Positions 1 through 64,000 are shown, counted from the first letter of the stretch. The stretch: 64,000 bases of DNA from Nitrospirota bacterium (GCA_963699545.1 CAVOUE010000006.1:256001-320000), one strand, 5' to 3'. Program-made: numbers and translations. Notes: generated from the sequence alone by a model not told the origin.

Positions 1-1
1 T

Positions 2-121
2 CTTAACTGGCCCCTCCTGGAAATCTTCCACACCTCCGTCGCAGCCTATCTCTTCGTCATCTGGATTCTTTTTATCATTCTGATCGCCGTCGGCGCGCGC
101 AAGGAAAAGACCGATAGATGA
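2..121 (+). CDS. 3' end of small membrane protein upstream of the SSF-histidine kinase (CbrX-like position), partial
   Basis: Open frame LNWPLLEIFHTSVAAYLFVIWILFIILIAVGARKEKTDR* read by eye; hydrophobic; ends 21 nt before the kinase ATG. Confidence 0.6.
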   Translation, partial: LNWPLLEIFHTSVAAYLFVIWILFIILIAVGARKEKTDR

Positions 122-142
122 GCCTCACGAAGAACTATAGGG

Positions 143-3101
143 ATGTTTGCACCATATAATCTTTTTGTCATTGTTTTAGGGTATCTCTTTCTCCTTTTTG
201 CCGTTGCGTACTATGCGGAGAAAAAGGAAAAAAGAGGCAAGAGCATTGTCAACAACCCGTACATCTACTCTCTCTCCATGGCTGTGTATTGCACTTCATG
301 GACCTTTTACGGGAGCGTGGGGAAGGCGGCGACATCAGGGTTATCCTTCCTCCCCATATACCTTGGGCCGACCCTCATGGCGGCCCTGTGGCTGGTCGTG
401 CTCAGAAAGGTTGTGAGACTGGCAAAGGCCAACAGGATCACTTCATTATCCGACTTCATCGGCTCACGGTACGGCAAATCCCTCTCCCTCTCTTCCCTTG
501 TCACTATTATCGCGGTCATCGGCATCACGCCCTACATCGGACTGCAGATCAAGGCGATCATCACCACGTTCACCATCATATCGGGTGAGACTACGGGGAG
601 CGCGGCCGCCGGCCTCTTTATCACCTTTATCCTCGGCATCTTCGCCATCATCTTCGGCGCCAGGAGCCTCGACGCGTCCGAGCGCCACGGAGGGCTCGTC
701 TTTGCCATCGCCTTCGAGTCCATTGTGAAGCTCGTGGCCTTCACTTTTGTGGGGATCTTTGTAACGTACAACCTTTTCAACGGCTTCGGTGACATCCTTG
801 ACAGGATCAAGGATTCTGAACACTCTGTCCTGCTCTTCCTCGGGACAGGGACTGGAACGGAGTACCCGGAATGGATATCCCTCCTCTTCCTTTCCATGAT
901 GGCCATAATGTTCCTGCCGAGGCAGTTTCAGATGGCGGTGGTCGAAAACTATGATGAACGCCACATCACCAAGGCGGCCTGGCTCTTTCCCCTCTATCTC
1001 TTCCTCATAAATATCTTTGTGCTCCCCATAGCCTTCGGCGGCCTCCTCCTGGGAGGCACCGCCAAGATGGCGGACTACTTTGTCCTCACCATGCCCCTGA
1101 ACCACGGGAACCGATACCTTTCTCTTTTCGCGTTTATCGGCGGTTTTTCCGCTGCGACGGGAATGGTCATTGTGGAGACGCTGGCGCTGGGCACCATGGT
1201 CATGAACAGCATCATCATGCCCGCTCTCATCAATTTCCATGACGCGCCCAGGTTCCCCGCAGTTGTTCTGAACATCAAGAGGCTTGTCATCCTCGGCATC
1301 GTTTACCTCGGGTACCTTTTCGCCATGTCTATCGCCGAGTTTTACAGCCTTGTGGATATCGGCCTGAAATCCTTCGAGGCGGTGAGCATCTTTGCCCCTG
1401 CCTTCTTCCTCGGCCTGTACTGGAAGAGAGGAACAAAGGCAGGGGCAGCAGCAGGGCTCCTCGCGGGGTTCATCGTCTGGTTCTATACCCTCATCGTCCC
1501 GGCGCTGATCAGGGCGGGCATCGTAAAAGAGATAGGATTTGTAGGGGCCCTGATGAATTCGGAGATACTGAACCCCAACAACCTCTTCGGGATCAAGGCC
1601 CTCGGCAAGTGGGGGAATTCCCTTTTCTGGGGCATGCTCTTTAATCTCGTCGCCTATGTGGGGGTCTCGGTATTCACACGACAGTCAAAGGAGGAAGAGA
1701 TCCAGTCCCTCATCTTCGTGGAGTCTTACGAGAGGGTCAAGGAACTTGCCCACGGGAGTTCTTACACGGTGAGGGACATCGAAGATATTCTCGCCCAGTA
1801 TATAGGCCGGGCAGAGGCGAAGGACATCATCCAGAGCTACCTTTCGAGAAAGAACAAGAGGGGGGACGAACTCACCTCACAGGAACTCTTTGAACTCCGT
1901 GATGAGGCGGAGAAAAACCTTTCCGGCGCTATCGGCTCCTCCATGGCCGCCATCATCTTTGAAGACAAACTCGTGCTGACAGAGAAAGAAAGAGGTGAAC
2001 TTTCCGAATCCATACGGAATATTACAGAGAGCCTGAGGTTCTCCCGCCAGGAACTTGCAGAGGCGAACAGAAATCTGGCGTATCTGAAAGAGTTCAGTGA
2101 AAACATCATAGAGAGCGCTCCTGCAGGTATTGTGACCATTGATGCTTCCCTTCTGGTGAAGTACTGGAACGGGGAAATGGAAACAGTGACAGGGATAAAA
2201 AAATCCGAGGCATCCAACAGGCCCATCGTCCGTCTGCTCCCTTGGATAACAAGGGAAACCCTCATGCAAAGCGAGCAAAGAGAGATGACGGTCCAGACCC
2301 CCTCCCTTCAGTCGTTCAAGATCAACATCAGTCCCTTCAAAGATCCTTCAGGCGGTTACGTGGTCATTTTGGAGGATATCACTGAGAAAAAGAAGATGGA
2401 GGAAAAACTCCTTCAGACCTCAAAACTTGCAAGTATCGGGAAGCTCACCGCAGGCATCTCCCATGAAATCGGCAATCCTCTTGCCTCCATATCCTCCCTC
2501 GTCCAGGAGATGAGATCCCTGGAACTGATGTCCGGGAATAATGTGGAGTTCACAATGGATGCCCTGAAGACAATCAACAGCCATCTTGAGAGGATCGCCA
2601 AGATCGTGAGAAGCCTCGGCGATTTTGCGCGGATATCATCCGCGGAGAAGACCGTTTCGAATATCTCGGACATCCTGGACCGCACCATCAACCTGGTGAA
2701 ATACGACAAGAGGTTCAAGCATATCAGGCTCGAAACGGATATTGGAGATATCCCGCCACTGAAGGTCAACCCCGACAAGATGCAGCAGGTCTTCCTTAAT
2801 CTCATTCTCAATGCCCTGGATGCGATGCCCGACGGGGGAAGTTCTCCATATCTCTATGGAACGGAGAGATTCCACGGTGGAGGTGGCCTTCAGCGATTCA
2901 GGCGCCGGCATTGATGAATCGGTGCAGGACAGGGTATTCGATCCGTTCTTTACCACCAAAACCCCGGGCAAGGGCACGGGATTAGGCCTCAGTATCTGTT
3001 ATGGTATAATCAGGGAACACAACGGGATCATTACCGTTAGAAGCAGAAAAGGAGAGGGGACAACATTTCTGATAAAACTCCCTGTAGAAAATAATGAATG
3101 A
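143..3101 (+). CDS. Sodium:solute symporter-PAS-histidine kinase fusion (CbrA/CrbS-like), frameshift near 2838
   Basis: N-terminal SSF (YCTSWTFYGSVG, ~13 TM), PAS region, HisKA H-box (SHEIGNPL), N-box (QQVFLNLILNA); G-boxes (DSGAGI, FFTTK..GKGTGLGL) continue in ORF 2811..3101. Confidence 0.9.
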
Positions 3102-4269
3102 ACGGCTGCTCATAGTGGAGGATGAGGAGACCCTGTGCGAGTCCCTGAAAAGGGTTCTCGTGCGGGAGGGTTACGTAGTGGATACCTTTAACAGCGCGGA
3201 GGCCGCCCTGGACATCTTCGAAGAGAGCTTCTACGACATCATCATCACCGACATCATCCTCCCGGGGATTACCGGAATAGAACTCCTGAAGAGGATAAAA
3301 GAACGCCTCCCCGAACAGATCGTGATCATCATGACAGCCTATGCCTCCCTTGAAACCGCAGTGGAGGCCCTCAGGACGGGCGCCTATGACTATGTGGTAA
3401 AGCCTGTAATGCACGAAGAAATAAAACAGATCGTCAAGAACGCCCTGAAGCAGGGCGCCCTCCAGGAGGAAAATGTCCTCCTGAGAGGCCAGATAGAGCG
3501 GGACTATGATTTCACACGGGTAATCGGAGAGAGTCCCGCAATGCAGAAGATCATGAGCGAGGTGAAAAGGGCTGCAGATGCGCGGGATAATGTTTTGCTT
3601 CTCGGGGAGTTAGGCACGGGGAAAGAACTCATCGCAAGGGCGATCCATTTTGGCGGTAACAGGGCCGGCAGTCCGTTCATCCCGGTAAACCTCAGCGCTA
3701 TTCCCGAAGACCTGCTGGAATCGAGGCTCTTCGGACACGTGAAGGGTGTTCTCCCCGATGCAGCAACTTCAAAAAAAGGACTATTTGAGGAGGCGAACGG
3801 GGGCACTATATTCCTTCGGGAAGTTGGGGTGCTGAGCCCTGCGCTACAGGCAAGGCTTGCCGAAGTTCTTGCGGAGCAGCACATACGGCCCGTGGGCGGG
3901 ACACAGGGGATGAAGGTCGATATCAGGTTCATTTCCGCAACGAACAGGGACATCGCCGGGGCGGTGAGGAGCGGCAGCTTCAGGGAGGATCTCTTTGCGA
4001 GAATAAACGGCACTTCCATACCCCTCCCTCCTCTCAGGGACCGGAGGGAAGATATAGAATCGCTTGCAGGGCATTTCATCAAGAAATACTCCGTAGCGTT
4101 CTGCAAGCCCGTGAAGGGCCTGGACAACGAAGCCTTGGCGCTCCTCCGCGGCTATCACTGGCCAGGGAACGTGAAGGAACTCCGGAACATTATTGAGCGG
4201 GCGGTTCTCGTAACGGACGATGGTGTCGTCAGAAGGAAACATCTGCCTGATCTCTCCCCTTCCCGGTAA
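3094..4269 (+). CDS. Degenerate sigma-54-type response regulator (REC + AAA+, no HTH)
   Basis: REC domain; Walker A GELGTGKE; GAFTGA replaced by GVLPDA; Walker B FLDEI replaced by FLREV; ends after AAA+ domain. Confidence 0.85.
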   Translation: MNERLLIVEDEETLCESLKRVLVREGYVVDTFNSAEAALDIFEESFYDIIITDIILPGITGIELLKRIKERLPEQIVIIMTAYASLETAVEALRTGAYDYVVKPVMHEEIKQIVKNALKQGALQEENVLLRGQIERDYDFTRVIGESPAMQKIMSEVKRAADARDNVLLLGELGTGKELIARAIHFGGNRAGSPFIPVNLSAIPEDLLESRLFGHVKGVLPDAATSKKGLFEEANGGTIFLREVGVLSPALQARLAEVLAEQHIRPVGGTQGMKVDIRFISATNRDIAGAVRSGSFREDLFARINGTSIPLPPLRDRREDIESLAGHFIKKYSVAFCKPVKGLDNEALALLRGYHWPGNVKELRNIIERAVLVTDDGVVRRKHLPDLSPSR

Positions 4270-4283
4270 ACAAAGCAAGAGAT

Positions 4284-6179
4284 ATGATTCTTGAAGATGT
4301 AATAAGTTTCCTGAAGAAAGAGCCTCCTTTCCAGTTTCTCGACGATGCCACACTGAAGTCTGTCGCAAAAAGCCTGTCCATGGAGTTCTATCCAAAAGGC
4401 ACGGTTATCCTGAAACAGGATGGTCCTCCAAGCGATTCCCTGAGAATTATCAAGAAGGGGGCGGTAAAGCTTCTCATGAGGTCAGAAGATGGAGACGATG
4501 TGCCCCTCGATTACCGGGGTGAAGGGGATTACTTCGGTTTCCTGTCCATGATCGGCGAGAGCCGGCAGAAGACGACCGCCCTTGCGGTGGATGACACCAT
4601 CTGTTACATTCTCAAAAAAGAGCGGGTCCTGAAGCTCATCGAGGCGAACCCTTCATTTTCAGAGTATTTTATGTCCTACCTTTCTCGGTTTATGGACAAG
4701 ACGTACGATGAGATGCACAGCAAGAGCCTCTTCTTCGCAGGCAGCGACCGGTACTTGTTCACCGCCAAGGCGGGCGATGTGGCCACAGAGGCTCACACAG
4801 TGGGAGAGGATGCGACGATACAGGAGGCAGCACAGCTGATGGCAAAGGATAAGATCAGCTCTTTAATAGTGCTCGATAAAAGGAACCTCCCTGCCGGCAT
4901 TGTGACGGACAAAGACCTGAGGGAGAAGGTGGTGGCAAAGGGGCGCAGCGTATCCGAGCCGGTAAAGAATATCATGACCATTTCCCTCATAAGGGTTGAT
5001 GCAGGGGACTCCTGCTTTGAAGCGGTGATGAAGATGATAAAGTACAACATCCACCATATGCTCGTCATAGAGGACGGCACCATGAAGGGAATGATGACCA
5101 ATCACGACCTGATGCTCCTCCAGGGCACGTCTCCTCTGTCCTTTGCTCATGACATAGAGAACCAGCAGACTATGGAGGGGCTTGTTCCCGTGTCAAAGAA
5201 AATAAATAATATCATCGGATTACTTCTCAGGGAGGGTGCAAGGGCGAGTAATATCACCAAGGCCATTACCGAGATCAACGACAGACTCATGAAAAAGATT
5301 CTTGAAATCGGGGAAAGGGTATGCGGACATCCGCCTGTTCCCTATTGCTGGATTGTGTTTGGAAGCGAAGGCAGGAAGGAACAGACCTTCAAGACTGACC
5401 AGGATAATGCAATCATTTATGCGGACCCGTCAACACCCGAAGAGGAAGAGGAGATCAGGAGGTACTTTTCGGCCTTCACCTCTTTTGTAAAGGACGGCCT
5501 CGCCGAGATCGGGTTCCCGCCCTGTCCTGCAGGATATATGGCGAGTAATCCACTGTGGTGCCAGCCTCTCAGGACGTGGAAAAGATATTTCTCCAACTGG
5601 ATCAATGAACCGATCCCGGATGCGGTGCTGAAGGCATTGATATTTTTTGACTTTAGACCTATCCATGGCAAATTCAGTCTCGCGGATGCATTGAAGGACT
5701 CCTTTTTATCGGGATTGCCAAACCAGGGAATCTTCCTCGGCCATATGGCGAACATCATCATAAAGAATACCCCGCCCATCGGGTTTCTCAAGTCATTTGT
5801 GGTGGAAAAAAGCGGTGAACATAAGGACGAACTTAACCTGAAAATAAAGGGGATCGCCCCGCTGGTGGACGTGGTGAGATTCTTTGCACTTGAAAGGGGA
5901 GTAAAGGAGACCTCCACCCTTGGAAGGATCCATGCATTGAAAGAGAGACATGCCATAGTGAAAGAGTACGCTGATGATATCGGGCATGCCCTTGAGTTCA
6001 TCATGCTCGTGAGGATTCAGCACCAGTATGAGCAGATAAAGGCAGGAAAGAAGCCTGATAATTTCATTAACCCTCATAATCTCAGCAACCTCGAAAAAAA
6101 GACAATACGGGAGGCCTTTCATCTCATCTCCAGGCTTCAGGGCATGATAGTGGAACGCTTTAAACCATTTATTAAGTAA
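4284..6179 (+). CDS. cNMP-binding/CBS-pair/DUF294 putative nucleotidyltransferase, copy 1
   Basis: cNMP domain (GEGDYFG), CBS pair (GIVTDKDLR), Pol-beta-like motif GSEGRKEQTFKTDQDNAII, DUF294_C-like C-terminus. Confidence 0.9.
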   Translation: MILEDVISFLKKEPPFQFLDDATLKSVAKSLSMEFYPKGTVILKQDGPPSDSLRIIKKGAVKLLMRSEDGDDVPLDYRGEGDYFGFLSMIGESRQKTTALAVDDTICYILKKERVLKLIEANPSFSEYFMSYLSRFMDKTYDEMHSKSLFFAGSDRYLFTAKAGDVATEAHTVGEDATIQEAAQLMAKDKISSLIVLDKRNLPAGIVTDKDLREKVVAKGRSVSEPVKNIMTISLIRVDAGDSCFEAVMKMIKYNIHHMLVIEDGTMKGMMTNHDLMLLQGTSPLSFAHDIENQQTMEGLVPVSKKINNIIGLLLREGARASNITKAITEINDRLMKKILEIGERVCGHPPVPYCWIVFGSEGRKEQTFKTDQDNAIIYADPSTPEEEEEIRRYFSAFTSFVKDGLAEIGFPPCPAGYMASNPLWCQPLRTWKRYFSNWINEPIPDAVLKALIFFDFRPIHGKFSLADALKDSFLSGLPNQGIFLGHMANIIIKNTPPIGFLKSFVVEKSGEHKDELNLKIKGIAPLVDVVRFFALERGVKETSTLGRIHALKERHAIVKEYADDIGHALEFIMLVRIQHQYEQIKAGKKPDNFINPHNLSNLEKKTIREAFHLISRLQGMIVERFKPFIK

Positions 6180-7526
6180 ATGAACGAACGACTTCTCATA
6201 GTGGAAGACGAAGAGACCTTGTGCGAATCCCTGAAAAGGGTGCTCGCAAGGGAAGGATATGAGGTGGATGCGGTCAAGAACGCAGAGGATGCGCTCGGCA
6301 GGACGGAGGAGGTAGTATACGACCTCATCATCACCGACATCCTTCTTCCGGGAATCGACGGCATCGAACTGCTCAGGAGGATACGGGTCAAAGCACCCGA
6401 CCAGATCGTGATCATCGTCACTGCGTACGCATCCATAGAAACCGCGGTGGGGGCCCTCAGGGCGGGCGCTTATGACTACGTAATAAAACCGATCATCCAT
6501 GAGGAAATAAGGCGCATCGTGAAAAATGCCCTGAGGGAAAGGTCTCTCGTGGCCGAAAACGTCATCCTCAGGAAACAGATAGAGGAGAAGTATGATTTTG
6601 AGAAGATGGTGGGTGAAAGCAAAGAGATCACCTCCCTGATCAGCGAAGTGAAAAAGATCGCAAATTCCAGGAGCAACGTCCTCCTCCTGGGAGAGACCGG
6701 CACGGGCAAAGAGCTGGTTGCAAGGGCTGTCCACTACAACAGCGCGCGGCTCGACAAACCCTTTGTTCCCATCAACTGCAGCGCGATCCCAGAAAACCTC
6801 CTTGAATCCGAGCTCTTCGGGTATGTGAAGGGCGCCTTTACCGGTGCCGCAGGCTCCAAGAGAGGGCTTTTTGAGGAGGCTAACGGCGGTACCGTTTTCC
6901 TTGACGAGATAGGAGAACTGAGCCAGCAACTCCAGGCAAAACTGCTCAGGGTGATCGATGACCACGAGGTGAGGCCTCTGGGCGGCGTCCAGTCCAGGAC
7001 CGTTGATGTAAGGTTCATTGCTGCGACGAATAGGGATATCGTAAAGGCGGTACAGGAAGGGATCTTCAGGGAGGACCTCTATTACAGGATAAATGTGGTG
7101 ACCATAACATTGCCTCCCCTGAGGGATCGGAAGGAGGATATACCCATCCTCGCAAGACATTTCCTGAAAAAATACTCCCAGGAGATAGGGAAGCCGGTCC
7201 AGTTCATTGACGACGCGGCGCTAAGACTTCTGATGAATTACAGTTGGCCGGGGAATGTGCGGGAACTGCACAATATTATCGAAAGAGCGGTGCTCATAAC
7301 CGACGGCAATACCGTCTTCCCCGAGCACCTGCCCGAGATGCTGAAGATCACCAACTCCTTCCTCTCAGAGGCGTTTAACAACATCCTCTCCATAGAAAAT
7401 TACACAAAGGAGTTTATCCTGAGGTACCAGTCCAGTTATCCCGAGCAGAAACTTGCGGACATGCTGGGGATCACAAGGAAATCCTTGTGGGAAAAAAGGA
7501 AAAGATGGCAAATTTCAAAGAAATAA
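6180..7526 (+). CDS. Sigma-54-dependent response regulator (NtrC/AtoC family)
   Basis: REC; GETGTGKE; GAFTGA; FLDEIGE; WPGNVREL; C-terminal HTH (LADMLGITRKSLWEK). Confidence 0.93.
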   Translation: MNERLLIVEDEETLCESLKRVLAREGYEVDAVKNAEDALGRTEEVVYDLIITDILLPGIDGIELLRRIRVKAPDQIVIIVTAYASIETAVGALRAGAYDYVIKPIIHEEIRRIVKNALRERSLVAENVILRKQIEEKYDFEKMVGESKEITSLISEVKKIANSRSNVLLLGETGTGKELVARAVHYNSARLDKPFVPINCSAIPENLLESELFGYVKGAFTGAAGSKRGLFEEANGGTVFLDEIGELSQQLQAKLLRVIDDHEVRPLGGVQSRTVDVRFIAATNRDIVKAVQEGIFREDLYYRINVVTITLPPLRDRKEDIPILARHFLKKYSQEIGKPVQFIDDAALRLLMNYSWPGNVRELHNIIERAVLITDGNTVFPEHLPEMLKITNSFLSEAFNNILSIENYTKEFILRYQSSYPEQKLADMLGITRKSLWEKRKRWQISKK

Positions 7527-7562
7527 ATGACCGTTACTTATATTCCCGTTTAGATCACTTAT

Positions 7563-7579
7563 TGTTACTATTGGTGACA
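7563..7579 (+). promoter_or_regulatory. Candidate enhancer (UAS) palindrome TGTTAC-N5-GTGACA; related half-sites at ~7533 and ~7630
   Basis: Near-perfect inverted repeat ~180 bp upstream of a sigma-54 promoter; GTTAC recurs three times in this AT-rich intergenic region. Confidence 0.5.
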
Positions 7580-7753
7580 TACATTAACTTAAAGAAAAAT
7601 ATGCACCTTTTCCATACCAGAAAAACTAATGTTACTTTTTGTGTCGTTAGTTTTCTTGCCCTAAAACTAAGGCTTCAGGCAAGCCTCCACAGGGATCCTC
7701 CTAAACCGTTTATTTTCATGATGTTCACCGGAAAGACAATATTGAAGGAATAA

Positions 7754-7769
7754 AGGCACATTCCTTGCA
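7754..7769 (+). promoter_or_regulatory. Sigma-54 (-24/-12) promoter
   Basis: AGGCACATTCCTTGCA matches TGGCAC-N5-TTGC with exact GG-N10-GC spacing, ~43 nt before ATG 7812. Confidence 0.8.
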
Positions 7770-7811
7770 ATGTACCCTGCCGTAACCTATGGCAAAAAGT
7801 CAATAGAACAT

Positions 7812-9746
7812 ATGGTAACAAAAGAGAAAAATAGCGCAAAGCGCACGAATGTTCAGGATGTCATCGGGTTCCTGAGGGGTGTTTCGCCCTTTCAGGACCT
7901 TGATGAGCCCACCTTGAGAGAACTTGCAGAGGGTGTCTCGATGGAATTCTATCCAAAAGGCTCAACCATTCTCCAGCAGGAAGGCCCCGCCAGCGAGTAC
8001 CTACGGATCGTCAAAAAGGGCTCTGTGAGGGTCTTCATGAAGTCCGGCAAGGACGATGAGCTGGCCATCGATACCAGGGGAGAGGGAGAGAGTTTCGGAT
8101 TCATTTCCCTGGTGAGCGGGGACAAGTCGAGGGCCAATGTAGTGGCCGTGGAGGATACCACCTGTTACCTCATCGGAAAAGTGGCCGTTGTAAAGCTGCT
8201 TGAGACATACCCTGCCTTTGCGGAATACTTCCTCGTATCCTACCTCAATAAGTATATCGACAGGACATATAAGGAAATGCACAAGAGAAGCCTGCTTTAC
8301 GGCGGAGGGGACAGGCTCCTCTTCACCACACCCGTGGGCGACCTCATCACGAAAGAGGTGATCACCGCGTCCCAGGACACGTCCATAAGAGATTCGGCAG
8401 AGATGATGTCTCAGAACGGGATAAGCTCGCTGGTGATCCTGGATGCCGATGGAATACCCGCAGGCGTCGTCACCGACAGGGACCTCAGAGACAAGGTGGT
8501 GTCCAAGGCAAGGAGTGTGCAGGATCCCGTAAAGGACATCATGAGCATCTCCCTCGTAAAGACGGATGCAAAGGATTACTGCTTCGAGGCCATCCTTAAC
8601 ATGATCCGCTACAATATCCACCACCTCCTCGTGATCGACAACGGAAAACTGAAGGGCGTGATCACCAACCATGACCTGATGATGCTCCAGGGCACGTCTC
8701 CCATCTCCATAGCAAGGGAGATAGAGAACCAGCAGTCCATAGAAGGCCTCGTGCCCGCATCGAAGAAGATCAATAAAGTCGTGGAACTGCTCATAAAAGA
8801 AGGGGCAAAGGCGAGCAACATCACGAGGATCATCACCGAGATCAATGACCGCCTCCTCCGGAAGATACTGGAGATCACCGAAAAGAAGCTCGGACGGCCT
8901 CCGCTGAAGTACTGCTGGATCGTGTTTGGGAGCGAGGGGAGAAAGGAACAGACCTTCAGGACCGACCAGGATAACGCCATCATATATGAGGATCCGCGAA
9001 CCCCTGCAAAGGGAGAGGAGGCAAAGACCTACTTTTCGGCATTCACTCTGCTGGTCAGGGATAGCTTGCTGAGATGCGGCTTCCCCCCCTGCCCTGCTGA
9101 TTACATGGCGAGCAACCCAAGGTGGTGCCAGCCCCTTCAGGTGTGGAAAAAATATTTCGCGGGATGGATCAACGAACCGACATCCGACGCAGTTCTGAAG
9201 TCCTTGATATTCTTCGATTTCAGGCCTATCCATGGGGAGATCGGCCTTGCGGAAGGACTGAGGGACTCTCTCACCTCCATGCTGGAGGGACAGATGCTGT
9301 TCCTCGGCTACATGGCAAATACCATCATCAATAACATGCCTCCCCTCAGCTTTTTTAAATCGTTCGTCGTCGAAAAAGGCGGCGAACACAAGGACGAATT
9401 CGACCTTAAGGTCAAGGGTATCGCCCCCCTGGTTGACGCGGTGCGGCTGTTTGCCCTGGAAAGAGGCGTACGGGAGACCTCAACCCTCGAAAGGATTACC
9501 GCACTGAGAGAGAGACACACCATCGTAAAGGAGTATGCGGATGAACTGGAGCATGCCTTTGAGTTCATCATGCTTCTCCGGATCCACCACCAGATCGAGC
9601 AGATAGAAGCGGGAAAGAAGCCTGACAACTTCATAAACCCGAACAAACTCAGCAACCTCGAAAAGAGAATGATAAAAGAAGAGTTCCATCTCATATCGAG
9701 GATGCAGGGGCTTATTATTGAACGTTATAAACCCATGATATGGTGA
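7812..9746 (+). CDS. cNMP-binding/CBS-pair/DUF294 putative nucleotidyltransferase, copy 2
   Basis: Paralog of 4284..6179; GSEGRKEQTFRTDQDNAII; start placed at ATG 7812 downstream of the sigma-54 promoter. Confidence 0.9.
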   Translation: MVTKEKNSAKRTNVQDVIGFLRGVSPFQDLDEPTLRELAEGVSMEFYPKGSTILQQEGPASEYLRIVKKGSVRVFMKSGKDDELAIDTRGEGESFGFISLVSGDKSRANVVAVEDTTCYLIGKVAVVKLLETYPAFAEYFLVSYLNKYIDRTYKEMHKRSLLYGGGDRLLFTTPVGDLITKEVITASQDTSIRDSAEMMSQNGISSLVILDADGIPAGVVTDRDLRDKVVSKARSVQDPVKDIMSISLVKTDAKDYCFEAILNMIRYNIHHLLVIDNGKLKGVITNHDLMMLQGTSPISIAREIENQQSIEGLVPASKKINKVVELLIKEGAKASNITRIITEINDRLLRKILEITEKKLGRPPLKYCWIVFGSEGRKEQTFRTDQDNAIIYEDPRTPAKGEEAKTYFSAFTLLVRDSLLRCGFPPCPADYMASNPRWCQPLQVWKKYFAGWINEPTSDAVLKSLIFFDFRPIHGEIGLAEGLRDSLTSMLEGQMLFLGYMANTIINNMPPLSFFKSFVVEKGGEHKDEFDLKVKGIAPLVDAVRLFALERGVRETSTLERITALRERHTIVKEYADELEHAFEFIMLLRIHHQIEQIEAGKKPDNFINPNKLSNLEKRMIKEEFHLISRMQGLIIERYKPMIW

Positions 9747-10456
9747 GGTGCGACCTGGGATTTCTGAACTTCAGGAGGGCAAAACGCGTGGAAATGGATG
9801 AGACCCTTTCCATCAGGGAGACGAGATACGTGGTCATCGACACGGAACTCACCGGCCTTGATGAGAGAAAGGACTCCATCGTTTCCATTGCTGCCATAAG
9901 AATGGTTGGGGGCAGAATAGATCTCGAAGATACCTTTTACCGGCTGGTAAATCCTGAGACCGAGCTGACAGCAGAGAGCGTGATCATCCACGGGATCACC
10001 CCTTCCGAGGTGGTAACAAAACCCGGGATCGAAAAAGCGCTTTCGGAGTTTCTCCAGTTCTGCAGAAAAGACGTTGTGGTCGGCCACTGCGTATCCATTG
10101 ACCTGAGTTTCATCAACAGGGAGATGAAGAGGATGCTCGGATATACAATGAAGAACCATGCCATTGATACCTCTGCCATATACGAATGGATACAAAAGAA
10201 GTTTTCATCCCGGAGAGCCTTTCCTCACTCATTTACTGATTCGGGGCTCTATGACATCGCGCAATTCTTTGGAATCCCTGTAAACGGAGCACACAACGCG
10301 GTAATGGACGCCTTTATTACTGCACAGGTCTTTCAACGGTTCATCCCTATGCTCATTGACGGGGGGATCAAAAACATAGGGGATTTGTTGAGTGTCGGCA
10401 ACCCATCAAAAGGAGGTGATAGGTCCGGAGCTACACGGGAGATGTACGGTCTTTAA
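9740..10456 (+). CDS. DEDDh 3'-5' exonuclease (DnaQ/epsilon-like)
   Basis: ExoI VIDTELTG, ExoII GH..SID, ExoIII HNAVMDA. Confidence 0.88.
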   Translation: MVRCDLGFLNFRRAKRVEMDETLSIRETRYVVIDTELTGLDERKDSIVSIAAIRMVGGRIDLEDTFYRLVNPETELTAESVIIHGITPSEVVTKPGIEKALSEFLQFCRKDVVVGHCVSIDLSFINREMKRMLGYTMKNHAIDTSAIYEWIQKKFSSRRAFPHSFTDSGLYDIAQFFGIPVNGAHNAVMDAFITAQVFQRFIPMLIDGGIKNIGDLLSVGNPSKGGDRSGATREMYGL

Positions 10457-10509
10457 CGCATTACAGCCCGTTTTACCGGGCTGAAACCCTAATAGTAGGA
10501 GGTAAGAGA

Positions 10510-10836
10510 ATGAGCAGTGCAAGCATCAAGAAAAGTGCAGTTGAAATCCTTGAAGATGAGGATTTCAAATCGTTGCACAGTCAGAAGAATACCATCTCGG
10601 TTATTCTGACGATCCTGGAGCTGGTTCTCTATTTCGGGTTCATCGCCCTCATCGCCTTTAACAAGCCCTTCCTGGCCCAGAAACTGAACCCCGATGGCGC
10701 CACGACAATAGGCATACCGATAGCGGTGGGCACCATTCTCCTTTCATGGGTATTCACCGCTATCTACATCTTCTGGGCGAATACCAAGTATGACGTGCTG
10801 GTCAAAAAAGTCAAAGACAAACTAATAGGAGGTTAA
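10510..10836 (+). CDS. DUF485 (YjcH-like) small membrane protein
   Basis: Two TM helices, [10 protein letters not shown] motif, directly upstream of actP; RBS AGGAGG. Confidence 0.85.
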
Positions 10837-10838
10837 CG

Positions 10839-12595
10839 ATGCCACAGGCAGCTCAGCAAGCAGCACAGACACGATAGGAACGGCTAACCCGACGGCGATC
10901 ATGTTTTTTGTCGCCTTTGTTATCAGCACCCTTGGGATAACATACTGGGCAGCCAAAAGGACAAGGACTACCAAGGACTTCTACGCCGCAGGCAGGAACA
11001 TCACCGGATTCCAGAACGGTCTTGCACTCGCCGGTGACTATATGAGCGCGGCATCCTTCCTGGGTATTGCCGGAATCGTTTCAACAAAAGGGTATGATGG
11101 TCTCATCTACTCGGTGGGATGGCTCGTGGGATGGCCCATCATCATGTTCCTTATCTCGGAACCCCTCAGGAACCTCGGGAAATATACCTTTGCAGACGTT
11201 GTCTCGTACCGTTTGAACGCGCGACCGATAAGGGCGGCGGCGGCGGCGGGCTCCCTCGCTGTTGTTATCACGTATCTTATTGCCCAGATGGTGGGCGCGG
11301 GAACCCTCATTAAGCTCATGTTCGGTCTGCCCTTTGAGGTTGCCATTGTCATCACAGGCTCCCTCATGATCTCATACGTTCTCTTCGGCGGGATGATCGC
11401 CACCACATGGGTCCAGATCATCAAGGCGTGCTTGCTCCTTGGCGGTGCGACCCTTCTCGTGATCCTGACCCTTTCGCAGTTCGGTTTCAGTTACGCCGAG
11501 CTCTTCAAACAGGCATCCACCGCGACCCCGGTCGGACAAAAGTTCCTTGAGCCGGGAATACTTGTGACCAACCCCGTGGATGCATTCTCCCTGGGTCTCG
11601 CCCTCATGTTCGGCACCGCGGGACTGCCCCACATCCTGATGAGGTTCTTCACTGTTCCCGATGCAAAGGCGGCAAGAAAATCCGTCTTCTATGCAACGGC
11701 CTTCATCGGCTACTTCTACATCCTCACCGTTACCATCGGTTTTGGCGCAGCAGTGCTCGTTGGCCAGAAGGTCATCATGGGTATTGACAAAGGCGGTAAC
11801 ATGGCAGGACCACTCCTGGCAGAGGCCCTCGGAGGAAATCTTTTCCTCGGCTTCCTGTCGGCAGTCGCCTTTGCGACGATCCTTGCCGTTGTTTCCGGAC
11901 TGACCCTCGCGGGAGCGTCTGCTTTTTCGCATGACCTTTTTGTGGGTGTCGTCAGGCGTGGCCAGGCATCGGAGAAGGACGAAGTCAAGGTCGCAAAGAT
12001 CGCTACCGTAGGTCTTGGTGCAACGGCCATACTCCTTGGAGTTCTCTTTAAGGGGCAGAACGTCGCCTTTCTCGTCGGTCTTACCTTTGCCATCGCGGCC
12101 AGCGCTAATTTCCCTGCGCTTATCATGTCGATCCTGTGGAGGAAATTTACCACGGCCGGTGCAGTATCAAGTATTTACGCCGGCCTCGTCGTTTCGGTTC
12201 TGCTCCTGATCCTCGGTCCCACGATCTGGGTCGACATCATCCACAAGAGTGAAGTGGATGCGGTCGCAAAACAGGTGAAGAGCATTGAAGACCCTTTAAA
12301 AGCCAAGGTGACTGACCTCGAAAAACTGAAAGTTCCCGGCCTTGATGCAGCAAAAATGGCAGAGATCGATGCGTCGATAGCTGCAGAAAAGAAAGCTGCT
12401 GAGCCTCAGATCAAGGAGGCAAAAGGCAAAATGCCGCAGCCCATATTCCCGCTTAGGAATCCCGGCATATACTCAATGGCTGCAGCGTTCCTTATGGGTA
12501 TCCTCGTGTCCCTGCTGGCGCCGGACAAGCAAGCAGAGGCAAAGTTTAACGGGGAAAAGGTCAGAGAGTACATAGGCGTAGGAGCGGAAGACTAG
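10839..12595 (+). CDS. actP: Cation/acetate symporter (probable frameshift near 10870)
   Basis: [18 protein letters not shown] and [15 protein letters not shown] motifs; RBS AGGAGG precedes ATG 10839, which is out of frame with ORF 10901..12595. Confidence 0.9.
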
Positions 12596-12624
12596 AAAAC
12601 GCTTATGGGATAGAAAGAGCAGCA

Positions 12625-12670
12625 TGCGGGAGTCAGGATGGGGTTTCCCCGCTTCTGACTCCCGCACTTT
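12625..12670 (+). terminator. Long stem-loop between actP and acs
   Basis: TGCGGGAGTCAG...CTGACTCCCGCA inverted repeat followed by CTTT. Confidence 0.55.
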
Positions 12671-12767
12671 CAGTACGTGATACCAAGCGTCTCACACAGA
12701 GCAAGGACACGAGTGTCACATAGCAGGCGGGACGCAGCTATAAGCAAAAAGAAAAGGAGGAGAGCCT

Positions 12768-14843
12768 GTGAGCAAAAAAGAAAAAGAAGAGAAAGGCATT
12801 GAAACATCAGAGGCCGAAATAGCGGTCCATTGGGGGGAAGAGCAATATTTCTATCCCTCTACGAAGTTTATCGCTCAGGCAAACATGACCGACGAAACGA
12901 TCTATGATCGCTTTTCACTCGAGAATTTTCCGAACTGTTTCAAGGAGTATGCAGACCTTTTGACCTGGTACAAGTATTGGGACGAAACCCTCGATACCAG
13001 TGATGCCCCTTGCTTCAGGTGGTTCAAGGGCGGCCTTATCAATGCGAGCTATAACTGCGTTGACCGGCACTTGAAGGAATACAAAAATAAGACCGCCATC
13101 CATTTTGTTCCGGAACTCGAGAATGAAAAGGTCGAGCATGTGACCTATCAGGAACTCTATGTGAGGGTGAACGAGTTTGCGGCTGTCCTCAAAGATTTCT
13201 GCGGTTTGAAGGCGGGAGACAGGGTAACGCTGCATATGCCGATGGTGGCAGAGCTTCCGATCACTATGCTCGCCTGCGCACGCCTTGGAATCATTCACTC
13301 CCAGGTCTTCGGCGGTTTCAGTGGAAAGGCCTGCGCCGACAGAATAGTTGACTCCAAGAGCCACGTCCTGATAACGATCGATGCGTATTACAGGGGCGGA
13401 CAGCTTATTGATCACAAGGAAAAGGCCGATATTGCTCTTGAGGAAGCGTCCAAAGAGGGGCAGGAGGTTGATAAAGTCCTTGTATGGCAGCGCTATCCCG
13501 GCAAATATTCCGCAAAGACCCCGATGAAGGAGGGTCGCGATTTCTTTGTCAATGACCTCCTGAAAAAATATTATGGAGTGAGGATCGATCCGGTCCCGAT
13601 GCTTTCGGAGGCGCCGCTGTTCCTCATGTACACCAGCGGCACTACCGGAAAGCCAAAAGGCTGTCAGCACAACACCGGCGGTTACCTTGCCTATGTGGCC
13701 GGCACATCCAAGTATGTTCAGGACATCCATCCCACAGATGTTTATTGGTGTATGGCTGACATCGGATGGATCACCGGTCATTCATACATCGTTTACGGAC
13801 CTCTTGCGCTTGCCGCTTCTACGGTAATTTACGAGGGCATTCCGACATATCCTGATGCCGGCAGATGCTGGAGGATTGCACAGGATCTGGATGTGAACAT
13901 CTTCCACACTGCGCCGACCGCCATCCGCGCACTCAGAAAAGTCGGTCCTGATGAGCCTGCAAAATACCATTACCACTTCAAGCACATGACCACGGTGGGG
14001 GAGCCTATCGAGCCGGAAGTCTGGAAGTGGTATTATCACGAAGTCGGCAAGAATGAAGCGGCCATTGTTGACACATGGTGGCAGACGGAGAACGGCGGCT
14101 TCCTCTGCAGCACCCTGCCGGCTATAAAACCGATGAAGCCCGGCAGCGCTGGTCCTGGTGTGCCGGGTATCCATCCGATCGTGTATGACAATGACGGAAA
14201 TGTTGTTCCGACAGGATCAGGTAAGGCGGGAAATATCTGTATACAGAACCCGTGGCCAGGCATGTTCCACACCATCTGGGGAGACCGCGAACGTTTTGTC
14301 AAGCAGTATTTCGAACGGTACTGCAAAGACCCGAAGAGCAAGAGATGGCAGGATTGGCCCTATCTTACGGGTGATGCTGCGGTCGTGGCATCTGACGGCT
14401 ATGTCCGTATCCTCGGCCGGATCGACGATGTTATCAATGTTTCAGGTCACAGACTGGGAACCAAGGAGATTGAATCCGCCGCGCTTACCCACCCTGATGT
14501 CGCGGAAGCGGCCGTTGTACCGGTTAAACATGAGGTCAAGGGAAAGGAGCCTGATCTGTACGTTGCCTTGAAGCCCGGTAAAACGGGAGGAGACGATCTC
14601 GCAAAAGCGATATCAGCGTGCGTCGTCAAGGAGATCGGGGCGATAGCGAGGCCGAGGAAGGTCTGGATCGTGCCTGATATGCCCAAGACCCGCTCGGGAA
14701 AGATCATGCGCAGGGTGCTCGGCGCCATTTCCAACGGCACCGATGTGGGTGATGTTATGACATTGGCAAACCCTGATATTGTCGAGGCTATCACGAAGAT
14801 GGTGCAGGGGAACGAAAAAGAGAAGCTCAAGGATCAGTTCTAG
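12768..14843 (+). CDS. acs: Acetyl-CoA synthetase
   Basis: YTSGTTGKPKG, DTWWQTE, PKTRSGKIMRR motifs; RBS AGGAGG. Confidence 0.96.
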   Translation: MSKKEKEEKGIETSEAEIAVHWGEEQYFYPSTKFIAQANMTDETIYDRFSLENFPNCFKEYADLLTWYKYWDETLDTSDAPCFRWFKGGLINASYNCVDRHLKEYKNKTAIHFVPELENEKVEHVTYQELYVRVNEFAAVLKDFCGLKAGDRVTLHMPMVAELPITMLACARLGIIHSQVFGGFSGKACADRIVDSKSHVLITIDAYYRGGQLIDHKEKADIALEEASKEGQEVDKVLVWQRYPGKYSAKTPMKEGRDFFVNDLLKKYYGVRIDPVPMLSEAPLFLMYTSGTTGKPKGCQHNTGGYLAYVAGTSKYVQDIHPTDVYWCMADIGWITGHSYIVYGPLALAASTVIYEGIPTYPDAGRCWRIAQDLDVNIFHTAPTAIRALRKVGPDEPAKYHYHFKHMTTVGEPIEPEVWKWYYHEVGKNEAAIVDTWWQTENGGFLCSTLPAIKPMKPGSAGPGVPGIHPIVYDNDGNVVPTGSGKAGNICIQNPWPGMFHTIWGDRERFVKQYFERYCKDPKSKRWQDWPYLTGDAAVVASDGYVRILGRIDDVINVSGHRLGTKEIESAALTHPDVAEAAVVPVKHEVKGKEPDLYVALKPGKTGGDDLAKAISACVVKEIGAIARPRKVWIVPDMPKTRSGKIMRRVLGAISNGTDVGDVMTLANPDIVEAITKMVQGNEKEKLKDQF

Positions 14844-14895
14844 ATCAGGAAGCAAAGAACCCCTTGAAGTCAAAGCAAGGGGGTCGTAGCCGGGC

Positions 14896-14934
14896 CGGAG
14901 CAACCTCAAAGCATGGGGTTGCTCCGCATTTTTG
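14896..14934 (+). terminator. Probable intrinsic terminator after acs
   Basis: CGGAGCAACC...GGTTGCTCCG stem followed by CATTTTT. Confidence 0.6.
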
Positions 14935-15025
14935 CTTGAACGGTGTAAGATAAGGGAAGCTTCGGGCAGTTTTGCGACCTGCAGAGGGTCTTCTGAAGAA
15001 AGGACCTGCCCGTTAAGAGATTGCC

Positions 15026-15577
15026 ATGGACAAATTTCTTATACGTAAAGACGATTCTGCCCTTGTGATAGTCGATATACAGGAGCGGCTTGCTGTTGTG
15101 ATGAGCGAGAGAGAGAAGGTCGTCAGGAATACCCTCCATCTCATAGAAGTTGCACAACTTCTCCGTCTTCCCATTCTTGTTACCGAGCAGTATCCAAAGG
15201 GACTCGGTCCCACAGTGCAGGAGATACGAGGAGCCCTTCCCTCCTATGAACCCATAGAGAAACTCACCTTCAGCTGCTGCGGAGAGCCTGTTTTTCTGAA
15301 GACCCTTGCCTCGACGGGAAAGAAAAAGATCATCCTCTGCGGCATGGAAACTCATGTCTGCGTCCTGCAGACCTGCATTGGTTCTTTAAAGGAAGGATAC
15401 ACCGTTCATGTGGTCAGCGACGCCATCTGCTCGCGTTCAAAGGAGAACTTCGAGACAGGAATCGAATTCATGAGGGACGCCGGCGCGGTAATAACGGGCG
15501 CAGAAACCGTCTTGTTCCAGTTACTTGAGAGGGCAGGTACGGAAGAGTTCAAGATCATCTCCAGGAGGATAAGATAG
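15026..15577 (+). CDS. Isochorismatase-family cysteine hydrolase
   Basis: VIVDIQERL, TEQYPKGLGPT, GMETHVCV motifs. Confidence 0.9.
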   Translation: MDKFLIRKDDSALVIVDIQERLAVVMSEREKVVRNTLHLIEVAQLLRLPILVTEQYPKGLGPTVQEIRGALPSYEPIEKLTFSCCGEPVFLKTLASTGKKKIILCGMETHVCVLQTCIGSLKEGYTVHVVSDAICSRSKENFETGIEFMRDAGAVITGAETVLFQLLERAGTEEFKIISRRIR

Positions 15578-15666
15578 ATGGGGAGATTCACCGTGACTTT
15601 TTCCTGCACGGTGAGACTTGCCGGGCTTAAGATGCGGGATGATGCACCAAAAAAGGGGAAGGCATT

Positions 15667-16272
15667 ATGATCACTACTCTTTTGGATGGCAATAAGAAGT
15701 TTGTATCAGAGCAGTTCGAGAAGGAGAAGGAATTTTACGATGCATTATTAAAGGATCAAAAGCCTACGGTGCTTTGGATAGGGTGCTCCGATTCCAGGGT
15801 TGCTGTCAACACTATTACCCATACGAAGCCGGGGGAAGTCTTTGTCCATCGTAATGTAGCCAACATTGTAGCGGCGAATGACTGGAACTTGAGCGCTGTT
15901 CTGGAGTTTTCGATCAACCATCTGAAAATCCCGGATGTGGTTATCTGCGGTCATTATGGGTGCGGCGGAATTCAAGCCCTCGATGAAGAGGACATAGAAG
16001 ACAAGTATATCCCCATCTGGCTCATTAACGCGTTCAAGGCCAAGGAACGGGTGGATGAGAAGTTGAAGGCCTTGCATATCGAAATTCTGCAGGAACAGCG
16101 GATGAAACTCATTGTGGAGGAGAATGTGCGGCTACAGCTTGAGCACCTGCAGGAATACCCTTTTGTCCGCAGGGCGATGAATGAAAAGAAACTGAACCTT
16201 CACGGCTGGGTATATGATATGGCAACCGGAGAGATACGGATTGTGAGGACAGAGCGTCCGCTCAAGGTCTGA
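15667..16272 (+). CDS. can: Beta-class carbonic anhydrase
   Basis: CSDSRV, HRNVAN, CGHYGCGG zinc-ligand motifs. Confidence 0.93.
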   Translation: MITTLLDGNKKFVSEQFEKEKEFYDALLKDQKPTVLWIGCSDSRVAVNTITHTKPGEVFVHRNVANIVAANDWNLSAVLEFSINHLKIPDVVICGHYGCGGIQALDEEDIEDKYIPIWLINAFKAKERVDEKLKALHIEILQEQRMKLIVEENVRLQLEHLQEYPFVRRAMNEKKLNLHGWVYDMATGEIRIVRTERPLKV

Positions 16273-16326
16273 GTCGCTCTCCGTATTTCTCTCTATTTCT
16301 ATAAAGAAGATAAAGGAGAAAAGAAC

Positions 16327-16915
16327 ATGGAGTCGATAGAAAAACTGCTGGAAAAGATGCTGCTTCATTATGAAAAAAAAGAGTATTCCAGCGCCGAGAA
16401 ACTGGCGGATGAACTGCTTGCATCTCAGCCGACCTTTCACAAAGCATGGTTTCTCAAGGGGGTGATCCTTGAGGAGACCGGGAGAACGTCCTGAAGCTGA
16501 AAAAATGTACGAAAAAGCCGGCAATTTGTTTAATATGTGGATCCGTTTGGCATTGCAGCTGCATGAGGTCGATCCTGACCGTGCGATCGAATATTACGAA
16601 CGGGTCCTCCAGTTAGATCGCACTTTTAACCTGGCATTGCTCAACAAAGGACTCCTCTACGAAAAAATGGGCAGGCTGGACGAGGCGCGTTCCTGTTTCA
16701 GGAACCTTTCGCCCGGGAAAGAACTGATCTCCAAGGTGGTGATACCGGCAGGTTTTATGGCCTTGCTGATCGGAAGCGGGCTGATGCTGGTTCATAAAGG
16801 AGACATGATCATCTCAATGTTTTCCTTTGCATCAGCGGTCGTCTGTTTTTTCTGGCTCAAGCGGGATGCGGGCATGGCGATAAAGATGCTCATGAAAAAG
16901 AACAAATACAAATGA
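16327..16915 (+). CDS. TPR-repeat protein with two C-terminal TM helices (frameshift near 16490)
   Basis: RBS AAGGAG + ATG 16327 gives MESIEKLLEK...AWFLKGVILEETGR; continues in ORF 16469..16915 with TPR-like ALLNKGLLYEKMGRLDEA. Confidence 0.7.
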
Positions 16916-17213
16916 AATGGACGGCCGGAGTCTTTGGTTTTCTCATATGCCTTCGGCAAGGCGCCCCTTCGCCTCTCTAGTTCCTCCCATCAGCAAAGAT
17001 TTTCCGGCATGAGCTGGCAAGAAACGGACAATCCCTATTTCTCTTGCAATGCTGAGATACCTGCTTCTTGCCTTTGTAAGACTCCCCGCCATAGCCTCCG
17101 TTTCAATGCCCTGATCGAAACAGCCGCAAAGCAACCGCAAGCCGAATGGCCCGTATCTAATAACGAATTTGCCGGTACTACGCTCTTGCCCACAAAAAGT
17201 GGTAAAATAAAAT

Positions 17214-17750
17214 ATGAAAAGGAACAGCTCCATACAACTGATTTTGCTGGCGATCTTATCTCTGGCCGTGTTCGGCGTTTTCCCCGCTGAAGGAAAATCT
17301 CTGGTCACTGAAGAAGCAACCTCGATAGATGTCCCGGGAACGTTCACGCTAATATTGTATGGAGGAGGACATTCCAGGGATGTGGAGAGTTTAGCCCTCC
17401 TCGACCTTGAAGGTGACCTGTACACTCTTGAACCCTATGCTCCTGAATTCGACTACAGGATCATCAAGGGTCTTTCGGCTAGAGATGCCATCGGGAGGGC
17501 AGAAAGCTTCCTCAGTTCGCGCTATGCCTTCCGGAGAACCGTGTTGAGCAGGATACTCGACAGCAGCGGCAAGACCATCGGATTTGAGGTCAGACCGTTG
17601 TACGACCCTCTCACATTCGGCCTTACTGACGTCCTCGACGTCGATTATGCTCCAAGGAAAGATGGAACAGTGAGGGTCCATATACGTCTCTGGCCTTCTG
17701 TTCAGAGACAGCTTTACGGGGACGATGCTTCTAAGGGTGACGGCCACTAA
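17214..17750 (+). CDS. Hypothetical exported protein
   Basis: 178-aa ORF with signal-peptide-like N-terminus. Confidence 0.65.
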   Translation: MKRNSSIQLILLAILSLAVFGVFPAEGKSLVTEEATSIDVPGTFTLILYGGGHSRDVESLALLDLEGDLYTLEPYAPEFDYRIIKGLSARDAIGRAESFLSSRYAFRRTVLSRILDSSGKTIGFEVRPLYDPLTFGLTDVLDVDYAPRKDGTVRVHIRLWPSVQRQLYGDDASKGDGH

Positions 17751-17911
17751 GATCAACGACTGAAGCCTCTGCCCGCCTTGCGCCGGACGGCCGCAGCCGG
17801 ACTGCGGGCAATTATTTCATGGTATGCCTCATCTTAACTCCTTTGTTTCCTTAAGTGCTATCCTTGTATTCTGTCATCCCAAAGTTTTCCGGGAATGGTA
17901 AAATGGGACAT

Positions 17912-18355
17912 ATGAAGATCGTCTGCCAGAACAAAAAGGCATTTCACGACTACAGCATTGAAGAGACGCTGGAAGCGGGCATTCAGCTTCTGGGGACGGA
18001 GGTGAAGTCTCTCCGGGACGGGAAAGCGAACCTCAAGGACAGTTATGTGTTGGTCAAGAATGCGGAGGCGTTTCTCTTCAATTGTCATATCAGCCCCTAC
18101 TCTCACGGAAACATCATGAACCATGATCCCCTGCGGACGCGAAAACTCCTCCTCCACAGAAAGGAGATAGAGAGGCTGCGGGGAAAGATCCAGCAGAAAG
18201 GCTATACGCTGCTCCCTCTTAAGGTATATTTTAAGGCTTCCCACGCAAAAGTCGAAATAGGCCTGGCAAAGGGAAAGAAAGTCTATGAGAAAAGAGAGAC
18301 GATAAAGGAAAGGGAAGCGAAGCGGACCATCGAGAGGGCGATGAAGAGCCGGTGA
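17912..18355 (+). CDS. smpB: SsrA-binding protein
   Basis: [31 protein letters not shown]; adjacent to tmRNA. Confidence 0.96.
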
Positions 18356-18410
18356 TGCAGGATGTCCGCCTCTCGTGGTATAATAAGTGAAGGCCAAAGG
18401 CCTTTCAGTC

Positions 18411-18756
18411 GGGGGCGAAAGGGCTCGACGGGGGTTATGAGGCTCAGGTGGCATGTCGTGGCTCCATCACCACGCAAAAAGATGGAAACAAACACAAAAG
18501 CCAACAACGAACTGGCACTCGCTGCTTAACTAAAGCAGCACGCTCCTTCGGGATCGCCTGTGTCTTGAAGAAAGCGTCGGAATGCAGGCTGGCCTCGAAT
18601 TGCTCCCCTGGATCTGAGGCGAGATAAAGGGGGATGGGATGATGAAAAGCCTGTCTGTCGGCGCTTCATCATCTGAGATTGAAATGACAGAATACACATG
18701 TAGAAGCCTGAGAGTAGTACTTTCGGACGCGGGTTCGATTCCCGCCGCCTCCACCA
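18411..18756 (+). ncRNA. ssrA: tmRNA; tag reading frame 18500..18529 encodes ANNELALAA*
   Basis: 5' GGGGGCG pairs with 3' CGCCTCC-ACCA including the G.U pair; T-arm GCGGGTTCGATTCCCGC; upstream TGGTATAAT extended -10. Confidence 0.96.
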
Positions 18757-18914
18757 TGACAGGCCTTTTTTATTCCTACTATCGAGAGTCTTGTAGGTCA
18801 GTCCTCCTCTCATCGATGCCCCTGCACTTTTCACCAAGGAAATGCAACCATCAAAGAGGAAGAACGTGCGCGGTGTATTGCAAAAGTCTGTTCAAATATG
18901 GGAAATTATATGTT

Positions 18915-19931
18915 ATGCGAAAATTAATCACTGTCCTGACGGTTCTTGTCATCCTGTCCGTTTCCGGGACAGGACACCCCGTCGAGATGAAGCCGTCCGG
19001 GCAGAGGGACGGGGTGGCCCCGGCGGGTTCTGCAGCGGACGTCACCCTCAGATTCAGCAAACACGAGGGGTTCAGCCGCATCGTTTTTGAAACGGCTGAA
19101 GAACCCTTTATCAAGAACTCCACCGTCACAGCCGAGAAGAACCAGATAAAGGTTCTCTTCCCATCAAGTCTTCATCTCACGACCCAGGGGACCCCTGACA
19201 TGGTGACCTCATTGAAGGGGAACCTCTACACGATAACGGTGAACAGTCCTTTCAGGATCAAGGTTTTGAGGCTATCTTCCCCTCCCCGCCTCTCTATAGA
19301 CATTATGGTTGCCACGAAGGACGAGGGACGCAGGCCTGCTGCTACAGAAGGGACAGTTCCTGTCATCACCGCCAACATACGCGTGGTTCTCGACCCCGGT
19401 CATGGGGGGTACGAGGTCGGAATTGTTTCTGGAGAGCTCAGGGAAAAGGACATCACCTTCTCCCTGGCCAGGTCCCTGGAAGCCGCCCTTCTCAAAAGAA
19501 ACAAGACAGTTTTTCTCACGAGGAAGGCGGACCAGTTCCTGTCAATTACAGACAGGGCCATATTCACAAACCAGAGGTCTCCGGATATCTTCATCAGCAT
19601 TCACCTTTCCACGACGGACAATTTCGTCATCTATACCGCATCGGCGGAGACGGCATCGCCGGACACCACTGGTGAACTGTACGGCCTGATGTCCCGTCAG
19701 AGACGCTATATCGAAAAAAGCAAGGCCCTGGCGGAGGGACTGGGAAACGCCATCAAAGAAGAGTTCAAGAAAGACATCGTCTTCAGAAAGATGGATATTC
19801 CCCTTCTTGCTTCGGTGGGAGCCGCTTCGGTCATGGTGGAACTGCCCGTGACCATTGCCTCGGACCAGTCGGTGAAAACAAGGATCGCAGAAGTCCTGCT
19901 GAAGGGAATCGCCTCTTATGCCGGCCAATAA
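18915..19931 (+). CDS. N-acetylmuramoyl-L-alanine amidase (Amidase_3, exported)
   Basis: Signal peptide from ATG 18915; VLDPGHGG, EKDI, FISIH, VMVE motifs. Confidence 0.88.
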   Translation: MRKLITVLTVLVILSVSGTGHPVEMKPSGQRDGVAPAGSAADVTLRFSKHEGFSRIVFETAEEPFIKNSTVTAEKNQIKVLFPSSLHLTTQGTPDMVTSLKGNLYTITVNSPFRIKVLRLSSPPRLSIDIMVATKDEGRRPAATEGTVPVITANIRVVLDPGHGGYEVGIVSGELREKDITFSLARSLEAALLKRNKTVFLTRKADQFLSITDRAIFTNQRSPDIFISIHLSTTDNFVIYTASAETASPDTTGELYGLMSRQRRYIEKSKALAEGLGNAIKEEFKKDIVFRKMDIPLLASVGAASVMVELPVTIASDQSVKTRIAEVLLKGIASYAGQ

Positions 19932-20484
19932 GAAGAAGATACTGTGGGTCCTGGTTTTCGCCCTCCTTTTTCTGGGGGGGATCGCCGGGGGCTTCTTTTA
20001 CTTTTCACGAAATTTCGGTTTCATGCAGACTGTTAAGACCGTTCCGCAGGAAGTGGGACAGGAAGAGGACACATCCTTTATGAGAATCTATTACCCGTCT
20101 GAAGGCCGCCTCATCATGGAAGAGCGGCGAGTGAAGAGACAGGTCGCCTTAACAGCCGTCGCAGAGGAGATCGCACATGAATTTCTCAAAGGACCCTCCA
20201 ACATGGCAAAATCAGCCGTCCCACCGGGCACGAAGCTGCTCGCGGTCTATTATGGAAGCGACGGCATTCTCTATGTGGACCTTTCCGATGAATTCAGAAG
20301 GAATTTCCAGGGAGACGCATTGAATGAATTCCTGCTTCTCAAGGGACTCTATGACAGCATCATTTCGAACGTTACCGGGGTCGACGATGTAAAGGTCATT
20401 ATTGAAGGAAAAGAAATAGAGAGCATCGGCGGCCATTTTCTTGCCCTCTATCCCCTGAAGAATATGCTTGCGGAGGTCAAGTAG
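19918..20484 (+). CDS. GerMN-domain membrane-anchored protein
   Basis: N-terminal TM; LKGP, PPGTKLL, LYVDLS, IEGKEIESIGGH; amidase-GerMN-murI-rph synteny. Confidence 0.85.
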   Translation: MPANKKKILWVLVFALLFLGGIAGGFFYFSRNFGFMQTVKTVPQEVGQEEDTSFMRIYYPSEGRLIMEERRVKRQVALTAVAEEIAHEFLKGPSNMAKSAVPPGTKLLAVYYGSDGILYVDLSDEFRRNFQGDALNEFLLLKGLYDSIISNVTGVDDVKVIIEGKEIESIGGHFLALYPLKNMLAEVK

Positions 20485-20487
20485 CCT

Positions 20488-21306
20488 GTGAATGACCGGC
20501 CCATCGGAGTATTTGATTCAGGGATAGGCGGGCTCACCGTTCTCAAGGAGATGATCAGGGAATTGCCGTGGGAGAGCACTGTGTATCTTGGAGATACGGC
20601 CAGGGTCCCCTACGGGATACGGTCTGCTGAGACCGTGACACGCTATTCCTTCGAGAACACCGGGTTCCTTGTGACCGAGGGAATAAAACTCTTGGTGGTC
20701 GCCTGCAATACCGCGTCCGCAGTGAGTCTTGACGCCATAAAAGAGAAGGTCTCCATCCCGGTTATCGGGGTTATAGAGCCCGGGGCGAAAGGTGCGGTCA
20801 CAGCCACGAGAAACAAGAGGGTCGGCGTCATCGGCACGGAAGCCACCGTGCACAGTAACGCATATGCGAGAATCATAAAAGCCATTGACCATGGGGTAGA
20901 GGTTTTCAGCCTCCCCTGTCCGCTCTTTGTCCCCCTGGCTGAAGAGGGTCTGACCGACGACGATATCGCCACCCTTGTGGCCCGGAGATATCTGGGAGAT
21001 TTGAAGGACAAAGGGATCGATACTTTGGTTCTCGGCTGCACCCATTATCCTCTGCTCAAGGGCGTCATTTCTCAGGTCATGGGTCGCGGCATCGTGCTTA
21101 TCGATTCCGCCATAGAGACCGTCAGGGAGATAAAAAAGACGTTGTGTGAACACGCCATAGAAGGAAGTCACAACGGCGAGGGAGCTGCCGCGCCATTTCG
21201 GAGATTCTACGTAACGGACTCAACTGATCGGTTCGTCAGGGTCGGTGAGCGGTTCCTGGGCCGGAGGATCGAACAGATAGAAAAAATAAATGTGGGAGGC
21301 AACTGA
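20488..21306 (+). CDS. murI: Glutamate racemase
   Basis: [24 protein letters not shown]. Confidence 0.96.
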
Positions 21307-22040
21307 TGAGGCAGGACGGCAGAAAGAGCGACCAGTTGAGAGCGGTAAGGATAACGCGGAATTTTTTGAAAACCGCAGAGGGTTCGGTGCTGATAGAGAT
21401 GGGTGATACGAAAGTCCTGTGCTCTGCCACCATCGAAGAAAGGGTCCCGCCCTTCCTGAAGGATCAGAAGAAGGGATGGGTCACCGCCGAGTACGGCATG
21501 CTTCCCCGTTCAACACAGACGAGGATGATGAGAGAGTCGGTTACGGGCAAGATCGGGGGTCGGACCCACGAGATCCAGAGGCTCATAGGAAGAGCCCTCA
21601 GGTCGGTGACCAATCTGGAAGGTCTGGGAGAGCGGACCGTATGGATAGACTGTGATGTGATACAGGCTGACGGCGGAACAAGGACAGCCTCCATCACGGG
21701 CGCATTCCTCTGCATGGCGGACGCGCTCAACCACGCCATAAGGAACGGGATGATAGAGAAGATGCCCCTCACCAACCACCTTGCGGCGGTCAGTGTCGGC
21801 ATCGTGAACGGCGAACCGCTCCTTGACCTCTGCTATGCAGAGGATTCGGCGGCGGAGGTGGATATGAACGTTGTCATGACCGGCAACGGACACTTTGTGG
21901 AGGTCCAGGGCACCGCCGAAAAGGTTCCTTTTTCGAAGAAAGGCCTCGAAAGCCTCCTGGGCCTGGCGGAGGACGGGATCATGAAACTGATCTCGATCCA
22001 GAAAGAACACCTGAGTAAAGAGTCTCTTTTCAGCTTTTGA
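21306..22040 (+). CDS. rph: Ribonuclease PH
   Basis: [33 protein letters not shown]. Confidence 0.96.
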
Positions 22041-22092
22041 CCCTTTTCTAAAAAACAGCGGTATGGTACAATGAAAAACGGAGGTCTGCACA

Positions 22093-23912
22093 TTGAGTAG
22101 CGTTTACAGAAGTCTCTTTATCTGGCTGATGATCGGGTTGATCATGATCCTGTTGTTCAATCTGGTGAGCACGCCGAAAAAGATGGAAGACGAGGTCATC
22201 TTCTCCGATTTCATGACGAGGGTCGAAGCCGGAGAGGTCGACGAAGTTGTCATCAAAGAAAATCTGATCACCGGCAGGTTGAAAGACGGGAAGAAGTTCA
22301 AGACCTATTCCGCTGGCTATCCCGAACTGGTGAAGGAACTGAGGGCAAAGAGTGTAAAGATCGCTGCAAAACCTCCCGAGCAGAACCCCTGGTACGTGAA
22401 CTTCTTCTTCTCATGGGGGCCCATTATCTTCCTTGCCCTTGTTTGGGTATTCTTCATGCGGCAGATGCAGACCGGGGGGAACAAGGCCCTCTCATTCGGC
22501 AAAAGCAAGGCGCGTCTCGTCTCGGATAAGTCGGTAAAGATCACGTTTGCCGATGTGGCGGGCATCGAAGAAGCAAAGAAGGAGGTTCAGGAGATCATCG
22601 ATTTTCTCAAAGACCCTCAGAAGTTCTCGAAGCTTGGAGGGAAGATACCGAAAGGCGTCCTCCTTGTCGGTTCCCCTGGTTCAGGAAAGACTCTCCTTGC
22701 CAAGGCCATTGCAGGAGAAGCCGGAGTCCCATTCTTCAGCATATCGGGTTCTGACTTTGTTGAGATGTTTGTGGGCGTCGGCGCATCCCGGGTGAGGGAC
22801 CTCTTTGAGCAGGCGAAGAAGAGCGCTCCGTGCATCGTGTTCATTGATGAGATCGATGCGGTGGGAAGGCACAGGGGCGCCGGACTGGGCGGCGGACATG
22901 ATGAACGGGAACAGACCCTTAACCAGCTTCTGGTGGAGATGGACGGTTTCGAAGGAACGGAAGGAGTGATCATCCTTGCAGCGACGAACAGGCCTGATGT
23001 GCTTGATCCGGCACTTTTGAGACCGGGAAGATTTGACCGGCAGGTGGTGGTGCCTATCCCGGACGTGAAGGGAAGACTGGAGATACTGAAGGTGCATACG
23101 CGCAAGATACCTCTTGACAGGATGTGGATCTCGAGGTAATTGCCCGGGGAACGCCCGGTTTTTCCGGTGCCGATCTGGCAAACCTTGTGAATGAAGCAGC
23201 CCTCTGGGCGGCAAGAAAATCAAAGTCCAAGGTGGATATGCCGGACTTTGAGGCTGCAAAGGACAAGGTGCTCATGGGCGTCGAGCGGAAGAGCATGATC
23301 ATCAGTGAAGAGGAGAAAAAGAACACCGCATATCATGAGGCAGGACACGCCCTTGTTGCAAAACTGACCCCCGGGTACAGACCCGATACATAAGGTGAGC
23401 ATCATACCCAGGGGAAGGGCGCATTGGGCGTTACGCAGCAGCTTCCTCTCGATGACAGGCTACACCTATTCAAAGGATTATCTCCTCAAGACGCTCAACG
23501 TGCTTCTGGGCGGAAGGGCTGCGGAAGAGCTTGCCCTTCACCATATGACCACTGGCGCGGGAAATGACCTCGAGCGTGCAACAGATCTTGCGCAGGAGGA
23601 TGGTTGACCGAATGGGGAATGAGCGAGAAACTCGGACCGCTGACCTTCGGGAAAAAGGACGAGCAGATATTCCTCGGCAGGGAGATCGCAAAGCACAAGG
23701 ACTACAGCGAAAAGATCGCCGAAGAGATCGACGAAGAGGTGAGGAATCTCGTTACCGGAGCGTATGAAGAGTCCAAGAAACTTCTCTCTGACAATTATGA
23801 CATCCTCGATACCTTTGCGAAATCCCTTCTTGAGAAAGAGACCATGGACGGACATGACATGGACGAACTGATCAAGGGACTTAAGGGGGATAAAAGCTCT
23901 GCTGAAGAGTGA
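22093..23912 (+). CDS. ftsH: ATP-dependent zinc metalloprotease FtsH (several frameshifts)
   Basis: Walker [36 protein letters not shown] spread over ORFs 22093..23139, 23124..23393, 23395..23607, 23604..23912. Confidence 0.93.
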
Positions 23913-23992
23913 AGGCAAAGACCGAGGTGTAGCAACAGAGACCTTCCCAGTATGCCGAACCCTTCCTTCTGCCTCCGTGATCCAGCGTTGAG

Positions 23993-24888
23993 GTGAAGCT
24001 ATTTTTCAAGAACTTCTCTTTGGATTTTTCCAGGAAGACCCACGTCATGGGCATTCTCAACGTCACTCCCGATTCTTTCACGGACGGCGGTTTCTTCTTC
24101 AGGAGGGATTCTGCCATGGAACACGGCCTCAGGATGGTGGAAGACGGTGCAGACATCATCGATGTCGGAGGTGAATCCACAAGGCCGGGCTCTGAACCGG
24201 TGCAGTATGAGGAGGAGATCCGGCGGACATACCCGGTAATCGAAGCACTCGCAAAGAGAGTAAAAGTCCCCATTTCCATCGATACCTATAAGGCCGATGT
24301 GGCAAAAAGGGCACTGGATGCAGGGGCATCCATTATCAATGACATAAGCGGGTTGAGGTTCGACCCGGAAATGCCGAAGGTCGTCGCACAATACGTGTGC
24401 CTGTGGTGCTTATGCATATCAAGGGAACACCGAAGATTATGCAGGTCAATCCTGAATATGAGGCGCTGATCCCCGAGATCCTGGATTATCTGAGGGTCAG
24501 CATACGACTTGCCGTGGATGCCGGGGTGAGGGAGGACATGATTATTGTAGACCCGGGAATCGGTTTCGGCAAGACATTTGAGCACAACCTTGAGATACTG
24601 AAGGATCTCCGTGAGTTCACGCTCCTCGAAAAACCATTGCTCATCGGCCCGTCGAGAAAGGCATTCATAGGAAATATCCTCGGCAATGCCCCGTCATCAG
24701 AACGCATGGAAGGAACTGCAGCCGCAGTCGCCATCTCCATCATGAACGGTGCGAATATCGTGAGAGTTCATGATGTGAAAGAGATGGCGAAGGTGGCAAG
24801 GGTGGCGGATGCGATAAAGAGGGGCGGTATCCAGATGCTCACTGATCATTTGCGAATCCGTTCACACGTTTTGTCTTTCCGGGCTTGA
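23993..24888 (+). CDS. folP: Dihydropteroate synthase (frameshift near 24397)
   Basis: MGILNVTPDSF, GGESTRPG; second frame DPGIGFGK, SRKAFIG, VRVHDV. Confidence 0.93.
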
Positions 24889-24943
24889 CCCGGAATGCTC
24901 GGGTCCTCTCCTGACTAGATTCCTGTGTTCTCACGGGAATGAT
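24873..24943. repeat. REP-like double-hairpin element
   Basis: GTCTTTCCGGGCTTGACCCGGAAT...ATTCCTGTGTTCTCACGGGAATGA; similar single hairpins near 17873 and 49092. Confidence 0.5.
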
Positions 24944-25009
24944 GCCAGAGTAAATGCGTGATTTCCACCTTTAAACGGTTATAATAGGACAAAAAGAAAA
25001 GGGACGAAA

Positions 25010-25456
25010 ATGGCACGAGTGAAAGAAGGAGATACTATCGTCATTCAGTACATCGGCAGACTTGAGGACGGCACCGTCTTTGATTCCACCGAGGGCAAAA
25101 ATCCTCTGGAGTTCACCGTGGGTGAAGGGGAAGTCGTTCCGGGACTGGAGAAAGGTGTCATCGGCATGGCGCCGGGCGAATCAAAGAGTATTGTGATCCC
25201 TGCGGAAGACGGATACGGGCCGCACCTGAAAGAAAGGGTTTGTGAGCTGACAAAAAGCGAGTGCCTGAAAAGTTTCACCCTGGGATGGGACAGCAGCTCC
25301 AGATGTACCGCGCCGACGGCCTGCCAATCATGGGCACGGTAGTCGGCCATTTCCGGAACCTCGTTCACCATGGATTACAACCATCCCTTGGCGGGAAAGA
25401 CGTTGATATTTGAGACAAAGCTTCTGGAGATTGTGGACGACGAGCGCAGTCAATAG
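25010..25456 (+). CDS. FKBP-type peptidyl-prolyl isomerase (SlyD/FkpB-like), frameshifted
   Basis: YIGRLEDGTVFDST, VVPGLEKG; C-terminal DYNHPLAGKTLIFE in another frame ending TAG 25456. Confidence 0.85.
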
Positions 25457-25462
25457 ACGTCT

Positions 25463-25879
25463 TTAAGCCGGCTTGCTCGGTGTATCCGCATCCTGGATAG
25501 CGTTAAGCCAACGGAGGGCATCTTCGCGGGAGGTAAAGATATGCACTTTCTTCTCGCTCTTGGGGTTGATCTCTCTGAATGTCTCATACATGCGCCCTAA
25601 TCCGTAGTGCAACGTTTCATGTGCAATAATGGCAAACTTCGATGAAACATTCGGAGTATCCATGTCTGCGGACAGATTGGCCAATTCGCGCATCCGTTCA
25701 GATGAGACGAACTCGATGCTCTTAACGTCCACCATCTCCACAATCTCATTATACCCGGCGACATCAGGACGACTCCATACTTCCTGCTGATAGCCGAAGA
25801 CGTCAGCATCGGTCAGCGCGCCGTGAGCGCGAGCTTCCACAAGTTTCTTCTCGTGATCTATGCAATAGGTGATCGGCAT
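25463..25879 (-). CDS. Hypothetical protein, STAS/SpoIIAA-like fold suspected
   Basis: 138-aa ORF; KFAIIA...YGLGRMY...VHIF.SREDALRWL pattern. Confidence 0.65.
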   Translation of the reverse strand: MPITYCIDHEKKLVEARAHGALTDADVFGYQQEVWSRPDVAGYNEIVEMVDVKSIEFVSSERMRELANLSADMDTPNVSSKFAIIAHETLHYGLGRMYETFREINPKSEKKVHIFTSREDALRWLNAIQDADTPSKPA

Positions 25880-26019
25880 CTAATCGCCTCGCCTGGGACG
25901 TAACTACATTATATCAAATGCTGCTCGATTTCAAAGGATATGGTTTCACTCCGGCGTAGCCTTTTGCATGGCTTCATTCTCTGATTGTTATTCTTTCGGC
26001 AGTGGCATACAATACTACC

Positions 26020-28137
26020 ATGGTAAATAAGGAATCCATTCTCTCCTTCTTCCGCGAAAAGACGGGGAAGCCCCTTAGTTTTAAAGACATCGTTTCCCTG
26101 ATGCGTTTGAGCCATCCCGAGGCGAGGGCATTGAAACGCCTCCTCAGACAGATGATGAGGGAAGGCGATATCGTAATGACCCGCAAGGGCCTCTACGGAC
26201 CCTCAGACGACATGAACCTTATCACGGGCCGTTTTGAGGCGCACAGGGACGGCTATGGCTTTGTGATCCTCGAAAAGCCGGGGGAAAGGGATATCTTCGT
26301 TCCGGCACGCTCGACCCAGGGTGCCATGGACAATGACAGGGTCATTGTGCGAATGGAGAACTCGCGGAGACGTGAAGGGATGATCATCAGGGTCCTCGAA
26401 AGGGCGACTACCCGATTTGTGGGGAGACTGGATATCACAAAAGCGGCGTCTTACATAAGGCCCAAGAACAAGTCCCTTCCTTTTGACCTCTACATTTCGC
26501 CAGGGGACAGGGGAAAGGCGCGTCATGGCGACAGCGTAGTTGCCGAGATACTCAGTTATCCCACGGACAAAAGACCGCCCTCCGGCAAGGTCATCAAGGT
26601 GATCGAAAAACCTGTAGACCCTGCTTCAGAGGTCGAGGCCATCATCGATGAATTCAATCTGCCCAGGAGATTTCCCAGGGACGTCAGTGAAGAGGCAAAA
26701 TTGCTTGCTCAGGGGGCAGGGCAAGAGGCGGGGATCAGGAGAAAAGATCTCAGGAGTCTTCTCACCGTCACCATTGACGGCGAGCGGGCGAAGGACTTTG
26801 ATGATGCAGTCTCGATAAAGCTCTCCGAACACGGTTACAAATTGTGGGTGCATATCGCCGATGTAGGCTTCTATGTGGGCTGGAATTCGGTGCTTGATCA
26901 GGAGGCCAGAAAGAGAGGGACGAGCGTCTATTTCCCTGACAGGGTCATCCCCATGCTTCCGAAAGAGCTTTCAGAAGATCTCTGCAGCCTCAAGGCCGGG
27001 GTCGAACGTCCTGCCTTTACCGTCGAAATGGATTTCGACAGACAGGGAGAACGGACCGGGGCGAAGTTCTATTCCAGCCTCATCAAAAGTGATGAGCGGA
27101 TGACCTACACGTCGGTGAGGAAGATACTGGTTGACAACGACCGGGATGAGCGGAAGAAATACGAATACCTTCTTCGGGATTTTGAACTGATGAGCGAGTT
27201 GTGCGGCATCCTCAGGGAGATGAGGCTCGAACGGGGGAGCCTCGACTTCGACCTTCCCGAACCTGAAATCCTGCTTGATCTGCAGGGAAGGCCTGAAGCC
27301 ATTCTCAGGGCAGAGAGGAATCTCGCCCACATGCTCATCGAAGAGTTCATGATCGCTGCCAACGAGGCCGTGGCCGGGCATCTTGAGTCCCTGGGTGTAC
27401 CAAGCCTTTACCGAATCCATGAGGAACCTGATCCGATGAAGCTGGAAGATATCATAAAGGTCGTACATCCCTCCACGAGAGTGAAGAGAAAAACCCTGAA
27501 GGCCGGTGACTTCTCCCGGTTGCTGATCGAAATAAAGGGAACCCCGGGGGAAGAGATCATCAACTACATGATACTGCGGAGTCTGAAACAGGCCAGGTAT
27601 TCCCCCGTCAACGTGGGGCATTTCGGTCTTGCTTCGGACAGCTATACACATTTCACCTCTCCGATCAGGCGGTATCCTGACCTTGTGATCCACAGGATAT
27701 TGCGGGAGGTACTCACAAAAAAGCAGCTCCCCGACAAAAGGACCAAGGAGCTGGAAAGCTTGCTCCCCGACATCGCCTTTCATTCATCCAGGATGGAGCG
27801 GCTTTCAGACGATGCCGAAAGGGAAGTGCTGGAGGCCATGAAGGTATGGTTCATGAAAGACAAGGTGGGAGAGGAGTTTGGCGGAATGCTCGTGGGGGTG
27901 AACCCTTACGGTCTCAGGGTGCGGCTGAAAGATTATTACGTAGAGGGCTTCATCCATGTGTCCTACATGACCGATGACTTCTACCACTATAACGAGAGGT
28001 CCGTATCGCTGTCGGGCAGGAACACCGGACGGATATTCAGGATAGGGGATGAGCTCACCGTGCGGGTTGACAAAGTTGACATGGAAGAACGGGAGATACT
28101 CTTCGGCATAACCTCACTGCCATCCAAAGGAAAATAG
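26020..28137 (+). CDS. rnr: Ribonuclease R
   Basis: HRDGYGF, TIDGERAKDFDDA, HFTSPIRRYPDL, C-terminal S1. Confidence 0.95.
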   Translation: MVNKESILSFFREKTGKPLSFKDIVSLMRLSHPEARALKRLLRQMMREGDIVMTRKGLYGPSDDMNLITGRFEAHRDGYGFVILEKPGERDIFVPARSTQGAMDNDRVIVRMENSRRREGMIIRVLERATTRFVGRLDITKAASYIRPKNKSLPFDLYISPGDRGKARHGDSVVAEILSYPTDKRPPSGKVIKVIEKPVDPASEVEAIIDEFNLPRRFPRDVSEEAKLLAQGAGQEAGIRRKDLRSLLTVTIDGERAKDFDDAVSIKLSEHGYKLWVHIADVGFYVGWNSVLDQEARKRGTSVYFPDRVIPMLPKELSEDLCSLKAGVERPAFTVEMDFDRQGERTGAKFYSSLIKSDERMTYTSVRKILVDNDRDERKKYEYLLRDFELMSELCGILREMRLERGSLDFDLPEPEILLDLQGRPEAILRAERNLAHMLIEEFMIAANEAVAGHLESLGVPSLYRIHEEPDPMKLEDIIKVVHPSTRVKRKTLKAGDFSRLLIEIKGTPGEEIINYMILRSLKQARYSPVNVGHFGLASDSYTHFTSPIRRYPDLVIHRILREVLTKKQLPDKRTKELESLLPDIAFHSSRMERLSDDAEREVLEAMKVWFMKDKVGEEFGGMLVGVNPYGLRVRLKDYYVEGFIHVSYMTDDFYHYNERSVSLSGRNTGRIFRIGDELTVRVDKVDMEEREILFGITSLPSKGK

Positions 28138-28151
28138 AAACTCCACACAGT

Positions 28152-29003
28152 ATGAGACCCTTAAAGCAGACCCTTGACAGGTTTTACAGGGAATATAACT
28201 TCCGGGAAAGAATCCTTCATGACCCCATCGAATTCCCGCACCGCTACGGGAAACACGAAGATATCGAGGTCGCAGGCTTCATCGCGTCGTGCCTCGCGTA
28301 CGGAAAGGTCGAGTTATTCAAGCCCGTGGTGGAACAGGTCCTTTCACTGATGGGGAAGAAACCGGCTTCCTTTCTTGGAGATTTTGATGTCCGGACGCAA
28401 CGGCATCGCTTCACCTTCAAATACCGCTTCAGCGAGAGCCTTGACATCCTCTGTCTGATCTATATTATCCACAGACTGCTCAGGAACCATTCCTCGATCG
28501 AAAATGCATTCATGAGACACTTTTCCCCTGGTGATCCGGATACGGGCAACGGTATCACCGGACTTGTGAAAGAGATTATGTCCATAAATACAGCGGTCAT
28601 CTATGGGACAAATATCCATCCCCACGGAATGACGCACCTCTTCCCCACGCCGCTAAAGGGGAGCGCCTGCAAGCGGATGAACCTCTACCTGCGATGGATG
28701 GTGAGGGACAGGGACATCGATTTCGGCATATGGAAGGGGATACCAAAGAACAAACTGATAATCCCTCTGGACACCCACATCGCGAGGATATCCCGATGCC
28801 TCGGCTTCACCAGGCGCGCGTCAGCGGACTGGAAGGCCGCCGTCGAGATCACGGAAGCCCTGAAGAAGCTTGACCCTGAAGACCCCCTGAAGTATGATTT
28901 TGCCCTGTGCCATCATGGGATTTCAGGAGTCTGCAAGACACGGGATAATGCCGGATGCAGGGAATGCGTGTTTTATGAAGCTGCAAGAACAAGGACAGCC
29001 TGA
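28152..29003 (+). CDS. TIGR02757/DUF2400 family protein
   Basis: DPIEFPHRY, SACKRMNLYLRWMVR, PLDTH, DPLKYDFAL. Confidence 0.88.
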   Translation: MRPLKQTLDRFYREYNFRERILHDPIEFPHRYGKHEDIEVAGFIASCLAYGKVELFKPVVEQVLSLMGKKPASFLGDFDVRTQRHRFTFKYRFSESLDILCLIYIIHRLLRNHSSIENAFMRHFSPGDPDTGNGITGLVKEIMSINTAVIYGTNIHPHGMTHLFPTPLKGSACKRMNLYLRWMVRDRDIDFGIWKGIPKNKLIIPLDTHIARISRCLGFTRRASADWKAAVEITEALKKLDPEDPLKYDFALCHHGISGVCKTRDNAGCRECVFYEAARTRTA

Positions 29004-29056
29004 GTTTTTCTTACATTGCCGATTTATGGACAAACCGACACTCACCCAATGGTACC

Positions 29057-29109
29057 TTGACAAAAAAATTTATACAGGATAATATCAGTCCTATATGACA
29101 CAGATCACT
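29057..29109 (+). promoter_or_regulatory. Promoter region of cco operon with CRP/FNR-like box
   Basis: TTGACA at 29057; AGGA-N9-TCCT palindrome; TATGA-N6-TCACT at 29094..29109. Confidence 0.45.
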
Positions 29110-29226
29110 TCCGGGACATCACACGAGAAGGCCGGAGTTACATGGGAAATAGTCCTTGCAACAGCTATTAGACAGCACATGTTTCTGTGATAGAATGTGA
29201 ATATGTAGCAGGAGGGAGGAGTTTTA

Positions 29227-30626
29227 TGAAGGACGACGGCTATGAATATTCCGTTGTGAGGGGATTTGCCTTTTCAGCAGTCTTCTGGCTCATTATCGGT
29301 CTTGTGGTTGGTCTGCTCATCGCATTCCAGCTTGTGGCTCCCAAACTGAATCTTGCCCCGTGGCTGACCTATGGGAGACTCAGAGTGGTCCATACCAACG
29401 GCCTCGGTTTTGGCTTTGCTCTTGCCGGCATCTTTGCCTGCACCTATTTTATTCTTCAGAGGCTGACCCGGACGTCCATTGCCTTTCCGGGGCTGGCCAA
29501 GTTCCACCTTTATTTCTTCAATGTCACCATAGCCCTTGCGGCGTTGAGCCTATTCGCAGGGATGAATACGTCAAAAGAATACGCTGAGCTGGAGTGGCCC
29601 ATCGACATCCTCGTGGTGCTGATGTGGGTGGTCTTTGCCATCAACGTCTTTGCTACCCTCATAAAGAGAAAAGAGCAGCAGATGTATATCTCCCTCTGGT
29701 ATCTGGTCGCAATGACAGTGGCGGTGGCTGTCCTCTACATCCTCAATAACCTCGAGGTCCCGGTGAGCTGGTTCAAGTCATACTCGGTCTATGCAGGGGT
29801 CAATGACGCCAACGTGGAGTGGTGGTATGGTCATAACGTGGTCGGTTCGGTCTTCACCTTCCCCATTCTTGCCATGTTCTATTATTTCCTGCCGAAATCC
29901 ACAAATCTCCCAATCTACAGCCACCGATTATCCATCGTCGCATTCTGGTCCCTGGTGTTTGCCTACCTTTGGACGGGCGCCCACCATCTCGTCTATACAC
30001 CGGTACCGGACTGGATACAGACCACTGCCATTGCCTTCAGTATGTTCATGATCGCGCCGTCATGGGGTTCTGTCGTGAACGGGTATTACACAATGCGGGG
30101 GGACTGGGGACAGATGAGGTCCAATTATCTCGTCAAGTTCTTCATCTTCGGGATCACCTTCTACGGCCTCCAGACCATCCAGGGACCGACGCAGGCTTTG
30201 CGGTCCCTCTCTGCTGTCTTGCACTACACCGACTGGGTCCCGGGCCACGTGCACATGGGAACCATGGGCTGGGTGACCATGGTCATATCAGCGTCGTTTT
30301 ATTATATGATCCCCAAGCTCTATAACACAGAAATTTACAGCATAAAGCTCGCCAACACCCATTTCTGGCTCGTCCTCATCGGACAGTTGATCTTTTCCTT
30401 CACCATGTGGATTGCAGGAGTTCAGCAAGGCACCATGTGGAGGGCAACCAACCCTGATGGTTCACTGACCTATAGTTTCCTGGAGACTCTTGTGCCTCTC
30501 TATCCCTTCTGGGCCATGCGGGCATTGGGCGGGGTGATCTATTTCGTCGGAGTGCTGATATTCGCCTATAACCTTATCAAGACAGCCGGCAGGTCACGGG
30601 CTGCAGCCACTGCGGAAGGAGGATAA
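29227..30626 (+). CDS. ccoN: cbb3-type cytochrome c oxidase subunit I
   Basis: YGRLRVVHTN, KEYAELEWP, WWYGHN, WTGAHHL, GHVHMGTMGW. Confidence 0.95.
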
Positions 30627-30630
30627 TAAA

Positions 30631-31518
30631 ATGAATATCTATGGAAAACCAGTGATATTTGCGATAGCTGCCTTTGCGGTGATCGCAGTGGGCACCCTGG
30701 TTACTACGTTCATACCCCTTTTCGTACCTGCCACAGCTCCCGTGATCAAAGGCGTTAAACCGTACACCCCTGCAGAACTGGAGGGAAGGGATATTTACAT
30801 CCGGGAAGGATGCAACAACTGCCATACCCAGACCGTACGGCCTCTTCAGCCCGAAGTGGCCAGGTACGGAGATTATTCCAGGGCGGGAGAGTTCACCTAT
30901 GATAGACCCTTCCTCTGGGGTTCCAGGAGGACAGGTCCTGATCTGGCAAGGGTCGGCGGCAAATATCCCGACTCATGGCACTATCAGCACATGAAAGACC
31001 CGCAGAGCATGTTCCCGAAATCCAACATGCCTGCATATGCCTGGCTTGCTGAAAAACAACTGGATACGACGTACACCGAGCGGAAAATGAAGACCTTGGG
31101 ATTCCCGTATTTACCTGAGGAGATCCGGACCCTCCAGGGGAAAACTGAATTGGACGTTCTCGTGGCATATCTTCAGAAACTGGGCAGGGATCTGAAAGAG
31201 ATTGAAAAAGGGTCAGTGGTGAAGGTCGCCGAGGCCGCGGCGCCCGAGAAGAATCCCTTTGAACGAAAAGCCGATGCGATAAAGGAAGGGAAAGAGATCT
31301 TCGAGGCAAATTGCACGGCCTGCCACGGAAAGGATGCAAAGGGAGGCATCGGCCCCAACCTTCTGAAAAAGGATATGAAATACGGCCGGACCGACAGGGA
31401 CCTCTTTGCCTCAGTATCAAAGGGGAGGCCCGGCGGCATGCCTGACTGGGAAAAGACACTCGGCACAGAGAGGATATGGAAGGTGATCGCATATCTGCGG
31501 ACCATGGAAGAAAAGTGA
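30631..31518 (+). CDS. ccoO: cbb3 oxidase subunit II fused to an extra monoheme cytochrome c domain
   Basis: EGCNNCHTQ, WGSRRTGPDLAR, SNMPAY; second heme motif CTACH. Confidence 0.92.
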   Translation: MNIYGKPVIFAIAAFAVIAVGTLVTTFIPLFVPATAPVIKGVKPYTPAELEGRDIYIREGCNNCHTQTVRPLQPEVARYGDYSRAGEFTYDRPFLWGSRRTGPDLARVGGKYPDSWHYQHMKDPQSMFPKSNMPAYAWLAEKQLDTTYTERKMKTLGFPYLPEEIRTLQGKTELDVLVAYLQKLGRDLKEIEKGSVVKVAEAAAPEKNPFERKADAIKEGKEIFEANCTACHGKDAKGGIGPNLLKKDMKYGRTDRDLFASVSKGRPGGMPDWEKTLGTERIWKVIAYLRTMEEK

Positions 31519-31535
31519 CAGGAAAGGAGGTATCC

Positions 31536-32012
31536 ATGCAGGAAAACTACGATGACATAAAAGAACAGCATAATAAATTACCCCTCGGCATGTTCCTTTT
31601 CTTCATCGGGATGGTGGTGTGGGGTATCTATTACATAGCGAGCTATACGCCCGACTTCAGCGGATGGTCACAGAAAAAGGTGTACGATGAGCAGACCGCA
31701 AAGGAGAAGGCAGTTGCAAAACCGGTACTAATGGAAAACCCCTATGAAACGGATCCCAAGGCGATAGCAGAAGGCAAGGGGCTCTACGCATCCAATTGCG
31801 CTGCATGCCACGGAGAGAATCTCAAGGGCGGCGTTGGCACGGACCTCACAGACCATCTCAAATACGGGGAACAGGATGACAAGAAATTCGAATCTATTGC
31901 CAAAGGAAGACCCAACGGCATGCCCGGCTTTGACCGGCAACTGGGAAGGGACAGGATATGGAAAGTCCTCGCATATATTGACTCAGTGCGTGAATACGGA
32001 AAGAAGCCTTAA
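31536..32012 (+). CDS. ccoP: cbb3 oxidase subunit III-like (CcoP N-terminus + one heme c)
   Basis: RBS AAGGAGG; YDDIKEQHNKLP N-terminus, TM helix, CAACH, GMP. Confidence 0.8.
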   Translation: MQENYDDIKEQHNKLPLGMFLFFIGMVVWGIYYIASYTPDFSGWSQKKVYDEQTAKEKAVAKPVLMENPYETDPKAIAEGKGLYASNCAACHGENLKGGVGTDLTDHLKYGEQDDKKFESIAKGRPNGMPGFDRQLGRDRIWKVLAYIDSVREYGKKP

Positions 32013-32037
32013 GGGACCATGTTTTTTTTAAAGGAGA

Positions 32038-32071
32038 GCAAAAGGGAGCGGCACCTTCGCTCCCTTTTGCT
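32038..32071 (+). terminator. Stem-loop between ccoP and ccoG
   Basis: GCAAAAGGGAGCG-loop-CGCTCCCTTTTGC perfect stem. Confidence 0.6.
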
Positions 32072-33237
32072 TGCCCCTTGTGTGGAAGAAATATAGAAGC
32101 ATTGCCGCGATCATGCAGGCGCTCCTTATCCTTGGGCTGCCGTTTCTGAAGATAAACGGCCAGAGCGCCCTGAGATTTGACGTTCCGACGCTCAGACTCT
32201 TTTTTTTCGGAAAGGTCATATGGATGCAGGAATTCTTTGTTGTGCTCCTCGCCCTCCTTACCCTCATGCTCCTGTTCATCTTCATCACCAACCTCCTGGG
32301 AAGGGTCTGGTGCGGCTGGCTCTGCCCCCAGACAACCCTCCTCGATATAAGTCAGAGGTCCGGCCTGGTGAGGAGCAGGCTCAGCCTGATACTACCTCAT
32401 ATCATTTTAGTCCCATTGTCCATGGTCGTCTCCGCATCACTGATCTGGTACTTCGTCTCTCCTTACGACTTTTTCCGGGTCATCTTCGGAGAAACGAAAA
32501 GCCGAGTGGTCATCTGGTTCTTTATCATCATGTTTGCCATCGTCTATCTCGACCTGGAATTCCTCGGAAGGAAGTTCTGCAAGACCATCTGTCCCTATGC
32601 AAAGCTCCAGTCAACCCTCTTCGACGGGAACACCCTTGTGGTGGAATTCGACACGGACCGCGCGGACAGATGCATGGGATGCGACAAATGCGTGGCGGTA
32701 TGCCCGATCGGTATCGATATCAAAGACGGGCTTCAGATGGAATGTATCGCCTGCGCCCAATGCATTGATGCCTGCAGATCCATGACTGAACCAAGGGACA
32801 TGAAGTCCCTCATCAGGTACACTTTCGGAGAGGGGAAAGTGATCCGGCCGAAAGCGGTCATCCTCTTTGCGCTCTCTCTTATTTCCTTTTTGTTCCTGCT
32901 TTACAGGATCTCCTCTTTGCCTCCCTTTGAATTCGATGTGCTGCGGTCCGGAGAACTGTACCGCGTTACGGAAAAAGGTGAAATAATGAACATCTACGTG
33001 CTCAGCATAAAGAACATGAGTAACAGGGACATCGCCCTTGGCATAACCGTTGACAGACCTGATACAATTAAGGTAATCGGCCCGGCATCTGTATCGGCAA
33101 AGGCAGGTCAGATATACCATCAGAACATTGTTCTCCTCTCAGCAGGCCGGACGGCCAAGAGAGAGCCGGTTGTTTTTGCACTCAGGGATCCCGGGGGATA
33201 CGACCTAAAAAGACCAGGAACATTCTTCTCGCCATAA
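32071..33237 (+). CDS. ccoG: Cytochrome oxidase accessory 4Fe-4S membrane protein
   Basis: GRVWCGWLCPQT, CKTICPY, CMGCDKCVAVCP, CIACAQCIDAC. Confidence 0.9.
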   Translation: MPLVWKKYRSIAAIMQALLILGLPFLKINGQSALRFDVPTLRLFFFGKVIWMQEFFVVLLALLTLMLLFIFITNLLGRVWCGWLCPQTTLLDISQRSGLVRSRLSLILPHIILVPLSMVVSASLIWYFVSPYDFFRVIFGETKSRVVIWFFIIMFAIVYLDLEFLGRKFCKTICPYAKLQSTLFDGNTLVVEFDTDRADRCMGCDKCVAVCPIGIDIKDGLQMECIACAQCIDACRSMTEPRDMKSLIRYTFGEGKVIRPKAVILFALSLISFLFLLYRISSLPPFEFDVLRSGELYRVTEKGEIMNIYVLSIKNMSNRDIALGITVDRPDTIKVIGPASVSAKAGQIYHQNIVLLSAGRTAKREPVVFALRDPGGYDLKRPGTFFSP

Positions 33238-33249
33238 AGGAGGTGGGCA

Positions 33250-33390
33250 TTGAGCGGATGGGTTTATTTCGGTTTCACCGTAGCTCTTTTTGCGGTGCTC
33301 GTCGGGATCATCATCCATTACTACAACCCGAAAGAGAAAGAAAAGGTCGAAAAGCCGAAGTACAGGATATTTGACGAGGATGACAGATGA
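33250..33390 (+). CDS. ccoQ: cbb3 oxidase subunit IV-like small membrane protein (not in ORF track)
   Basis: RBS AAGGAGG + TTG; MSGWVYFGFTVALFAVLVGIIIHYYNPKEKEKVEKPKYRIFDEDDR*. Confidence 0.75.
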   Translation: MSGWVYFGFTVALFAVLVGIIIHYYNPKEKEKVEKPKYRIFDEDDR

Positions 33391-33844
33391 GAAGAAACTT
33401 GCTCATGGTTCTGGTGTCTTTCATGGGGATGCTGCTGCTCGGCAATTCTACGGACGCTGAGGATCCCCTGACTGCGATCCGCTCAGAGGCAGTTGCATAA
33501 AAAAGATCGGGGACAAAGAGATCATCTTCGGCATTTCCCCTGCACCGGTGAAGGCCATGGAAGAGCTCGTTTTCCGTCTCGTTATCAGGCGAAGTCCCCC
33601 CTCGCCCCCTTTAATAAAGGGGGGGGAGGAGGGGATGAAAGAGCTGCCGGAAGAAATTGCCGTCGATCTCAGCATGCCCGGCATGTATATGGGGGAAAAT
33701 CGGGTTATGCTCAAAAGAAGTCCTGACGGGACTTACTCAGGGAAAGGAGTGATCCCAAAATGCCGGAGCGGCAGAAGGCTCTGGAAGGCGACAGTGACTG
33801 TCCCTGGCGCCGGAGCAGCCGGCTTTCTCTTCAATGTTTACTGA
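33387..33844 (+). CDS. FixH/YtkA-like exported protein (frameshift near 33468)
   Basis: Signal peptide MRRNLLMVLVSF...; shifted frame DCDPLRGSC...DLSMPGMYMG...PKCRSG. Confidence 0.65.
33595..33635. repeat. Palindromic element in frame inside CDS (encodes SPPSPPLIKGGEEG)
   Basis: TCCCCCCTCGCCCCCTTTAATAAAGGGGGGGGAGGAGGGGA; similar to 44031..44074. Confidence 0.8.
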
Positions 33845-34523
33845 TTCGATCTTTGTCATTATGTTCACGTCCGGCCTTCTGGGAGGCTTCGGACACTGTA
33901 TCGGCATGTGTGGTCCTGTCGTGACAGCGTATTCTGTGCAGCTGGAGAAGAGGAGCGTCCTCCCCCAGGTTCTGTATTCTCTCGGCAGAATAACAACCTA
34001 CAGTATCCTCGGGGGCATCGTGGGACTGGCCGGTTCCTTTGTCTCTGTCGTCAGGCACATTGAGAGATTCCAGGTCATCACCCTTGCTGTCACAGGGCTC
34101 GCGATGATCGCTTTCGGCCTTGCTGCAGGGGGCTGGCTGCCATTCCTCAGGAGGAAACTCGAAGGTGCGGAGCGGGTCTCCTTCTGGGTTGGGAAGACGC
34201 TCCGGTACATCTCGGAAGGAAAGACGGCCGGGGTTTTTTATCCCATGGGGCTTATCATGGGCTTTATCCCCTGCGGTTTGCTCTACACGGCGCTCATCGC
34301 AGCCGCAGGAGCGGGGGTCAGCGCGACCGAACATGTGGAAGGCTTCCTTCGGGGAGCGCTCCTCCTGTTCCTCTTCGGCCTCGGGACAGCGCCGGCATTG
34401 GTGCTTCTTGGGCAGATCGTCGCGATGAAAGGAGAGCGGATAAGAAACAGACTGCATAAGGCCTCGGCGCTCCTCATGATCCTTATAGGGGTCATGTTCA
34501 TTTACAGGTCATTCAGCCAGTGA
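33834..34523 (+). CDS. DsbD_2/TauE-SafE family membrane protein (cbb3 maturation)
   Basis: HCIGMCGP and GFIPCGLLY motifs. Confidence 0.87.
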   Translation: MFTDSIFVIMFTSGLLGGFGHCIGMCGPVVTAYSVQLEKRSVLPQVLYSLGRITTYSILGGIVGLAGSFVSVVRHIERFQVITLAVTGLAMIAFGLAAGGWLPFLRRKLEGAERVSFWVGKTLRYISEGKTAGVFYPMGLIMGFIPCGLLYTALIAAAGAGVSATEHVEGFLRGALLLFLFGLGTAPALVLLGQIVAMKGERIRNRLHKASALLMILIGVMFIYRSFSQ

Positions 34524-34571
34524 GTGATCGGGTCATTCGCTCATGATGTGCAGGAAATGTGGTGTGATGCG

Positions 34572-36995
34572 ATGAACATGCTGAAGTGTGACCATTGCCT
34601 TCTGCCGTTCCGCGAAAGGGATGCGCTCCGGGCTACAGTGGAAAGTGCGGAGAAGGTGTTTTGTTGCAACGGATGCAGGGGGATATACCGGCTCATCCAC
34701 TCCGAGGGACTTGATGAGTTTTATGAGAAGAGGTCGGGGTGGGTACCGGGCCCGCCTGAAGAGGTCGAGCTTGCGACGGATGCGTTCGAGGACTCGGTCA
34801 GAGTGTCAGCCGGCGAAGCAGAGATAGACCTTGCGCTCTCGGGAATCCGGTGCACCTCCTGCATATGGCTTATCGAGCGTTTTCTCGGGAAGATCAAGGG
34901 AATTACTTATATCACCGTGAATTATGCCACGCACATGGCAAAGGTCAGATGGCTTCCTGAAACGATATCCCTCGATTCGGTCCTCAGGAGAATCGCAGCA
35001 CTTGGCTATACGCCGCGCCCCTGGGCGGCATCAGACCTCGAAGAACGACTGAAGGCCGAAAAAAGGGACCTTCTCATTCGACTGGGCACCGCTTCTTTTC
35101 TGACGATGCAGCTCATGCTCTTCACTACCGCACTCTATGCGGGGTATTTCCAGGGCATTGACCCGCTCTACCGGAAGGTCTTTGAGCTCATCGCCCTTGG
35201 GCTCTCCACCCCGGTAATCTTTTACTGCGGTTATCCCTTTCTGAAGAATACCATCAGGGGGCTAAGGAACCGCTCGCTGAACATGGACACTCTTGTTTTT
35301 ACCGGATCGTTCAGCGCGTATTTGTACAGCATCATAGCTATGGTGAAAGGAGGAGGGGTCTATTTTGATACGTCGGCCATGATCGTGACCCTGATACTCC
35401 TCGGAAGGTTCATCGAATCAGGAGCGAGGGCAAAAGCAACAGGGGCTGTCTCCTCCCTTATCGGTCGACAACCGAAAGAAGCAAGACTTATAAAGAAGTC
35501 CCCGGGTGAAACGAAAGGGCTGCCTGTGAACATCTCCCTATCTGCACTCGGGATAGGCGATCATATCGAGGTCATCCCCGGAGAAAAAATTCCCGTCGAT
35601 TGTGTGGTAGTTCAAGGTTCTTCAGAGATCGATGCATCAATGCTCACAGGAGAATCCATGCCTGTCAGAAAGATGGAGGGTGCGGAGGTCTTTGGAGGGA
35701 CCCTTAACCTCAATGGGAGGCTTATCCTTGAGGTCAGAAGGACAGGGAACGATACGGTGCTGGCCCAGATAACAAGGGCCGTGGAAGATGCCCAGGCAAG
35801 GAAGGCCCCTATCCAAAAGGTCGTTGACAGGGTCGTCGGCTGGTTCGTGCCTGCTATCATCGCTCTATCAATGGCCACCTTCGTCCTCTGGTTTGTCAGA
35901 GGGAGTACTATGACATCCTCTTTAATGAACGCGATCTCGGTCCTCGTCATCGCATGTCCGTGTGCTCTGGGGCTGGCCACACCGTTGGCGATCCTCATAG
36001 GTTCAACGCTCCTTTCTTCCAGGGGTATCCTCGTCAAGGGAGGAGATATTATCGAGACCCTTGCCCGGTCGGATTTTGTATGCTTTGACAAAACAGGGAC
36101 ACTGACCGCGGGAACACCCTCCTTAGTGGAGATAGTGAGCTACGGAACGGACAGAGAGTATTTGCACGTCCTTGCAGCATCCCTCGAGAAAGGCTCGGAA
36201 CACGCCGTTGCAAAGGCTTTATGGACAGGTGTGAGTGAATCTGATCTCTATCCCATTGAGGCTTTCAAAGCATCCCCGGGGATGGGTGTAGAAGGGACCA
36301 TGGAGGCCGGGCATCTCGTTGCCGGGAATATCACTTTCCTGCGGTCATTCCATGTGGTGATCACTGAGGCACAGATGAGGGATCTCCATTGCCTTTCGGC
36401 AAAGGGCAACACCGTAGTGGGCCTCGCTGTTGCCCAGGAACTCAAAGGGTGGTTTGTGATCTCTGATGACCTCAGACCTGATGCGCCTGACGTTGTGAAG
36501 GATTTGGAACAGCAGGGATGCAAAGTGAGCCTTCTCACCGGGGACCATCGGGCTGTTGCCGAAAAGATAGGGGAAAAGGCGGGCATCTCGATGATCGATG
36601 CAGAGGTCTTGCCGGTTCAAAAGGCGGAGAAGATCAGGGAGATGAAGGAAGCCGGCCACAGGGTGACGATGGTGGGCGACGGCATCAACGATGCTCCCGC
36701 GCTCACGGAGGCTGATGCAGGAGTTGCCATTGGCAGTGCAACGGATATAGCAATTGAAAGTGCTGATGTCGTGCTGATGCGGAATGACCTGAATCTAGTT
36801 CCTCATCTCATCAGGGCGTCGAGAAGAATTCTCTCTGTCATAAAGCAGAACCTCTTCTGGGCATTCTCTTATAACCTCATCGCAATTCCCCTGGCAGTCG
36901 CCGGGATGATCCACCCCATTATCTCCGCAGCCTTCATGGCCACAAGTTCTCTCCTTGTGGTGGGGAACTCGCTCAGACTGTACAGGAAAAAGTGA
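34572..36995 (+). CDS. ccoI: Heavy-metal (Cu) P1B-type ATPase
   Basis: CDHC...CCNGC N-terminus, CTSC, TGES, CPC, DKTGT, GDGINDAP, YN...MATSS. Confidence 0.92.
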   Translation: MNMLKCDHCLLPFRERDALRATVESAEKVFCCNGCRGIYRLIHSEGLDEFYEKRSGWVPGPPEEVELATDAFEDSVRVSAGEAEIDLALSGIRCTSCIWLIERFLGKIKGITYITVNYATHMAKVRWLPETISLDSVLRRIAALGYTPRPWAASDLEERLKAEKRDLLIRLGTASFLTMQLMLFTTALYAGYFQGIDPLYRKVFELIALGLSTPVIFYCGYPFLKNTIRGLRNRSLNMDTLVFTGSFSAYLYSIIAMVKGGGVYFDTSAMIVTLILLGRFIESGARAKATGAVSSLIGRQPKEARLIKKSPGETKGLPVNISLSALGIGDHIEVIPGEKIPVDCVVVQGSSEIDASMLTGESMPVRKMEGAEVFGGTLNLNGRLILEVRRTGNDTVLAQITRAVEDAQARKAPIQKVVDRVVGWFVPAIIALSMATFVLWFVRGSTMTSSLMNAISVLVIACPCALGLATPLAILIGSTLLSSRGILVKGGDIIETLARSDFVCFDKTGTLTAGTPSLVEIVSYGTDREYLHVLAASLEKGSEHAVAKALWTGVSESDLYPIEAFKASPGMGVEGTMEAGHLVAGNITFLRSFHVVITEAQMRDLHCLSAKGNTVVGLAVAQELKGWFVISDDLRPDAPDVVKDLEQQGCKVSLLTGDHRAVAEKIGEKAGISMIDAEVLPVQKAEKIREMKEAGHRVTMVGDGINDAPALTEADAGVAIGSATDIAIESADVVLMRNDLNLVPHLIRASRRILSVIKQNLFWAFSYNLIAIPLAVAGMIHPIISAAFMATSSLLVVGNSLRLYRKK

Positions 36996-37035
36996 CCAGG
37001 GGCGCTTTGAGAAGTGGGGTGTCGCGTACACCGAC
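36463..37035 (+). repeat. Direct repeat copy 1 (ccoI 3' end + 40 bp downstream)
   Basis: Colinear with 38949..39521, no indels, ~34 substitutions counted by eye. Confidence 0.93.
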
Positions 37036-37087
37036 AGTCGACACTTTCAGAAAACCGAAACTAGTGAGGATTCCCGTAGATAATGTG

Positions 37088-37150
37088 CAGTAACGTGGAG
37101 CTAAGGGGCTGCGCGCTTTTGCGCAGTCCCGCTTGAGCGTAGGGTTAGGG
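37088..37150 (-). other. Integron attC site, cassette 1
   Basis: Minus strand CCCTAAC-CCTAC-GCTCAAGC-GGGACTGCGCAAAAGCGCGCAGCCC-CTTAGC-TCCAC-GTTACTG; R'' is complementary to the cassette start GTTAGGGGC. Confidence 0.88.
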
Positions 37151-37194
37151 GCGTACAAGCCAACCTGCTTTTGCGCAGACCCGAAGCTAAAAAC

Positions 37195-37788
37195 TCAGCA
37201 AGCACGATGATAACTTCCGGGGTTATTCGGTTTGCTCAATGTTCCGAATAGCGCGGCGTTCTGTTTATGGTAAGCGAATACTGCTCGGTCAATTTCCCTC
37301 AAGCTCCATTTCGGGTAACTGCCTCGTATCGCCAAAATAGCCTCCATGAATGATGGGTATTGATTGATACCAGTGGACTTATGCTGGATGTAGCCAAAAT
37401 GCCTAAGTACGTCTACAGTTCTACGGTCAATAATTGGGAAGAACGACGGATAAAGAAACTGGAGAAATGTTGATGCTACGGGTGCGCCGATACCAGGCAA
37501 CTCGACAAGCAGTTTCATCCTTTCCATACCAGAAGCCGCATGGCACTTTCTTATCGCGTTTGTGTATATCTCGAAATTGATCCAATCAATGCGCCCCTTA
37601 ACTCTGGCCGATTTCCAGTTCAGGATTTCAGTGAATGTCTGTTTTGTCACAGAGCCGTCGGCGCTCATCTCTAAGCTGACTCTGTTTAACAGCCTCTTGT
37701 ACTCTGACTCATCATCTTCAGTTTCATCGTACCGGGGATGCCAAGCCTGAATGAACTGGTCGTCAACTCTATTTGGCATGGCGCACAT
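37195..37788 (-). CDS. Cassette-borne HhH-GPD-like (DNA glycosylase-like) protein
   Basis: LVELPGIGAPVASTFL helix-hairpin-helix and PIIDRR motif; lower GC than flanks; lies between attI-like site and attC. Confidence 0.7.
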   Translation of the reverse strand: MCAMPNRVDDQFIQAWHPRYDETEDDESEYKRLLNRVSLEMSADGSVTKQTFTEILNWKSARVKGRIDWINFEIYTNAIRKCHAASGMERMKLLVELPGIGAPVASTFLQFLYPSFFPIIDRRTVDVLRHFGYIQHKSTGINQYPSFMEAILAIRGSYPKWSLREIDRAVFAYHKQNAALFGTLSKPNNPGSYHRAC

Positions 37789-37826
37789 ATTTGCTTTCCT
37801 TTTTACCTGATAATTCCACGATAAGC

Positions 37827-37860
37827 CCCTAACCAGTTATTAGATAGTTTCTCGATAACA
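37827..37860 (-). other. attI-like site preceding cassette 1
   Basis: Minus strand ...TATCTAATAACTG-GTTAGGG; no attC hairpin upstream of this GTTRRR core. Confidence 0.55.
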
Positions 37861-38000
37861 CCGGAATTTTCCAGTCTCCGCAATCTGCCATAGACATCAC
37901 GCTCAGCGTAACTGCTTGATTTATCGTGCTATCATGATTGGATAACATTACTTTTGTGATGTTAGCGAGTTTTCTGTCTAACATATGAATGAGCATGTCA

Positions 38001-38933
38001 TGGGGTCAGGTCTTGTGTCTTGCATTTCAACTATCTCCCCCTATTTACCACCCGACTTACAGTAGCATAATGTATCCCAAGATAATCAGCCACCTCTTTT
38101 TGGCTGTACCCGTACCTCTCGACTGACTCTTTGATAGCTTTCTCCGCTGACTCATTATCTGCTGTTTCTTGCTTCAATAATTTGGCAAGGCCAGGTCTTC
38201 CGATATATCTCTGACTCTTCGGTATTTCTTTTATTCGTTCCCGTCCCTTTGCGTATCCTATCAGGTTTTCGATAAATTCATCATCCCCTATAATGCTTTG
38301 TCCCTTCACCTCATTCCATATCTTCTTGGCGTCTATCCCTGCATCAACAAACTCACGGTATCTTTTCTCTGCCGGTCCCCTCTTCGAGCCAAACTGTCCC
38401 AGTATCCAGTCTTTTGTGAGGCAGGGATGAGGTTTTTCCATTCCCGCAGTTGCCCGGTAGCTGCTCCATTGCCACTTTTCAGGTCTTTTCACTGCCTTTG
38501 CCCTGACAGGATTCAATACTACATACCGGCTGACTTCAAGCAAATAGCTGTCTTTTTGTACCAGTATCGCCTTATATCTCCCTTGGAATATATGTCCCAC
38601 TCGATGATGCCTTCGGTTGAATTGTTGTGTATAGACTCCGTTGAGCTGCCTCATCCCTTTCGACAGGTTGCCGTCAGGAGTTTCGATGACGAGATGATAA
38701 TGGTTATTCATGAGGCAGTAGGCATGGCATAGCCAATTATATCGTTTATTTACTTTGTAAAGGGCTTCTATGAATACTTTTCGATCTTCATCGTCTTTGC
38801 AGATAGGTTTTCGGGCATTCCCACGCGAGGTTACATGATACAGCGCACCGTCGTATTCAATCCTTAATGGTCTTGCCATATCAGCATCCTATCAGAAAAA
38901 GCCGCCAATTGCAAGAAACAAGACCTGACCCCA
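38001..38933 (-). mobile_element. Inverted-repeat-flanked RAYT/Y1 transposase element
   Basis: IRs TGGGGTCAGGTCTTGTGTCTTGCATTT (38001..38027) and AATTGCAAGAAACAAGACCTGACCCCA (38907..38933), 25/27 match. Confidence 0.85.
38031..38879 (-). CDS. REP-associated tyrosine (Y1 HUH) transposase with C-terminal HTH
   Basis: MARPLR, YHVTSRGN, YCLMNNHYHL (HUH), YVVLNPVRA, WSSY; HTH SQKEVADYLGIHYATVSR. Confidence 0.92.
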   Translation of the reverse strand: MARPLRIEYDGALYHVTSRGNARKPICKDDEDRKVFIEALYKVNKRYNWLCHAYCLMNNHYHLVIETPDGNLSKGMRQLNGVYTQQFNRRHHRVGHIFQGRYKAILVQKDSYLLEVSRYVVLNPVRAKAVKRPEKWQWSSYRATAGMEKPHPCLTKDWILGQFGSKRGPAEKRYREFVDAGIDAKKIWNEVKGQSIIGDDEFIENLIGYAKGRERIKEIPKSQRYIGRPGLAKLLKQETADNESAEKAIKESVERYGYSQKEVADYLGIHYATVSRVVNRGR

Positions 38934-38948
38934 ATGACCGTCGTTGAA

Positions 38949-39521
38949 CTGATGACCTCAGACCTGATGCGCCTGACGTTGTGAAGGATTTGGAACAGCA
39001 GGGATGCAAAGTGAGCCTTCTCACCGGGGACCATCGGGCTGTTGCCGAAAAGATAGGGAAACGAGCGGGTATTTCGATAATCGATGCAGAGGTCTTGCCG
39101 GTTCAGAAGGCGAAGAAGATCAGGGAACTCAAAGAATCAGGCCACAGGGTGACGATGGTGGGCGACGGCATCAACGATGCTCCCGCGCTCACGGAGGCTG
39201 ATGCAGGAGTTGCCATCGGCAGTGCAACGGATATAGCAATTGAAAGTGCCGATGTCGTGCTGATGCGGAATGACCTGAGTCTAGTTCCTCATCTCATCAG
39301 GACATCAAGAAGAATACTCTCTGTCATAAAGCAGAACCTCTTCTGGGCATTCTCTTATAACCTCATCGCCATTCCCCTGGCAGTCGCCGGGATGATCCAT
39401 CCCATCATCTCGGCGGCCTTCATGGCCACAAGTTCTCTCCTTGTGGTGGGAAACTCGCTCAGGCTCTACAGGAAAAAGTAACCAGGGTCGCCTTGAGAAG
39501 TGGGGTGTCGCTTACACCGAC
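38949..39521 (+). pseudogene. Duplicated 3' fragment of ccoI (direct repeat copy 2)
   Basis: Frame-intact C-terminal ~177 codons ending TAA 39481; lacks the 5' part of the gene. Confidence 0.9.
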
Positions 39522-39563
39522 GACTCCTCAAGGTCAAGGAAGGTCGAGGACTAAAGATTTACG

Positions 39564-39632
39564 GTAGAACGCTCGGGCTGACAGGTGCGCGGGCGCTTTT
39601 TCCGCGCATCCTCGTCCAGCCCGTTGTTAGGC
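39564..39632 (-). other. Integron attC site, cassette 2
   Basis: Minus strand GCCTAAC-AACGGGCTGGAC-GAGGATGCGCGGAAAAAGCGCCCGCGCACCT-GTCAGCCCGAGC-GTTCTAC; R'' is complementary to the cassette start GTTAGGCC. Confidence 0.88.
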
Positions 39633-39661
39633 CGTAATGCAGAAATGTTCTCTTGGTAATA

Positions 39662-40288
39662 CTACGCACGCACAAGGACATTAGCCATTGCATAATCGGA
39701 CAACTGAAGTAATGGCTTTCCAAAGTTACCACCAATGATCTCAAACAGGGGATAATTTGGAGCATCGAGTGCCTTTCCAATCCATTTCCCGAATCGCTCA
39801 AGTTCACTCCCGCGTTCTTTCACGAGTGCAGCCCGATATTCCTCCAAACGATTGAGCGGATCAAGGTGATCCCCGAACCCAAATGTTGGCTTCGGATCAA
39901 TTGACACAAGCGTTATTTCACGAAGATTCTTCATTCCGGCATTACGACAAAGTTCCATGAGTGCTGTGGCTAATGCGCCATCAAATAGTCCAATAAGCCT
40001 CTGGCTTGGTCGTTTACCAAACCATTTCTTTTCTGTAAGGTGTTTTGGTGACTGCAAGCTGGCAAAGAATGTGCAAAAACACAAGCACTCGAAACGCAGC
40101 CTGAGGCGCATTTCGTCAGTGATAGGCTTTTCCGATATATTGAGTCTACGAGCTTCATCACCACGACAGAATTGAGTGTATGTCTCCAAGATGGATTCGA
40201 CGATTTTTTGGTCAAGCAGGAAATGGTCAATGCCCACAAGAACATTTACAGCAAGACGATCTAATGTTTCTATCGAGGGCAATGACAT
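39662..40288 (-). CDS. Cassette-borne hypothetical protein
   Basis: 208-aa ORF filling the cassette 39570..40316; no motif recognised. Confidence 0.75.
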   Translation of the reverse strand: MSLPSIETLDRLAVNVLVGIDHFLLDQKIVESILETYTQFCRGDEARRLNISEKPITDEMRLRLRFECLCFCTFFASLQSPKHLTEKKWFGKRPSQRLIGLFDGALATALMELCRNAGMKNLREITLVSIDPKPTFGFGDHLDPLNRLEEYRAALVKERGSELERFGKWIGKALDAPNYPLFEIIGGNFGKPLLQLSDYAMANVLVRA

Positions 40289-40310
40289 ATATTTATTCCC
40301 TTTGTTGTTG

Positions 40311-40345
40311 GCCTAACATTGTTTTTTATGCCGACTATTCAGTTT
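40311..40345 (-). other. attI-like site preceding cassette 2
   Basis: Minus strand GGCATAAAAAACAAT-GTTAGGC resembles attI1 (CCCTAAAACAAA-GTTRRRY). Confidence 0.65.
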
Positions 40346-40351
40346 TTGTGA

Positions 40352-40380
40352 ATTATAGGATTAGTCCGGGCTACTGTCAA
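40352..40380 (-). promoter_or_regulatory. Consensus sigma-70 promoter pointing into cassette 2 (Pc-like)
   Basis: Minus strand TTGACA-GTAGCCCGGACTAATCC (17 nt)-TATAAT. Confidence 0.85.
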
Positions 40381-40633
40381 TATAATTATTCCCCCCCGCG
40401 TAAGAACTGGACGGATAACAAAGGATAATTACTGCGATTGTAATAGTTATAACGCGTCCACATAATAAAGACCTAATTTTATCTTTACTATTATACGGAG
40501 GTTCTCACAGAGAATAAAAAAATATGTCCAGTGTTGATTTTCGAGAGTACTTGATTATCCCACCTTGCTCTCAGCGGTGTCGGTTCCAGGAAGGACTTCT
40601 TTTCCGATCAAGGAACATTTCCCAGGCAAAAAA

Positions 40634-40894
40634 TTATCGGTAGATATCCTTTCGATGGCGCACTTTGAGGATCGTTATCATTTCCTCTGGAATATCTACT
40701 ACATACATAATTCGATAATCCCCGAAACGGTATCGAAATAAACCGGCCAGATTTTCCTTGAGAGGCTTTCCGAGCTTAAGCGGATCCTGGACCAGATATC
40801 TTGTTATGCGGTGGATGACCTTCAGTGCGAGCTCTTTGTCCAGGTCCCGGAGGTCCTTCCAGACATCCTCGTGCCATCGAACCTTATAGGCCAA
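40634..40894 (-). CDS. relE: RelE/ParE-family toxin
   Basis: GKPLKENLAGLFRYRFGDYRI...VRHRKDIY. Confidence 0.9.
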   Translation of the reverse strand: MAYKVRWHEDVWKDLRDLDKELALKVIHRITRYLVQDPLKLGKPLKENLAGLFRYRFGDYRIMYVVDIPEEMITILKVRHRKDIYR

Positions 40895-41093
40895 GCCGCT
40901 TTTCCAGTTCCTTTGTGTTCAGATATTTTGCGTTCTTATCGTTCAGCCGATCGAGAGCAAGATACGCATCTTCGTATTCTTCAAGGTACTCACTAAGCGC
41001 CTCCCTCATATAGTAGCTTTTCGGCCTCCTGGTCTTTTCTGAGAGCCTATTAAGCCTGCTCTCTAAATCAACAGGCAGTTTCAGGGTTAACAT
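40884..41093 (-). CDS. Ribbon-helix-helix antitoxin
   Basis: LNRLSEKTRRPKSYYMREAL; overlaps the toxin start. Confidence 0.87.
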   Translation of the reverse strand: MLTLKLPVDLESRLNRLSEKTRRPKSYYMREALSEYLEEYEDAYLALDRLNDKNAKYLNTKELEKRLGL

Positions 41094-41273
41094 GACACCT
41101 CCTACTTATGTATTACTGTTATTACCTATAATAACAGTTGAACAGAAGAAAGTCCACAGGGGCCTACTTGCATGGCAAGAAGAAGCTATTCATGTAAACT
41201 TACTAATCCGCACCCTTCGTGACTTCCACTCGAAGCTAGACTTCAGGAAGAACATACTACAATTTCAGAACGT

Positions 41274-42005
41274 TTACGAACCTGAACGCAGAGATTCCTG
41301 GCCATCCCTCCAGCGTATCCACTTCAGTGAACTTCTGCGGATGAGTTCAGGCCATATCTGTGAAGGTTCCTTTTCGAAGATGGTCTCTGCATCTGCGTTC
41401 ATGACATGCCAGCCTCCCAGGGCCACCTCCCGGTCCAGCTGCCGGGGCGACCATCCTGCATAGCCTGCAAATACATGGAATCCCCTTCCGCTCTCTCCCT
41501 TGTCGACCATCCGCCGAAGGAGCTTCGCGCTTCCGCTGACATAGATATCCTTAAACACGTGGCCGGAATCTTCGGGCTTTTGAGCAGATCGAACGAGCAT
41601 GAGCATCTGATCGGTCCTGACCGGACCTCCGAAGTAGAGGGGGTCCATCCGCTTCTTCAGTCCCTCCATATCCGGAAACGCCCTTGACAGCCTGGCATCA
41701 GAAGGACGATTGATCACCAGCCCGACGGCGCCCTGGTCGCTATATTCCACCAGGAATATAACTGTCTCCAGGAACCTCGGGTCCTTCATTTCCCTCCCCG
41801 CAACAAGAAACTTCCCTCTGGAGAGGTTCGCATCCGGCTCGGGGAGAAAAGGCGAAACAGGCTCGACAGGTATTCTGGCCGCAAGAAGCCTGGTATCGCC
41901 GGGAAGAACTGGCCCGGCTGTCATCGCAAGAAGTGTGATGAGAAGTGTCGCGGTCAGCAGGAAGACAGCAGGACAAGAAAAGACCGGGTGTTCCGATTTG
42001 TTCAT
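41274..42005 (-). CDS. YqgE/AlgH (DUF179) protein with N-terminal signal/TM extension
   Basis: GAVGLVINRP, YFGGPV, GYAGWSPRQLDRE. Confidence 0.88.
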   Translation of the reverse strand: MNKSEHPVFSCPAVFLLTATLLITLLAMTAGPVLPGDTRLLAARIPVEPVSPFLPEPDANLSRGKFLVAGREMKDPRFLETVIFLVEYSDQGAVGLVINRPSDARLSRAFPDMEGLKKRMDPLYFGGPVRTDQMLMLVRSAQKPEDSGHVFKDIYVSGSAKLLRRMVDKGESGRGFHVFAGYAGWSPRQLDREVALGGWHVMNADAETIFEKEPSQIWPELIRRSSLKWIRWRDGQESLRSGS

Positions 42006-42327
42006 TTGATGGCGCTTTCAGTGGACATTCTCACAGGAGTACCGTGACGAAATAAAAGAAGGTGGCTCTCGCTTTTTTCTTCTTTGCCCGTTATCTCTCC
42101 GAGACTAATCGTCTCACGACTGAATTTCTTACAGCTCATGCCGCACGAGATACGGAACAAAGAGAGCAAGACCACCACCTTTACCGCCTCTCTTCTTGAT
42201 TTCAGCGTACTCCTTTTCATGGTGGCTGTCAAGCATTAATTTCGATCCCGGTGAGTGAGGGGATGAGCACAATGAGCACAAGATGACAGGTGCACTAACC
42301 GCCGAAAAGAGTATAATGAGATCAGCC

Positions 42328-42480
42328 ATGTGGACAATCTTTCTCCTCATCGTTCTCACCGTGGTATTCGGGATAGCGGCATGGCTCTTCTTCCTGTGGG
42401 CGGTGAAGAGCGGCCAGTACGATGACCCCGAGAGGCCGAAGCACCGGATGCTGGATGACGAAGACAGCGGAAAGAAGTAA
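42328..42480 (+). CDS. ccoS: cbb3 oxidase assembly protein
   Basis: FLWAVKSGQYDDPE...RMLDD motif. Confidence 0.88.
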   Translation: MWTIFLLIVLTVVFGIAAWLFFLWAVKSGQYDDPERPKHRMLDDEDSGKK

Positions 42481-42527
42481 GCCGTTCATTGAAAAAAAAG
42501 CCTCTGTGCTTTAAACTAAATCTCACC

Positions 42528-43736
42528 ATGCAGAAACTGATAACGCCGCTGATACAGAAAAATAATTCAAGGATCGTCCTTGTTGTACTGGATGGGTTGG
42601 GCGGTCTTCCTCTGAACGGCAGGACGGAGCTCGAGACTGCCAGGACGCCGAATCTCGATGCCCTTGCAGCCCGTTCAGCATGCGGACTCCATGTCCCTGT
42701 GGCCTACGGGATAACGCCGGGAAGCGGTCCGGGACACCTCGGCCTCTTCGGATACGACCCCGTGGAATGCCGGATCGGAAGAGGGGTGCTGGAGGCCCTT
42801 GGTCTCGGCCTTGAGGTGAAAAGAACGGATATTGCGGTAAGGGGTAACTACGCCTCCATGAGAGATGGAGTGATCACCGACAGGAGAGCGGGGAGGATCC
42901 CGACGGAGCAGAGCAAGAGACTCACCGAAAAACTCCAGAGGGAAATACCACGAATTGACGATGCGGAGTTCATCTTTGCCCCTGGCATGGAGCACAGGTT
43001 TGCTGTGGTGATGAGGTTCCCTCAGCCCCTCACACCGGAAGCAGCAATGATCAGCGATACCGATCCCCAGAAAGAGGGAAAGCCTCCGCTCGATGCACTG
43101 GCCCTCTCCAGGGATGCAGAGGCAGCGGCAGGGGTTGCCTGCCGTTTCGTGGGTGAGGCGCAGAAGGTGCTGAGAAACGAGGCCAAGGCAAATCACCTCT
43201 TGCTGAGGGGGTTTTCAGGCATGCCCCATGTCCCGACCTTCGAAGAGGCCTTTGGACTCAACGCCGTTGCCATCGCTACGTATCCCATGTACAGGGGTCT
43301 TGCAAAGATCGTGGGGATGGATACGCCTGCCCTTGAGGGAAGCGTTGAAGATGAAATACGGTTCCTGAAAAAGAACTTCGGCGAATATGACTTTTTCTTC
43401 CTGCACGTAAAAAAGGTTGACTCCTATGGCGAAGACGGCAATTTCCCGGGGAAGGCTGCGCGGATCGAGGAATTTGATGCACTCCTGCCGGAGATACTCT
43501 CCTTGAACCCTGACGTCCTGGTCATCACCGGGGACCATTCGACCCCTTCAGTCATGAAGGGCCACAGCTGGCACCCTGTGCCCCTGCTCCTGAGTTCCCC
43601 CTACGTCCTCGGGGGGTTATGCGCCTCGTTCTCGGAGAGGGAATGCGTGCGGGGCGAACTGGGCATCTTCCCTGCCGTGAACATCCTCCCCCTTGCCCTC
43701 GCCAATGCAGGAAGACTGAAAAAGTTCGGCGCATGA
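42528..43736 (+). CDS. apgM: 2,3-bisphosphoglycerate-independent phosphoglycerate mutase (ApgM type)
   Basis: VLDGLGG, TPGSGPGHL, DRRAGRI, TGDHSTP, HSWHPVP. Confidence 0.92.
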   Translation: MQKLITPLIQKNNSRIVLVVLDGLGGLPLNGRTELETARTPNLDALAARSACGLHVPVAYGITPGSGPGHLGLFGYDPVECRIGRGVLEALGLGLEVKRTDIAVRGNYASMRDGVITDRRAGRIPTEQSKRLTEKLQREIPRIDDAEFIFAPGMEHRFAVVMRFPQPLTPEAAMISDTDPQKEGKPPLDALALSRDAEAAAGVACRFVGEAQKVLRNEAKANHLLLRGFSGMPHVPTFEEAFGLNAVAIATYPMYRGLAKIVGMDTPALEGSVEDEIRFLKKNFGEYDFFFLHVKKVDSYGEDGNFPGKAARIEEFDALLPEILSLNPDVLVITGDHSTPSVMKGHSWHPVPLLLSSPYVLGGLCASFSERECVRGELGIFPAVNILPLALANAGRLKKFGA

Positions 43737-45181
43737 TCGATACCCACTGTCATCTCGATATGTTCCCCTGCGATGCTGAACCTTCAGAAAAAGGAGCTGG
43801 ATTGACGGGAGACGGCAGGGAGGCTGTCATCCGCAGGGCATCAGAGGCGGGTCTCGAAGCCATCATAACGATAGGGTCTGACTTTCAGAGCAATCTTACC
43901 AATAATGCGATCACAGATGAGTATGAAATGGTATACGCTTCAGTCGGTATCCATCCTCACGATGCGAAAGATTTTACTGACGATGTGTACAAGCAGTTGA
44001 AAGAATGGGCAACGCCACGGATCACGCCTTCACCCCCCCATCCCCCCCTTATCAAGGGGGGGCAACGGGGGGGTAAGATTGTCGCAATCGGAGAGACCGG
44101 CCTGGATTACTATTATAATCATTCGCCCCGGGATACACAGAGGGAGGTCTTCAGAAAGCACCTTGAACTTGCGGGAAAGACCGGGCTTCCCGCCGTTATC
44201 CACAGCCGTGACGCAAAGGAGGATACGCTGGAGATATTGGGGGAATCAGGCATCGCAAAAGGAGTTCTGCACTGTTTCTCCGGGGACATGGATATGGCGG
44301 AGAGGGTCATGGAGATGGGACTCTACATTTCCTTTGCCGGGCCCGTCACCTTTAAGAACGCAGGAAAACTCTCCGAGATAGCGAAGGAAATACCCGACGA
44401 CTACCTTCTCATCGAGACGGACGCCCCCTACCTTGCGCCTGAGCCGATGAGAGGGAGAAGAAATGAGCCGTCCTATATCATTCACACGGTGAAGCGTCTC
44501 GCTGAGTTAAGGGGAGTGAGCGGGGAGGATATCGTGAGAATCACGACCCTCAATGCTCGCAGGCTCTTCGGGATAGGCGGGCTGCCTTCGCAAGGGGAGA
44601 TCGCATACAGGATCAGGGACAGCCTCTATCTGAATATCACGAACCGGTGCACGAACAGATGCTCCTTCTGTGTGAGATTCCATTCCGATTATGTCAAGGG
44701 ACATAACCTCAGGCTTCCTGAGGAACCGACGGAAGAAGTATTAAAAAGAGCTATCGGCGATCCGACCCGCTATCGGGAGGTCGTGTTCTGCGGATACGGC
44801 GAACCCCTCCTGAGGCTTGAAACCGTCAGGAATCTTTCCCGATGGATAAAGGAAATGGGTGGCTTCGTACGGATCAACACGAACGGTCACGGGAACCTGA
44901 TCCACGGACGGAACATCCTTCCGGAACTCGAGGGTATCGTGGATTCCGTCTCTGTGAGTCTCGATGCCCATGATGAGGAGTCATATAACAGGATCTGTGC
45001 TCCGGCATTCGAGAACGCATTCCGGGAAGTCGTTTCATTCATCAGGGACGCGAAGGCATGTATCCCCCACGTTCAGGCCACCGTGGTAGAAGTGGAAGGT
45101 GTGGATCTGGAGAGATGCAGAAAGATAACGGACGAGCTGGGAGTGACGCTCAGGGTACGGAAGCTGGATGTTGTTGGGTAG
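43733..45181 (+). CDS. TatD nuclease fused to TatD-associated radical SAM domain
   Basis: DTHCHLD, GETGLDY, HCFSG, ETDAPYL; then YLNITNRCTNRCSFC and VFCGYGEP. Confidence 0.9.
   Translation: MIDTHCHLDMFPCDAEPSEKGAGLTGDGREAVIRRASEAGLEAIITIGSDFQSNLTNNAITDEYEMVYASVGIHPHDAKDFTDDVYKQLKEWATPRITPSPPHPPLIKGGQRGGKIVAIGETGLDYYYNHSPRDTQREVFRKHLELAGKTGLPAVIHSRDAKEDTLEILGESGIAKGVLHCFSGDMDMAERVMEMGLYISFAGPVTFKNAGKLSEIAKEIPDDYLLIETDAPYLAPEPMRGRRNEPSYIIHTVKRLAELRGVSGEDIVRITTLNARRLFGIGGLPSQGEIAYRIRDSLYLNITNRCTNRCSFCVRFHSDYVKGHNLRLPEEPTEEVLKRAIGDPTRYREVVFCGYGEPLLRLETVRNLSRWIKEMGGFVRINTNGHGNLIHGRNILPELEGIVDSVSVSLDAHDEESYNRICAPAFENAFREVVSFIRDAKACIPHVQATVVEVEGVDLERCRKITDELGVTLRVRKLDVVG
44031..44074. repeat. Palindromic element in frame inside tatD (encodes SPPHPPLIKGGQRGG)
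   Basis: ACCCCCCC-AT-CCCCCCCTT-ATC-AAGGGGGGG-CAAC-GGGGGGGT hairpin. Confidence 0.85.
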
Positions 45182-45254
45182 CCCGCCGCGGGATGGTCAG
45201 CGTATCCTGTTCATCCATAAGAACGGCCTTGCTCATTCCTCTCGTCCCGGACAG

Positions 45255-46529
45255 TCACATGCCACGCAATGCAGAGGAAAGAAACTCTTCTATCCCCGCG
45301 ATATCAACCTCTCCCTGGGAGCCGTCCCTGAGATTTTTCCATTTCACCCTGCCCGAAGAGAGTTCATCATCACCAAGAATCAGGACATAACGGGATGACA
45401 GCCTGTCCGCCTTGCGGAGCTGACTCCTCAGGGAAGACCCGTCATAGCCGGCCTCGGCGCATATCCCCCTTGCCCGCAATCTCCCGGCCATAAGAAAGGA
45501 CTCTCTTGTCGCCTTTTCACCTATGGGGGCGATATAGACATCGGGAAATGCCTCTGCGACACCCTCCTTGTCCCTGATGAGCGTCGTCAGCCTCTCCATT
45601 CCAATGGCGAACCCGATGCCGGGAGTGGGAGGTCCGCCGAATTCCTCCACCAGTTTGTCGTATCTCCCACCGGCAGCCACCGCCTTCTGCGCTCCAAGGT
45701 GTTCACTGGTGACCTCAAAGGTGGTCCTCATGTAGTAATCGAGACCCCTCACCATGTCGGGATTCAGCACGTAGGGAATATTGAAACGGGTGAGCGAAGA
45801 AAGGACCTCATCGAAGTGGACCCTGCAGTCGCCGCAGAGAAAGCCGGTCACACGGGGCGCTCCCTTCCGGACTTCAATACACCGTTCCACCTTGCAATCC
45901 AGTATCCGCAAGGGATTTTGCTCGTATCTCCTTTTGCAATCCGGGCAGAGGTCACCAAGTCTTGACGAGAAAAAAACCTGCAAGGCGTTCCTGTAGGCCG
46001 GCCTGCACTTCTCACAGCCGATGGAGTTTACCTCAAAGCTCACCCCTTTCAGTCCCAGCCTCTCCAGAAGGACCTTGAGCATCACGATAACCTCTGCATC
46101 GAGAAGGGGAGAAGCCATACCGAATGCCTCGACGCCTATCTGGTGGAACTGCCGGAACCGTCCCTTCTGCGGCCTCTCATACCTGAACATCGGACCGGAA
46201 TAGAAGAACCTCTGGGGAGCAGGGAGGTTGTAAAGATGGTGCTCTACATAAGCCCTCACCACAGAAGCGGTCCCTTCGGGCCTCAGGGTAATGCTCCTGC
46301 CCGCCTTGTCAGGGAAGGTGTACATCTCCTTCTCGACGATATCGGTTGTCTCCCCGATGCTTCTGGTAAAGAGGGTCGTGGGCTCTATGATCGGGGGCCT
46401 GATCTCCTGAAATCCATAGAGGGCGAAGACATCACGGGCTGCCGCTTCAACCTTCTGCCACAGGGAACTATCAGGGGGAAGGATGTCCTGGACGCCTTTG
46501 AGGGCACTGAACCGGGGGGAAGAACTCAC
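45255..46529 (-). CDS. hisS: Histidine--tRNA ligase
   Basis: LRPEGTA, FRYERPQKGRFRQF, RGLDYY, GGRYD. Confidence 0.96.
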   Translation of the reverse strand: MSSSPRFSALKGVQDILPPDSSLWQKVEAAARDVFALYGFQEIRPPIIEPTTLFTRSIGETTDIVEKEMYTFPDKAGRSITLRPEGTASVVRAYVEHHLYNLPAPQRFFYSGPMFRYERPQKGRFRQFHQIGVEAFGMASPLLDAEVIVMLKVLLERLGLKGVSFEVNSIGCEKCRPAYRNALQVFFSSRLGDLCPDCKRRYEQNPLRILDCKVERCIEVRKGAPRVTGFLCGDCRVHFDEVLSSLTRFNIPYVLNPDMVRGLDYYMRTTFEVTSEHLGAQKAVAAGGRYDKLVEEFGGPPTPGIGFAIGMERLTTLIRDKEGVAEAFPDVYIAPIGEKATRESFLMAGRLRARGICAEAGYDGSSLRSQLRKADRLSSRYVLILGDDELSSGRVKWKNLRDGSQGEVDIAGIEEFLSSALRGM

Positions 46530-47005
46530 GCCGAGATACCGCCTGCCTCTTCCCCTTCGCGCTCTTTGTCAAACTCCAGCATCCGCGCGTGGCTCTCGAT
46601 GAGCCTCTTCAATTCTTCCTTGAAGTGCCTGCGGATCCCCTTAAGGTCAACGATATCCTCATGGATCTTCACCACCTTTTCCTGGGCCTCTTTCATTACG
46701 CCATCAGCCCTGATCTCAGCCTCCCTTATGAGAAGCTCCGCCTCCTTCCGCGAATTGGTCTTGTATTCTTCCACCATCTGCTGGGCTGTCATGAGGGTCT
46801 CACGGAGGGTCGTTTCCATGTCCCTGTATTCCTTTATCTGGTTCTCTGCACGGTGGATATGTTCCTTCAGAGTGGCGTTTTCCCTGAGAAAGTCCTCCAT
46901 CTCCTCCCTCACGACCTCCAGAAAGGCATAGACCTCCTCCACATCGAACCCCCTGAACTTCATGGGGAACTGCTTTTGCTGAATATCTAGCGGCGTGATC
47001 CTCAT
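46526..47005 (-). CDS. divIVA: DivIVA-domain protein
   Basis: ITPLDIQQKQF..FRGFDVEEV followed by coiled coil. Confidence 0.9.
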   Translation of the reverse strand: MRITPLDIQQKQFPMKFRGFDVEEVYAFLEVVREEMEDFLRENATLKEHIHRAENQIKEYRDMETTLRETLMTAQQMVEEYKTNSRKEAELLIREAEIRADGVMKEAQEKVVKIHEDIVDLKGIRRHFKEELKRLIESHARMLEFDKEREGEEAGGISA

Positions 47006-47006
47006 A

Positions 47007-47312
47007 TTAACCACCTCCCAATTTATACCCGAGTTTTATTAAAGACCGTACCATAAACATTTGAATGAATATAATAACAAGAATGACGATCATAGGGGAA
47101 ATATCGACAGGTCCCAGCCGGAAGCCGATGAGCCTCCTTATGGGTCTGAGCACAGGCTCCGTAACGGCATAGAGGAACCGCACTATGGGATTGTATGGGT
47201 CCGGACTGACCCAGCTTACAACGGCCGCGATGATGATAACCCAAAAATAGATATCAAGCACAACATTCAATATCTGTGCTATGGCCAGGACCAGATTGCC
47301 GAAAAGAAACAC
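47007..47312 (-). CDS. yggT: YggT family membrane protein
   Basis: SWVSPDPYNPIVRFL..TEPVLRPIR..DISP. Confidence 0.92.
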   Translation of the reverse strand: MFLFGNLVLAIAQILNVVLDIYFWVIIIAAVVSWVSPDPYNPIVRFLYAVTEPVLRPIRRLIGFRLGPVDISPMIVILVIIFIQMFMVRSLIKLGYKLGGG

Positions 47313-48100
47313 TATTCCCTCCTCCCCAATTCCTCCGCCCTCCTGAGGGCAGCCAGCAGGGCGTCCCCCACGATACCCGTGAGACCCTTCGCCCCGAAGA
47401 CCTTTAATCCCGCCGCGGTGGTTCCCCCCGGCGAGGTCACCATCTCCCTCACCCTTTCAGGGGTCATGCCGGTTTCAAAGAGCCGTGCAGTGCCGATGAG
47501 GGTCTGCACAGCCAGCTCAGCGGAGTTGTTCCTGCTTAATCCCATGGTAACTCCGGCCTCTATCATGGCCTCCGCAAACAGCGCAACAAAGGCAGGCCCG
47601 CTTCCGGACAACGCCGTCACCGCATTCATATACTTTTCAGGCAGGACAAGGACCTTGCCCACCGACATGAATATCTCCCGCACCGCAAGGATGTCTCCCT
47701 CGGTAAAACATTCGCACAGGGACATCACGGCCATACCTTCCTGGACCAGGGCCGGTGTATTGGGCATCACCCTTACGAGCCGTCTCGTCTTCAACTTGGA
47801 CTGGAGATACGAGAGAGGAATCCCCGCGGCGATGGAGACCACGGTCTTCTCCTCGGTGATCACATCGGCGATCTCATCAAGAACTGCGGCCATATTCTGG
47901 GGCTTCACGGCGAGGACAATGATCTTGCCTGAGGATGCCACCGGCCTGTTCAGGGGGCTCGTCATTATCCTGTAGGACTGCTCAAGGTAGTTCCGCCTCT
48001 CCTCCCTCGGCTCGGAAACGATGATCTCCCTCATGCCGTGGGAAGTCATCCCCTTGATAAGCGCCTCTGCCATGTTGCCGCCACCGATGAAACCGATCAT
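47312..48100 (-). CDS. proC: Pyrroline-5-carboxylate reductase
   Basis: GFIGGGNM, RVMPNTP, SGSGPA, VTSPGGTT. Confidence 0.95.
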   Translation of the reverse strand: MIGFIGGGNMAEALIKGMTSHGMREIIVSEPREERRNYLEQSYRIMTSPLNRPVASSGKIIVLAVKPQNMAAVLDEIADVITEEKTVVSIAAGIPLSYLQSKLKTRRLVRVMPNTPALVQEGMAVMSLCECFTEGDILAVREIFMSVGKVLVLPEKYMNAVTALSGSGPAFVALFAEAMIEAGVTMGLSRNNSAELAVQTLIGTARLFETGMTPERVREMVTSPGGTTAAGLKVFGAKGLTGIVGDALLAALRRAEELGRRE

Positions 48101-48183
48101 CCGACCTCCTTACATACTGCTCTATTCTATCTAAAACCGTTCTCTTTTTCTATCAACCAATTTCCCAGTCGCCGAAAAGCAAA

Positions 48184-48243
48184 GGGGACTGTCCCAGATT
48201 TACGGACGGAGTGAAGCGAAGTCGTAGAATCGGGACTGTCCCC
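48184..48243. repeat. Short element bounded by two GGGACTGTCCC palindromes
   Basis: GGGGACTGTCCC (48184..48195) and GGGACTGTCCCC (48232..48243), between yggS and proC. Confidence 0.65.
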
Positions 48244-48262
48244 AAAACTGTGCAGGTTCCCC

Positions 48263-48964
48263 TTATTTCCTCTCCCCGAATATCGCCGTGCCGACCCTCA
48301 CCATGGTCGCTCCTTCTTCAATGGCCACTTCAAAGTCGTTGGACATGCCCATGGATAATTCCGGCAGGGAGATACCGCGGTCCTGAGCGGCGTCCCTCAA
48401 TTCTCTCAATCCCTTGAAATAGCGGCGGGCCTCTTCGGGGTTCTCAGAGAAAGGCGGGATGGCCATCAGTCCGCGGAGGAGGAGATGCTTCAGAGACGCC
48501 ACTTCGGCCAGAACAGGCATGAGGTTGCGCTTATCGACCCCGTGCTTCGTTTCCTCCAAGGCGAGGTTGACCTCAACAAGCACGTGCTGCACCTTGCCGA
48601 TCTTTTCCGAAGATTTACTGATCTCGCGCGCGAGCTCGATGGAGTCTACGGAGTGTATGAGATCGAAGAGCTGAACAGCATGTTTTGCCTTATTCCTTTG
48701 AAGGTGACCTATCAGGTGCCACCCGATCTTGAGACTTGAGACCTGAGACTTGAGATGTGAGATCTTTTCCCTTGCTTCCTGGACCCTGTTTTCCCCGAAA
48801 ACCCGCAAGCCCGCATCGATGGCCTCTCTTATCTGCCCAACACCAACGGTTTTGGTCACCGCGATAAGCTTCACCTCTTCAGGATCCCTCCCTGCCCTCA
48901 TGGCGGCATGGGACATCCTTTTGTACACAGCGCTTATGTTCTCCAGGAGTGTGTGCGTGTTCAT
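48263..48964 (-). CDS. yggS: PLP homeostasis protein
   Basis: LIAVTKT, FGENRVQE, WHLIGHLQRNK, LSMGMSNDFE. Confidence 0.95.
   Translation of the reverse strand: MNTHTLLENISAVYKRMSHAAMRAGRDPEEVKLIAVTKTVGVGQIREAIDAGLRVFGENRVQEAREKISHLKSQVSSLKIGWHLIGHLQRNKAKHAVQLFDLIHSVDSIELAREISKSSEKIGKVQHVLVEVNLALEETKHGVDKRNLMPVLAEVASLKHLLLRGLMAIPPFSENPEEARRYFKGLRELRDAAQDRGISLPELSMGMSNDFEVAIEEGATMVRVGTAIFGERK
48728..48762. repeat. Five tandem heptamers (CTTGAGA-like) inside yggS
   Basis: CTTGAGA CTTGAGA CCTGAGA CTTGAGA TGTGAGA. Confidence 0.8.
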
Positions 48965-49217
48965 TTCATCATGATCTCATCATTCATGTACGTTGTTAAA
49001 CACCCTTGCAGCATCAAATGAGCAGGCATGTCATGTGAAAAAAAGTCTTAGCGACACCATAAAGTATTCGCAACCACATTTCAAATCTGCCGTAATCCCG
49101 ACTTTTATCGGGATTCAAACCACTTTGTTTTTCCCTGATAATGAGTCAAAATCTATTTACAAAATTGTCGCATTAAGACTTTATTGAATCAGGGCATACC
49201 TGCTCACCGCATCATCA

Positions 49218-50855
49218 TCAGCCTGTCTTCAGTGCCTTTTGATACTCATCCCATAGCCTCTCTTTTGGTACATAGTTGTCGATGAAGTCCCATGGCAGTA
49301 TATCATGAAAATCTCTCTGCCGGAAGAGGGAGAAATTCGGATCTATGCCGGCTTCGGCGCACGCCCTTCCCCAATCCTCGACAACCTGCATCTTCTCCAG
49401 AACCCAGGCAATTCTCCTGTCACCCCTTGAGAAGAGTCCCTGCATGTAGGCATATTTCGGGACATCATGAAATACCTTCACCCCCTTGAGCAGGGCGAGT
49501 TCCTTCTTTACGGATTTCAGCCTGCCCTTTACCACCTCCATCTTTTCCATGGGATGCCACTGAAAGGGGGTGAACGGCTTCGGGACAAAGGTGCTCAGCG
49601 TCAGGACAATTTTCCCTTTCTCCGAAATCCTCCTGATCTTTTTCACAAGGGAAATTATCCCTTCCACATCCCTTTCGCCCTCGGTGGGAAGGCCGACCAT
49701 GAAATACAGCCTGAGGGTCTCAATCCCATGGGCGAGGATGTGCTCCGCTGTTTCAACAATGCTCTCTTCGGTTATCCTTTTGTCGATCACGTTCCTCAAC
49801 CGCTGGGTGCCCGCCTCCGGCGCTATGGAGACGCTCTTATGCCCCTTGAGAAGGCCCATGAGTTCAGCGCTTTTCCTGCTCGCCCTGAGAGAGGTGATCG
49901 AGAAATCGACGCCGTCCATGCAAAGGATATCCCCTGCGTGCGGGTAGTCAGTGAGGGAGGGGGCGATAAGCCCGAGCCTGCTGCCCGCTGCCGCTGCCTC
50001 TGCAATCTCCTTTTTTAATGCCCCCGGGTCCTTCTTCCGTACCGGCTTATACACGGAACCGGCAACACAGAACCTGCAGTTCCACGGACATCCCCGCATG
50101 GCCTCGGTGAGATACATGCCGGAAAACTCCGTTTCCGGTGTCATAATGGATGGCCTGAAGGAACGCCCTGATATCTCCTTCACAAATCTTCTCCTTATGT
50201 GCCCCGGCGCATCGGCCCGCGCCGTTCTCCCGTCAATTCTCCCGTCAGATCCGTACGTGATCGCGTACAGGTGCGGCAGGTAAACCCCATCAATGCCCCT
50301 CACCCTCCCAAGGAGATCTTCCCTGCTCCGGGAAGCCCCGAACGAATCCATGAAGTCCGGAAGCATCTCCTCTGCCTCTCCGATAAAGCAGATGTCAAAG
50401 AAGTCCGCCAGCGGCTCCGGATTAAAGAATGCGCACACCCCTCCCATGATGAGGAGGGGATGAACGTCCTTTCGTTCAGCCGCCCTCGCAGGGATCTTCG
50501 CCATCTCAAGGAGCTTCAGGACATTGGGATAATCATTTTCGAAGGAGACCGAAAAAGCAACGATATCGAATCTGTTCAGAGGTCGTTTCGATTCCATGGA
50601 CACAATCTCGCTCCGTGTCCTCAGATATTCCTCCCCGTCCTCTTCGTCGGGGAGGAACGTTCTTTCGCAGACCACCTCTGCCCTCGCATTCAGCGCCGTG
50701 TAAATACCCTGGAAACCGAGGTTTGACATGCCGATGTGGTACGTATTGGGATAGACAATGCAGACGCTGATTCTTCCGCCGGGGTCCTTATGGACGGTCC
50801 CTTTTTCCTTTGCGAGGAGAGAATCTATCTTCGCCGCTAGCTTCCTGCTCACCAT
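49218..50855 (-). CDS. Radical SAM protein (TIGR03960-like B12-binding family)
   Basis: YPNTYHIGMSNLG, RGCPWNCRFC, APEAG, YFMVGLPTE, PKPFTPFQW. Confidence 0.85.
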   Translation of the reverse strand: MVSRKLAAKIDSLLAKEKGTVHKDPGGRISVCIVYPNTYHIGMSNLGFQGIYTALNARAEVVCERTFLPDEEDGEEYLRTRSEIVSMESKRPLNRFDIVAFSVSFENDYPNVLKLLEMAKIPARAAERKDVHPLLIMGGVCAFFNPEPLADFFDICFIGEAEEMLPDFMDSFGASRSREDLLGRVRGIDGVYLPHLYAITYGSDGRIDGRTARADAPGHIRRRFVKEISGRSFRPSIMTPETEFSGMYLTEAMRGCPWNCRFCVAGSVYKPVRKKDPGALKKEIAEAAAAGSRLGLIAPSLTDYPHAGDILCMDGVDFSITSLRASRKSAELMGLLKGHKSVSIAPEAGTQRLRNVIDKRITEESIVETAEHILAHGIETLRLYFMVGLPTEGERDVEGIISLVKKIRRISEKGKIVLTLSTFVPKPFTPFQWHPMEKMEVVKGRLKSVKKELALLKGVKVFHDVPKYAYMQGLFSRGDRRIAWVLEKMQVVEDWGRACAEAGIDPNFSLFRQRDFHDILPWDFIDNYVPKERLWDEYQKALKTG

Positions 50856-51064
50856 CAGGAATAGTATACATCAAGCATGCCGGGAGAGAGTTATCGCTCA
50901 TGCTGTTGCTCCGGGCCATGTTAATGATCGCAACGGTCAAGGTTGACATTTGTCCGCGGAAGAGTAGTATATGTGGTAGAATATGCCACAAAAAAATGGG
51001 ATCCAGGAATGCAAAAGGCAAGTGCGATCTTCAAAGATAAGGTGAGAGAGGTCTGCGGATCACG

Positions 51065-52406
51065 ATGATAGAACTGAATTTTTCGAACATGATGACAGAG
51101 GTTCTCGGAGAGAAGGGCATCTCCGAGAGACAGATCGAGGCCCTCAGGGAGAAGATCGAGAGGGCCCACCAGGAGATCGTGCAGAAGAAGTGGGCTGAGC
51201 TTGCTTTCATGGACCTCGTGTCCCAGGATACGGACGAGATCAGGAAAACCGCCGAATGGGTGGGAAAGAATGCAGAAGATTTTCTTATCTTCGGAATAGG
51301 CGGCTCGGCCCTCGGCCCCCGTTCCATCCTGGAGGCCCTCAGTCCTTTCCATAACCTCAAAAAAAGGCCGAGGGTGTTCATCTACGACAATGTGGATCCC
51401 GGCACTCTCAGCTCTATTCTCACCCTCGTAGACATGAAGAAGAGCATCGCAAATGTCATCACAAAATCGGGAAACACTGCGGAGAACCATGGCGTCGTTC
51501 ATGGTGATCTGGGATGAACTCTCAAAGGCAATCGGGAGCAACGCAGGGCAAAGAATCATCGCAACCACCGACCCCGAGAAAGGCAACCTCAGGACCATTG
51601 CGCGGGAGAGGGGCTTCAGAACCCTCCCCATTCCCCCGGGGGTTGTGGGAAGATATTCCGTCCTGAGTCCTGTGGGCCTTCTTCTTGCCGAGGTGATCGG
51701 AATTGAAGCAAAAGAGATGCTTCGCGGAGCTGCCGATATCACCGGCAAGTGCTCCGAAGCGGAAATATGGAAAAACCCGGCGTACCTTTTTGGGACACTC
51801 CTCTACCTCATGGACAAGGAAGAGAAAAGAAATATCAGCGTCATGATCCCCTACGCGGACGGTCTGAAATACCTTTCTGAATGGTTCAGCCAGTTATGGG
51901 CGGAGAGCCTCGGGAAGCTCGGCATGGGCATGACACCCTACCCCTCCCTCGGCACAGTGGACCAGCACTCCCAGCTCCAGCTCTGGATGGAAGGACCTGA
52001 AGACAAGGTCTTCATCTTCATGAGGGTCATGGATTACGGAAGAGACATCAGGATACCTGAAGTCTTTAAGGATATGGAGGGGATCGGTTATCTGGGAGGA
52101 CACCTCCTTTCGGGATTGATCAAGGCAGAGGAAGAGTCCACGGAGCTTGCCCTCACAAAGAACAAAAGACCGAACATGACCATTCACGTTCCTTCCGTCG
52201 ACGCATACCACATCGGCCAGCTCTTCCAGTTCTTCGAGATCGCAACGGCATTTACGGGATTTCTTTACGGAGTCAACCCCTTTAATCAGCCCGGCGTGGA
52301 AGAGGGCAAGAACTTCACCTACGGGATGATGGGGAAAAAGGGCTTTGACCAGAAACGGGAGGAAGTGGAGAAGGCACGGGAGAAGAAGATTTGCTACAGG
52401 CTCTAA
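51065..52406 (+). CDS. pgi: Glucose-6-phosphate isomerase (frameshift near 51487)
   Basis: GIGGSALG, TKSGNT; second frame GRYSV, QLWAESLGK, DQHSQLQ, FNQPGVEEGK. Confidence 0.93.
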
Positions 52407-52547
52407 AGAACGACCTTTATCCTCTGCGCCACTATGGGGAACAACCGGACAGGGACATCCATCATTCCTGACGACATCTTCATCAGAGGGCACAGGATCC
52501 CTTGGTTCCCTATTTACAAACCTACGTAATTGTGCTATTTTCTGCTT

Positions 52548-53198
52548 ATGGATACCGGCCTTATTGATAATCCTACACGAAGGAAAATACTCCTCGCTCT
52601 GAAGAAGAACGGCAGTATGTCCGTAGACGACCTCAGCGACACGGTTAAGATCACACCCATGGGGGTGAGACAGCACCTCCTCATCCTCGAAAGAAAGGGC
52701 GCTGTTGAATACATAACCAGAAAGCACGGCGTGGGACGGCCGTGCTTTCTTTACCGGCTGACGGAGACCGCCGACGACCTTTTTCCGAAGTCATATCAGA
52801 CCTTTGCCATGGACGTACTTACGGAACTCGAACGTCTCGACGGAAAGGGAAAGGTCGACGATATATTGAGAATGAGAAAAGAGAGGATCTCGGAGAAAAT
52901 GACACGATTGTTTTCGGGTAAGGAAACGCTTTCCGAACGACTTCACTCTCTGAGCGATCTGCTCGATCGGGACGGGTTTATAACTGAACTGGAAGAAGAT
53001 GACGCGAACTTCAAGCTCAAACAGTTCAATTGCCCCATCTCAAAGGTGGCTCTCCGCTTCCGGGAAGCATGCACGCACGACCTTCAGCTCTTCAGGGAGG
53101 TCATCGGAAAGGGTGTCTCAAGGGAACAGTGCCTCGCCGATGGTGATCAGGCGTGCGTCTACGTGATTCCCAAGTACGACCAGACCCCTATGAAGTAG
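52548..53198 (+). CDS. wHTH transcriptional regulator, SufR-like with C-terminal cysteines
   Basis: TRRKILLAL, MGVRQHLLILE, GVGRP..YRLT, NCPI, C-terminal CLADGDQAC. Confidence 0.8.
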   Translation: MDTGLIDNPTRRKILLALKKNGSMSVDDLSDTVKITPMGVRQHLLILERKGAVEYITRKHGVGRPCFLYRLTETADDLFPKSYQTFAMDVLTELERLDGKGKVDDILRMRKERISEKMTRLFSGKETLSERLHSLSDLLDRDGFITELEEDDANFKLKQFNCPISKVALRFREACTHDLQLFREVIGKGVSREQCLADGDQACVYVIPKYDQTPMK

Positions 53199-53204
53199 CT
53201 GTAT

Positions 53205-54134
53205 CTATTTCTTGGTATCAGGCGTTGAGGGTTGACCCGTTTTATTACCCTCGGCCTCAGGTTTCCCCTTTCCCTTGATTGAACCCCCTATGCCGGCGAT
53301 AGCCTCCTTGTTCTTCTCCACGCTATACGACTTCTTGAGGCCCTCCATATAGGAATCAAAGGCTTCCTTCTGTTTTTCGGCAGTCACCTTCTGCGTCAGC
53401 AGGTCCTTCACTTTGTCGAACTCCACGATCTTTCCCTCTTTTTTCCCGGTGACCTTGATGATGTGGTATCCGAACTGTGTCTTCACCGGACCGGCCACCT
53501 CACCTTCCTTGAGGCTGAAGGCAGCCCTGTCAAATTCGGGGACCATTTGACCTCTCGAAAAGTAACCGAGATCCCCCCCGTTCTGTGCCGAACCGGTATC
53601 TATGGACTTAGCCTTTGCGATCTTTGCAAAATCCGCGCCCTTCTTCACCTGGTCAAGGATCTTCTTTGCATCATCCTCCGACTTCACCAGGATATGGCTT
53701 GCCCTGACCTGGTTATTGGTGGTGAGGTCGCCCTTGTGTTTTTCATAGTAGTCCTTCACATCCTTGTCGTTCACTTTTGCCTTATCCTCGATCTCCTTTG
53801 CCAGGAGCAGGCCGATCAGGGTAAGTTTCTTAAAATCCTCAAGTTTCTTCTGATAGTCGGAATTGCCCTCAAGGCCCTTCTTCTTTGCCTCCTGATAGAG
53901 CATCTCCTTTTTTACCAGCTCATCCACAAACTTCTCTGCGCCCTCGGGTCCTTCGAACATCCTCTGTATCTGCTCAGGAAGCCCCTTCAGCTCCCTGTTC
54001 ACATCCTCCTGGGTAATGGTCACAGAACCGACCTTGGCGACGTATGCGGACGACTTCTGTTCTCCCTTTTTCCCGCATGAAAAAAGCAGGGCGAACATCA
54101 TCAGCATCGCCAGCAATGGTAATCTCTTCATCAT
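53205..54134 (-). CDS. PpiC/PrsA-like peptidyl-prolyl isomerase lipoprotein
   Basis: Lipobox LFSC; RASHILV, GGDLG, MVPEF, TQFGYHII. Confidence 0.9.
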   Translation of the reverse strand: MMKRLPLLAMLMMFALLFSCGKKGEQKSSAYVAKVGSVTITQEDVNRELKGLPEQIQRMFEGPEGAEKFVDELVKKEMLYQEAKKKGLEGNSDYQKKLEDFKKLTLIGLLLAKEIEDKAKVNDKDVKDYYEKHKGDLTTNNQVRASHILVKSEDDAKKILDQVKKGADFAKIAKAKSIDTGSAQNGGDLGYFSRGQMVPEFDRAAFSLKEGEVAGPVKTQFGYHIIKVTGKKEGKIVEFDKVKDLLTQKVTAEKQKEAFDSYMEGLKKSYSVEKNKEAIAGIGGSIKGKGKPEAEGNKTGQPSTPDTKK

Positions 54135-54357
54135 TTCCTCCCTGGTAGTTTTTTGATTTTTCTTTATACCATATTATGCGCGGTGATGTAAATGAAAATA
54201 CGAATCTTTGACATTTTTTCATCGTCTATGCTATTTTTATAAGTTACGTAAATGAGAGGTAATGAGGCTAAATCCCGGGAGTTGTTGGTCTGTTTCGGGT
54301 CAGTGTTGTCCTCATCGGTCATAGTCCCGTTGCCGGGGAACTGAACACTAGAGAGAT

Positions 54358-55641
54358 ATGAACTGGGGAAAATCGAGGAGACTTTATAACAGGGCGATGA
54401 AGGTAATCCCCGGGGGCGTCAACAGCCCTGTTCGCGCATTCAAGGCTGTGGGCGGCAACCCCCTCTTCATCACAGGGGCCAAAGGCCCGAAGATCTATGA
54501 CGCAGACGGAAACGTCTACATAGATTATGTGCTTTCCTGGGGTCCGATGATTCTGGGACATGCTCATCCGAGGGTCGTGAATGCACTCAAGGCCGCGGTA
54601 GAGAAGGGCACGAGCTATGGCGCACCCACCTCACTCGAAACAGAGCTGGCAGAACTCGTTATCAAGGTCTATCCTTCCATAGAGAAGGTCCGGATGGTAA
54701 ATTCCGGCACAGAGGCCACCATGAGCGCTATCAGAGTGGCGCGGGGATTCACGGGAAGGGACAGGATCATCAAATTCGAGGGGTGCTACCATGGACATGC
54801 CGATGGTCTTCTCGTAAAGGCGGGTTCAGGCGCCACTACCTTCGGTGTGCCCGACAGTCCCGGAGTCCCGAAGTCCTATGCAAAAAATACCATCACCCTC
54901 CCCTTTAACAATCTTAAGATCGTAAAGGAAGCAATCGAAAAAGAGTGGAAAAATATCGCCTGCGTTATCCTGGAGCCGGTAGTGGGCAATATCGGGTGTG
55001 TGCTTCCGGGTGCAGGCTTCCTCGAAGGCCTGCGAAGGCTCACAAAAAAATACGGGATCGTCCTCATCTTTGACGAGGTGATGACTGGTTTCAGGGTGTC
55101 GTATGGCGGCGCACAAGCATATTACGGCATCGAGCCTGACATGACCTGCCTCGGAAAAGTGATCGGCGGAGGCCTTCCAGTGGGAGCCTACGGCGGGAAA
55201 AAGGAGATCATGTCCATGGTTGCCCCCGAAGGTCCGGTATATCAGGCCGGAACGCTCTCGGGAAACCCCCTGGCGATGACAGCGGGGATAGAAACACTGA
55301 AGATACTTTCAATGAAAGGAAAATACGATGCGCTCCTGGAAAAGGCGGCCCTGCTTGAGGAAGGACTGAAGGACGCGGCAAGGAGAGCGGGTGCCGAGAC
55401 AAAGTTTTACCGTGCGGGGACCATGTTCTGCACCTACTTCACAGGGAAGGAAGTGGTTGATTACGAGTCTGCCAAGACCTCCGACACCATGAGTTTTTCA
55501 CGGTTCTTCAGAGGCATGCTCTCCAGGGGGATCAATCTCGCTCCTTCCCAGTTCGAGGCGGGATTCATCTCCCTTGCCCATACCGAACGTGATATCAAGA
55601 AGACCATAGACGCTGCATACGATGCATTTAAAGAATGCTGA
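54358..55641 (+). CDS. hemL: Glutamate-1-semialdehyde 2,1-aminomutase
   Basis: [38 protein letters not shown]. Confidence 0.96.
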
Positions 55642-55660
55642 ATTGCGAGGAGGATAGAGA

Positions 55661-56665
55661 ATGTTCCGGAGGATAAAGGAACTCATGCTTCGCCCTTTCA
55701 GGTGGCTGGAGACCGGTATGCCGCTGAAAGCCAAGATCATCATAGCGGTGCTCCTTCTCCTGATGCTGGTAGGCGCCGGTTACGGCTCCTTCAGGTTCTA
55801 TGACTTCACCCAGAACAACCCGAAATTCTGCGTAAGCTGCCATTTGATGAAGACGTCCTTCGAGGCGTGGGAAAAGAGCGAGCACAAGGCGATCAACTGC
55901 CATGAATGTCATCATCTCACGGTGCCGGAGATGAACAACCTGCTCATAAGCTTCGTATTGAAGCGTCCCACTGCGGTCCCTGACAGGCACGGCAAGATCA
56001 TCGTCCCCTGGAAGTTCTGTATACGATGCCACTGGGAGAAAGACGCAAGGTATCCGAATGCCCCTATGATAAACAAATCGAACCTCCATGCCAAACATGT
56101 ATTTATAGAGCAGACGGAATGTTCCAAGTGCCACGGTTATATTGTCCACAAATTCACTCCTGAAGAGAGGTTCTGCACGAAGTGTCATCAGGGCAAAGAA
56201 GTGCACGGCGAAGGAATGGAAGCACTTGCCTGCCTCAACTGCCATACCGACAGGACGAAGGATCTCAGACCCGGGAGAAAGAAATGCCTCTTCTGTCACG
56301 GCGGGGAAGAGATCAGAAAAGAGCTGATAGCCGATCGCTCCATGGACGTGATGCACTATCAGCCCTCCCAGGCCACTATCAAGAGAGCGATAAAGATCAA
56401 TGTGCCATCGGATGCCCCGATGCAGTTCCACTGCTACCAGTGCCACCAGCCCCACGCAAAAGGCAGACCTGACTGGGGTGACTGCCTTAACTGTCACAGG
56501 AACATCCCCGACACGGGCAAGCACACTCTTCACATAAAGGTTGTGGGCATGAAATGCAAGGAATGCCACAAGCCCCATGTATGGCGAGTGACTGCTGAGA
56601 ACGCGAAGAAGGACTGCATCAAGTGCCATGAGTACAGGGAACCGAAGAAATTCATCGGTTCCTGA
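55661..56665 (+). CDS. Membrane-anchored multiheme cytochrome c (11 CxxCH; NapC/NrfH-like N-terminus)
   Basis: N-terminal TM, FCVSCHLM, 11 CxxCH motifs counted. Confidence 0.9.
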   Translation: MFRRIKELMLRPFRWLETGMPLKAKIIIAVLLLLMLVGAGYGSFRFYDFTQNNPKFCVSCHLMKTSFEAWEKSEHKAINCHECHHLTVPEMNNLLISFVLKRPTAVPDRHGKIIVPWKFCIRCHWEKDARYPNAPMINKSNLHAKHVFIEQTECSKCHGYIVHKFTPEERFCTKCHQGKEVHGEGMEALACLNCHTDRTKDLRPGRKKCLFCHGGEEIRKELIADRSMDVMHYQPSQATIKRAIKINVPSDAPMQFHCYQCHQPHAKGRPDWGDCLNCHRNIPDTGKHTLHIKVVGMKCKECHKPHVWRVTAENAKKDCIKCHEYREPKKFIGS

Positions 56666-56702
56666 GAACAGACTCTAAGGGATCCGGGAGAAGCGGGGAG
56701 GC

Positions 56703-56732
56703 GCATTGGGGGAGCCGACGCTCCCCCAATGC
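56703..56732. terminator. Perfect 13-bp stem-loop after the 11-heme cytochrome
   Basis: GCATTGGGGGAGC-CGAC-GCTCCCCCAATGC; no U-tract. Confidence 0.5.
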
Positions 56733-56799
56733 CGGTTGTCCGGACCCGGATTATACTATACAATAACAATAACCTGGAGAAGAAGGGGAGGGAGAAGCG

Positions 56800-57276
56800 G
56801 TGAAGAGTCATGTGTGGCGACCACTTTTTGTGGTGGTAGGGATCGTTATCCTTATACTCATTGGGAGACAGTTCCTGGTGCCTAAGGACTTCGGCATACA
56901 CGAGCGCGGTTACATGTACGGCTTCCATAACAAGGGCAATGAGCAGTGGTGGAAGGAATTCAAGGTGAAATACAGGTTCGACAGCGAATACTGCAAGGGC
57001 TGCCACAGCGATAAATATGAGAGCATAATGAAGACGCCTCACGCCATTATTCAGTGTGAGAATTGTCATGGACCCGCGTTGGACCATCCCTCAGACCCCC
57101 CAAAGCTTGCAATCGACAAAAAGAGGGAGCAGTGCCTGCGGTGCCACTATCCTCTTGCCTATCCCTCGAGCGGGAGGGCGAACATCAGGGGAATAGATCC
57201 GGAAAAACATAATCCCGGCATCGAATGTTCCATGTGCCATAACCCGCACAGCCCCAAGATTGGAGGGATGATATGA
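56800..57276 (+). CDS. Tetraheme cytochrome c
   Basis: TM anchor; CKGCH, CENCH, CLRCH, CSMCH. Confidence 0.88.
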   Translation: MKSHVWRPLFVVVGIVILILIGRQFLVPKDFGIHERGYMYGFHNKGNEQWWKEFKVKYRFDSEYCKGCHSDKYESIMKTPHAIIQCENCHGPALDHPSDPPKLAIDKKREQCLRCHYPLAYPSSGRANIRGIDPEKHNPGIECSMCHNPHSPKIGGMI

Positions 57277-58069
57277 TGAACAGACGCGACTTTCTGAAAA
57301 ACGCGGTGACGGGGATTGCCGGGCTGGCATTACCCCTTGCCGCAGTCGAAATAGTCAGCCCGAGGAGTATCTTCGCGGCCAGGGGCGAAACCGGCAAGGA
57401 ATCCAAGGTGCGGTGGGCATTCCTGGTTGATACGTATAAATGTGTCGGGTGCGGGCTCTGCGTTAAGGCATGCAAAATGGAAAACGAGTATACCCGTATG
57501 AGGCCAACGTGACAAGAACGTGGGTAGAGCGTTACGTACTGACAAAGGATGGCAGAATATTTGCTGACACACCCAAAGGTGCACGGGATGGTTTTCTCAC
57601 CAGCAAGATCGACCTCGGCGAGGGAAGATTTCAGGACATAAAGAAGGAAGATATCGAAAAGGCCTTTTTTGTCCCGAAGCTCTGCAATCAGTGTGAAAAC
57701 CCTCCCTGTGTCCAGGTATGTCCCGTGGGTGCGACCTATCAGGCTGCGGACGGAGTGGTGCTTGTTGACCGGAAGTGGTGCATAGGCTGCGGATATTGCA
57801 TCATGGCCTGTCCCTACGGCGTGAGGTTTTTCCATCCGGTTTATAAGGTGGCCGAGAAATGCACGTTCTGCTACCACAGGATAACCAAGGGCATGAAGAC
57901 GGCCTGTGTGAGCGCATGCCCGTTCGGTGCAAGGCAGATTGGGAACATCAGAGACCCCAACGACCCGGTATCGCGAATCATACGAACCGAAAGGGTCAGC
58001 GTTCTGAAGGACGAATACGGAACCAGACCGCAGGTGTATTACCGGGGCATAAGCAGGGAGGTAATCTAA
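57273..58069 (+). CDS. Tat-exported 4Fe-4S protein (NrfC/DsrO-like), frameshift near 57490
   Basis: NRRDFLK Tat motif; CVGCGLCVKAC, CNQCENPPCVQVCP, CIGCGYCIMACP, CTFC..C..CP. Confidence 0.88.
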
Positions 58070-58071
58070 AT

Positions 58072-59326
58072 ATGGTACACGGAGAAATCTGGACGGTAAA
58101 AGAATTATTTGTAACCCCAAACGAGTATATCTACTGGAGCATACAGATCGTCATGTACCCTTTCATGACCGGGCTCGTTGCAGGGGCCTTTGTCCTTTCG
58201 TCCCTGTATCATGTCTTTGGGATAAAGGAGCTCAAGGAGATTGCCCGGTTCGCCCTGGTCTTCTCCCTGGCCCTCCTGCCGGTTGCCATGATGCCCCTCC
58301 AGCTGCACCTTCAGCAGCCCCGAGCGGGGAATCGAGGTTTTTCTGACGCCTCACTTCACCTCGGCCATCGCCGCCTTTGGTATTGTGTTCAGCACCTACG
58401 CCGCTATTGTCGCTTCCGAGATCTGGTTTGTCTATAGAAAATATATTGTCGATACCGCCCTTGCTTTGCGTAATAAGGCGGATAAGAACATGGGAGAAAA
58501 AATATATCATCTTATTTTCTCCATCCTGACCCTCGGCTCTTACGATTTAAGCGAGAGGGCCCTGCATCAGGACGAGAAGGCAGTGAAGATCCTTGCGGGG
58601 ATAGGTATCCCGATTGCCTGTTTCTTACATGGCTATGCGGGCTTCATCTTCGGCTCTGTCAAGGCAAATGCGTTATGGATGACACCCCTCATGCCGGTCA
58701 TCTTCATCATGTCTGCAGTGGTATCCGGTATCGCCCTCTGCATGTTCACCTATATCGTCGTTATGGAAATAAGGAGAATCCTCGCGGCGAGAAAGAAGAC
58801 CACCTATGGGATGTATCAGTCCATAGAAGAGATAAAGGGCATCGAGATAAGTGTGATCAAAATGACCGCAAAGTACCTCCTTTTCTTCCTCATCTTCGCC
58901 ATTAGCCTCGAGCTCCTGGACCTTATCTTCAGGGGATATACCGCGGTCAAGACCTGGGACATCCTGAGGAGCGTTATTTACGGCAAGGACTTCATGGACA
59001 TCTTTGTTTTCCAGTACGGCATCGGGAACCTCCTTCCCTTCATCCTCTTCCTGCTTCCCGGGTTGACTATACGGCGAACGGTGGTCGGCGTCCTCCTCGT
59101 GCTCTTCGGCGTGTTCATGATGCGGTGGAACGTCGTTATCGGCGGACAGTCCTTCTCCCTGACTTTTGCAGGATTCATGCATTACCACCTTCCGATCATT
59201 CCCCATGACATGGAAACCTTCAAGGAAGGACTCTTCGGCGCTCTCCTGGTTATCATAACCCCCTTTGTGCTGTTCTGGGGATTGAACAAGATCTTCCCGG
59301 TCTTCATCAAGGAATCGGCTGACTGA
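58072..59326 (+). CDS. NrfD/PsrC-family membrane subunit, frameshift near 58320
   Basis: WSIQIVMYPFMTGLVAG, multiple TM helices, MRWNVVIGGQ. Confidence 0.85.
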
Positions 59327-59399
59327 TCCTTGAAATGGCAAAAAGAAGAGAAAGTGTCTTATAATAGAAGAGTGTATAATGTTGCCCGGGTGAGAAGCG

Positions 59400-59915
59400 A
59401 TGAGCGATAAAAAGAGACACGTGCTGGTAATGTTTGGAGCGTTTTTCCTTCTGCCACTTTTCCTTTCCTTGGCCGAAGCCGCCGAGCAGGATATCCCGAA
59501 GAAGTTCTTCGTTCCCCCTCCCCCTTTCACGCCCGGCATATTTCCTTGTTCGCAGTGCCATCAGGGCATGCCGGTGAACAGGAAACCGAGGAAGCTTGAA
59601 ATGATGCACCAGGATATTATTTTGAAGCACATGCCGGACGGATGGTGCTTTGACTGTCATAACCCCGACAACAGAGACACCCTGAGACTCGCCAACGGCA
59701 AACTCGTGAAGTTCGAGGAATCATATAACCTCTGCGGTCAATGCCACGGCACCATCCTTCGCGAATGGAAAGCGGGACTCCATGGTAAAAGGACGGGGAT
59801 GTGGAATGGAGAAAAACAGTATCTTCTTTGCGTCCACTGCCACTGGCCCCATGAACCGGTTTTCAAACCTATAAAGCCTCTTCCTCCCCCGGTGAGGCCT
59901 TCGGATATTAAATAG
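59400..59915 (+). CDS. Tetraheme cytochrome c (periplasmic)
   Basis: Signal peptide; CSQCH, CFDCH, CGQCH, CVHCH. Confidence 0.88.
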   Translation: MSDKKRHVLVMFGAFFLLPLFLSLAEAAEQDIPKKFFVPPPPFTPGIFPCSQCHQGMPVNRKPRKLEMMHQDIILKHMPDGWCFDCHNPDNRDTLRLANGKLVKFEESYNLCGQCHGTILREWKAGLHGKRTGMWNGEKQYLLCVHCHWPHEPVFKPIKPLPPPVRPSDIK

Positions 59916-59925
59916 ATGTTTTGAG

Positions 59926-60858
59926 GTGCTTATGAAAAAGGAAAAGAACAATAGAAGGGAACTCTCCCTGGATCGCCGGACCTTTTTGAAGGGCGCTGCC
60001 ATCGGGCTCGCCGGAACTGCCCTTCCCCTTAATAAAGCTGATGCCTCGTTCTGGGAGGCCTTCTTTCAGAAACACTTCCACGAGATGGATGATGCGGAGA
60101 TAAAGAGGGTCATCCAGCGACTTGAAAAAGAGGCCGAGCAGAAATATAAGAAAGCCATCACGATAGGTAACGAGAAGGCGATGCCTGGGGTGCTCTTCGG
60201 TTACGGCCTCGACCTATCGCGGTGCATCGGCTGCAGAAGGTGCGTTTACGCCTGCGTGGACGAGAACAATCAGTCCAAAGATCCGCAGATACACTGGATA
60301 ACGGTTCTCCGCTTTAAAAAGGGTGAGAAATGGGTCGACCTTGAAGAATCCGAGAAATATTATAACCCTCCACAGGTCCCGGAAAAGGAGTACTTCTATA
60401 TGCCGGTACAGTGTCAACAGTGCGAGAATCCTCCGTGTGTCAGGGCATGTCCCACGCAGGCAACATGGAAGGACCCGGACGGCATTGTGGTAATAGACTA
60501 CAACTGGTGCATCGGGTGCAGGTACTGTATGGCCGCCTGTCCTTACGGCGCACGGCATTTCAACTGGAAGGAACCCGGAAGGAAAGCGGAAGAGATCAAT
60601 CCCAACACGCACTATCTCGGCAACCGGCCCCGCTACAGAGGAGTTGTGGAGAAGTGCACTTTTTGCATACAGAGGACACGGAATGGCAGGTACCCCGCAT
60701 GCGTTGAGGCGTGTCCCGTGGGTGCGCGCAAGTTCGGCGATCTCCTTGATCCCAACAGCGAGATGCGATACCTCATCGAGCACAAAAGGGTCTTCAGACT
60801 GAAAGAGCAGTTGAACACCAGTCCGAAGTTCTATTACTTCTTTGCATACGGGAGGTAG
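59926..60858 (+). CDS. Tat-exported 4Fe-4S protein (NrfC/DsrO-like)
   Basis: DRRTFLK; CIGCRRCVYAC, CQQCENPPCVRACP, CIGCRYCMAACP, CTFC. Confidence 0.9.
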   Translation: MLMKKEKNNRRELSLDRRTFLKGAAIGLAGTALPLNKADASFWEAFFQKHFHEMDDAEIKRVIQRLEKEAEQKYKKAITIGNEKAMPGVLFGYGLDLSRCIGCRRCVYACVDENNQSKDPQIHWITVLRFKKGEKWVDLEESEKYYNPPQVPEKEYFYMPVQCQQCENPPCVRACPTQATWKDPDGIVVIDYNWCIGCRYCMAACPYGARHFNWKEPGRKAEEINPNTHYLGNRPRYRGVVEKCTFCIQRTRNGRYPACVEACPVGARKFGDLLDPNSEMRYLIEHKRVFRLKEQLNTSPKFYYFFAYGR

Positions 60859-60867
60859 GGTGGATAC

Positions 60868-62082
60868 ATGTTCTATCTCATAAAGAATTTCTTCATAGCC
60901 CTTCGGCAGATATTCATAGGGAGTAAGAAATACTACCTCTGGGTCGGCTTCCTGTTGTTTCTTATCCTCCTGGGAGCCAGCGCCTATTTTGACCAGTTCA
61001 AGAGGGGACTGATTTTGACCGGCATGAGGGATCAGGTCTCATGGGGATTTTATATCTCGAATTTCACCTTCCTCGTGGGGGTTGCCGCAGCAGCAGTCCT
61101 TCTGGTTATCCCGGCATATATCTATAATTTCAAGCCCATCAAGGAAATCGTCCTCTTCGGGGAACTCCTTGCGATCACCGCGATTTCGATGTGCCTGCTT
61201 TTCGTGATGATCGACATGGGCCAGCCCCTGAGGGCCTGGCATATCCTGCCGATCGTCGGCGCCATGCATTTCCCGCAATCCCTTCTTGCATGGGACGTGG
61301 TGGTGCTGAATGGATATCTCGCCATAAATACCTTTATCTCTTTCTATGTCCTTTACCGTCTTTCCATAGGGAAGGAATATAAGATGTCGGTCATCGGCCC
61401 CCTTATCATCCTTTCAATACCCTGGGCGGTCAGCATCCATACAGTTACAGCATTCTTATATAACGGAATGTCGGCACGACCTTTCTGGAACGCCTCGATC
61501 CTTGCCCCAAGGTTCCTCGCTTCCGCGTTCTGCTCGGGGCCGGCCATCATGATCGTTCTTTTCCAGATAATCAGGAAGCAATCGGAAGTTGAAATCGAAG
61601 ACCGCGCCATCTTCAAGATCGCAGAACTGATAGCCTATGCGATGGGACTGAACCTGTTCCTCCTTGGAGCTGAGGTGTTCAAGGAGTTCTATTCGGGGAG
61701 CATCGACATGTATTCCATCGAGTACCTGTACTTCGGCCTCCACGGAAAGTCTGCGCTCGTCCCATGGATATGGACGGCAACCCTGTTGAACATCAGCGCA
61801 TTCTTTCTCTTCCTTCTGCCTAAGACCCGGGAGAATTATACAACGCTTAACATGGCGTGCATTTTCGTCATCACCGGGGTATATATCGAAAAAGGGTTGG
61901 GTCTCGTGATCCCTGGCTTTGTCCCCGATACTCTCGGAGAGATATACGAGTATACTCCTACCACTCCCGAACTGCTCATCACCATTGGTGTCTGGGCGAC
62001 AGGCGCGCTGATTTACACATTGCTGCTCAAGTTCGCTGTCCCGGTCTATACAGGCAAACTGAGATTCGAGACAAAGACGTAA
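60868..62082 (+). CDS. NrfD-family membrane subunit (DsrP-like)
   Basis: WGFYISNFTFLVGVAA, DMGQP, SIHTVTAFLY, APRFLASAF. Confidence 0.88.
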   Translation: MFYLIKNFFIALRQIFIGSKKYYLWVGFLLFLILLGASAYFDQFKRGLILTGMRDQVSWGFYISNFTFLVGVAAAAVLLVIPAYIYNFKPIKEIVLFGELLAITAISMCLLFVMIDMGQPLRAWHILPIVGAMHFPQSLLAWDVVVLNGYLAINTFISFYVLYRLSIGKEYKMSVIGPLIILSIPWAVSIHTVTAFLYNGMSARPFWNASILAPRFLASAFCSGPAIMIVLFQIIRKQSEVEIEDRAIFKIAELIAYAMGLNLFLLGAEVFKEFYSGSIDMYSIEYLYFGLHGKSALVPWIWTATLLNISAFFLFLLPKTRENYTTLNMACIFVITGVYIEKGLGLVIPGFVPDTLGEIYEYTPTTPELLITIGVWATGALIYTLLLKFAVPVYTGKLRFETKT

Positions 62083-62226
62083 ACCGTTTGGGAGAACGCC
62101 GCGCCCGCAAAGAGAACCTCCGACGCTTCTCATCCCATATCAAGGAGTAGCGCTCGCCATTTATGTTAATATATGTGTCCAGTGGCTCCATGGGGCAATA
62201 CTACTTTTTTGTTCGAGGTGAAGCGT

Positions 62227-63582
62227 ATGCAGAGCGTTCTGAAAATAATTGAAGACCTGGCATTAAAACACGATAAGATATCTCCGGATCTTGTGAAGGG
62301 AAAGAACATAAAGCTTGGTCTCCGAAACGAGGACGGGACAGGTGTCTTCGTAGGAATAACGAGCAAAGGACAGGTCATCGGCTACAAGAAAGAGATCCAA
62401 GGGGACGGGACCGAGAAAAAAGTGGACCTCGACGGTGAATTATACTACTGCGGATATAACATAAAGGACCTGGTCAGACACCAGCAGGAAGAAGGGAGGT
62501 TCGGCTATGAAGAGACAGCGTATCTTCTCCTCACAAGCGAGCTTCCGAACCAAAAACATCTTGATATCTTTACCGGCGAGCTTGCGCAGAGAAGATGCCT
62601 TCCGAAGGAAGCGAAAAAAATAATCCTCAACAGACCGCCCCATGACGACCAGATGGGTTCCCTTCACACAATAGTGTCCGCGATGCACTTGTTTGACGAT
62701 AATCCTAACTCCACCGACATAAAAGATCTTTCACGACAATGTATCGACCTTGTCGCAAAGTTTCCGACGATCGTTGCATACAACTATCATGCATCGACCC
62801 GACACAGAAAAGGGGCGTCAGAACTCATGGAGCCAAGAGAGGAATACAGCCACGCGGAAAATTTCCTCTACATGCTGCAGGGCAAGAAACCGGACAGGCT
62901 GACGGCAAACTTGTTCGACATGATGCTCGTCCTCCATGCTGAACACGGTGGCGGGAACAATTCGACATTCACGGTCAGGACCGTGTCCTCCTCCGGTGCG
63001 AACAGTTACATGGCGATCTGCTCGGGGATAGCGTCGCTTTCAGGACACCTTCACGGAGGCGCCAATGAAGCGGTTGAAAGCATGATGGAAAACATAAAAA
63101 CGAACGTGAAAGACTGGGATGATGACGGTGAAGTGTCCCGCTACCTTGAAAGGATACTCGACAGAAAGGCCAATGACAAATCGGGGAAAATATACGGTAT
63201 AGGGCACGCCGTCTATACCAAGTCAGACCCGAGGGCACTTATCCTTGAAGAGAAGGCAGAAGAGATCGCGAAAAAGAACAGCATGGGCAAAGAGTTTGCT
63301 CTGTACAGGAAAGTTGCCGGGCTGGCGCCTACACTCGTTAAAGAGAAGAAGGGGAAGGTGGCATCAGCGAACGTCGACTTTTATTCGGGATTCGTATACC
63401 GGTCGATGGGCATACCGAAAGAGCTCTTCACACCCATCTTTGCAATGTCAAGGGTGGCAGGTTGGTCAGCCCACAGGATCGAAGAGATCATACAGGGGAA
63501 ACTGATGAGACCGTCGTATTACTCGTCATTGCCGGACCTGAGAAAAGATTATGTGCCTCTCGCGCTCAGGAAGGACGGCTGA
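62227..63582 (+). CDS. gltA: Citrate synthase
   Basis: GLRNEDGTGV, LHAEHGGGNNSTF, HGGAN, GIGHAVY..DPR, NVDFYSG. Confidence 0.93.
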   Translation: MQSVLKIIEDLALKHDKISPDLVKGKNIKLGLRNEDGTGVFVGITSKGQVIGYKKEIQGDGTEKKVDLDGELYYCGYNIKDLVRHQQEEGRFGYEETAYLLLTSELPNQKHLDIFTGELAQRRCLPKEAKKIILNRPPHDDQMGSLHTIVSAMHLFDDNPNSTDIKDLSRQCIDLVAKFPTIVAYNYHASTRHRKGASELMEPREEYSHAENFLYMLQGKKPDRLTANLFDMMLVLHAEHGGGNNSTFTVRTVSSSGANSYMAICSGIASLSGHLHGGANEAVESMMENIKTNVKDWDDDGEVSRYLERILDRKANDKSGKIYGIGHAVYTKSDPRALILEEKAEEIAKKNSMGKEFALYRKVAGLAPTLVKEKKGKVASANVDFYSGFVYRSMGIPKELFTPIFAMSRVAGWSAHRIEEIIQGKLMRPSYYSSLPDLRKDYVPLALRKDG

Positions 63583-63798
63583 GGCCTGACTTAGTTGACA
63601 ACGCCTGAGATATTCAGAACCGCATGGGGCAGACTGGTGGAGATTCGAGAGTTCAAGCGCAAACACTCAAATGTTGACTTCACCGACTACCTGATAGGTA
63701 TTGCAAATCGAAACTCATGTTGATTTACAGGAGGAATACACACAAAAAAGGGCGAGATATTTAGCCTCGCCCTCAATACTATCATCAGATAGTCTATT

Positions 63799-64000
63799 TT
63801 AGTTTTCTGTTATTCTCCTTCTCCTCAGATAATACACAGAGCCAAGCCCTGCAAGCACCATAAAGAGTATAAACAGCGGTGTCATTGCTGAAAACCAATA
63901 ACAAAATAAGCCGCATAGGCCGCAAAAGCCCAGCAGACAAAAACAGCGATGGCAATAGAGCTGACTATCCTGTTTCGAAGGAAAGGTTCTGCACCGGCTG
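63799..64000 (-). CDS. 3' end of a membrane protein (partial, probable frameshift)
   Basis: Hydrophobic frames RIVSSIAIAVFVCWAFAAYAAYFVIG / AMTPLFILFMVLAGLGSVYYLRRRRITEN* read by eye. Confidence 0.4.
   Translation of the reverse strand, partial: SRCRTFPSKQDSQLYCHRCFCLLGFCGLCGLFCYWFSAMTPLFILFMVLAGLGSVYYLRRRRITEN

Follow-up and report, generated by a model that had tools for sequence, protein, structure and literature searches.

The pairing of a DUF294 nucleotidyltransferase with a DEDDh exonuclease, found here beside the acetate genes of a Nitrospirota bacterium, is a further case of an unsolved module already described from Pseudomonas, in which it was published as belonging to the CrbS/R (MxtR/ErdR) regulon. 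Both the pair as such and its place in that regulon are already in print, as is the guess that it acts by nucleotidylation (PMC5715377; bioRxiv 10.64898/2026.09.07.749794); new here are a version from a distant phylum with pair, transporter and Acs apparently on one sigma-54 transcript, a model-based placing of the catalytic half in the protein-AMPylator class, and variants in which the exonuclease is fused to a sensor. Our tentative joint reading is that the locus may be a monocarboxylate uptake and activation operon (DUF485-ActP-Acs) under sigma-54/two-component control, headed by a two-enzyme regulatory module in which DUF294 would write an NMP mark on a protein and the exonuclease would erase it, thereby controlling monocarboxylate uptake. 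The window, i.e., the whole stretch of 64,000 nt that was analysed (Nitrospirota bacterium, GCA_963699545.1 CAVOUE010000006.1:256001-320000), carries the following features, all on the + strand:

143..3101, +, SSF(SLC5)-PAS-HisKA-HATPase sensor kinase (Pfam; frames 143-2914 and 2811-3101)
3094..4269, +, response regulator 1, receiver, sigma-54 AAA+ and lid, 391 aa (Pfam)
4284..6179, +, DUF294 copy 1, cNMP_binding-CBS-CBS-DUF294-DUF294_C, 631 aa (Pfam; motif intact)
6180..7526, +, response regulator 2, receiver, sigma-54 AAA+ and HTH_8, 448 aa (Pfam)
7564..7578, +, upstream palindrome 1, GTTAC-N5-GTGAC, enhancer-like (pattern match; aligned relatives)
7631..7645, +, upstream palindrome 2, GTTAC-N5-GTGTC, enhancer-like (pattern match; aligned relatives)
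7754..7768, +, sigma-54 -24/-12 element AGGCAC-N5-TTGC (1 mismatch; kept in Nitrospirota relatives)
7770..9746, +, start probably 7812, DUF294 copy 2, architecture as copy 1, 658 aa (Pfam; motif intact)
9740..10456, +, stand-alone DEDDh 3'-5' exonuclease, DnaQ/PolC type, 238 aa (Pfam RNase_T)
10510..10836, +, DUF485 (YjcH-like) small membrane protein (Pfam, E 7e-26)
10901..12595, +, ActP-like cation/acetate (monocarboxylate) symporter (Pfam SSF, E 8e-109)
12625..12666, +, 19-bp hairpin between actP and acs, without U tract (predicted fold)
12768..14843, +, acetyl-CoA synthetase (AMP-forming), Acs (NCBIfam acetate-CoA ligase)
14896..14926, +, intrinsic terminator, 13-bp stem, 8 GC pairs, T tract (sequence)

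An earlier note on this DNA had described two paralogous cNMP-CBS-DUF294 proteins with an intact GS...DQD motif, and this description holds: the copies are 63% identical to each other, and both show the domain succession of the family (PF03445 and PF10335 after cNMP_binding and a CBS pair). For copies 1 and 2, respectively, Pfam gave E values of 9e-16 and 5e-15 for cNMP_binding and 6e-19 and 9e-22 for the CBS pair (all above cut-off), 3e-50 and 6e-51 for DUF294 (169.9 and 172.4 bits, cut-off 21), and 4e-44 and 1e-46 for DUF294_C (150.5 and 158.5 bits, cut-off 22.5). Both read FGSEGRKEQTF[KR]TDQDNAIIY; the catalytic motif in it, G-S-x10-D-x-D, was intact in all 58 exonuclease-coupled DUF294 copies counted, from loci that had been retrieved by these same motifs. 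G387 never varies; D399 and D401 occur in both window copies and, each of them, in 34 of 43 sampled relatives. D483, likewise invariant, would be the third carboxylate of a Pol-beta-type site. The family as a whole comprises 2243 cluster representatives at E <= 1e-30. Copy 1 sits within the kinase/regulator operon, between the two regulators and with no exonuclease behind it; in the tree its orthologues make up a 7-member clade (support 0.999) lying within the exonuclease-coupled copies.

The catalytic half gave no relative in a PDB sequence search. Its AF2 model (copy 2 residues 310-658, pLDDT 97.4) had as its top four Foldseek matches in the PDB the GlnE N-domain, the GlnE C-domain and DrrA (probability 1.0): GlnE 1v4a and 3k7d and DrrA 6yx5_B matched at E 3e-7 to 1e-6 and TMq 0.65-0.66 (for 6yx5_B, TMq 0.65 and TMt 0.67), after which matches, aminoglycoside transferases among them, dropped to TM ~0.3, so that protein AMPylators alone matched strongly. 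The model thus supports assignment to the GlnE/DrrA class of the nucleotidyltransferase fold and with it the GlnD/GlnE-like nature proposed earlier. The cyclic-nucleotide sensing proposed at the same time has become doubtful, because the canonical contacts of the CAP-type domain are not conserved.

The exonuclease (Pfam RNase_T, E 3e-32) has its DEDDh residues at D34/E36 (VIDTE), D121 and H185-x4-D190; among 57 exonuclease sequences D34, H185 and D190 are invariant, and E36 and D121 are at least 90% conserved. Its best PDB sequence match was the T. maritima PolC exonuclease domain (1e-22), and its AF2 model (pLDDT 90.6) matched the PolC exonuclease, DnaQ, the DinG exonuclease and epsilon in Foldseek at E 1e-13; as modelled, it is an ordinary DnaQ/PolC/epsilon-type fold with no visible specialisation. 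The overlap with copy 2 reported earlier is present, whether the gene begins at ATG 9740 (7 nt shared with copy 2, whose stop codon is at 9744-9746) or at the in-frame GTG 9743 (4 nt, GTGA); GTG 9788, preceded at 9 nt by an AGGAGG, is a competing start. Because the gap between the two genes is typically -4 to +12 nt in relatives, the tight coupling is real and, on this arrangement, the exonuclease is translationally coupled to copy 2.

Copy 2 had been placed at the head of a sigma-54 transcript, a claim that stands as to the element, which is conserved in Nitrospirota relatives; the start of copy 2 calls for a correction. By itself the element is at chance level (49 matches in the window at no more than two mismatches, 48.8 expected); in 23 of the 85 DUF294 ORFs that were examined, however, a match of at least 8 of its 10 bases precedes the conserved N-terminus by 50-115 nt, and almost all 23 are Nitrospirota exonuclease-coupled copies. 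As just 1 nt separates the -12 element from ATG 7770 and homologues align only from residue ~28, the true start is probably ATG 7812. The two upstream palindromes, of the general form GTTAC-N5-GTRWC, are likewise kept in Nitrospirota relatives; palindrome 1 has aligned copies in loci L001, L022, L025, L054 and L014, and is one of only 2 matches in 64 kb to the pattern RTTACNNNNNGTRWC, which was chosen after the alignment had been seen (0.27 expected).

At the other end of the unit, the sole strong terminator follows acs, and the region between actP and acs (12596-12767) folds at -61 kcal/mol (z -4.7, none of 200 shuffles being equally stable); Rfam found no RNA feature at the locus, returning just one chance-level match. 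Among relatives with an exonuclease-then-SSF arrangement, 12 of 24 have acs on the same strand behind the transporter. Inclusion of acs in the transcript, earlier called probable, is reasonable given a U-tract-less hairpin before the gene and the strong terminator after it: pair, DUF485-ActP and Acs appear, from these signals, to share one sigma-54 transcription unit. The transporter falls slightly short of the NCBIfam ActP subfamily (score 720, cut-off 750), and Acs passes the NCBIfam acetate-CoA ligase cut-offs (782 > 657 and 765 > 725).

A 1-nt frameshift, at a G run near 2834, splits the sensor kinase between two frames; it has SSF (E 8e-5; 22.1 bits, slightly below the 22.8 cut-off), PAS and HisKA domains and, in the second (shifted) frame, HATPase_c (E 3e-20); NCBIfam adds a partial match to a VC_2705-type symporter. 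Regulator 1 is AtoC/NtrC-like over residues 3-386 only (NCBIfam), Pfam detected no HTH in it, and the same short HTH-less form occurs in loci L001, L014, L025 and L026. Regulator 2, AtoC-like over residues 3-439 (NCBIfam) and with an HTH_8 (Pfam, E 8e-4), likely activates the promoter downstream of its gene.

The recurrence of the pair next to actP-type transporters, also asserted in the earlier note, was found again among 77 loci obtained from the 80 matches most similar to the query (the best 80 of at least 597); the sample being the most similar matches, these counts describe Nitrospirota, Acidobacteriota, Desulfobacterota and a few Chloroflexota rather than the whole DUF294 family. The exonuclease accompanies DUF294 in 61 of the 77 loci and stands directly 3' of 54 of the 84 DUF294 ORFs that could be assessed, in most cases overlapping or with a gap below 13 nt. 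An SSF or Acs gene lies near 46 of the 77 loci, that is, 42 of 61 with the exonuclease versus 4 of 16 without (Fisher p 0.003, kinship ignored); among loci of at least 20 kb, the proportions are 21 of 30 and 1 of 7 (p 0.011, kinship likewise ignored). Nineteen of the 61 exonuclease-bearing loci have no SSF or Acs gene within the locus sequence examined. In three loci (L028, L068 and L073), a PAS or HAMP-PAS sensor protein has the exonuclease as its C-terminal output, and adjoins DUF294 and a stand-alone receiver.

Published genetics bear on what the pair does. P. putida lacking the exonuclease gene pp_0353 is slow to grow on pyruvate, as is the actP-I deletion mutant, and deletion of the transferase gene pp_0354 has no phenotype; the pair is located there away from actP (PMC9927547). 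This is the pattern predicted for the eraser and the writer of an inhibitory mark, loss of the one being harmful and loss of the other silent. A 2026 preprint gives moderate propionate and pyruvate defects for both deletions, which blurs the asymmetry (bioRxiv 10.64898/2026.09.07.749794). A member of the pair was cofit with an adjacent DUF4212/SSF symporter in S. amazonensis and P. stutzeri, and the authors of both that fitness study and the P. putida work guessed at a role in expression or mRNA (bioRxiv 10.1101/072470; PMC9927547). That a nuclease can act on a modified protein is illustrated by RNase Z, which PMC12663964 describes as a protein deAMPylase. The earlier statement that no substrate is established agrees with the literature examined; DEDD-family enzymes are not known to take NMP off a protein, papers on DEDD enzymes and AMPylation offering, by title, no such case, and the idea of the exonuclease as eraser was not found in the literature searched.

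The writer/eraser switch put forward in the earlier note is compatible with the GlnE/DrrA fold, the pyruvate pattern in P. putida and the RNase Z precedent, but sits less well with an unremarkable exonuclease fold and with the doubt over cyclic-nucleotide sensing. Under this mechanism, DUF294 would be a GlnE/DrrA-class nucleotidyltransferase gated by its CBS pair, probably through adenine-nucleotide sensing, and by its CAP-type ligand domain; it would place NMP on a protein hydroxyl by a phosphodiester linkage and so restrain monocarboxylate uptake or activation, the most likely target being the ActP/small-subunit transporter and the next Acs or the kinase and regulators. The exonuclease would be the antagonist, cleaving the O-P bond, releasing 5'-NMP and restoring transport, a chemistry equal to taking off a 3'-terminal nucleotide; copy 1 might do likewise in signalling, or draw on the same exonuclease. 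The analysis shows the anatomy of the locus, the conserved pairing, the fold class, the intactness of the catalytic residues and the promoter; the protein acceptor, the direction in which the mark works, its target and its removal by the exonuclease are inferred. Counting against the mechanism, no exonuclease lies alongside DUF294 in 16 of the 77 loci or beside any of the 'a' paralogues, and the P. putida pair is separated from its transporter. The published phenotypes are mild and equally compatible with three rival explanations.

In the type VII toxin-antitoxin system MntA-HepT, an upstream nucleotidyltransferase nucleotidylylates its downstream nuclease partner and switches it off. By the same logic the exonuclease could itself be the transferase's target, the active nuclease being needed, on RNA or DNA, for expression of the transporter. 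Both enzymes would then keep their known chemistry as GlnE/DrrA-like protein modifier and DnaQ-like nuclease; the exonuclease is the most constant neighbour (61 of 77 loci versus 46 for SSF or Acs), the genes run from transferase to nuclease with 4-nt overlaps, DUF294_C is placed in the HEPN/KNTase_C clan (PMC3710099), and the published guesses and the resemblance of exonuclease loss to transporter loss agree. However, transferase deletion brings no toxicity or phenotype, so that the nuclease is not a toxin; Rfam offers no RNA feature beyond one chance-level match, the route by which a 3'-5' exonuclease would raise expression is unexplained, and DUF294 copies without an exonuclease would have no nearby target. 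We regard this explanation as rather unlikely.

A sensor-gated synthase paired with a sensor-gated hydrolase is also the logic of GGDEF and EAL proteins, and Orn is a DEDDh enzyme that clears dinucleotides. DUF294 might make an oligonucleotide, linear or cyclic, or some other small NMP adduct as an inhibitor of the transporter, Acs or the two-component system, with the exonuclease as its phosphodiesterase; the PAS/HAMP-exonuclease fusions suit such a scheme, the product could bind the CBS and CAP-type domains, and the published genetics fit equally. Against this reading, which we hold distinctly unlikely, cGAS/DncV/OAS-class transferases are absent among the top Foldseek matches of the catalytic half (the nearest signal-making transferase, Hailong HalB, reached E 0.24 and TM 0.21), the exonuclease is nearer to DnaQ/PolC than to dinucleotidases, and PADLOC found no system-specific match for a defence system, only generic domains (a DEDDh model, PDC-S48 by its exonuclease domain, and PycTIR by its cNMP domain at 6.5e-5).

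Pol-beta-fold transferases and 3'-5' exonucleases are classic partners in tailing and trimming RNA, as the CCA-adding enzyme with RNase T and GLD-2 with PARN exemplify, and DUF294 could add untemplated nucleotides to the operon mRNA, an sRNA or a tRNA for the exonuclease to trim. The strong hairpin at the actP 3' end would suit this, as would the genetics if tails destabilise mRNA; but the catalytic half is far nearer to protein AMPylators than to RNA nucleotidyltransferases (TUTase 3hj1: E 0.25, TM 0.20), and Pfam found no RNA-binding domain in either protein; we hold the proposal highly improbable. That the two proteins have no joint function, a housekeeping nuclease merely sharing the operon of an unrelated sensor, would accord with the generic exonuclease fold and weak mutant phenotypes but is scarcely credible; against it stand pairing in 61 of 77 loci across four phyla and, per the literature, in Gammaproteobacteria, common stop/start overlaps, and sensor-fused exonucleases in the same context.

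The chemistry of DUF294 has merely been guessed at since the family was first classified. If the writer/eraser mechanism is true, it would provide a new eraser fold for protein AMPylation and a new way of transporter control. Its most specific form, in which the DnaQ-type exonuclease would be the first enzyme of its fold dedicated to de-nucleotidylating proteins, forming with an energy-sensing GlnE-like AMPylase/UMPylase a reversible switch on a solute:sodium symporter (ActP/DUF485 or DUF4212 type) or Acs, we consider doubtful; if true, bacteria would have in this module, which has thousands of homologues, a new post-translational control of carbon uptake.

Among known systems, the Pseudomonas pairs (PP_0354/PP_0353 in P. 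putida KT2440, Pflu5625 in P. fluorescens SBW25, PA3233/PA3232 in P. aeruginosa) share with the window the cNMP, two CBS and nucleotidyltransferase domains, an exonuclease of the RNase_T family encoded downstream in the same operon, control through a sensor kinase with an SSF domain, and association with actP/yjcH and acs. Like the CrbS/CrbR regulon, the window has an SSF(SLC5)-domain sensor kinase and, by synteny, as do relatives, its targets (acs, actP/yjcH and the DUF294-exonuclease pair), from which regulation may be inferred. Judged by regulator domains, promoter type and palindromes, however, it lacks a CrbR-type regulator: its regulators are NtrC-type sigma-54 activators with a -24/-12 promoter, whereas Pseudomonas has CrbR/ErdR, an ACTU repeat and an RpoD promoter. 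Unlike Pseudomonas, the window also has a second DUF294 paralogue between two regulators, the pair, DUF485-ActP and Acs apparently in one unit, and a Nitrospirota host.

GlnE and GlnD resemble DUF294 in joining a nucleotidyltransferase to a helical C-terminal domain fold with sensor domains attached and in equal G-x11-D-x-D spacing, but are only 9-14% identical to it. The GlnD-PII-NtrB/NtrC logic recalls DUF294 beside an NtrC-type sigma-54 system, and in GlnD the mark is removed by an HD domain. Their nitrogen context differs, since no glutamine synthetase or PII domain was found among the window ORFs scanned with Pfam, the neighbours being acetate genes; in GlnE, a second transferase domain, rather than a separate DEDDh enzyme, removes the mark (PMC12663964). 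DrrA/SidM and SidD of Legionella share the transferase fold and the separation of writer from eraser, but DrrA, which lacks sensor domains, is secreted as an effector and modifies a host GTPase, and SidD has a phosphatase fold (PMC12663964). The eraser idea finds its nearest precedent in SelO with RNase Z, where the protein deAMPylase has a nuclease fold, although the writer is a pseudokinase, the eraser a metallo-beta-lactamase endonuclease, and the two are not paired in an operon. Finally, the window combines, as CbrA/CbrB and other SLC5/STAC kinase systems do, a sensor kinase containing an SSF domain with a sigma-54 response regulator of NtrC type, whereas it differs in having two response regulators, one without HTH, and an acetate module as its target operon.

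Domain and motif searches bore out the anatomy that the earlier note had described, two motif-intact cNMP-CBS-DUF294 paralogues and a DEDDh exonuclease, within the following series of features (genes and terminator on the plus strand; genes assigned by Pfam unless another source is given):

143-2914, reading on to 3101 in a different frame: SSF-PAS-HisKA sensor kinase (ORF, Pfam, NCBIfam)
3094-4269: receiver/sigma-54 AAA+ regulator with lid, 391 aa
4284-6179: DUF294 copy 1
6180-7526: second receiver/sigma-54 regulator, with HTH_8
7564-7578: palindrome GTTAC-N5-GTGAC
7631-7645: palindrome GTTAC-N5-GTGTC
243-nt intergenic region between the second regulator and the ORF of DUF294 copy 2
7770-9746: DUF294 copy 2
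9740-10456: RNase_T-family exonuclease
10510-10836: DUF485
10901-12595: ActP-like symporter (NCBIfam, 720 bits against an ActP subfamily cut-off of 750)
12625-12666: very stable 19-bp hairpin without a U tract, between actP and acs (z -4.7)
12768-14843: acetyl-CoA synthetase, acs (NCBIfam, above both curated cut-offs)
14896-14926: strong terminator downstream of acs

Both DUF294 proteins, candidate GlnE-like nucleotidyltransferases, contain cNMP_binding, two CBS, DUF294 and DUF294_C domains, are 63% identical to each other and retain FGSEGRKEQTF[KR]TDQDNAIIY; the DEDDh signature of the exonuclease comprises D34, E36, D121 and H185-x4-D190. Copy 2 does overlap the exonuclease gene, by 7 nt if the latter starts at ATG 9740 or by 4 nt from GTG 9743; a further possible start, GTG 9788, is preceded by AGGAGG, and in relatives the junction mostly spans -4 to +12 nt. 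The hairpin between actP and acs may form a 3' end at which the transcript is processed or stabilised, or may terminate transcription in part and so uncouple acs from the transporter genes. Past the acs terminator, the same strand carries genes for an isochorismatase-family protein and a beta-carbonic anhydrase (15026-16272). Rfam returned a single chance-level snoRNA match over positions 1-16000 at E <= 1, and PADLOC generic domain matches only.

The kinase gene is broken near position 2834, where a G run carries a 1-nt frameshift, leaving HATPase_c in the frame of ORF 2811-3101. Because ftsH is spread over four frames (AAA, lid and Peptidase_M41 pieces, 22093-23912) and a folP-like Pterin_bind gene is split over two (23993-24885), the assembly appears prone to indels and the break in the kinase is probably an artefact. 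Elsewhere in the window, 29187-36992 and 38034-38879 hold a cbb3-type oxidase cluster (COX1, FixO with cytochrome c, FixG-like, DsbD_2 and a copper-type P-ATPase), in a genome with Thermodesulfovibrionales as nearest relatives, and an IS200-like transposase gene on the minus strand.

Upstream of copy 2, AGGCAC-N5-TTGC at 7754-7768 matches a sigma-54 -24/-12 element. Within the window such matches occur at chance level (49 at <=2 mismatches, 48.8 expected), but the sigma-54 promoter claimed in the earlier note is conserved in relatives, and only for that reason do we consider it credible: 23 of the 85 DUF294 ORFs examined have a match of at least 8 of 10 bases 50-115 nt upstream of the conserved N-terminus. 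Nearly all 23 are exonuclease-coupled copies from Nitrospirota relatives (loci L001-L014, L022, L023, L025 and L054), and none precedes a paralogue resembling copy 1 ('a' copies). The -12 element ends one base short of ATG 7770 and homologues align only from about residue 28, so that copy 2 probably starts at ATG 7812. The two palindromes are spaced 67 nt apart and lie some 110-190 nt ahead of the -24/-12 element, with similar pairs at aligned positions in five Nitrospirota relatives (L001, L022, L025, L054 and L014); the pattern RTTACNNNNNGTRWC (GTTAC-N5-GTRWC), picked once the alignment had been seen, matches only these two sites in 64 kb, with 0.27 expected. They look like candidate enhancer sites for the HTH-bearing regulator. 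No HTH was detectable by Pfam or NCBIfam in the first regulator (3094-4269), and this short form also precedes the 'a' copy in L001, L014, L025 and L026.

The closest proteins, at up to 83% identity, come from Thermodesulfovibrionales/Nitrospirota metagenome bins, in a family to which 17831 of 1.84 billion cluster representatives match at E <= 0.001, with 2243 of them reaching E <= 1e-30. Each catalytic Asp is retained in 34 of 43 sampled sequences, and about a dozen of the 150 representatives listed are clearly non-acidic at these positions, which shows that catalytically degenerate DUF294 paralogues exist. Some close relatives (L046 7820-9739, L059 8015-9940, proteins P0128, P0130, P0131, P0143 and others) lack one of the catalytic Asp residues or both but retain G387, R391 and D483, and are possible pseudoenzyme partners. 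The cyclic-nucleotide sensing proposed in the earlier note is doubtful, as the CAP-type domain poorly keeps the Glu and Arg of the canonical phosphate-binding cassette: Glu is never among the five commonest residues at its position, and Arg occupies its own in 13 of 60 sequences.

To place the pair in context, we relied on a genome scan with a 14-sequence alignment, which gave at least 603 matching stretches, 597 of them confirmed; the 80 most similar fall into 77 loci of Nitrospirota, Acidobacteriota, Desulfobacterota, Chloroflexota and a small number of other groups, a biased sample found via the catalytic motifs themselves, and their neighbours were labelled by phmmer with the window's own proteins as queries. 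Among these best 80 of at least 597 matches, the exonuclease is present in 61 of 77 loci, and of 84 assessable DUF294 ORFs 54 have it immediately downstream. SSF transporters occur in 38 of the 77 loci, Acs in 32, either in 46 and DUF485 in 14; 13 loci have two DUF294 copies, and in tandem pairs the exonuclease stands behind the downstream copy only. Recurrence beside actP-type transporters, as the earlier note had it, extends to SSF-type transporters and Acs within the same best matches: such genes lie near 42 of 61 loci with the exonuclease versus 4 of 16 without (Fisher p 0.003, ignoring relatedness), and near 21 of 30 versus 1 of 7 when loci of at least 20 kb are considered (p 0.011, likewise ignoring relatedness). 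In many relatives DUF4212 and a VC_2705-type SSF stand behind the exonuclease instead of DUF485 and ActP (L001 12741-15028; by score also L007, L009, L021, L022, L025 and L054), and the regulatory pair is thus common to two kinds of two-subunit symporter.

The 'a' copies, which as in the window lie between two regulators, group in a single clade of 7 (support 0.999) that sits inside the exonuclease-coupled Nitrospirota copies. DUF294 was duplicated independently in Desulfomonilaceae (support 1.0); two of the upstream copies there, in L046 and L059, have lost the Asp residues. No hint of a GlnE-like specialisation of the 'a' paralogues into writer versus eraser emerged: by the criterion applied, not one site separated the 7 'a' sequences from 18 exonuclease-coupled Nitrospirota copies. 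Nor did an alternative eraser emerge: Pfam gave no recurrent partner among 102 neighbouring ORFs of 17 loci, 14 of them without any exonuclease match and 3 without a stand-alone downstream exonuclease. Three of these loci encode PAS or HAMP-PAS proteins of 720-898 aa with a C-terminal exonuclease domain:

L028, 7374-9587, minus strand: sensor-exonuclease protein
L068, 4042-6735, plus strand: sensor-exonuclease protein
L073, 7330-9489, plus strand: sensor-exonuclease protein

All three adjoin DUF294 and a stand-alone receiver gene, and that of L028 also adjoins a 905-aa histidine kinase matching the window's SSF kinase; judged from this domain architecture, the exonuclease provides the signalling output of these fusions. 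A stand-alone receiver gene precedes DUF294 in L016, L017, L020, L028, L032 and L073, four of which (L016, L017, L020 and L032) have no exonuclease match in the locus, an arrangement that suggests direct phosphorelay input to DUF294. Neither of the two long-protein matches to the exonuclease query, a helicase fusion and a 504-aa protein with the exonuclease domain only, is a DUF294-exonuclease fusion, a blank that is weak evidence.

Residues 310-658 of copy 2, its catalytic half, had no PDB match by sequence at E <= 10, and their fold was predicted with a pLDDT of 97.4. Only protein AMPylators reached E <= 0.001 in a Foldseek comparison with the PDB, in four matches (TMq 0.65-0.66): the N-terminal, deadenylylating domain of GlnE (1v4a), DrrA with Rab8a (6yx5_B) and two chains of the C-terminal, adenylylating domain of GlnE (3k7d), so that the predicted model has a fold in common with GlnE and DrrA. 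Lower matches included aminoglycoside nucleotidyltransferases (TM about 0.3), an RNA uridylyltransferase (E 0.25) and Hailong HalB (E 0.24). DUF294_C has been grouped with the C-terminal domains of GlnD and GlnE in the HEPN/KNTase_C clan (PMC3710099). The exonuclease model (pLDDT 90.6) matched PolC exonuclease domains, CRISPR-associated DnaQ, the DinG exonuclease and Pol III epsilon (E 1e-13 to 1e-11), followed by RNase T; its best PDB match by sequence was the T. maritima PolC-type exonuclease domain (1e-22), and neither comparison with the PDB revealed unusual marks. A complex prediction for full-length copy 2 and the exonuclease, with separate alignments, scored 0.01 against a mark of 0.32, which says nothing either way about binding.

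The DUF294-exonuclease pair is already described in the literature. Pflu5625 of P. fluorescens SBW25 (cAMP-binding/CBS/nucleotidyltransferase) belongs to a set of four CrbS-dependent proteins; its deletion had a negligible effect on growth on acetate, and the authors cite a 1999 prediction that it regulates proteins via nucleotidylation (PMC5715377). The P. putida KT2440 operon pp_0354/pp_0353 is bound by ErdR; deleting either gene left growth on 20 mM acetate unaffected, whereas on pyruvate the Δpp_0353 (exonuclease) and ΔactP-I mutants were delayed and Δpp_0354 was not, and the authors remark that in PAO1 the pair adjoins actP/yjcH and guess at mRNA degradation (PMC9927547). According to a 2026 preprint, no targets depend more strongly on MxtR/ErdR than these two genes; it describes moderate defects on propionate and pyruvate and suggests protein modification (bioRxiv 10.64898/2026.09.07.749794). 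PA3232-PA3235 are up about 16-fold on propionate (PMC9765439). RB-TnSeq data show cofitness between DUF4212 symporter genes and a neighbouring gene in S. amazonensis and in P. stutzeri (Sama_1525 and Psest_0349), labelled both 'COG2905' and 'RNAse T domain protein', a label ambiguous as to the member of the pair, and the authors speculate that this gene is required for symporter expression (bioRxiv 10.1101/072470).

The anatomy of the locus and its conservation suggest that the SSF kinase and the NtrC-type regulator(s) would drive the sigma-54 promoter ahead of copy 2, the exonuclease, DUF485, ActP and probably Acs. Transferase and exonuclease would then act after transcription as an antagonistic pair that sets the amount of monocarboxylate entering or activated, the one laying an inhibitory mark or signal and the other taking it off; this polarity follows from the published losses, in which the exonuclease mutant resembles the transporter mutant and the transferase mutant is without phenotype. 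Acs is AMP-forming and drains ATP, and sensing of adenylate status by the CBS pair would therefore make physiological sense.

Because the predicted transferase fold belongs to the class that puts AMP on protein tyrosines, we tentatively favour a reversible nucleotidylation of proteins that the exonuclease would undo by hydrolysis, a possibility for which RNase Z, a deAMPylase for SelO substrates (PMC12663964), offers a precedent. The same data would fit a scheme like that of MNT-HEPN pairs, with the exonuclease itself being modified and acting as the true effector, which we consider unlikely; they would also fit a nucleotide signal made by the transferase and degraded by the exonuclease, which seems to us decidedly unlikely, and RNA 3' ends tailed and trimmed by the pair, which we regard as improbable. 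A mere co-location of the two genes would fit these data as well but is very improbable.

The writer/eraser switch of the earlier note, meant to control ActP, Acs or the SSF kinase, is plausible as reversible nucleotidylation and better grounded through fold class, genetics and the RNase Z precedent, though still unproven and original only in part. A literature search, largely at the level of bibliographic entries, found no paper assigning a substrate to DUF294 or describing a DEDD exonuclease that removes a protein-bound nucleotide. The features of the locus are real and beyond chance, and it is a phylogenetically distant new example of a known, still unsolved module, on which the sigma-54 wiring and the extra DUF294 paralogue are local variations.

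Follow-up and report, generated by a model that had tools for sequence, protein, structure and literature searches.

Two integron heads without an integrase gene in a putative island between ccoI and algH of a Nitrospirota genome

The 4.3 kb separating the convergent genes ccoI and algH in the Nitrospirota genome analysed here appear to be an inserted island, because in relatives ccoI directly faces algH. The spacing is 0.1–0.9 kb in three of six relatives, and with our own scanner no attC-like sites were found in the ccoI-downstream loci of the six. The island contains two integron heads without integrase, each with one captured gene lacking assigned function. As the best explanation we consider, with a probability of roughly 0.6, that two intI-less heads and their cassettes were brought into tandem by joining between lineages. 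Coordinates refer to the window, that is, the whole stretch of 64,000 nt that was analysed.

The left flank of the island is an intact gene for a ccoI-like P1B-type heavy-metal ATPase of 823 aa (34524..36995, plus strand; Pfam E1-E2_ATPase 1.4e-55, ATPase-cat_bd 1e-14 and HMA; NCBIfam ATPase-IB_hvy 581.5 bits). Since it comes after FixG-like and DsbD_2 genes, ccoI is a fair name for it, with a putative role in cbb3 oxidase assembly; a P1B ATPase, an N-terminal ATPase-cat_bd domain and a ccoG-type neighbourhood, as in CcoI/FixI copper ATPases, are all present. The right part of the island holds a type II toxin–antitoxin pair (40634..41093, minus strand) of a ParE/RelE-type toxin (Pfam ParE_toxin 5.2e-12) and a RelB-like antitoxin (NCBIfam antitoxin_RelB_like, 67.5 bits, cut-off 50), of which an 84% identical copy is located on contig C13 of the same genome. 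The right flank is algH (DUF179; 41274..42005, minus strand; Pfam 4.2e-38).

Direct repeat of the ccoI end and the joint between the units

It had been predicted that a unit of a 573-bp ccoI end, an attC site, one ORF and an attI-like site occurs twice in tandem, and this is what the assembled sequence contains. The first copy of the ccoI end (36463..37035) comprises the last 533 nt of ccoI and 40 nt downstream. The second (38949..39521, plus strand) is a ccoI 3' fragment with the same 40 nt, in which the last 177 codons are open and the 5' part is absent. According to blastn and a repeat search the copies are 94.25% identical over 574 columns; the likeness begins abruptly at CTGATGACC and stops at ...ACACCGAC in both. 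Between them, 18 codons carry synonymous and 8 non-synonymous changes, suggesting that the two ends were still functional genes while diverging in different lineages, which fits joining by homology.

Three features had been overlooked in the earlier reading, namely the R-55 nature of the joint, a RAYT element and three extra copies of head 1. R-55 is a dispersed repeat of about 70 nt with at least 17 copies in the genome (17 nhmmer matches with E<0.01, five of which are the profile-building sequences). The copy in unit 1 (37020..37094, minus strand; E 2.6e-14) has the GTT of the attC1 R' box as its first bases and ...GTCGGTG, corresponding to ACACCGAC, as its last; the copy in unit 2 (39506..39570, minus strand; E 2.1e-10) is diverged. 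Consequently, two details of the original prediction had to be corrected: the stretch of about 45–55 bp described as unique is part of R-55, and the ACACCGAC joint, taken for the shared point of joining to the host, sits inside this repeat element and is not a border between host and insert. The RAYT element (38001..38933, minus strand) is situated where the two units meet. Its ORF (38031–38879) encodes a Y1 transposase with HTH (Pfam Y1_Tnp 5.4e-14) and is flanked by 27-nt inverted repeats.

attC sites and cassettes

The site attC1 (37088..37152, minus strand) comprises the R'' box GCCCCTAAC, a stem with extra-helical bases and the R' box GTTACTG, whereas attC2 (39564..39633, minus strand) comprises the R'' box GGCCTAAC, a stem with an extra-helical G and the R' box GTTCTAC. 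Both share the layout AAC, 3–5 nt, stem with extra-helical bases, 4–5 nt, GTT, and both form the imperfect palindrome of R'', L'', L' and R' with extra-helical bases that defines attC sites of about 55–140 nt. They are located 2.5 kb apart; IntegronFinder groups attC sites into a CALIN with a distance threshold of 4 kb.

The attC layout was searched with our own scanner, which counts every site on both strands, using the reversed genome as control. Genome-wide, 20 matches scored at least 12 (4 in the control) and 10 scored at least 14 (none in the control); as a positive control, eight intI-bearing loci gave 12 matches, compared with none in the control. attC2 scored 14.4, and its folding energy of –24.9 kcal/mol (z –4.87) was not equalled by any of 200 shuffles. 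The score of attC1 was 11.4 and its folding energy is unexceptional (z –1.25; equally good folds in 23 of 200 shuffles). In total, the scanner found only about five isolated attC-like sites and no array in the genome. A comparison with Rfam gave no match to an attC family.

Cassette 1 (37094..37832, minus strand; ORF 37195–37788, 197 aa) starts with GTTAGGGGC (37833->37825), the exact complement over 9 nt of its own R'' box (37152->37144). Similarly, the start of cassette 2 (39570..40316, minus strand; ORF 39662–40288, 208 aa), GTTAGGCC (40317->40310), is the exact complement of its own R'' box (39633->39626) over 8 nt. Direct reading thereby confirmed the predicted complementarity for both cassettes. 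At the three other head-1 copies of the genome the complement extends over 8, 7 and 6 nt, the shortest match being that of the C3 copy. In other genomes an R'' complement of 8–9 nt was present within 1.5 kb at 5 of 15 head-1 loci and one of 7 nt at a further locus (chance expectation for an 8-mer: about 0.02 for each locus). Among the head-2 matches listed, the complement measured at least 8 nt at 20 of 80 loci. As part of the best explanation, each cassette was probably placed by an integron integrase via attI x attC recombination.

No Pfam family was found for the product of cassette 1, which has 73 homologues in several phyla, all unnamed. Its structural model (pLDDT 91.6) weakly resembles archaeal 8-oxoguanine glycosylases (3knt: E 0.02, prob 1.0, TM 0.45), and the match to the NCBIfam N-glycosylase/DNA lyase model (E 0.0068) is far below the cut-off. 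The product of cassette 2 likewise gave no family and has 58 unnamed homologues in several phyla; a clear structural match to its model (pLDDT 91.8) was not found.

Two types of head and the search for an integrase gene

Head 1 (37833..37985, minus strand) is an attI-type region ending ...GAGAAACTATCTAATAACTG|GTT whose promoter side has been removed by the RAYT element; head 2 (40317..40555, minus strand) ends ...CGGCATAAAAAACAAT|GTT. The two belong to different attI types, which, like the codon differences, speaks for an origin of the duplicate in separate lineages. Head 1 is part of a conserved platform of about 290 bp and is present in three further copies in the genome (88–95% identity), every one with a different cassette, so that five heads are scattered across one genome. 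The likeness among head copies stops exactly after GTT in every copy. A promoter into the cassette is present in head 2 (40380->40352), TTGACA-17-TATAAT with 12 of 12 consensus positions, whose –10 hexamer ends 35 nt before the crossover. In the window copy of head 1 no promoter-like site was found, whereas full-length copies carry TTGACT-18-TATAAC.

The attI assignment, which is by homology only, comes from loci at which the same motifs stand beside an integrase gene. Of 15 genome contigs with the head-1 motif, three (L085, L090 and L092) have it next to a divergent integron-integrase gene, about 150 nt from the intI start codon according to the profile match. Likewise, 6 of 80 metagenome contigs among the matches listed (L101, L117, L120, L143, L151 and L152) place the head-2 motif at about this distance from a divergent intI. 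The integrases of L092 and L117 score 380.7 and 424.2 bits with TIGR02249 (cut-off 265). As both motifs are homologous to intI-adjacent attI regions, the claim that the window holds integron heads, attI with a first cassette, without intI could be upheld.

For both types, the majority of heads have no intI beside them: none of 18 intI loci of relatives holds head 1, and of 18 well-flanked head-2 loci just 3 include an intI. Homologues of head 2 are present in four other genomes of the order sample, and its left end varies between genomes (40490, 40512 or 40555). The distribution of head 1 is patchy, and neither head was found in two genomes of the same genus (86% and 93% complete).

The window had been said to lack intI, and indeed it holds no TIGR02249 match, so the cassettes have no integrase gene next to them. 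The search of the whole assembled genome, which is 87% complete, gave eight matches, none of which reached the cut-off (best 70.8 bits, cut-off 265). A resident integrase acting in trans is not the rule for head-1 genomes, because 7 of 12 other head-1-bearing genomes of the order sample are without intI at E<=1e-40. Tentatively, a weak remnant of an intI start (MSSVDFREYLI...) may lie at 40524..40556 on the plus strand; it shares the motif DFxEYL with the N-terminus of the attI-2-linked integrase of L120 (MLGDFAEYL). The same 75-nt piece is present in genome G003 without head 2.

Origin of the tandem and relation to known integron remnants

We considered several explanations for this arrangement. 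In the preferred one, versions of the locus from two diverged lineages would have been joined, yielding the tandem with its 573-bp ccoI duplicate. One side of the joining would have used homology in ccoI, the other a non-homologous joint beside the RAYT element; the joint of copy 2 is non-homologous and next to this element. That heads were captured repeatedly at a single position, ccoI serving as the homology anchor, as originally proposed, is plausible. Alternatively, the tandem could exist in no cell, the assembler having strung together two strain haplotypes whose cargo on the downstream side of ccoI differs. Contamination of this MAG amounts to 5%, the divergence of 5–6%, mostly synonymous, is as expected of two strains, and split frames elsewhere (an xerC-like gene across two ORFs) may be signs of an error-prone assembly. 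At the copy 2 joint a graph mis-join would normally require overlap, but this joint (38934–38949) is not at shared sequence, the RAYT repeat and 15 nt leading into mid-ccoI, and the contig measures 470 kb in an assembly of 13 contigs. We regard such an artefact as unlikely, though it deserves consideration. Quite improbable is the decay of one resident integron, in which intI was deleted, a short array was kept and the ccoI copy arose by local duplication. The possible remnant at 40524 and the toxin–antitoxin pair adjoining the head would agree with decay, as would the variation in where head 2 ends on its left, since independent deletions should leave such differences. Nevertheless, the heads are of two attI types, a drifting local duplicate should not give 18 synonymous and 8 non-synonymous differences, and relatives examined carry no cargo at the locus, nor do the two genomes of the same genus contain either head.

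The whole unit of head, cassette, attC and R-55 could also be a mobile element and not a relic, an idea we consider very doubtful; it would be moved either by RAYT-type single-strand transposases or through recombination at the GTCGGTG terminus of R-55. GTCGGTG is exactly the point where the two window units part. Between genera, head 1 shows greater conservation (83% between G003 and the window) than the CcoI protein (65%) and is patchily distributed, head and R-55 co-occur in G003, G007 and several metagenome contigs, and heads with a RAYT homologue no more than 2.5 kb away are present in L068, L081, L085, L092, L094 and L095. Yet terminal repeats and target duplications were not seen, the likeness of the head 5' end to R-55 is no better than that of shuffles, no RAYT was found in the 80 head-2 metagenome loci among the matches listed, and the RAYT repeat is present in only three copies in the genome. 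Least probable is that lone cassettes (SALIN) were inserted by an integrase at genomic GWT (attG) sites, in which case neither upstream region would be an attI site. attC sites standing alone without intI are common and insertion at attG has been demonstrated experimentally, as stated in the accessible text of bioRxiv 10.1101/2022.09.11.507474, and the roughly five isolated attC-like sites without an array in this genome would fit. Against this stand the conservation of both upstream regions up to GTT in many genomes and their homology to intI-adjacent regions.

Each unit closes with R-55, whose first bases are the GTT of the recombination site. The consensus promoter of head 2 should transcribe cassette 2, cassette 1 would depend wholly on transcription entering from upstream, such as read-through of the RAYT gene, and further cassette exchange would need IntI supplied in trans.

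The architecture had been thought undescribed. According to the accessible parts of PMC4889954 and bioRxiv 10.1101/2022.09.11.507474, intI-less attC clusters (CALIN) and single cassettes (SALIN) have already been published and an integrase acting in trans has been suggested for them; the latter report explains SALINs by insertion at attG sites, not attI. Since the attI search of IntegronFinder, as described in the available text of PMC4889954, covers classes 1–3 only and by exact match, attI sites like those of the present heads would go unrecorded in CALIN/SALIN surveys. The locus is a fuller-than-usual case of this known kind of integron remnant. Like CALIN and SALIN it has attC sites and an ORF without nearby intI, with isolated attC sites elsewhere in the genome; in contrast to them, each cassette sits at a recognisable attI, one with a consensus promoter. 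New relative to them are the heads as conserved multi-copy families. With complete integrons the locus shares the attI core with its G|TT crossover, the promoter toward the cassette and the R''-complementary borders, and homologous platforms with intI exist in L085, L090, L092 and L117. It differs from them in that intI is missing both locally and from the assembled genome, and in carrying one cassette per head at five scattered heads instead of an array.

Clinical class 1 integrons with truncated intI1 also persist or move without a working adjacent integrase. For delta-attI cassettes the same persistence or movement of attI pieces is described in the accessible text of PMC12901181. Both kinds of element occur in clinical bacteria, where plasmids and transposons bear them and their cargo is resistance genes, whereas the present heads are chromosomal, belong to an uncultured environmental lineage, carry cargo without assigned function and are of unrelated attI types.

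A wider and rather unlikely reading would make the integron of this bacterial order a distributed system. Short intI-less landing pads (attI and promoter, closed by R-55) would spread horizontally, sit singly at many chromosomal sites with one expressed cassette each, be loaded by integrases encoded elsewhere or passing through, and recombine between strains via flanking host genes. If so, the orphan head and not the intI-linked array would be the common form of both attI types.

The RAYT element can be compared with RAYTs with flanking REPs. The 282-aa ORF passes the NCBIfam model (REP_Tyr_transpos, NF047646; 93 bits, cut-off 80) and is flanked by inverted repeats. Classical RAYT hosts contain many REPs, whereas only three copies of the repeat (at most 3 mismatches) were found here, two of them flanking the gene. 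A C-terminal HTH is also present, and in several genomes the element lies within an integron head or an attC site.

Two tandem units on duplicated ends of ccoI

The window, C6:256001-320000 in a genome of 3.04 Mb (13 contigs, completeness 87%, contamination 5%), contains an intact gene for a ccoI-like P1B-type ATPase of 823 aa at 34524-36995, which has an N-terminal metal-binding domain of the CcoI type and is situated downstream of FixG-like and DsbD_2 genes. The last 533 nt of this gene and 40 nt of downstream sequence (ccoI copy 1, 36463-37035) recur at 38949-39521 (copy 2) with an identity of 94.25%. On the minus strand, each ccoI 3' copy is followed by a stretch of about 55 nt in which the two units differ, a palindrome of attC layout, a single open reading frame and an AT-rich region. 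The repeated module of the original prediction was borne out: both ccoI 3' copies, both hairpins and both cassettes are present in the sequence.

The two imperfect palindromes are located at 37088-37152 (attC1) and 39564-39633 (attC2) and the cassette reading frames at 37195-37788 (197 aa) and 39662-40288 (208 aa), all on the minus strand; neither reading frame has a Pfam family. Each cassette start had been claimed to be complementary to the R'' box of its own attC, and the complementarity is exact for GTTAGGGGC (37833→37825) as well as for GTTAGGCC (40317→40310).

We searched for attC sites with a scanner of our own, which requires AAC, 3-6 nt, a bulged stem, 3-6 nt and GTT, and used the reversed, not complemented genome as control. 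The scores were 11.4 for attC1 and 14.4 for attC2. Counting sites on both strands, 20 hits in the genome versus 4 in the control scored at least 12, and 10 versus 0 at least 14; eight integron-integrase loci from other genomes, serving as positive control, gave 12 hits versus 0. Compared with shuffled sequences attC2 folds far better (z -4.87); attC1 does not fold better (z -1.25). About five isolated attC-like sites and no attC array were found by the scanner in the genome. An Rfam search of 30000-46000 at E<=1 returned a chance miRNA match and no attC-type family, and at loci L009-L011 (in contigs C5, C11 and C3 of the same genome) Rfam detected tRNAs only. Further hits of the scanner were two copies of a palindromic element roughly 125-133 nt long (C3:9928-10060 and C6:202331-202455) and a near-perfect 134-nt palindrome (C9:3785-3918), none of which is attC-like in its context.

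The stop codons of ccoI and algH are 4.28 kb apart in the window. Among six relatives, a set with no near strain (the nearest CcoI is 70% identical), algH (DUF179) faces ccoI at 0.1-0.9 kb in three and is absent from the 2.6-6.9 kb fetched beside ccoI in two, the sixth locus being too short. The scanner found no attC-like sites in the ccoI-downstream loci of these six. The stretch between ccoI and algH, consisting of unit 1, an element with a REP-associated tyrosine transposase (RAYT), the ccoI fragment, unit 2 and a ParE/RelB pair, is an inserted island. Together with a promoter-like site of its own (41156→41128), the ParE/RelB pair makes up a discrete 523-bp module at 40634-41156, which recurs with 84% identity on a contig of 16 kb (C13:9450-9973).

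The two ccoI ends differ in 26 codons, 18 of them synonymous and 8 non-synonymous. Since a drifting fragment of a local duplicate should show mostly non-synonymous changes, the two ends diverged while they still belonged to functional genes of different lineages. This codon pattern and the presence of two attI types suggest that versions of the locus from two lineages were joined; this would have happened through homology within ccoI on one side and without homology, next to the RAYT element, on the other. Homology-facilitated illegitimate recombination following DNA uptake would yield the pattern of the tandem. Alternatively, the assembly could have concatenated the versions of two strains, which we regard as unlikely, as the joint to ccoI copy 2 contains no shared sequence to support a mis-join. 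Elsewhere in the genome an XerC-like gene, uvrB and an aminopeptidase-like gene are each split in two frames (L009 11082-11974 in C5, L010 9297-11337 in C11, L013 1-980 at the start of C6). These split frames may be indel errors of the assembly and thus bear on the trust to be placed in it.

attI-type heads and integron integrases

The regions next to the cassette starts had been described as attI-like. This was confirmed by homology, as motifs of both regions, designated head 1 (unit 1) and head 2 (unit 2), adjoin divergent integrase genes in other genomes and metagenomes. Judged by sequence, heads 1 and 2 are attI-type sites of two different kinds.

Head 1 (37833-37985, minus strand) has three further copies in the genome, at C11:58302-58454 (95%), C5:302055-302207 (89%) and C3:421601-421755 (88%). 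The likeness stops right after ...TAATAACTGGTT in every copy, and beyond each further copy a different open reading frame and attC follow, with matches between start and R'' box of 8 (C11), 7 (C5) and 6 nt (C3). In a sample of 121 genomes of the order, 13 contain head 1, this genome among them. At 15 head-1 loci elsewhere the start matched an R'' box over 8-9 nt in five cases and over 7 nt in one, with no match within 1.5 kb in nine. When one genome of each species was scanned for exact matches, the 23-nt end motif of head 1 turned up on 15 contigs, most of which bear the label Nitrospirota or Thermodesulfovibrionales. Three of these head-1 contigs (L085, L090 and L092) have a divergent integrase gene whose start lies about 150 nt away from the crossover; the L092 integrase reaches 380.7 bits on the integron-integrase profile TIGR02249 (cut-off 265).

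Full-length copies of the 290-bp head-1 platform carry the promoter-like sequence TTGACT-18-TATAAC. No promoter-like site was found in head 1 of the window, where the RAYT element takes the place of the promoter half of the platform. Other identities considered for head 1 were a structured RNA leader and a long attC. The former was unsupported, as RNAalifold on 13 copies from 10 genomes (four copies from this genome) gave 8 pairs, none of them showing compensatory changes; the single-sequence fold had a z of -2.4. The latter was not flagged by our scanner. Flanking direct repeats between the 5' part of the platform and R-55, a dispersed repeat of about 70 nt adjoining attC, were likewise rejected with scores inside the shuffle range.

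Head 2 extends on the minus strand from 40317 to about 40555, ends with ...CGGCATAAAAAACAAT/GTT and is unrelated in sequence to head 1. It contains a promoter directed toward the cassette (40380→40352) that agrees with the consensus at 12 of 12 positions, and four further genomes of the order sample share it as far as the GTT. Its 19-nt end motif matched 112 metagenome stretches, 80 of which were listed. Among these 80, a TTGAC-N17-19-TANAAT promoter lies within 90 nt in 33, start and R'' box match over at least 8 nt in 20, and a divergent integrase gene adjoins the site in six; the integrase of L117 scores 424.2 bits on TIGR02249 versus the cut-off of 265. A 75-nt piece with a possible intI start (40525-40599) is conserved in another genus (G003:C61:17034-17109), where it lies beside R-55 of a head-1 unit, without head 2.

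The original prediction, which saw no intI in the window, called for a genome search, and no integron integrase was found in this 87% complete genome, the top TIGR02249 match having 70.8 bits (cut-off 265). A tyrosine recombinase 3 kb from the head copy in C5 was rejected as intI, being an XerC-like gene in a gid-xerC-hslVU cluster. Integron integrases above the cut-off occur in 27 of the 121 genomes of the order; at 18 integron-integrase loci of relatives neither head 1 nor R-55 was found. The 12 other head-1 genomes of the sample comprise four with an integrase above the cut-off, one with a fragment and seven with none at E<=1e-40. Twelve of the 15 head-1 contigs are without integrase, and so are 15 of 18 head-2 metagenome loci (those with 1.5 kb or more of upstream sequence and either a promoter or an R'' match), the other three having one. 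Most head copies examined therefore stand without an integrase. In the same-genus genomes G001 and G002 (86% and 93% complete, without a positive control within those two) neither head was found. A head-1 copy from another genus shares 83% identity with head 1, compared with just 65% for the CcoI proteins. Because of the integrase-poor loci, the absence from same-genus genomes and this difference in identity, the heads would appear to spread horizontally and to persist without intI.

The R-55 repeat and the RAYT element

The 45-55 bp in front of each attC had been taken as unique, which proved incorrect, as they belong to R-55. Similarly, the predicted common joint ...ACACCGAC is indeed shared by both units, but it is part of R-55 and not a border between host and insert. 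R-55 opens with the GTT that belongs to the R' box of attC, and its last bases are GTCGGTG. A profile built from five copies gave 17 hits in the genome at E<0.01, those five included; one further copy lies in the window at 63672-63737 on the minus strand. R-55 adjoins four of the five attC-like sites of the genome and also follows head 1 in G003 and G007 and head 2 in several metagenome contigs. In the simplest reading, R-55 would be the sequence distal to the crossover in an empty platform, pushed behind the cassette upon insertion. R-55 seems to exist on its own as well, since some copies are preceded by plain terminators. It was seen at no fewer than 11 other places of the genome (for example C3:508303-508365, C6:166424-166478 and C10:62148-62208), and outside the units it often follows a terminator-like hairpin or about 100 nt of conserved upstream sequence.

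Between the units, a Y1 transposase gene (38031-38879, minus strand, 282 aa) flanked by 27-nt inverted repeats had been missed in the original prediction. With 93 bits, the protein exceeds the cut-off of 80 set for REP-associated tyrosine transposases in NCBIfam. The repeat of this element has only three copies in the genome, and 15 nt separate the end of the element from ccoI copy 2. RAYT homologues are found near heads or within attC sites in L068, L081, L085, L092, L094 and L095, which suggests that RAYT elements target integron recombination sites; the 80 listed head-2 metagenome loci contain none. In L068 (genome G072) a RAYT-type gene lies about 900 nt past a head-1 copy, and the inverted-repeat sequence of the window's RAYT element stands directly after an attC R'' box.

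Relation to known integron remnants and cassette cargo

The feature is a real integron remnant without integrase. Its architecture had been thought undescribed; remnants of this kind are known, since two reports describe attC clusters (CALIN) and single cassettes (SALIN) without integrase (PMC4889954; bioRxiv 10.1101/2022.09.11.507474). These reports propose integrases acting in trans on CALIN and SALIN and show insertion at genomic attG sites. IntegronFinder records attI for classes 1-3 only, by exact match (PMC4889954). Integron surveys log integrases and attC sites, with attI logged only for three clinical classes; the present locus shows two environmental attI types recognisable by sequence. 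Three aspects are new: both heads are identified as attI, there is a family of multi-copy heads whose distal segment is conserved, and the tandem is built on the duplicated end of a host gene. A search of open-access literature yielded no account of orphan heads that combine attI with a promoter and are conserved in multiple copies, which counts as weak evidence. If orphan heads hold more widely, part of the CALIN and SALIN would be landing pads whose promoter maintains the expression of one cassette, and not stray cassettes, and models of cassette expression and exchange in environmental bacteria would change. Considered for this genome alone, the locus amounts to an ordinary accessory island.

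Dozens of unnamed homologues (40-92% identity) of each cassette protein occur on contigs labelled by their sources as several phyla, which fits mobile cassettes. The model of the cassette 1 protein (pLDDT 91.6) is all-helical, and Foldseek ranks 8-oxoguanine glycosylases of archaea and bacteria highest among its matches (3knt: E 0.02, probability 1.0, TM 0.45). A far sub-threshold NCBIfam match also goes toward glycosylase, and a glycosylase-like protein is taken as a lead only. For the cassette 2 model (pLDDT 91.8) Foldseek gave no match at E<=0.001, and the best VIA-align Z of 6.5, among helical proteins, is not informative. PADLOC matched neither cassette of the window. At the head-1 copy in C3 (8795-11853 of locus L011, C3:413000-429000), the cargo comprises a HAD hydrolase and a SLATT_4 protein with two TM segments; after these comes a TIR-domain protein with matches to the PADLOC models PDC-S35 and Pycsar-TIR. 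This set is likely an anti-phage module at or beside an integron head.
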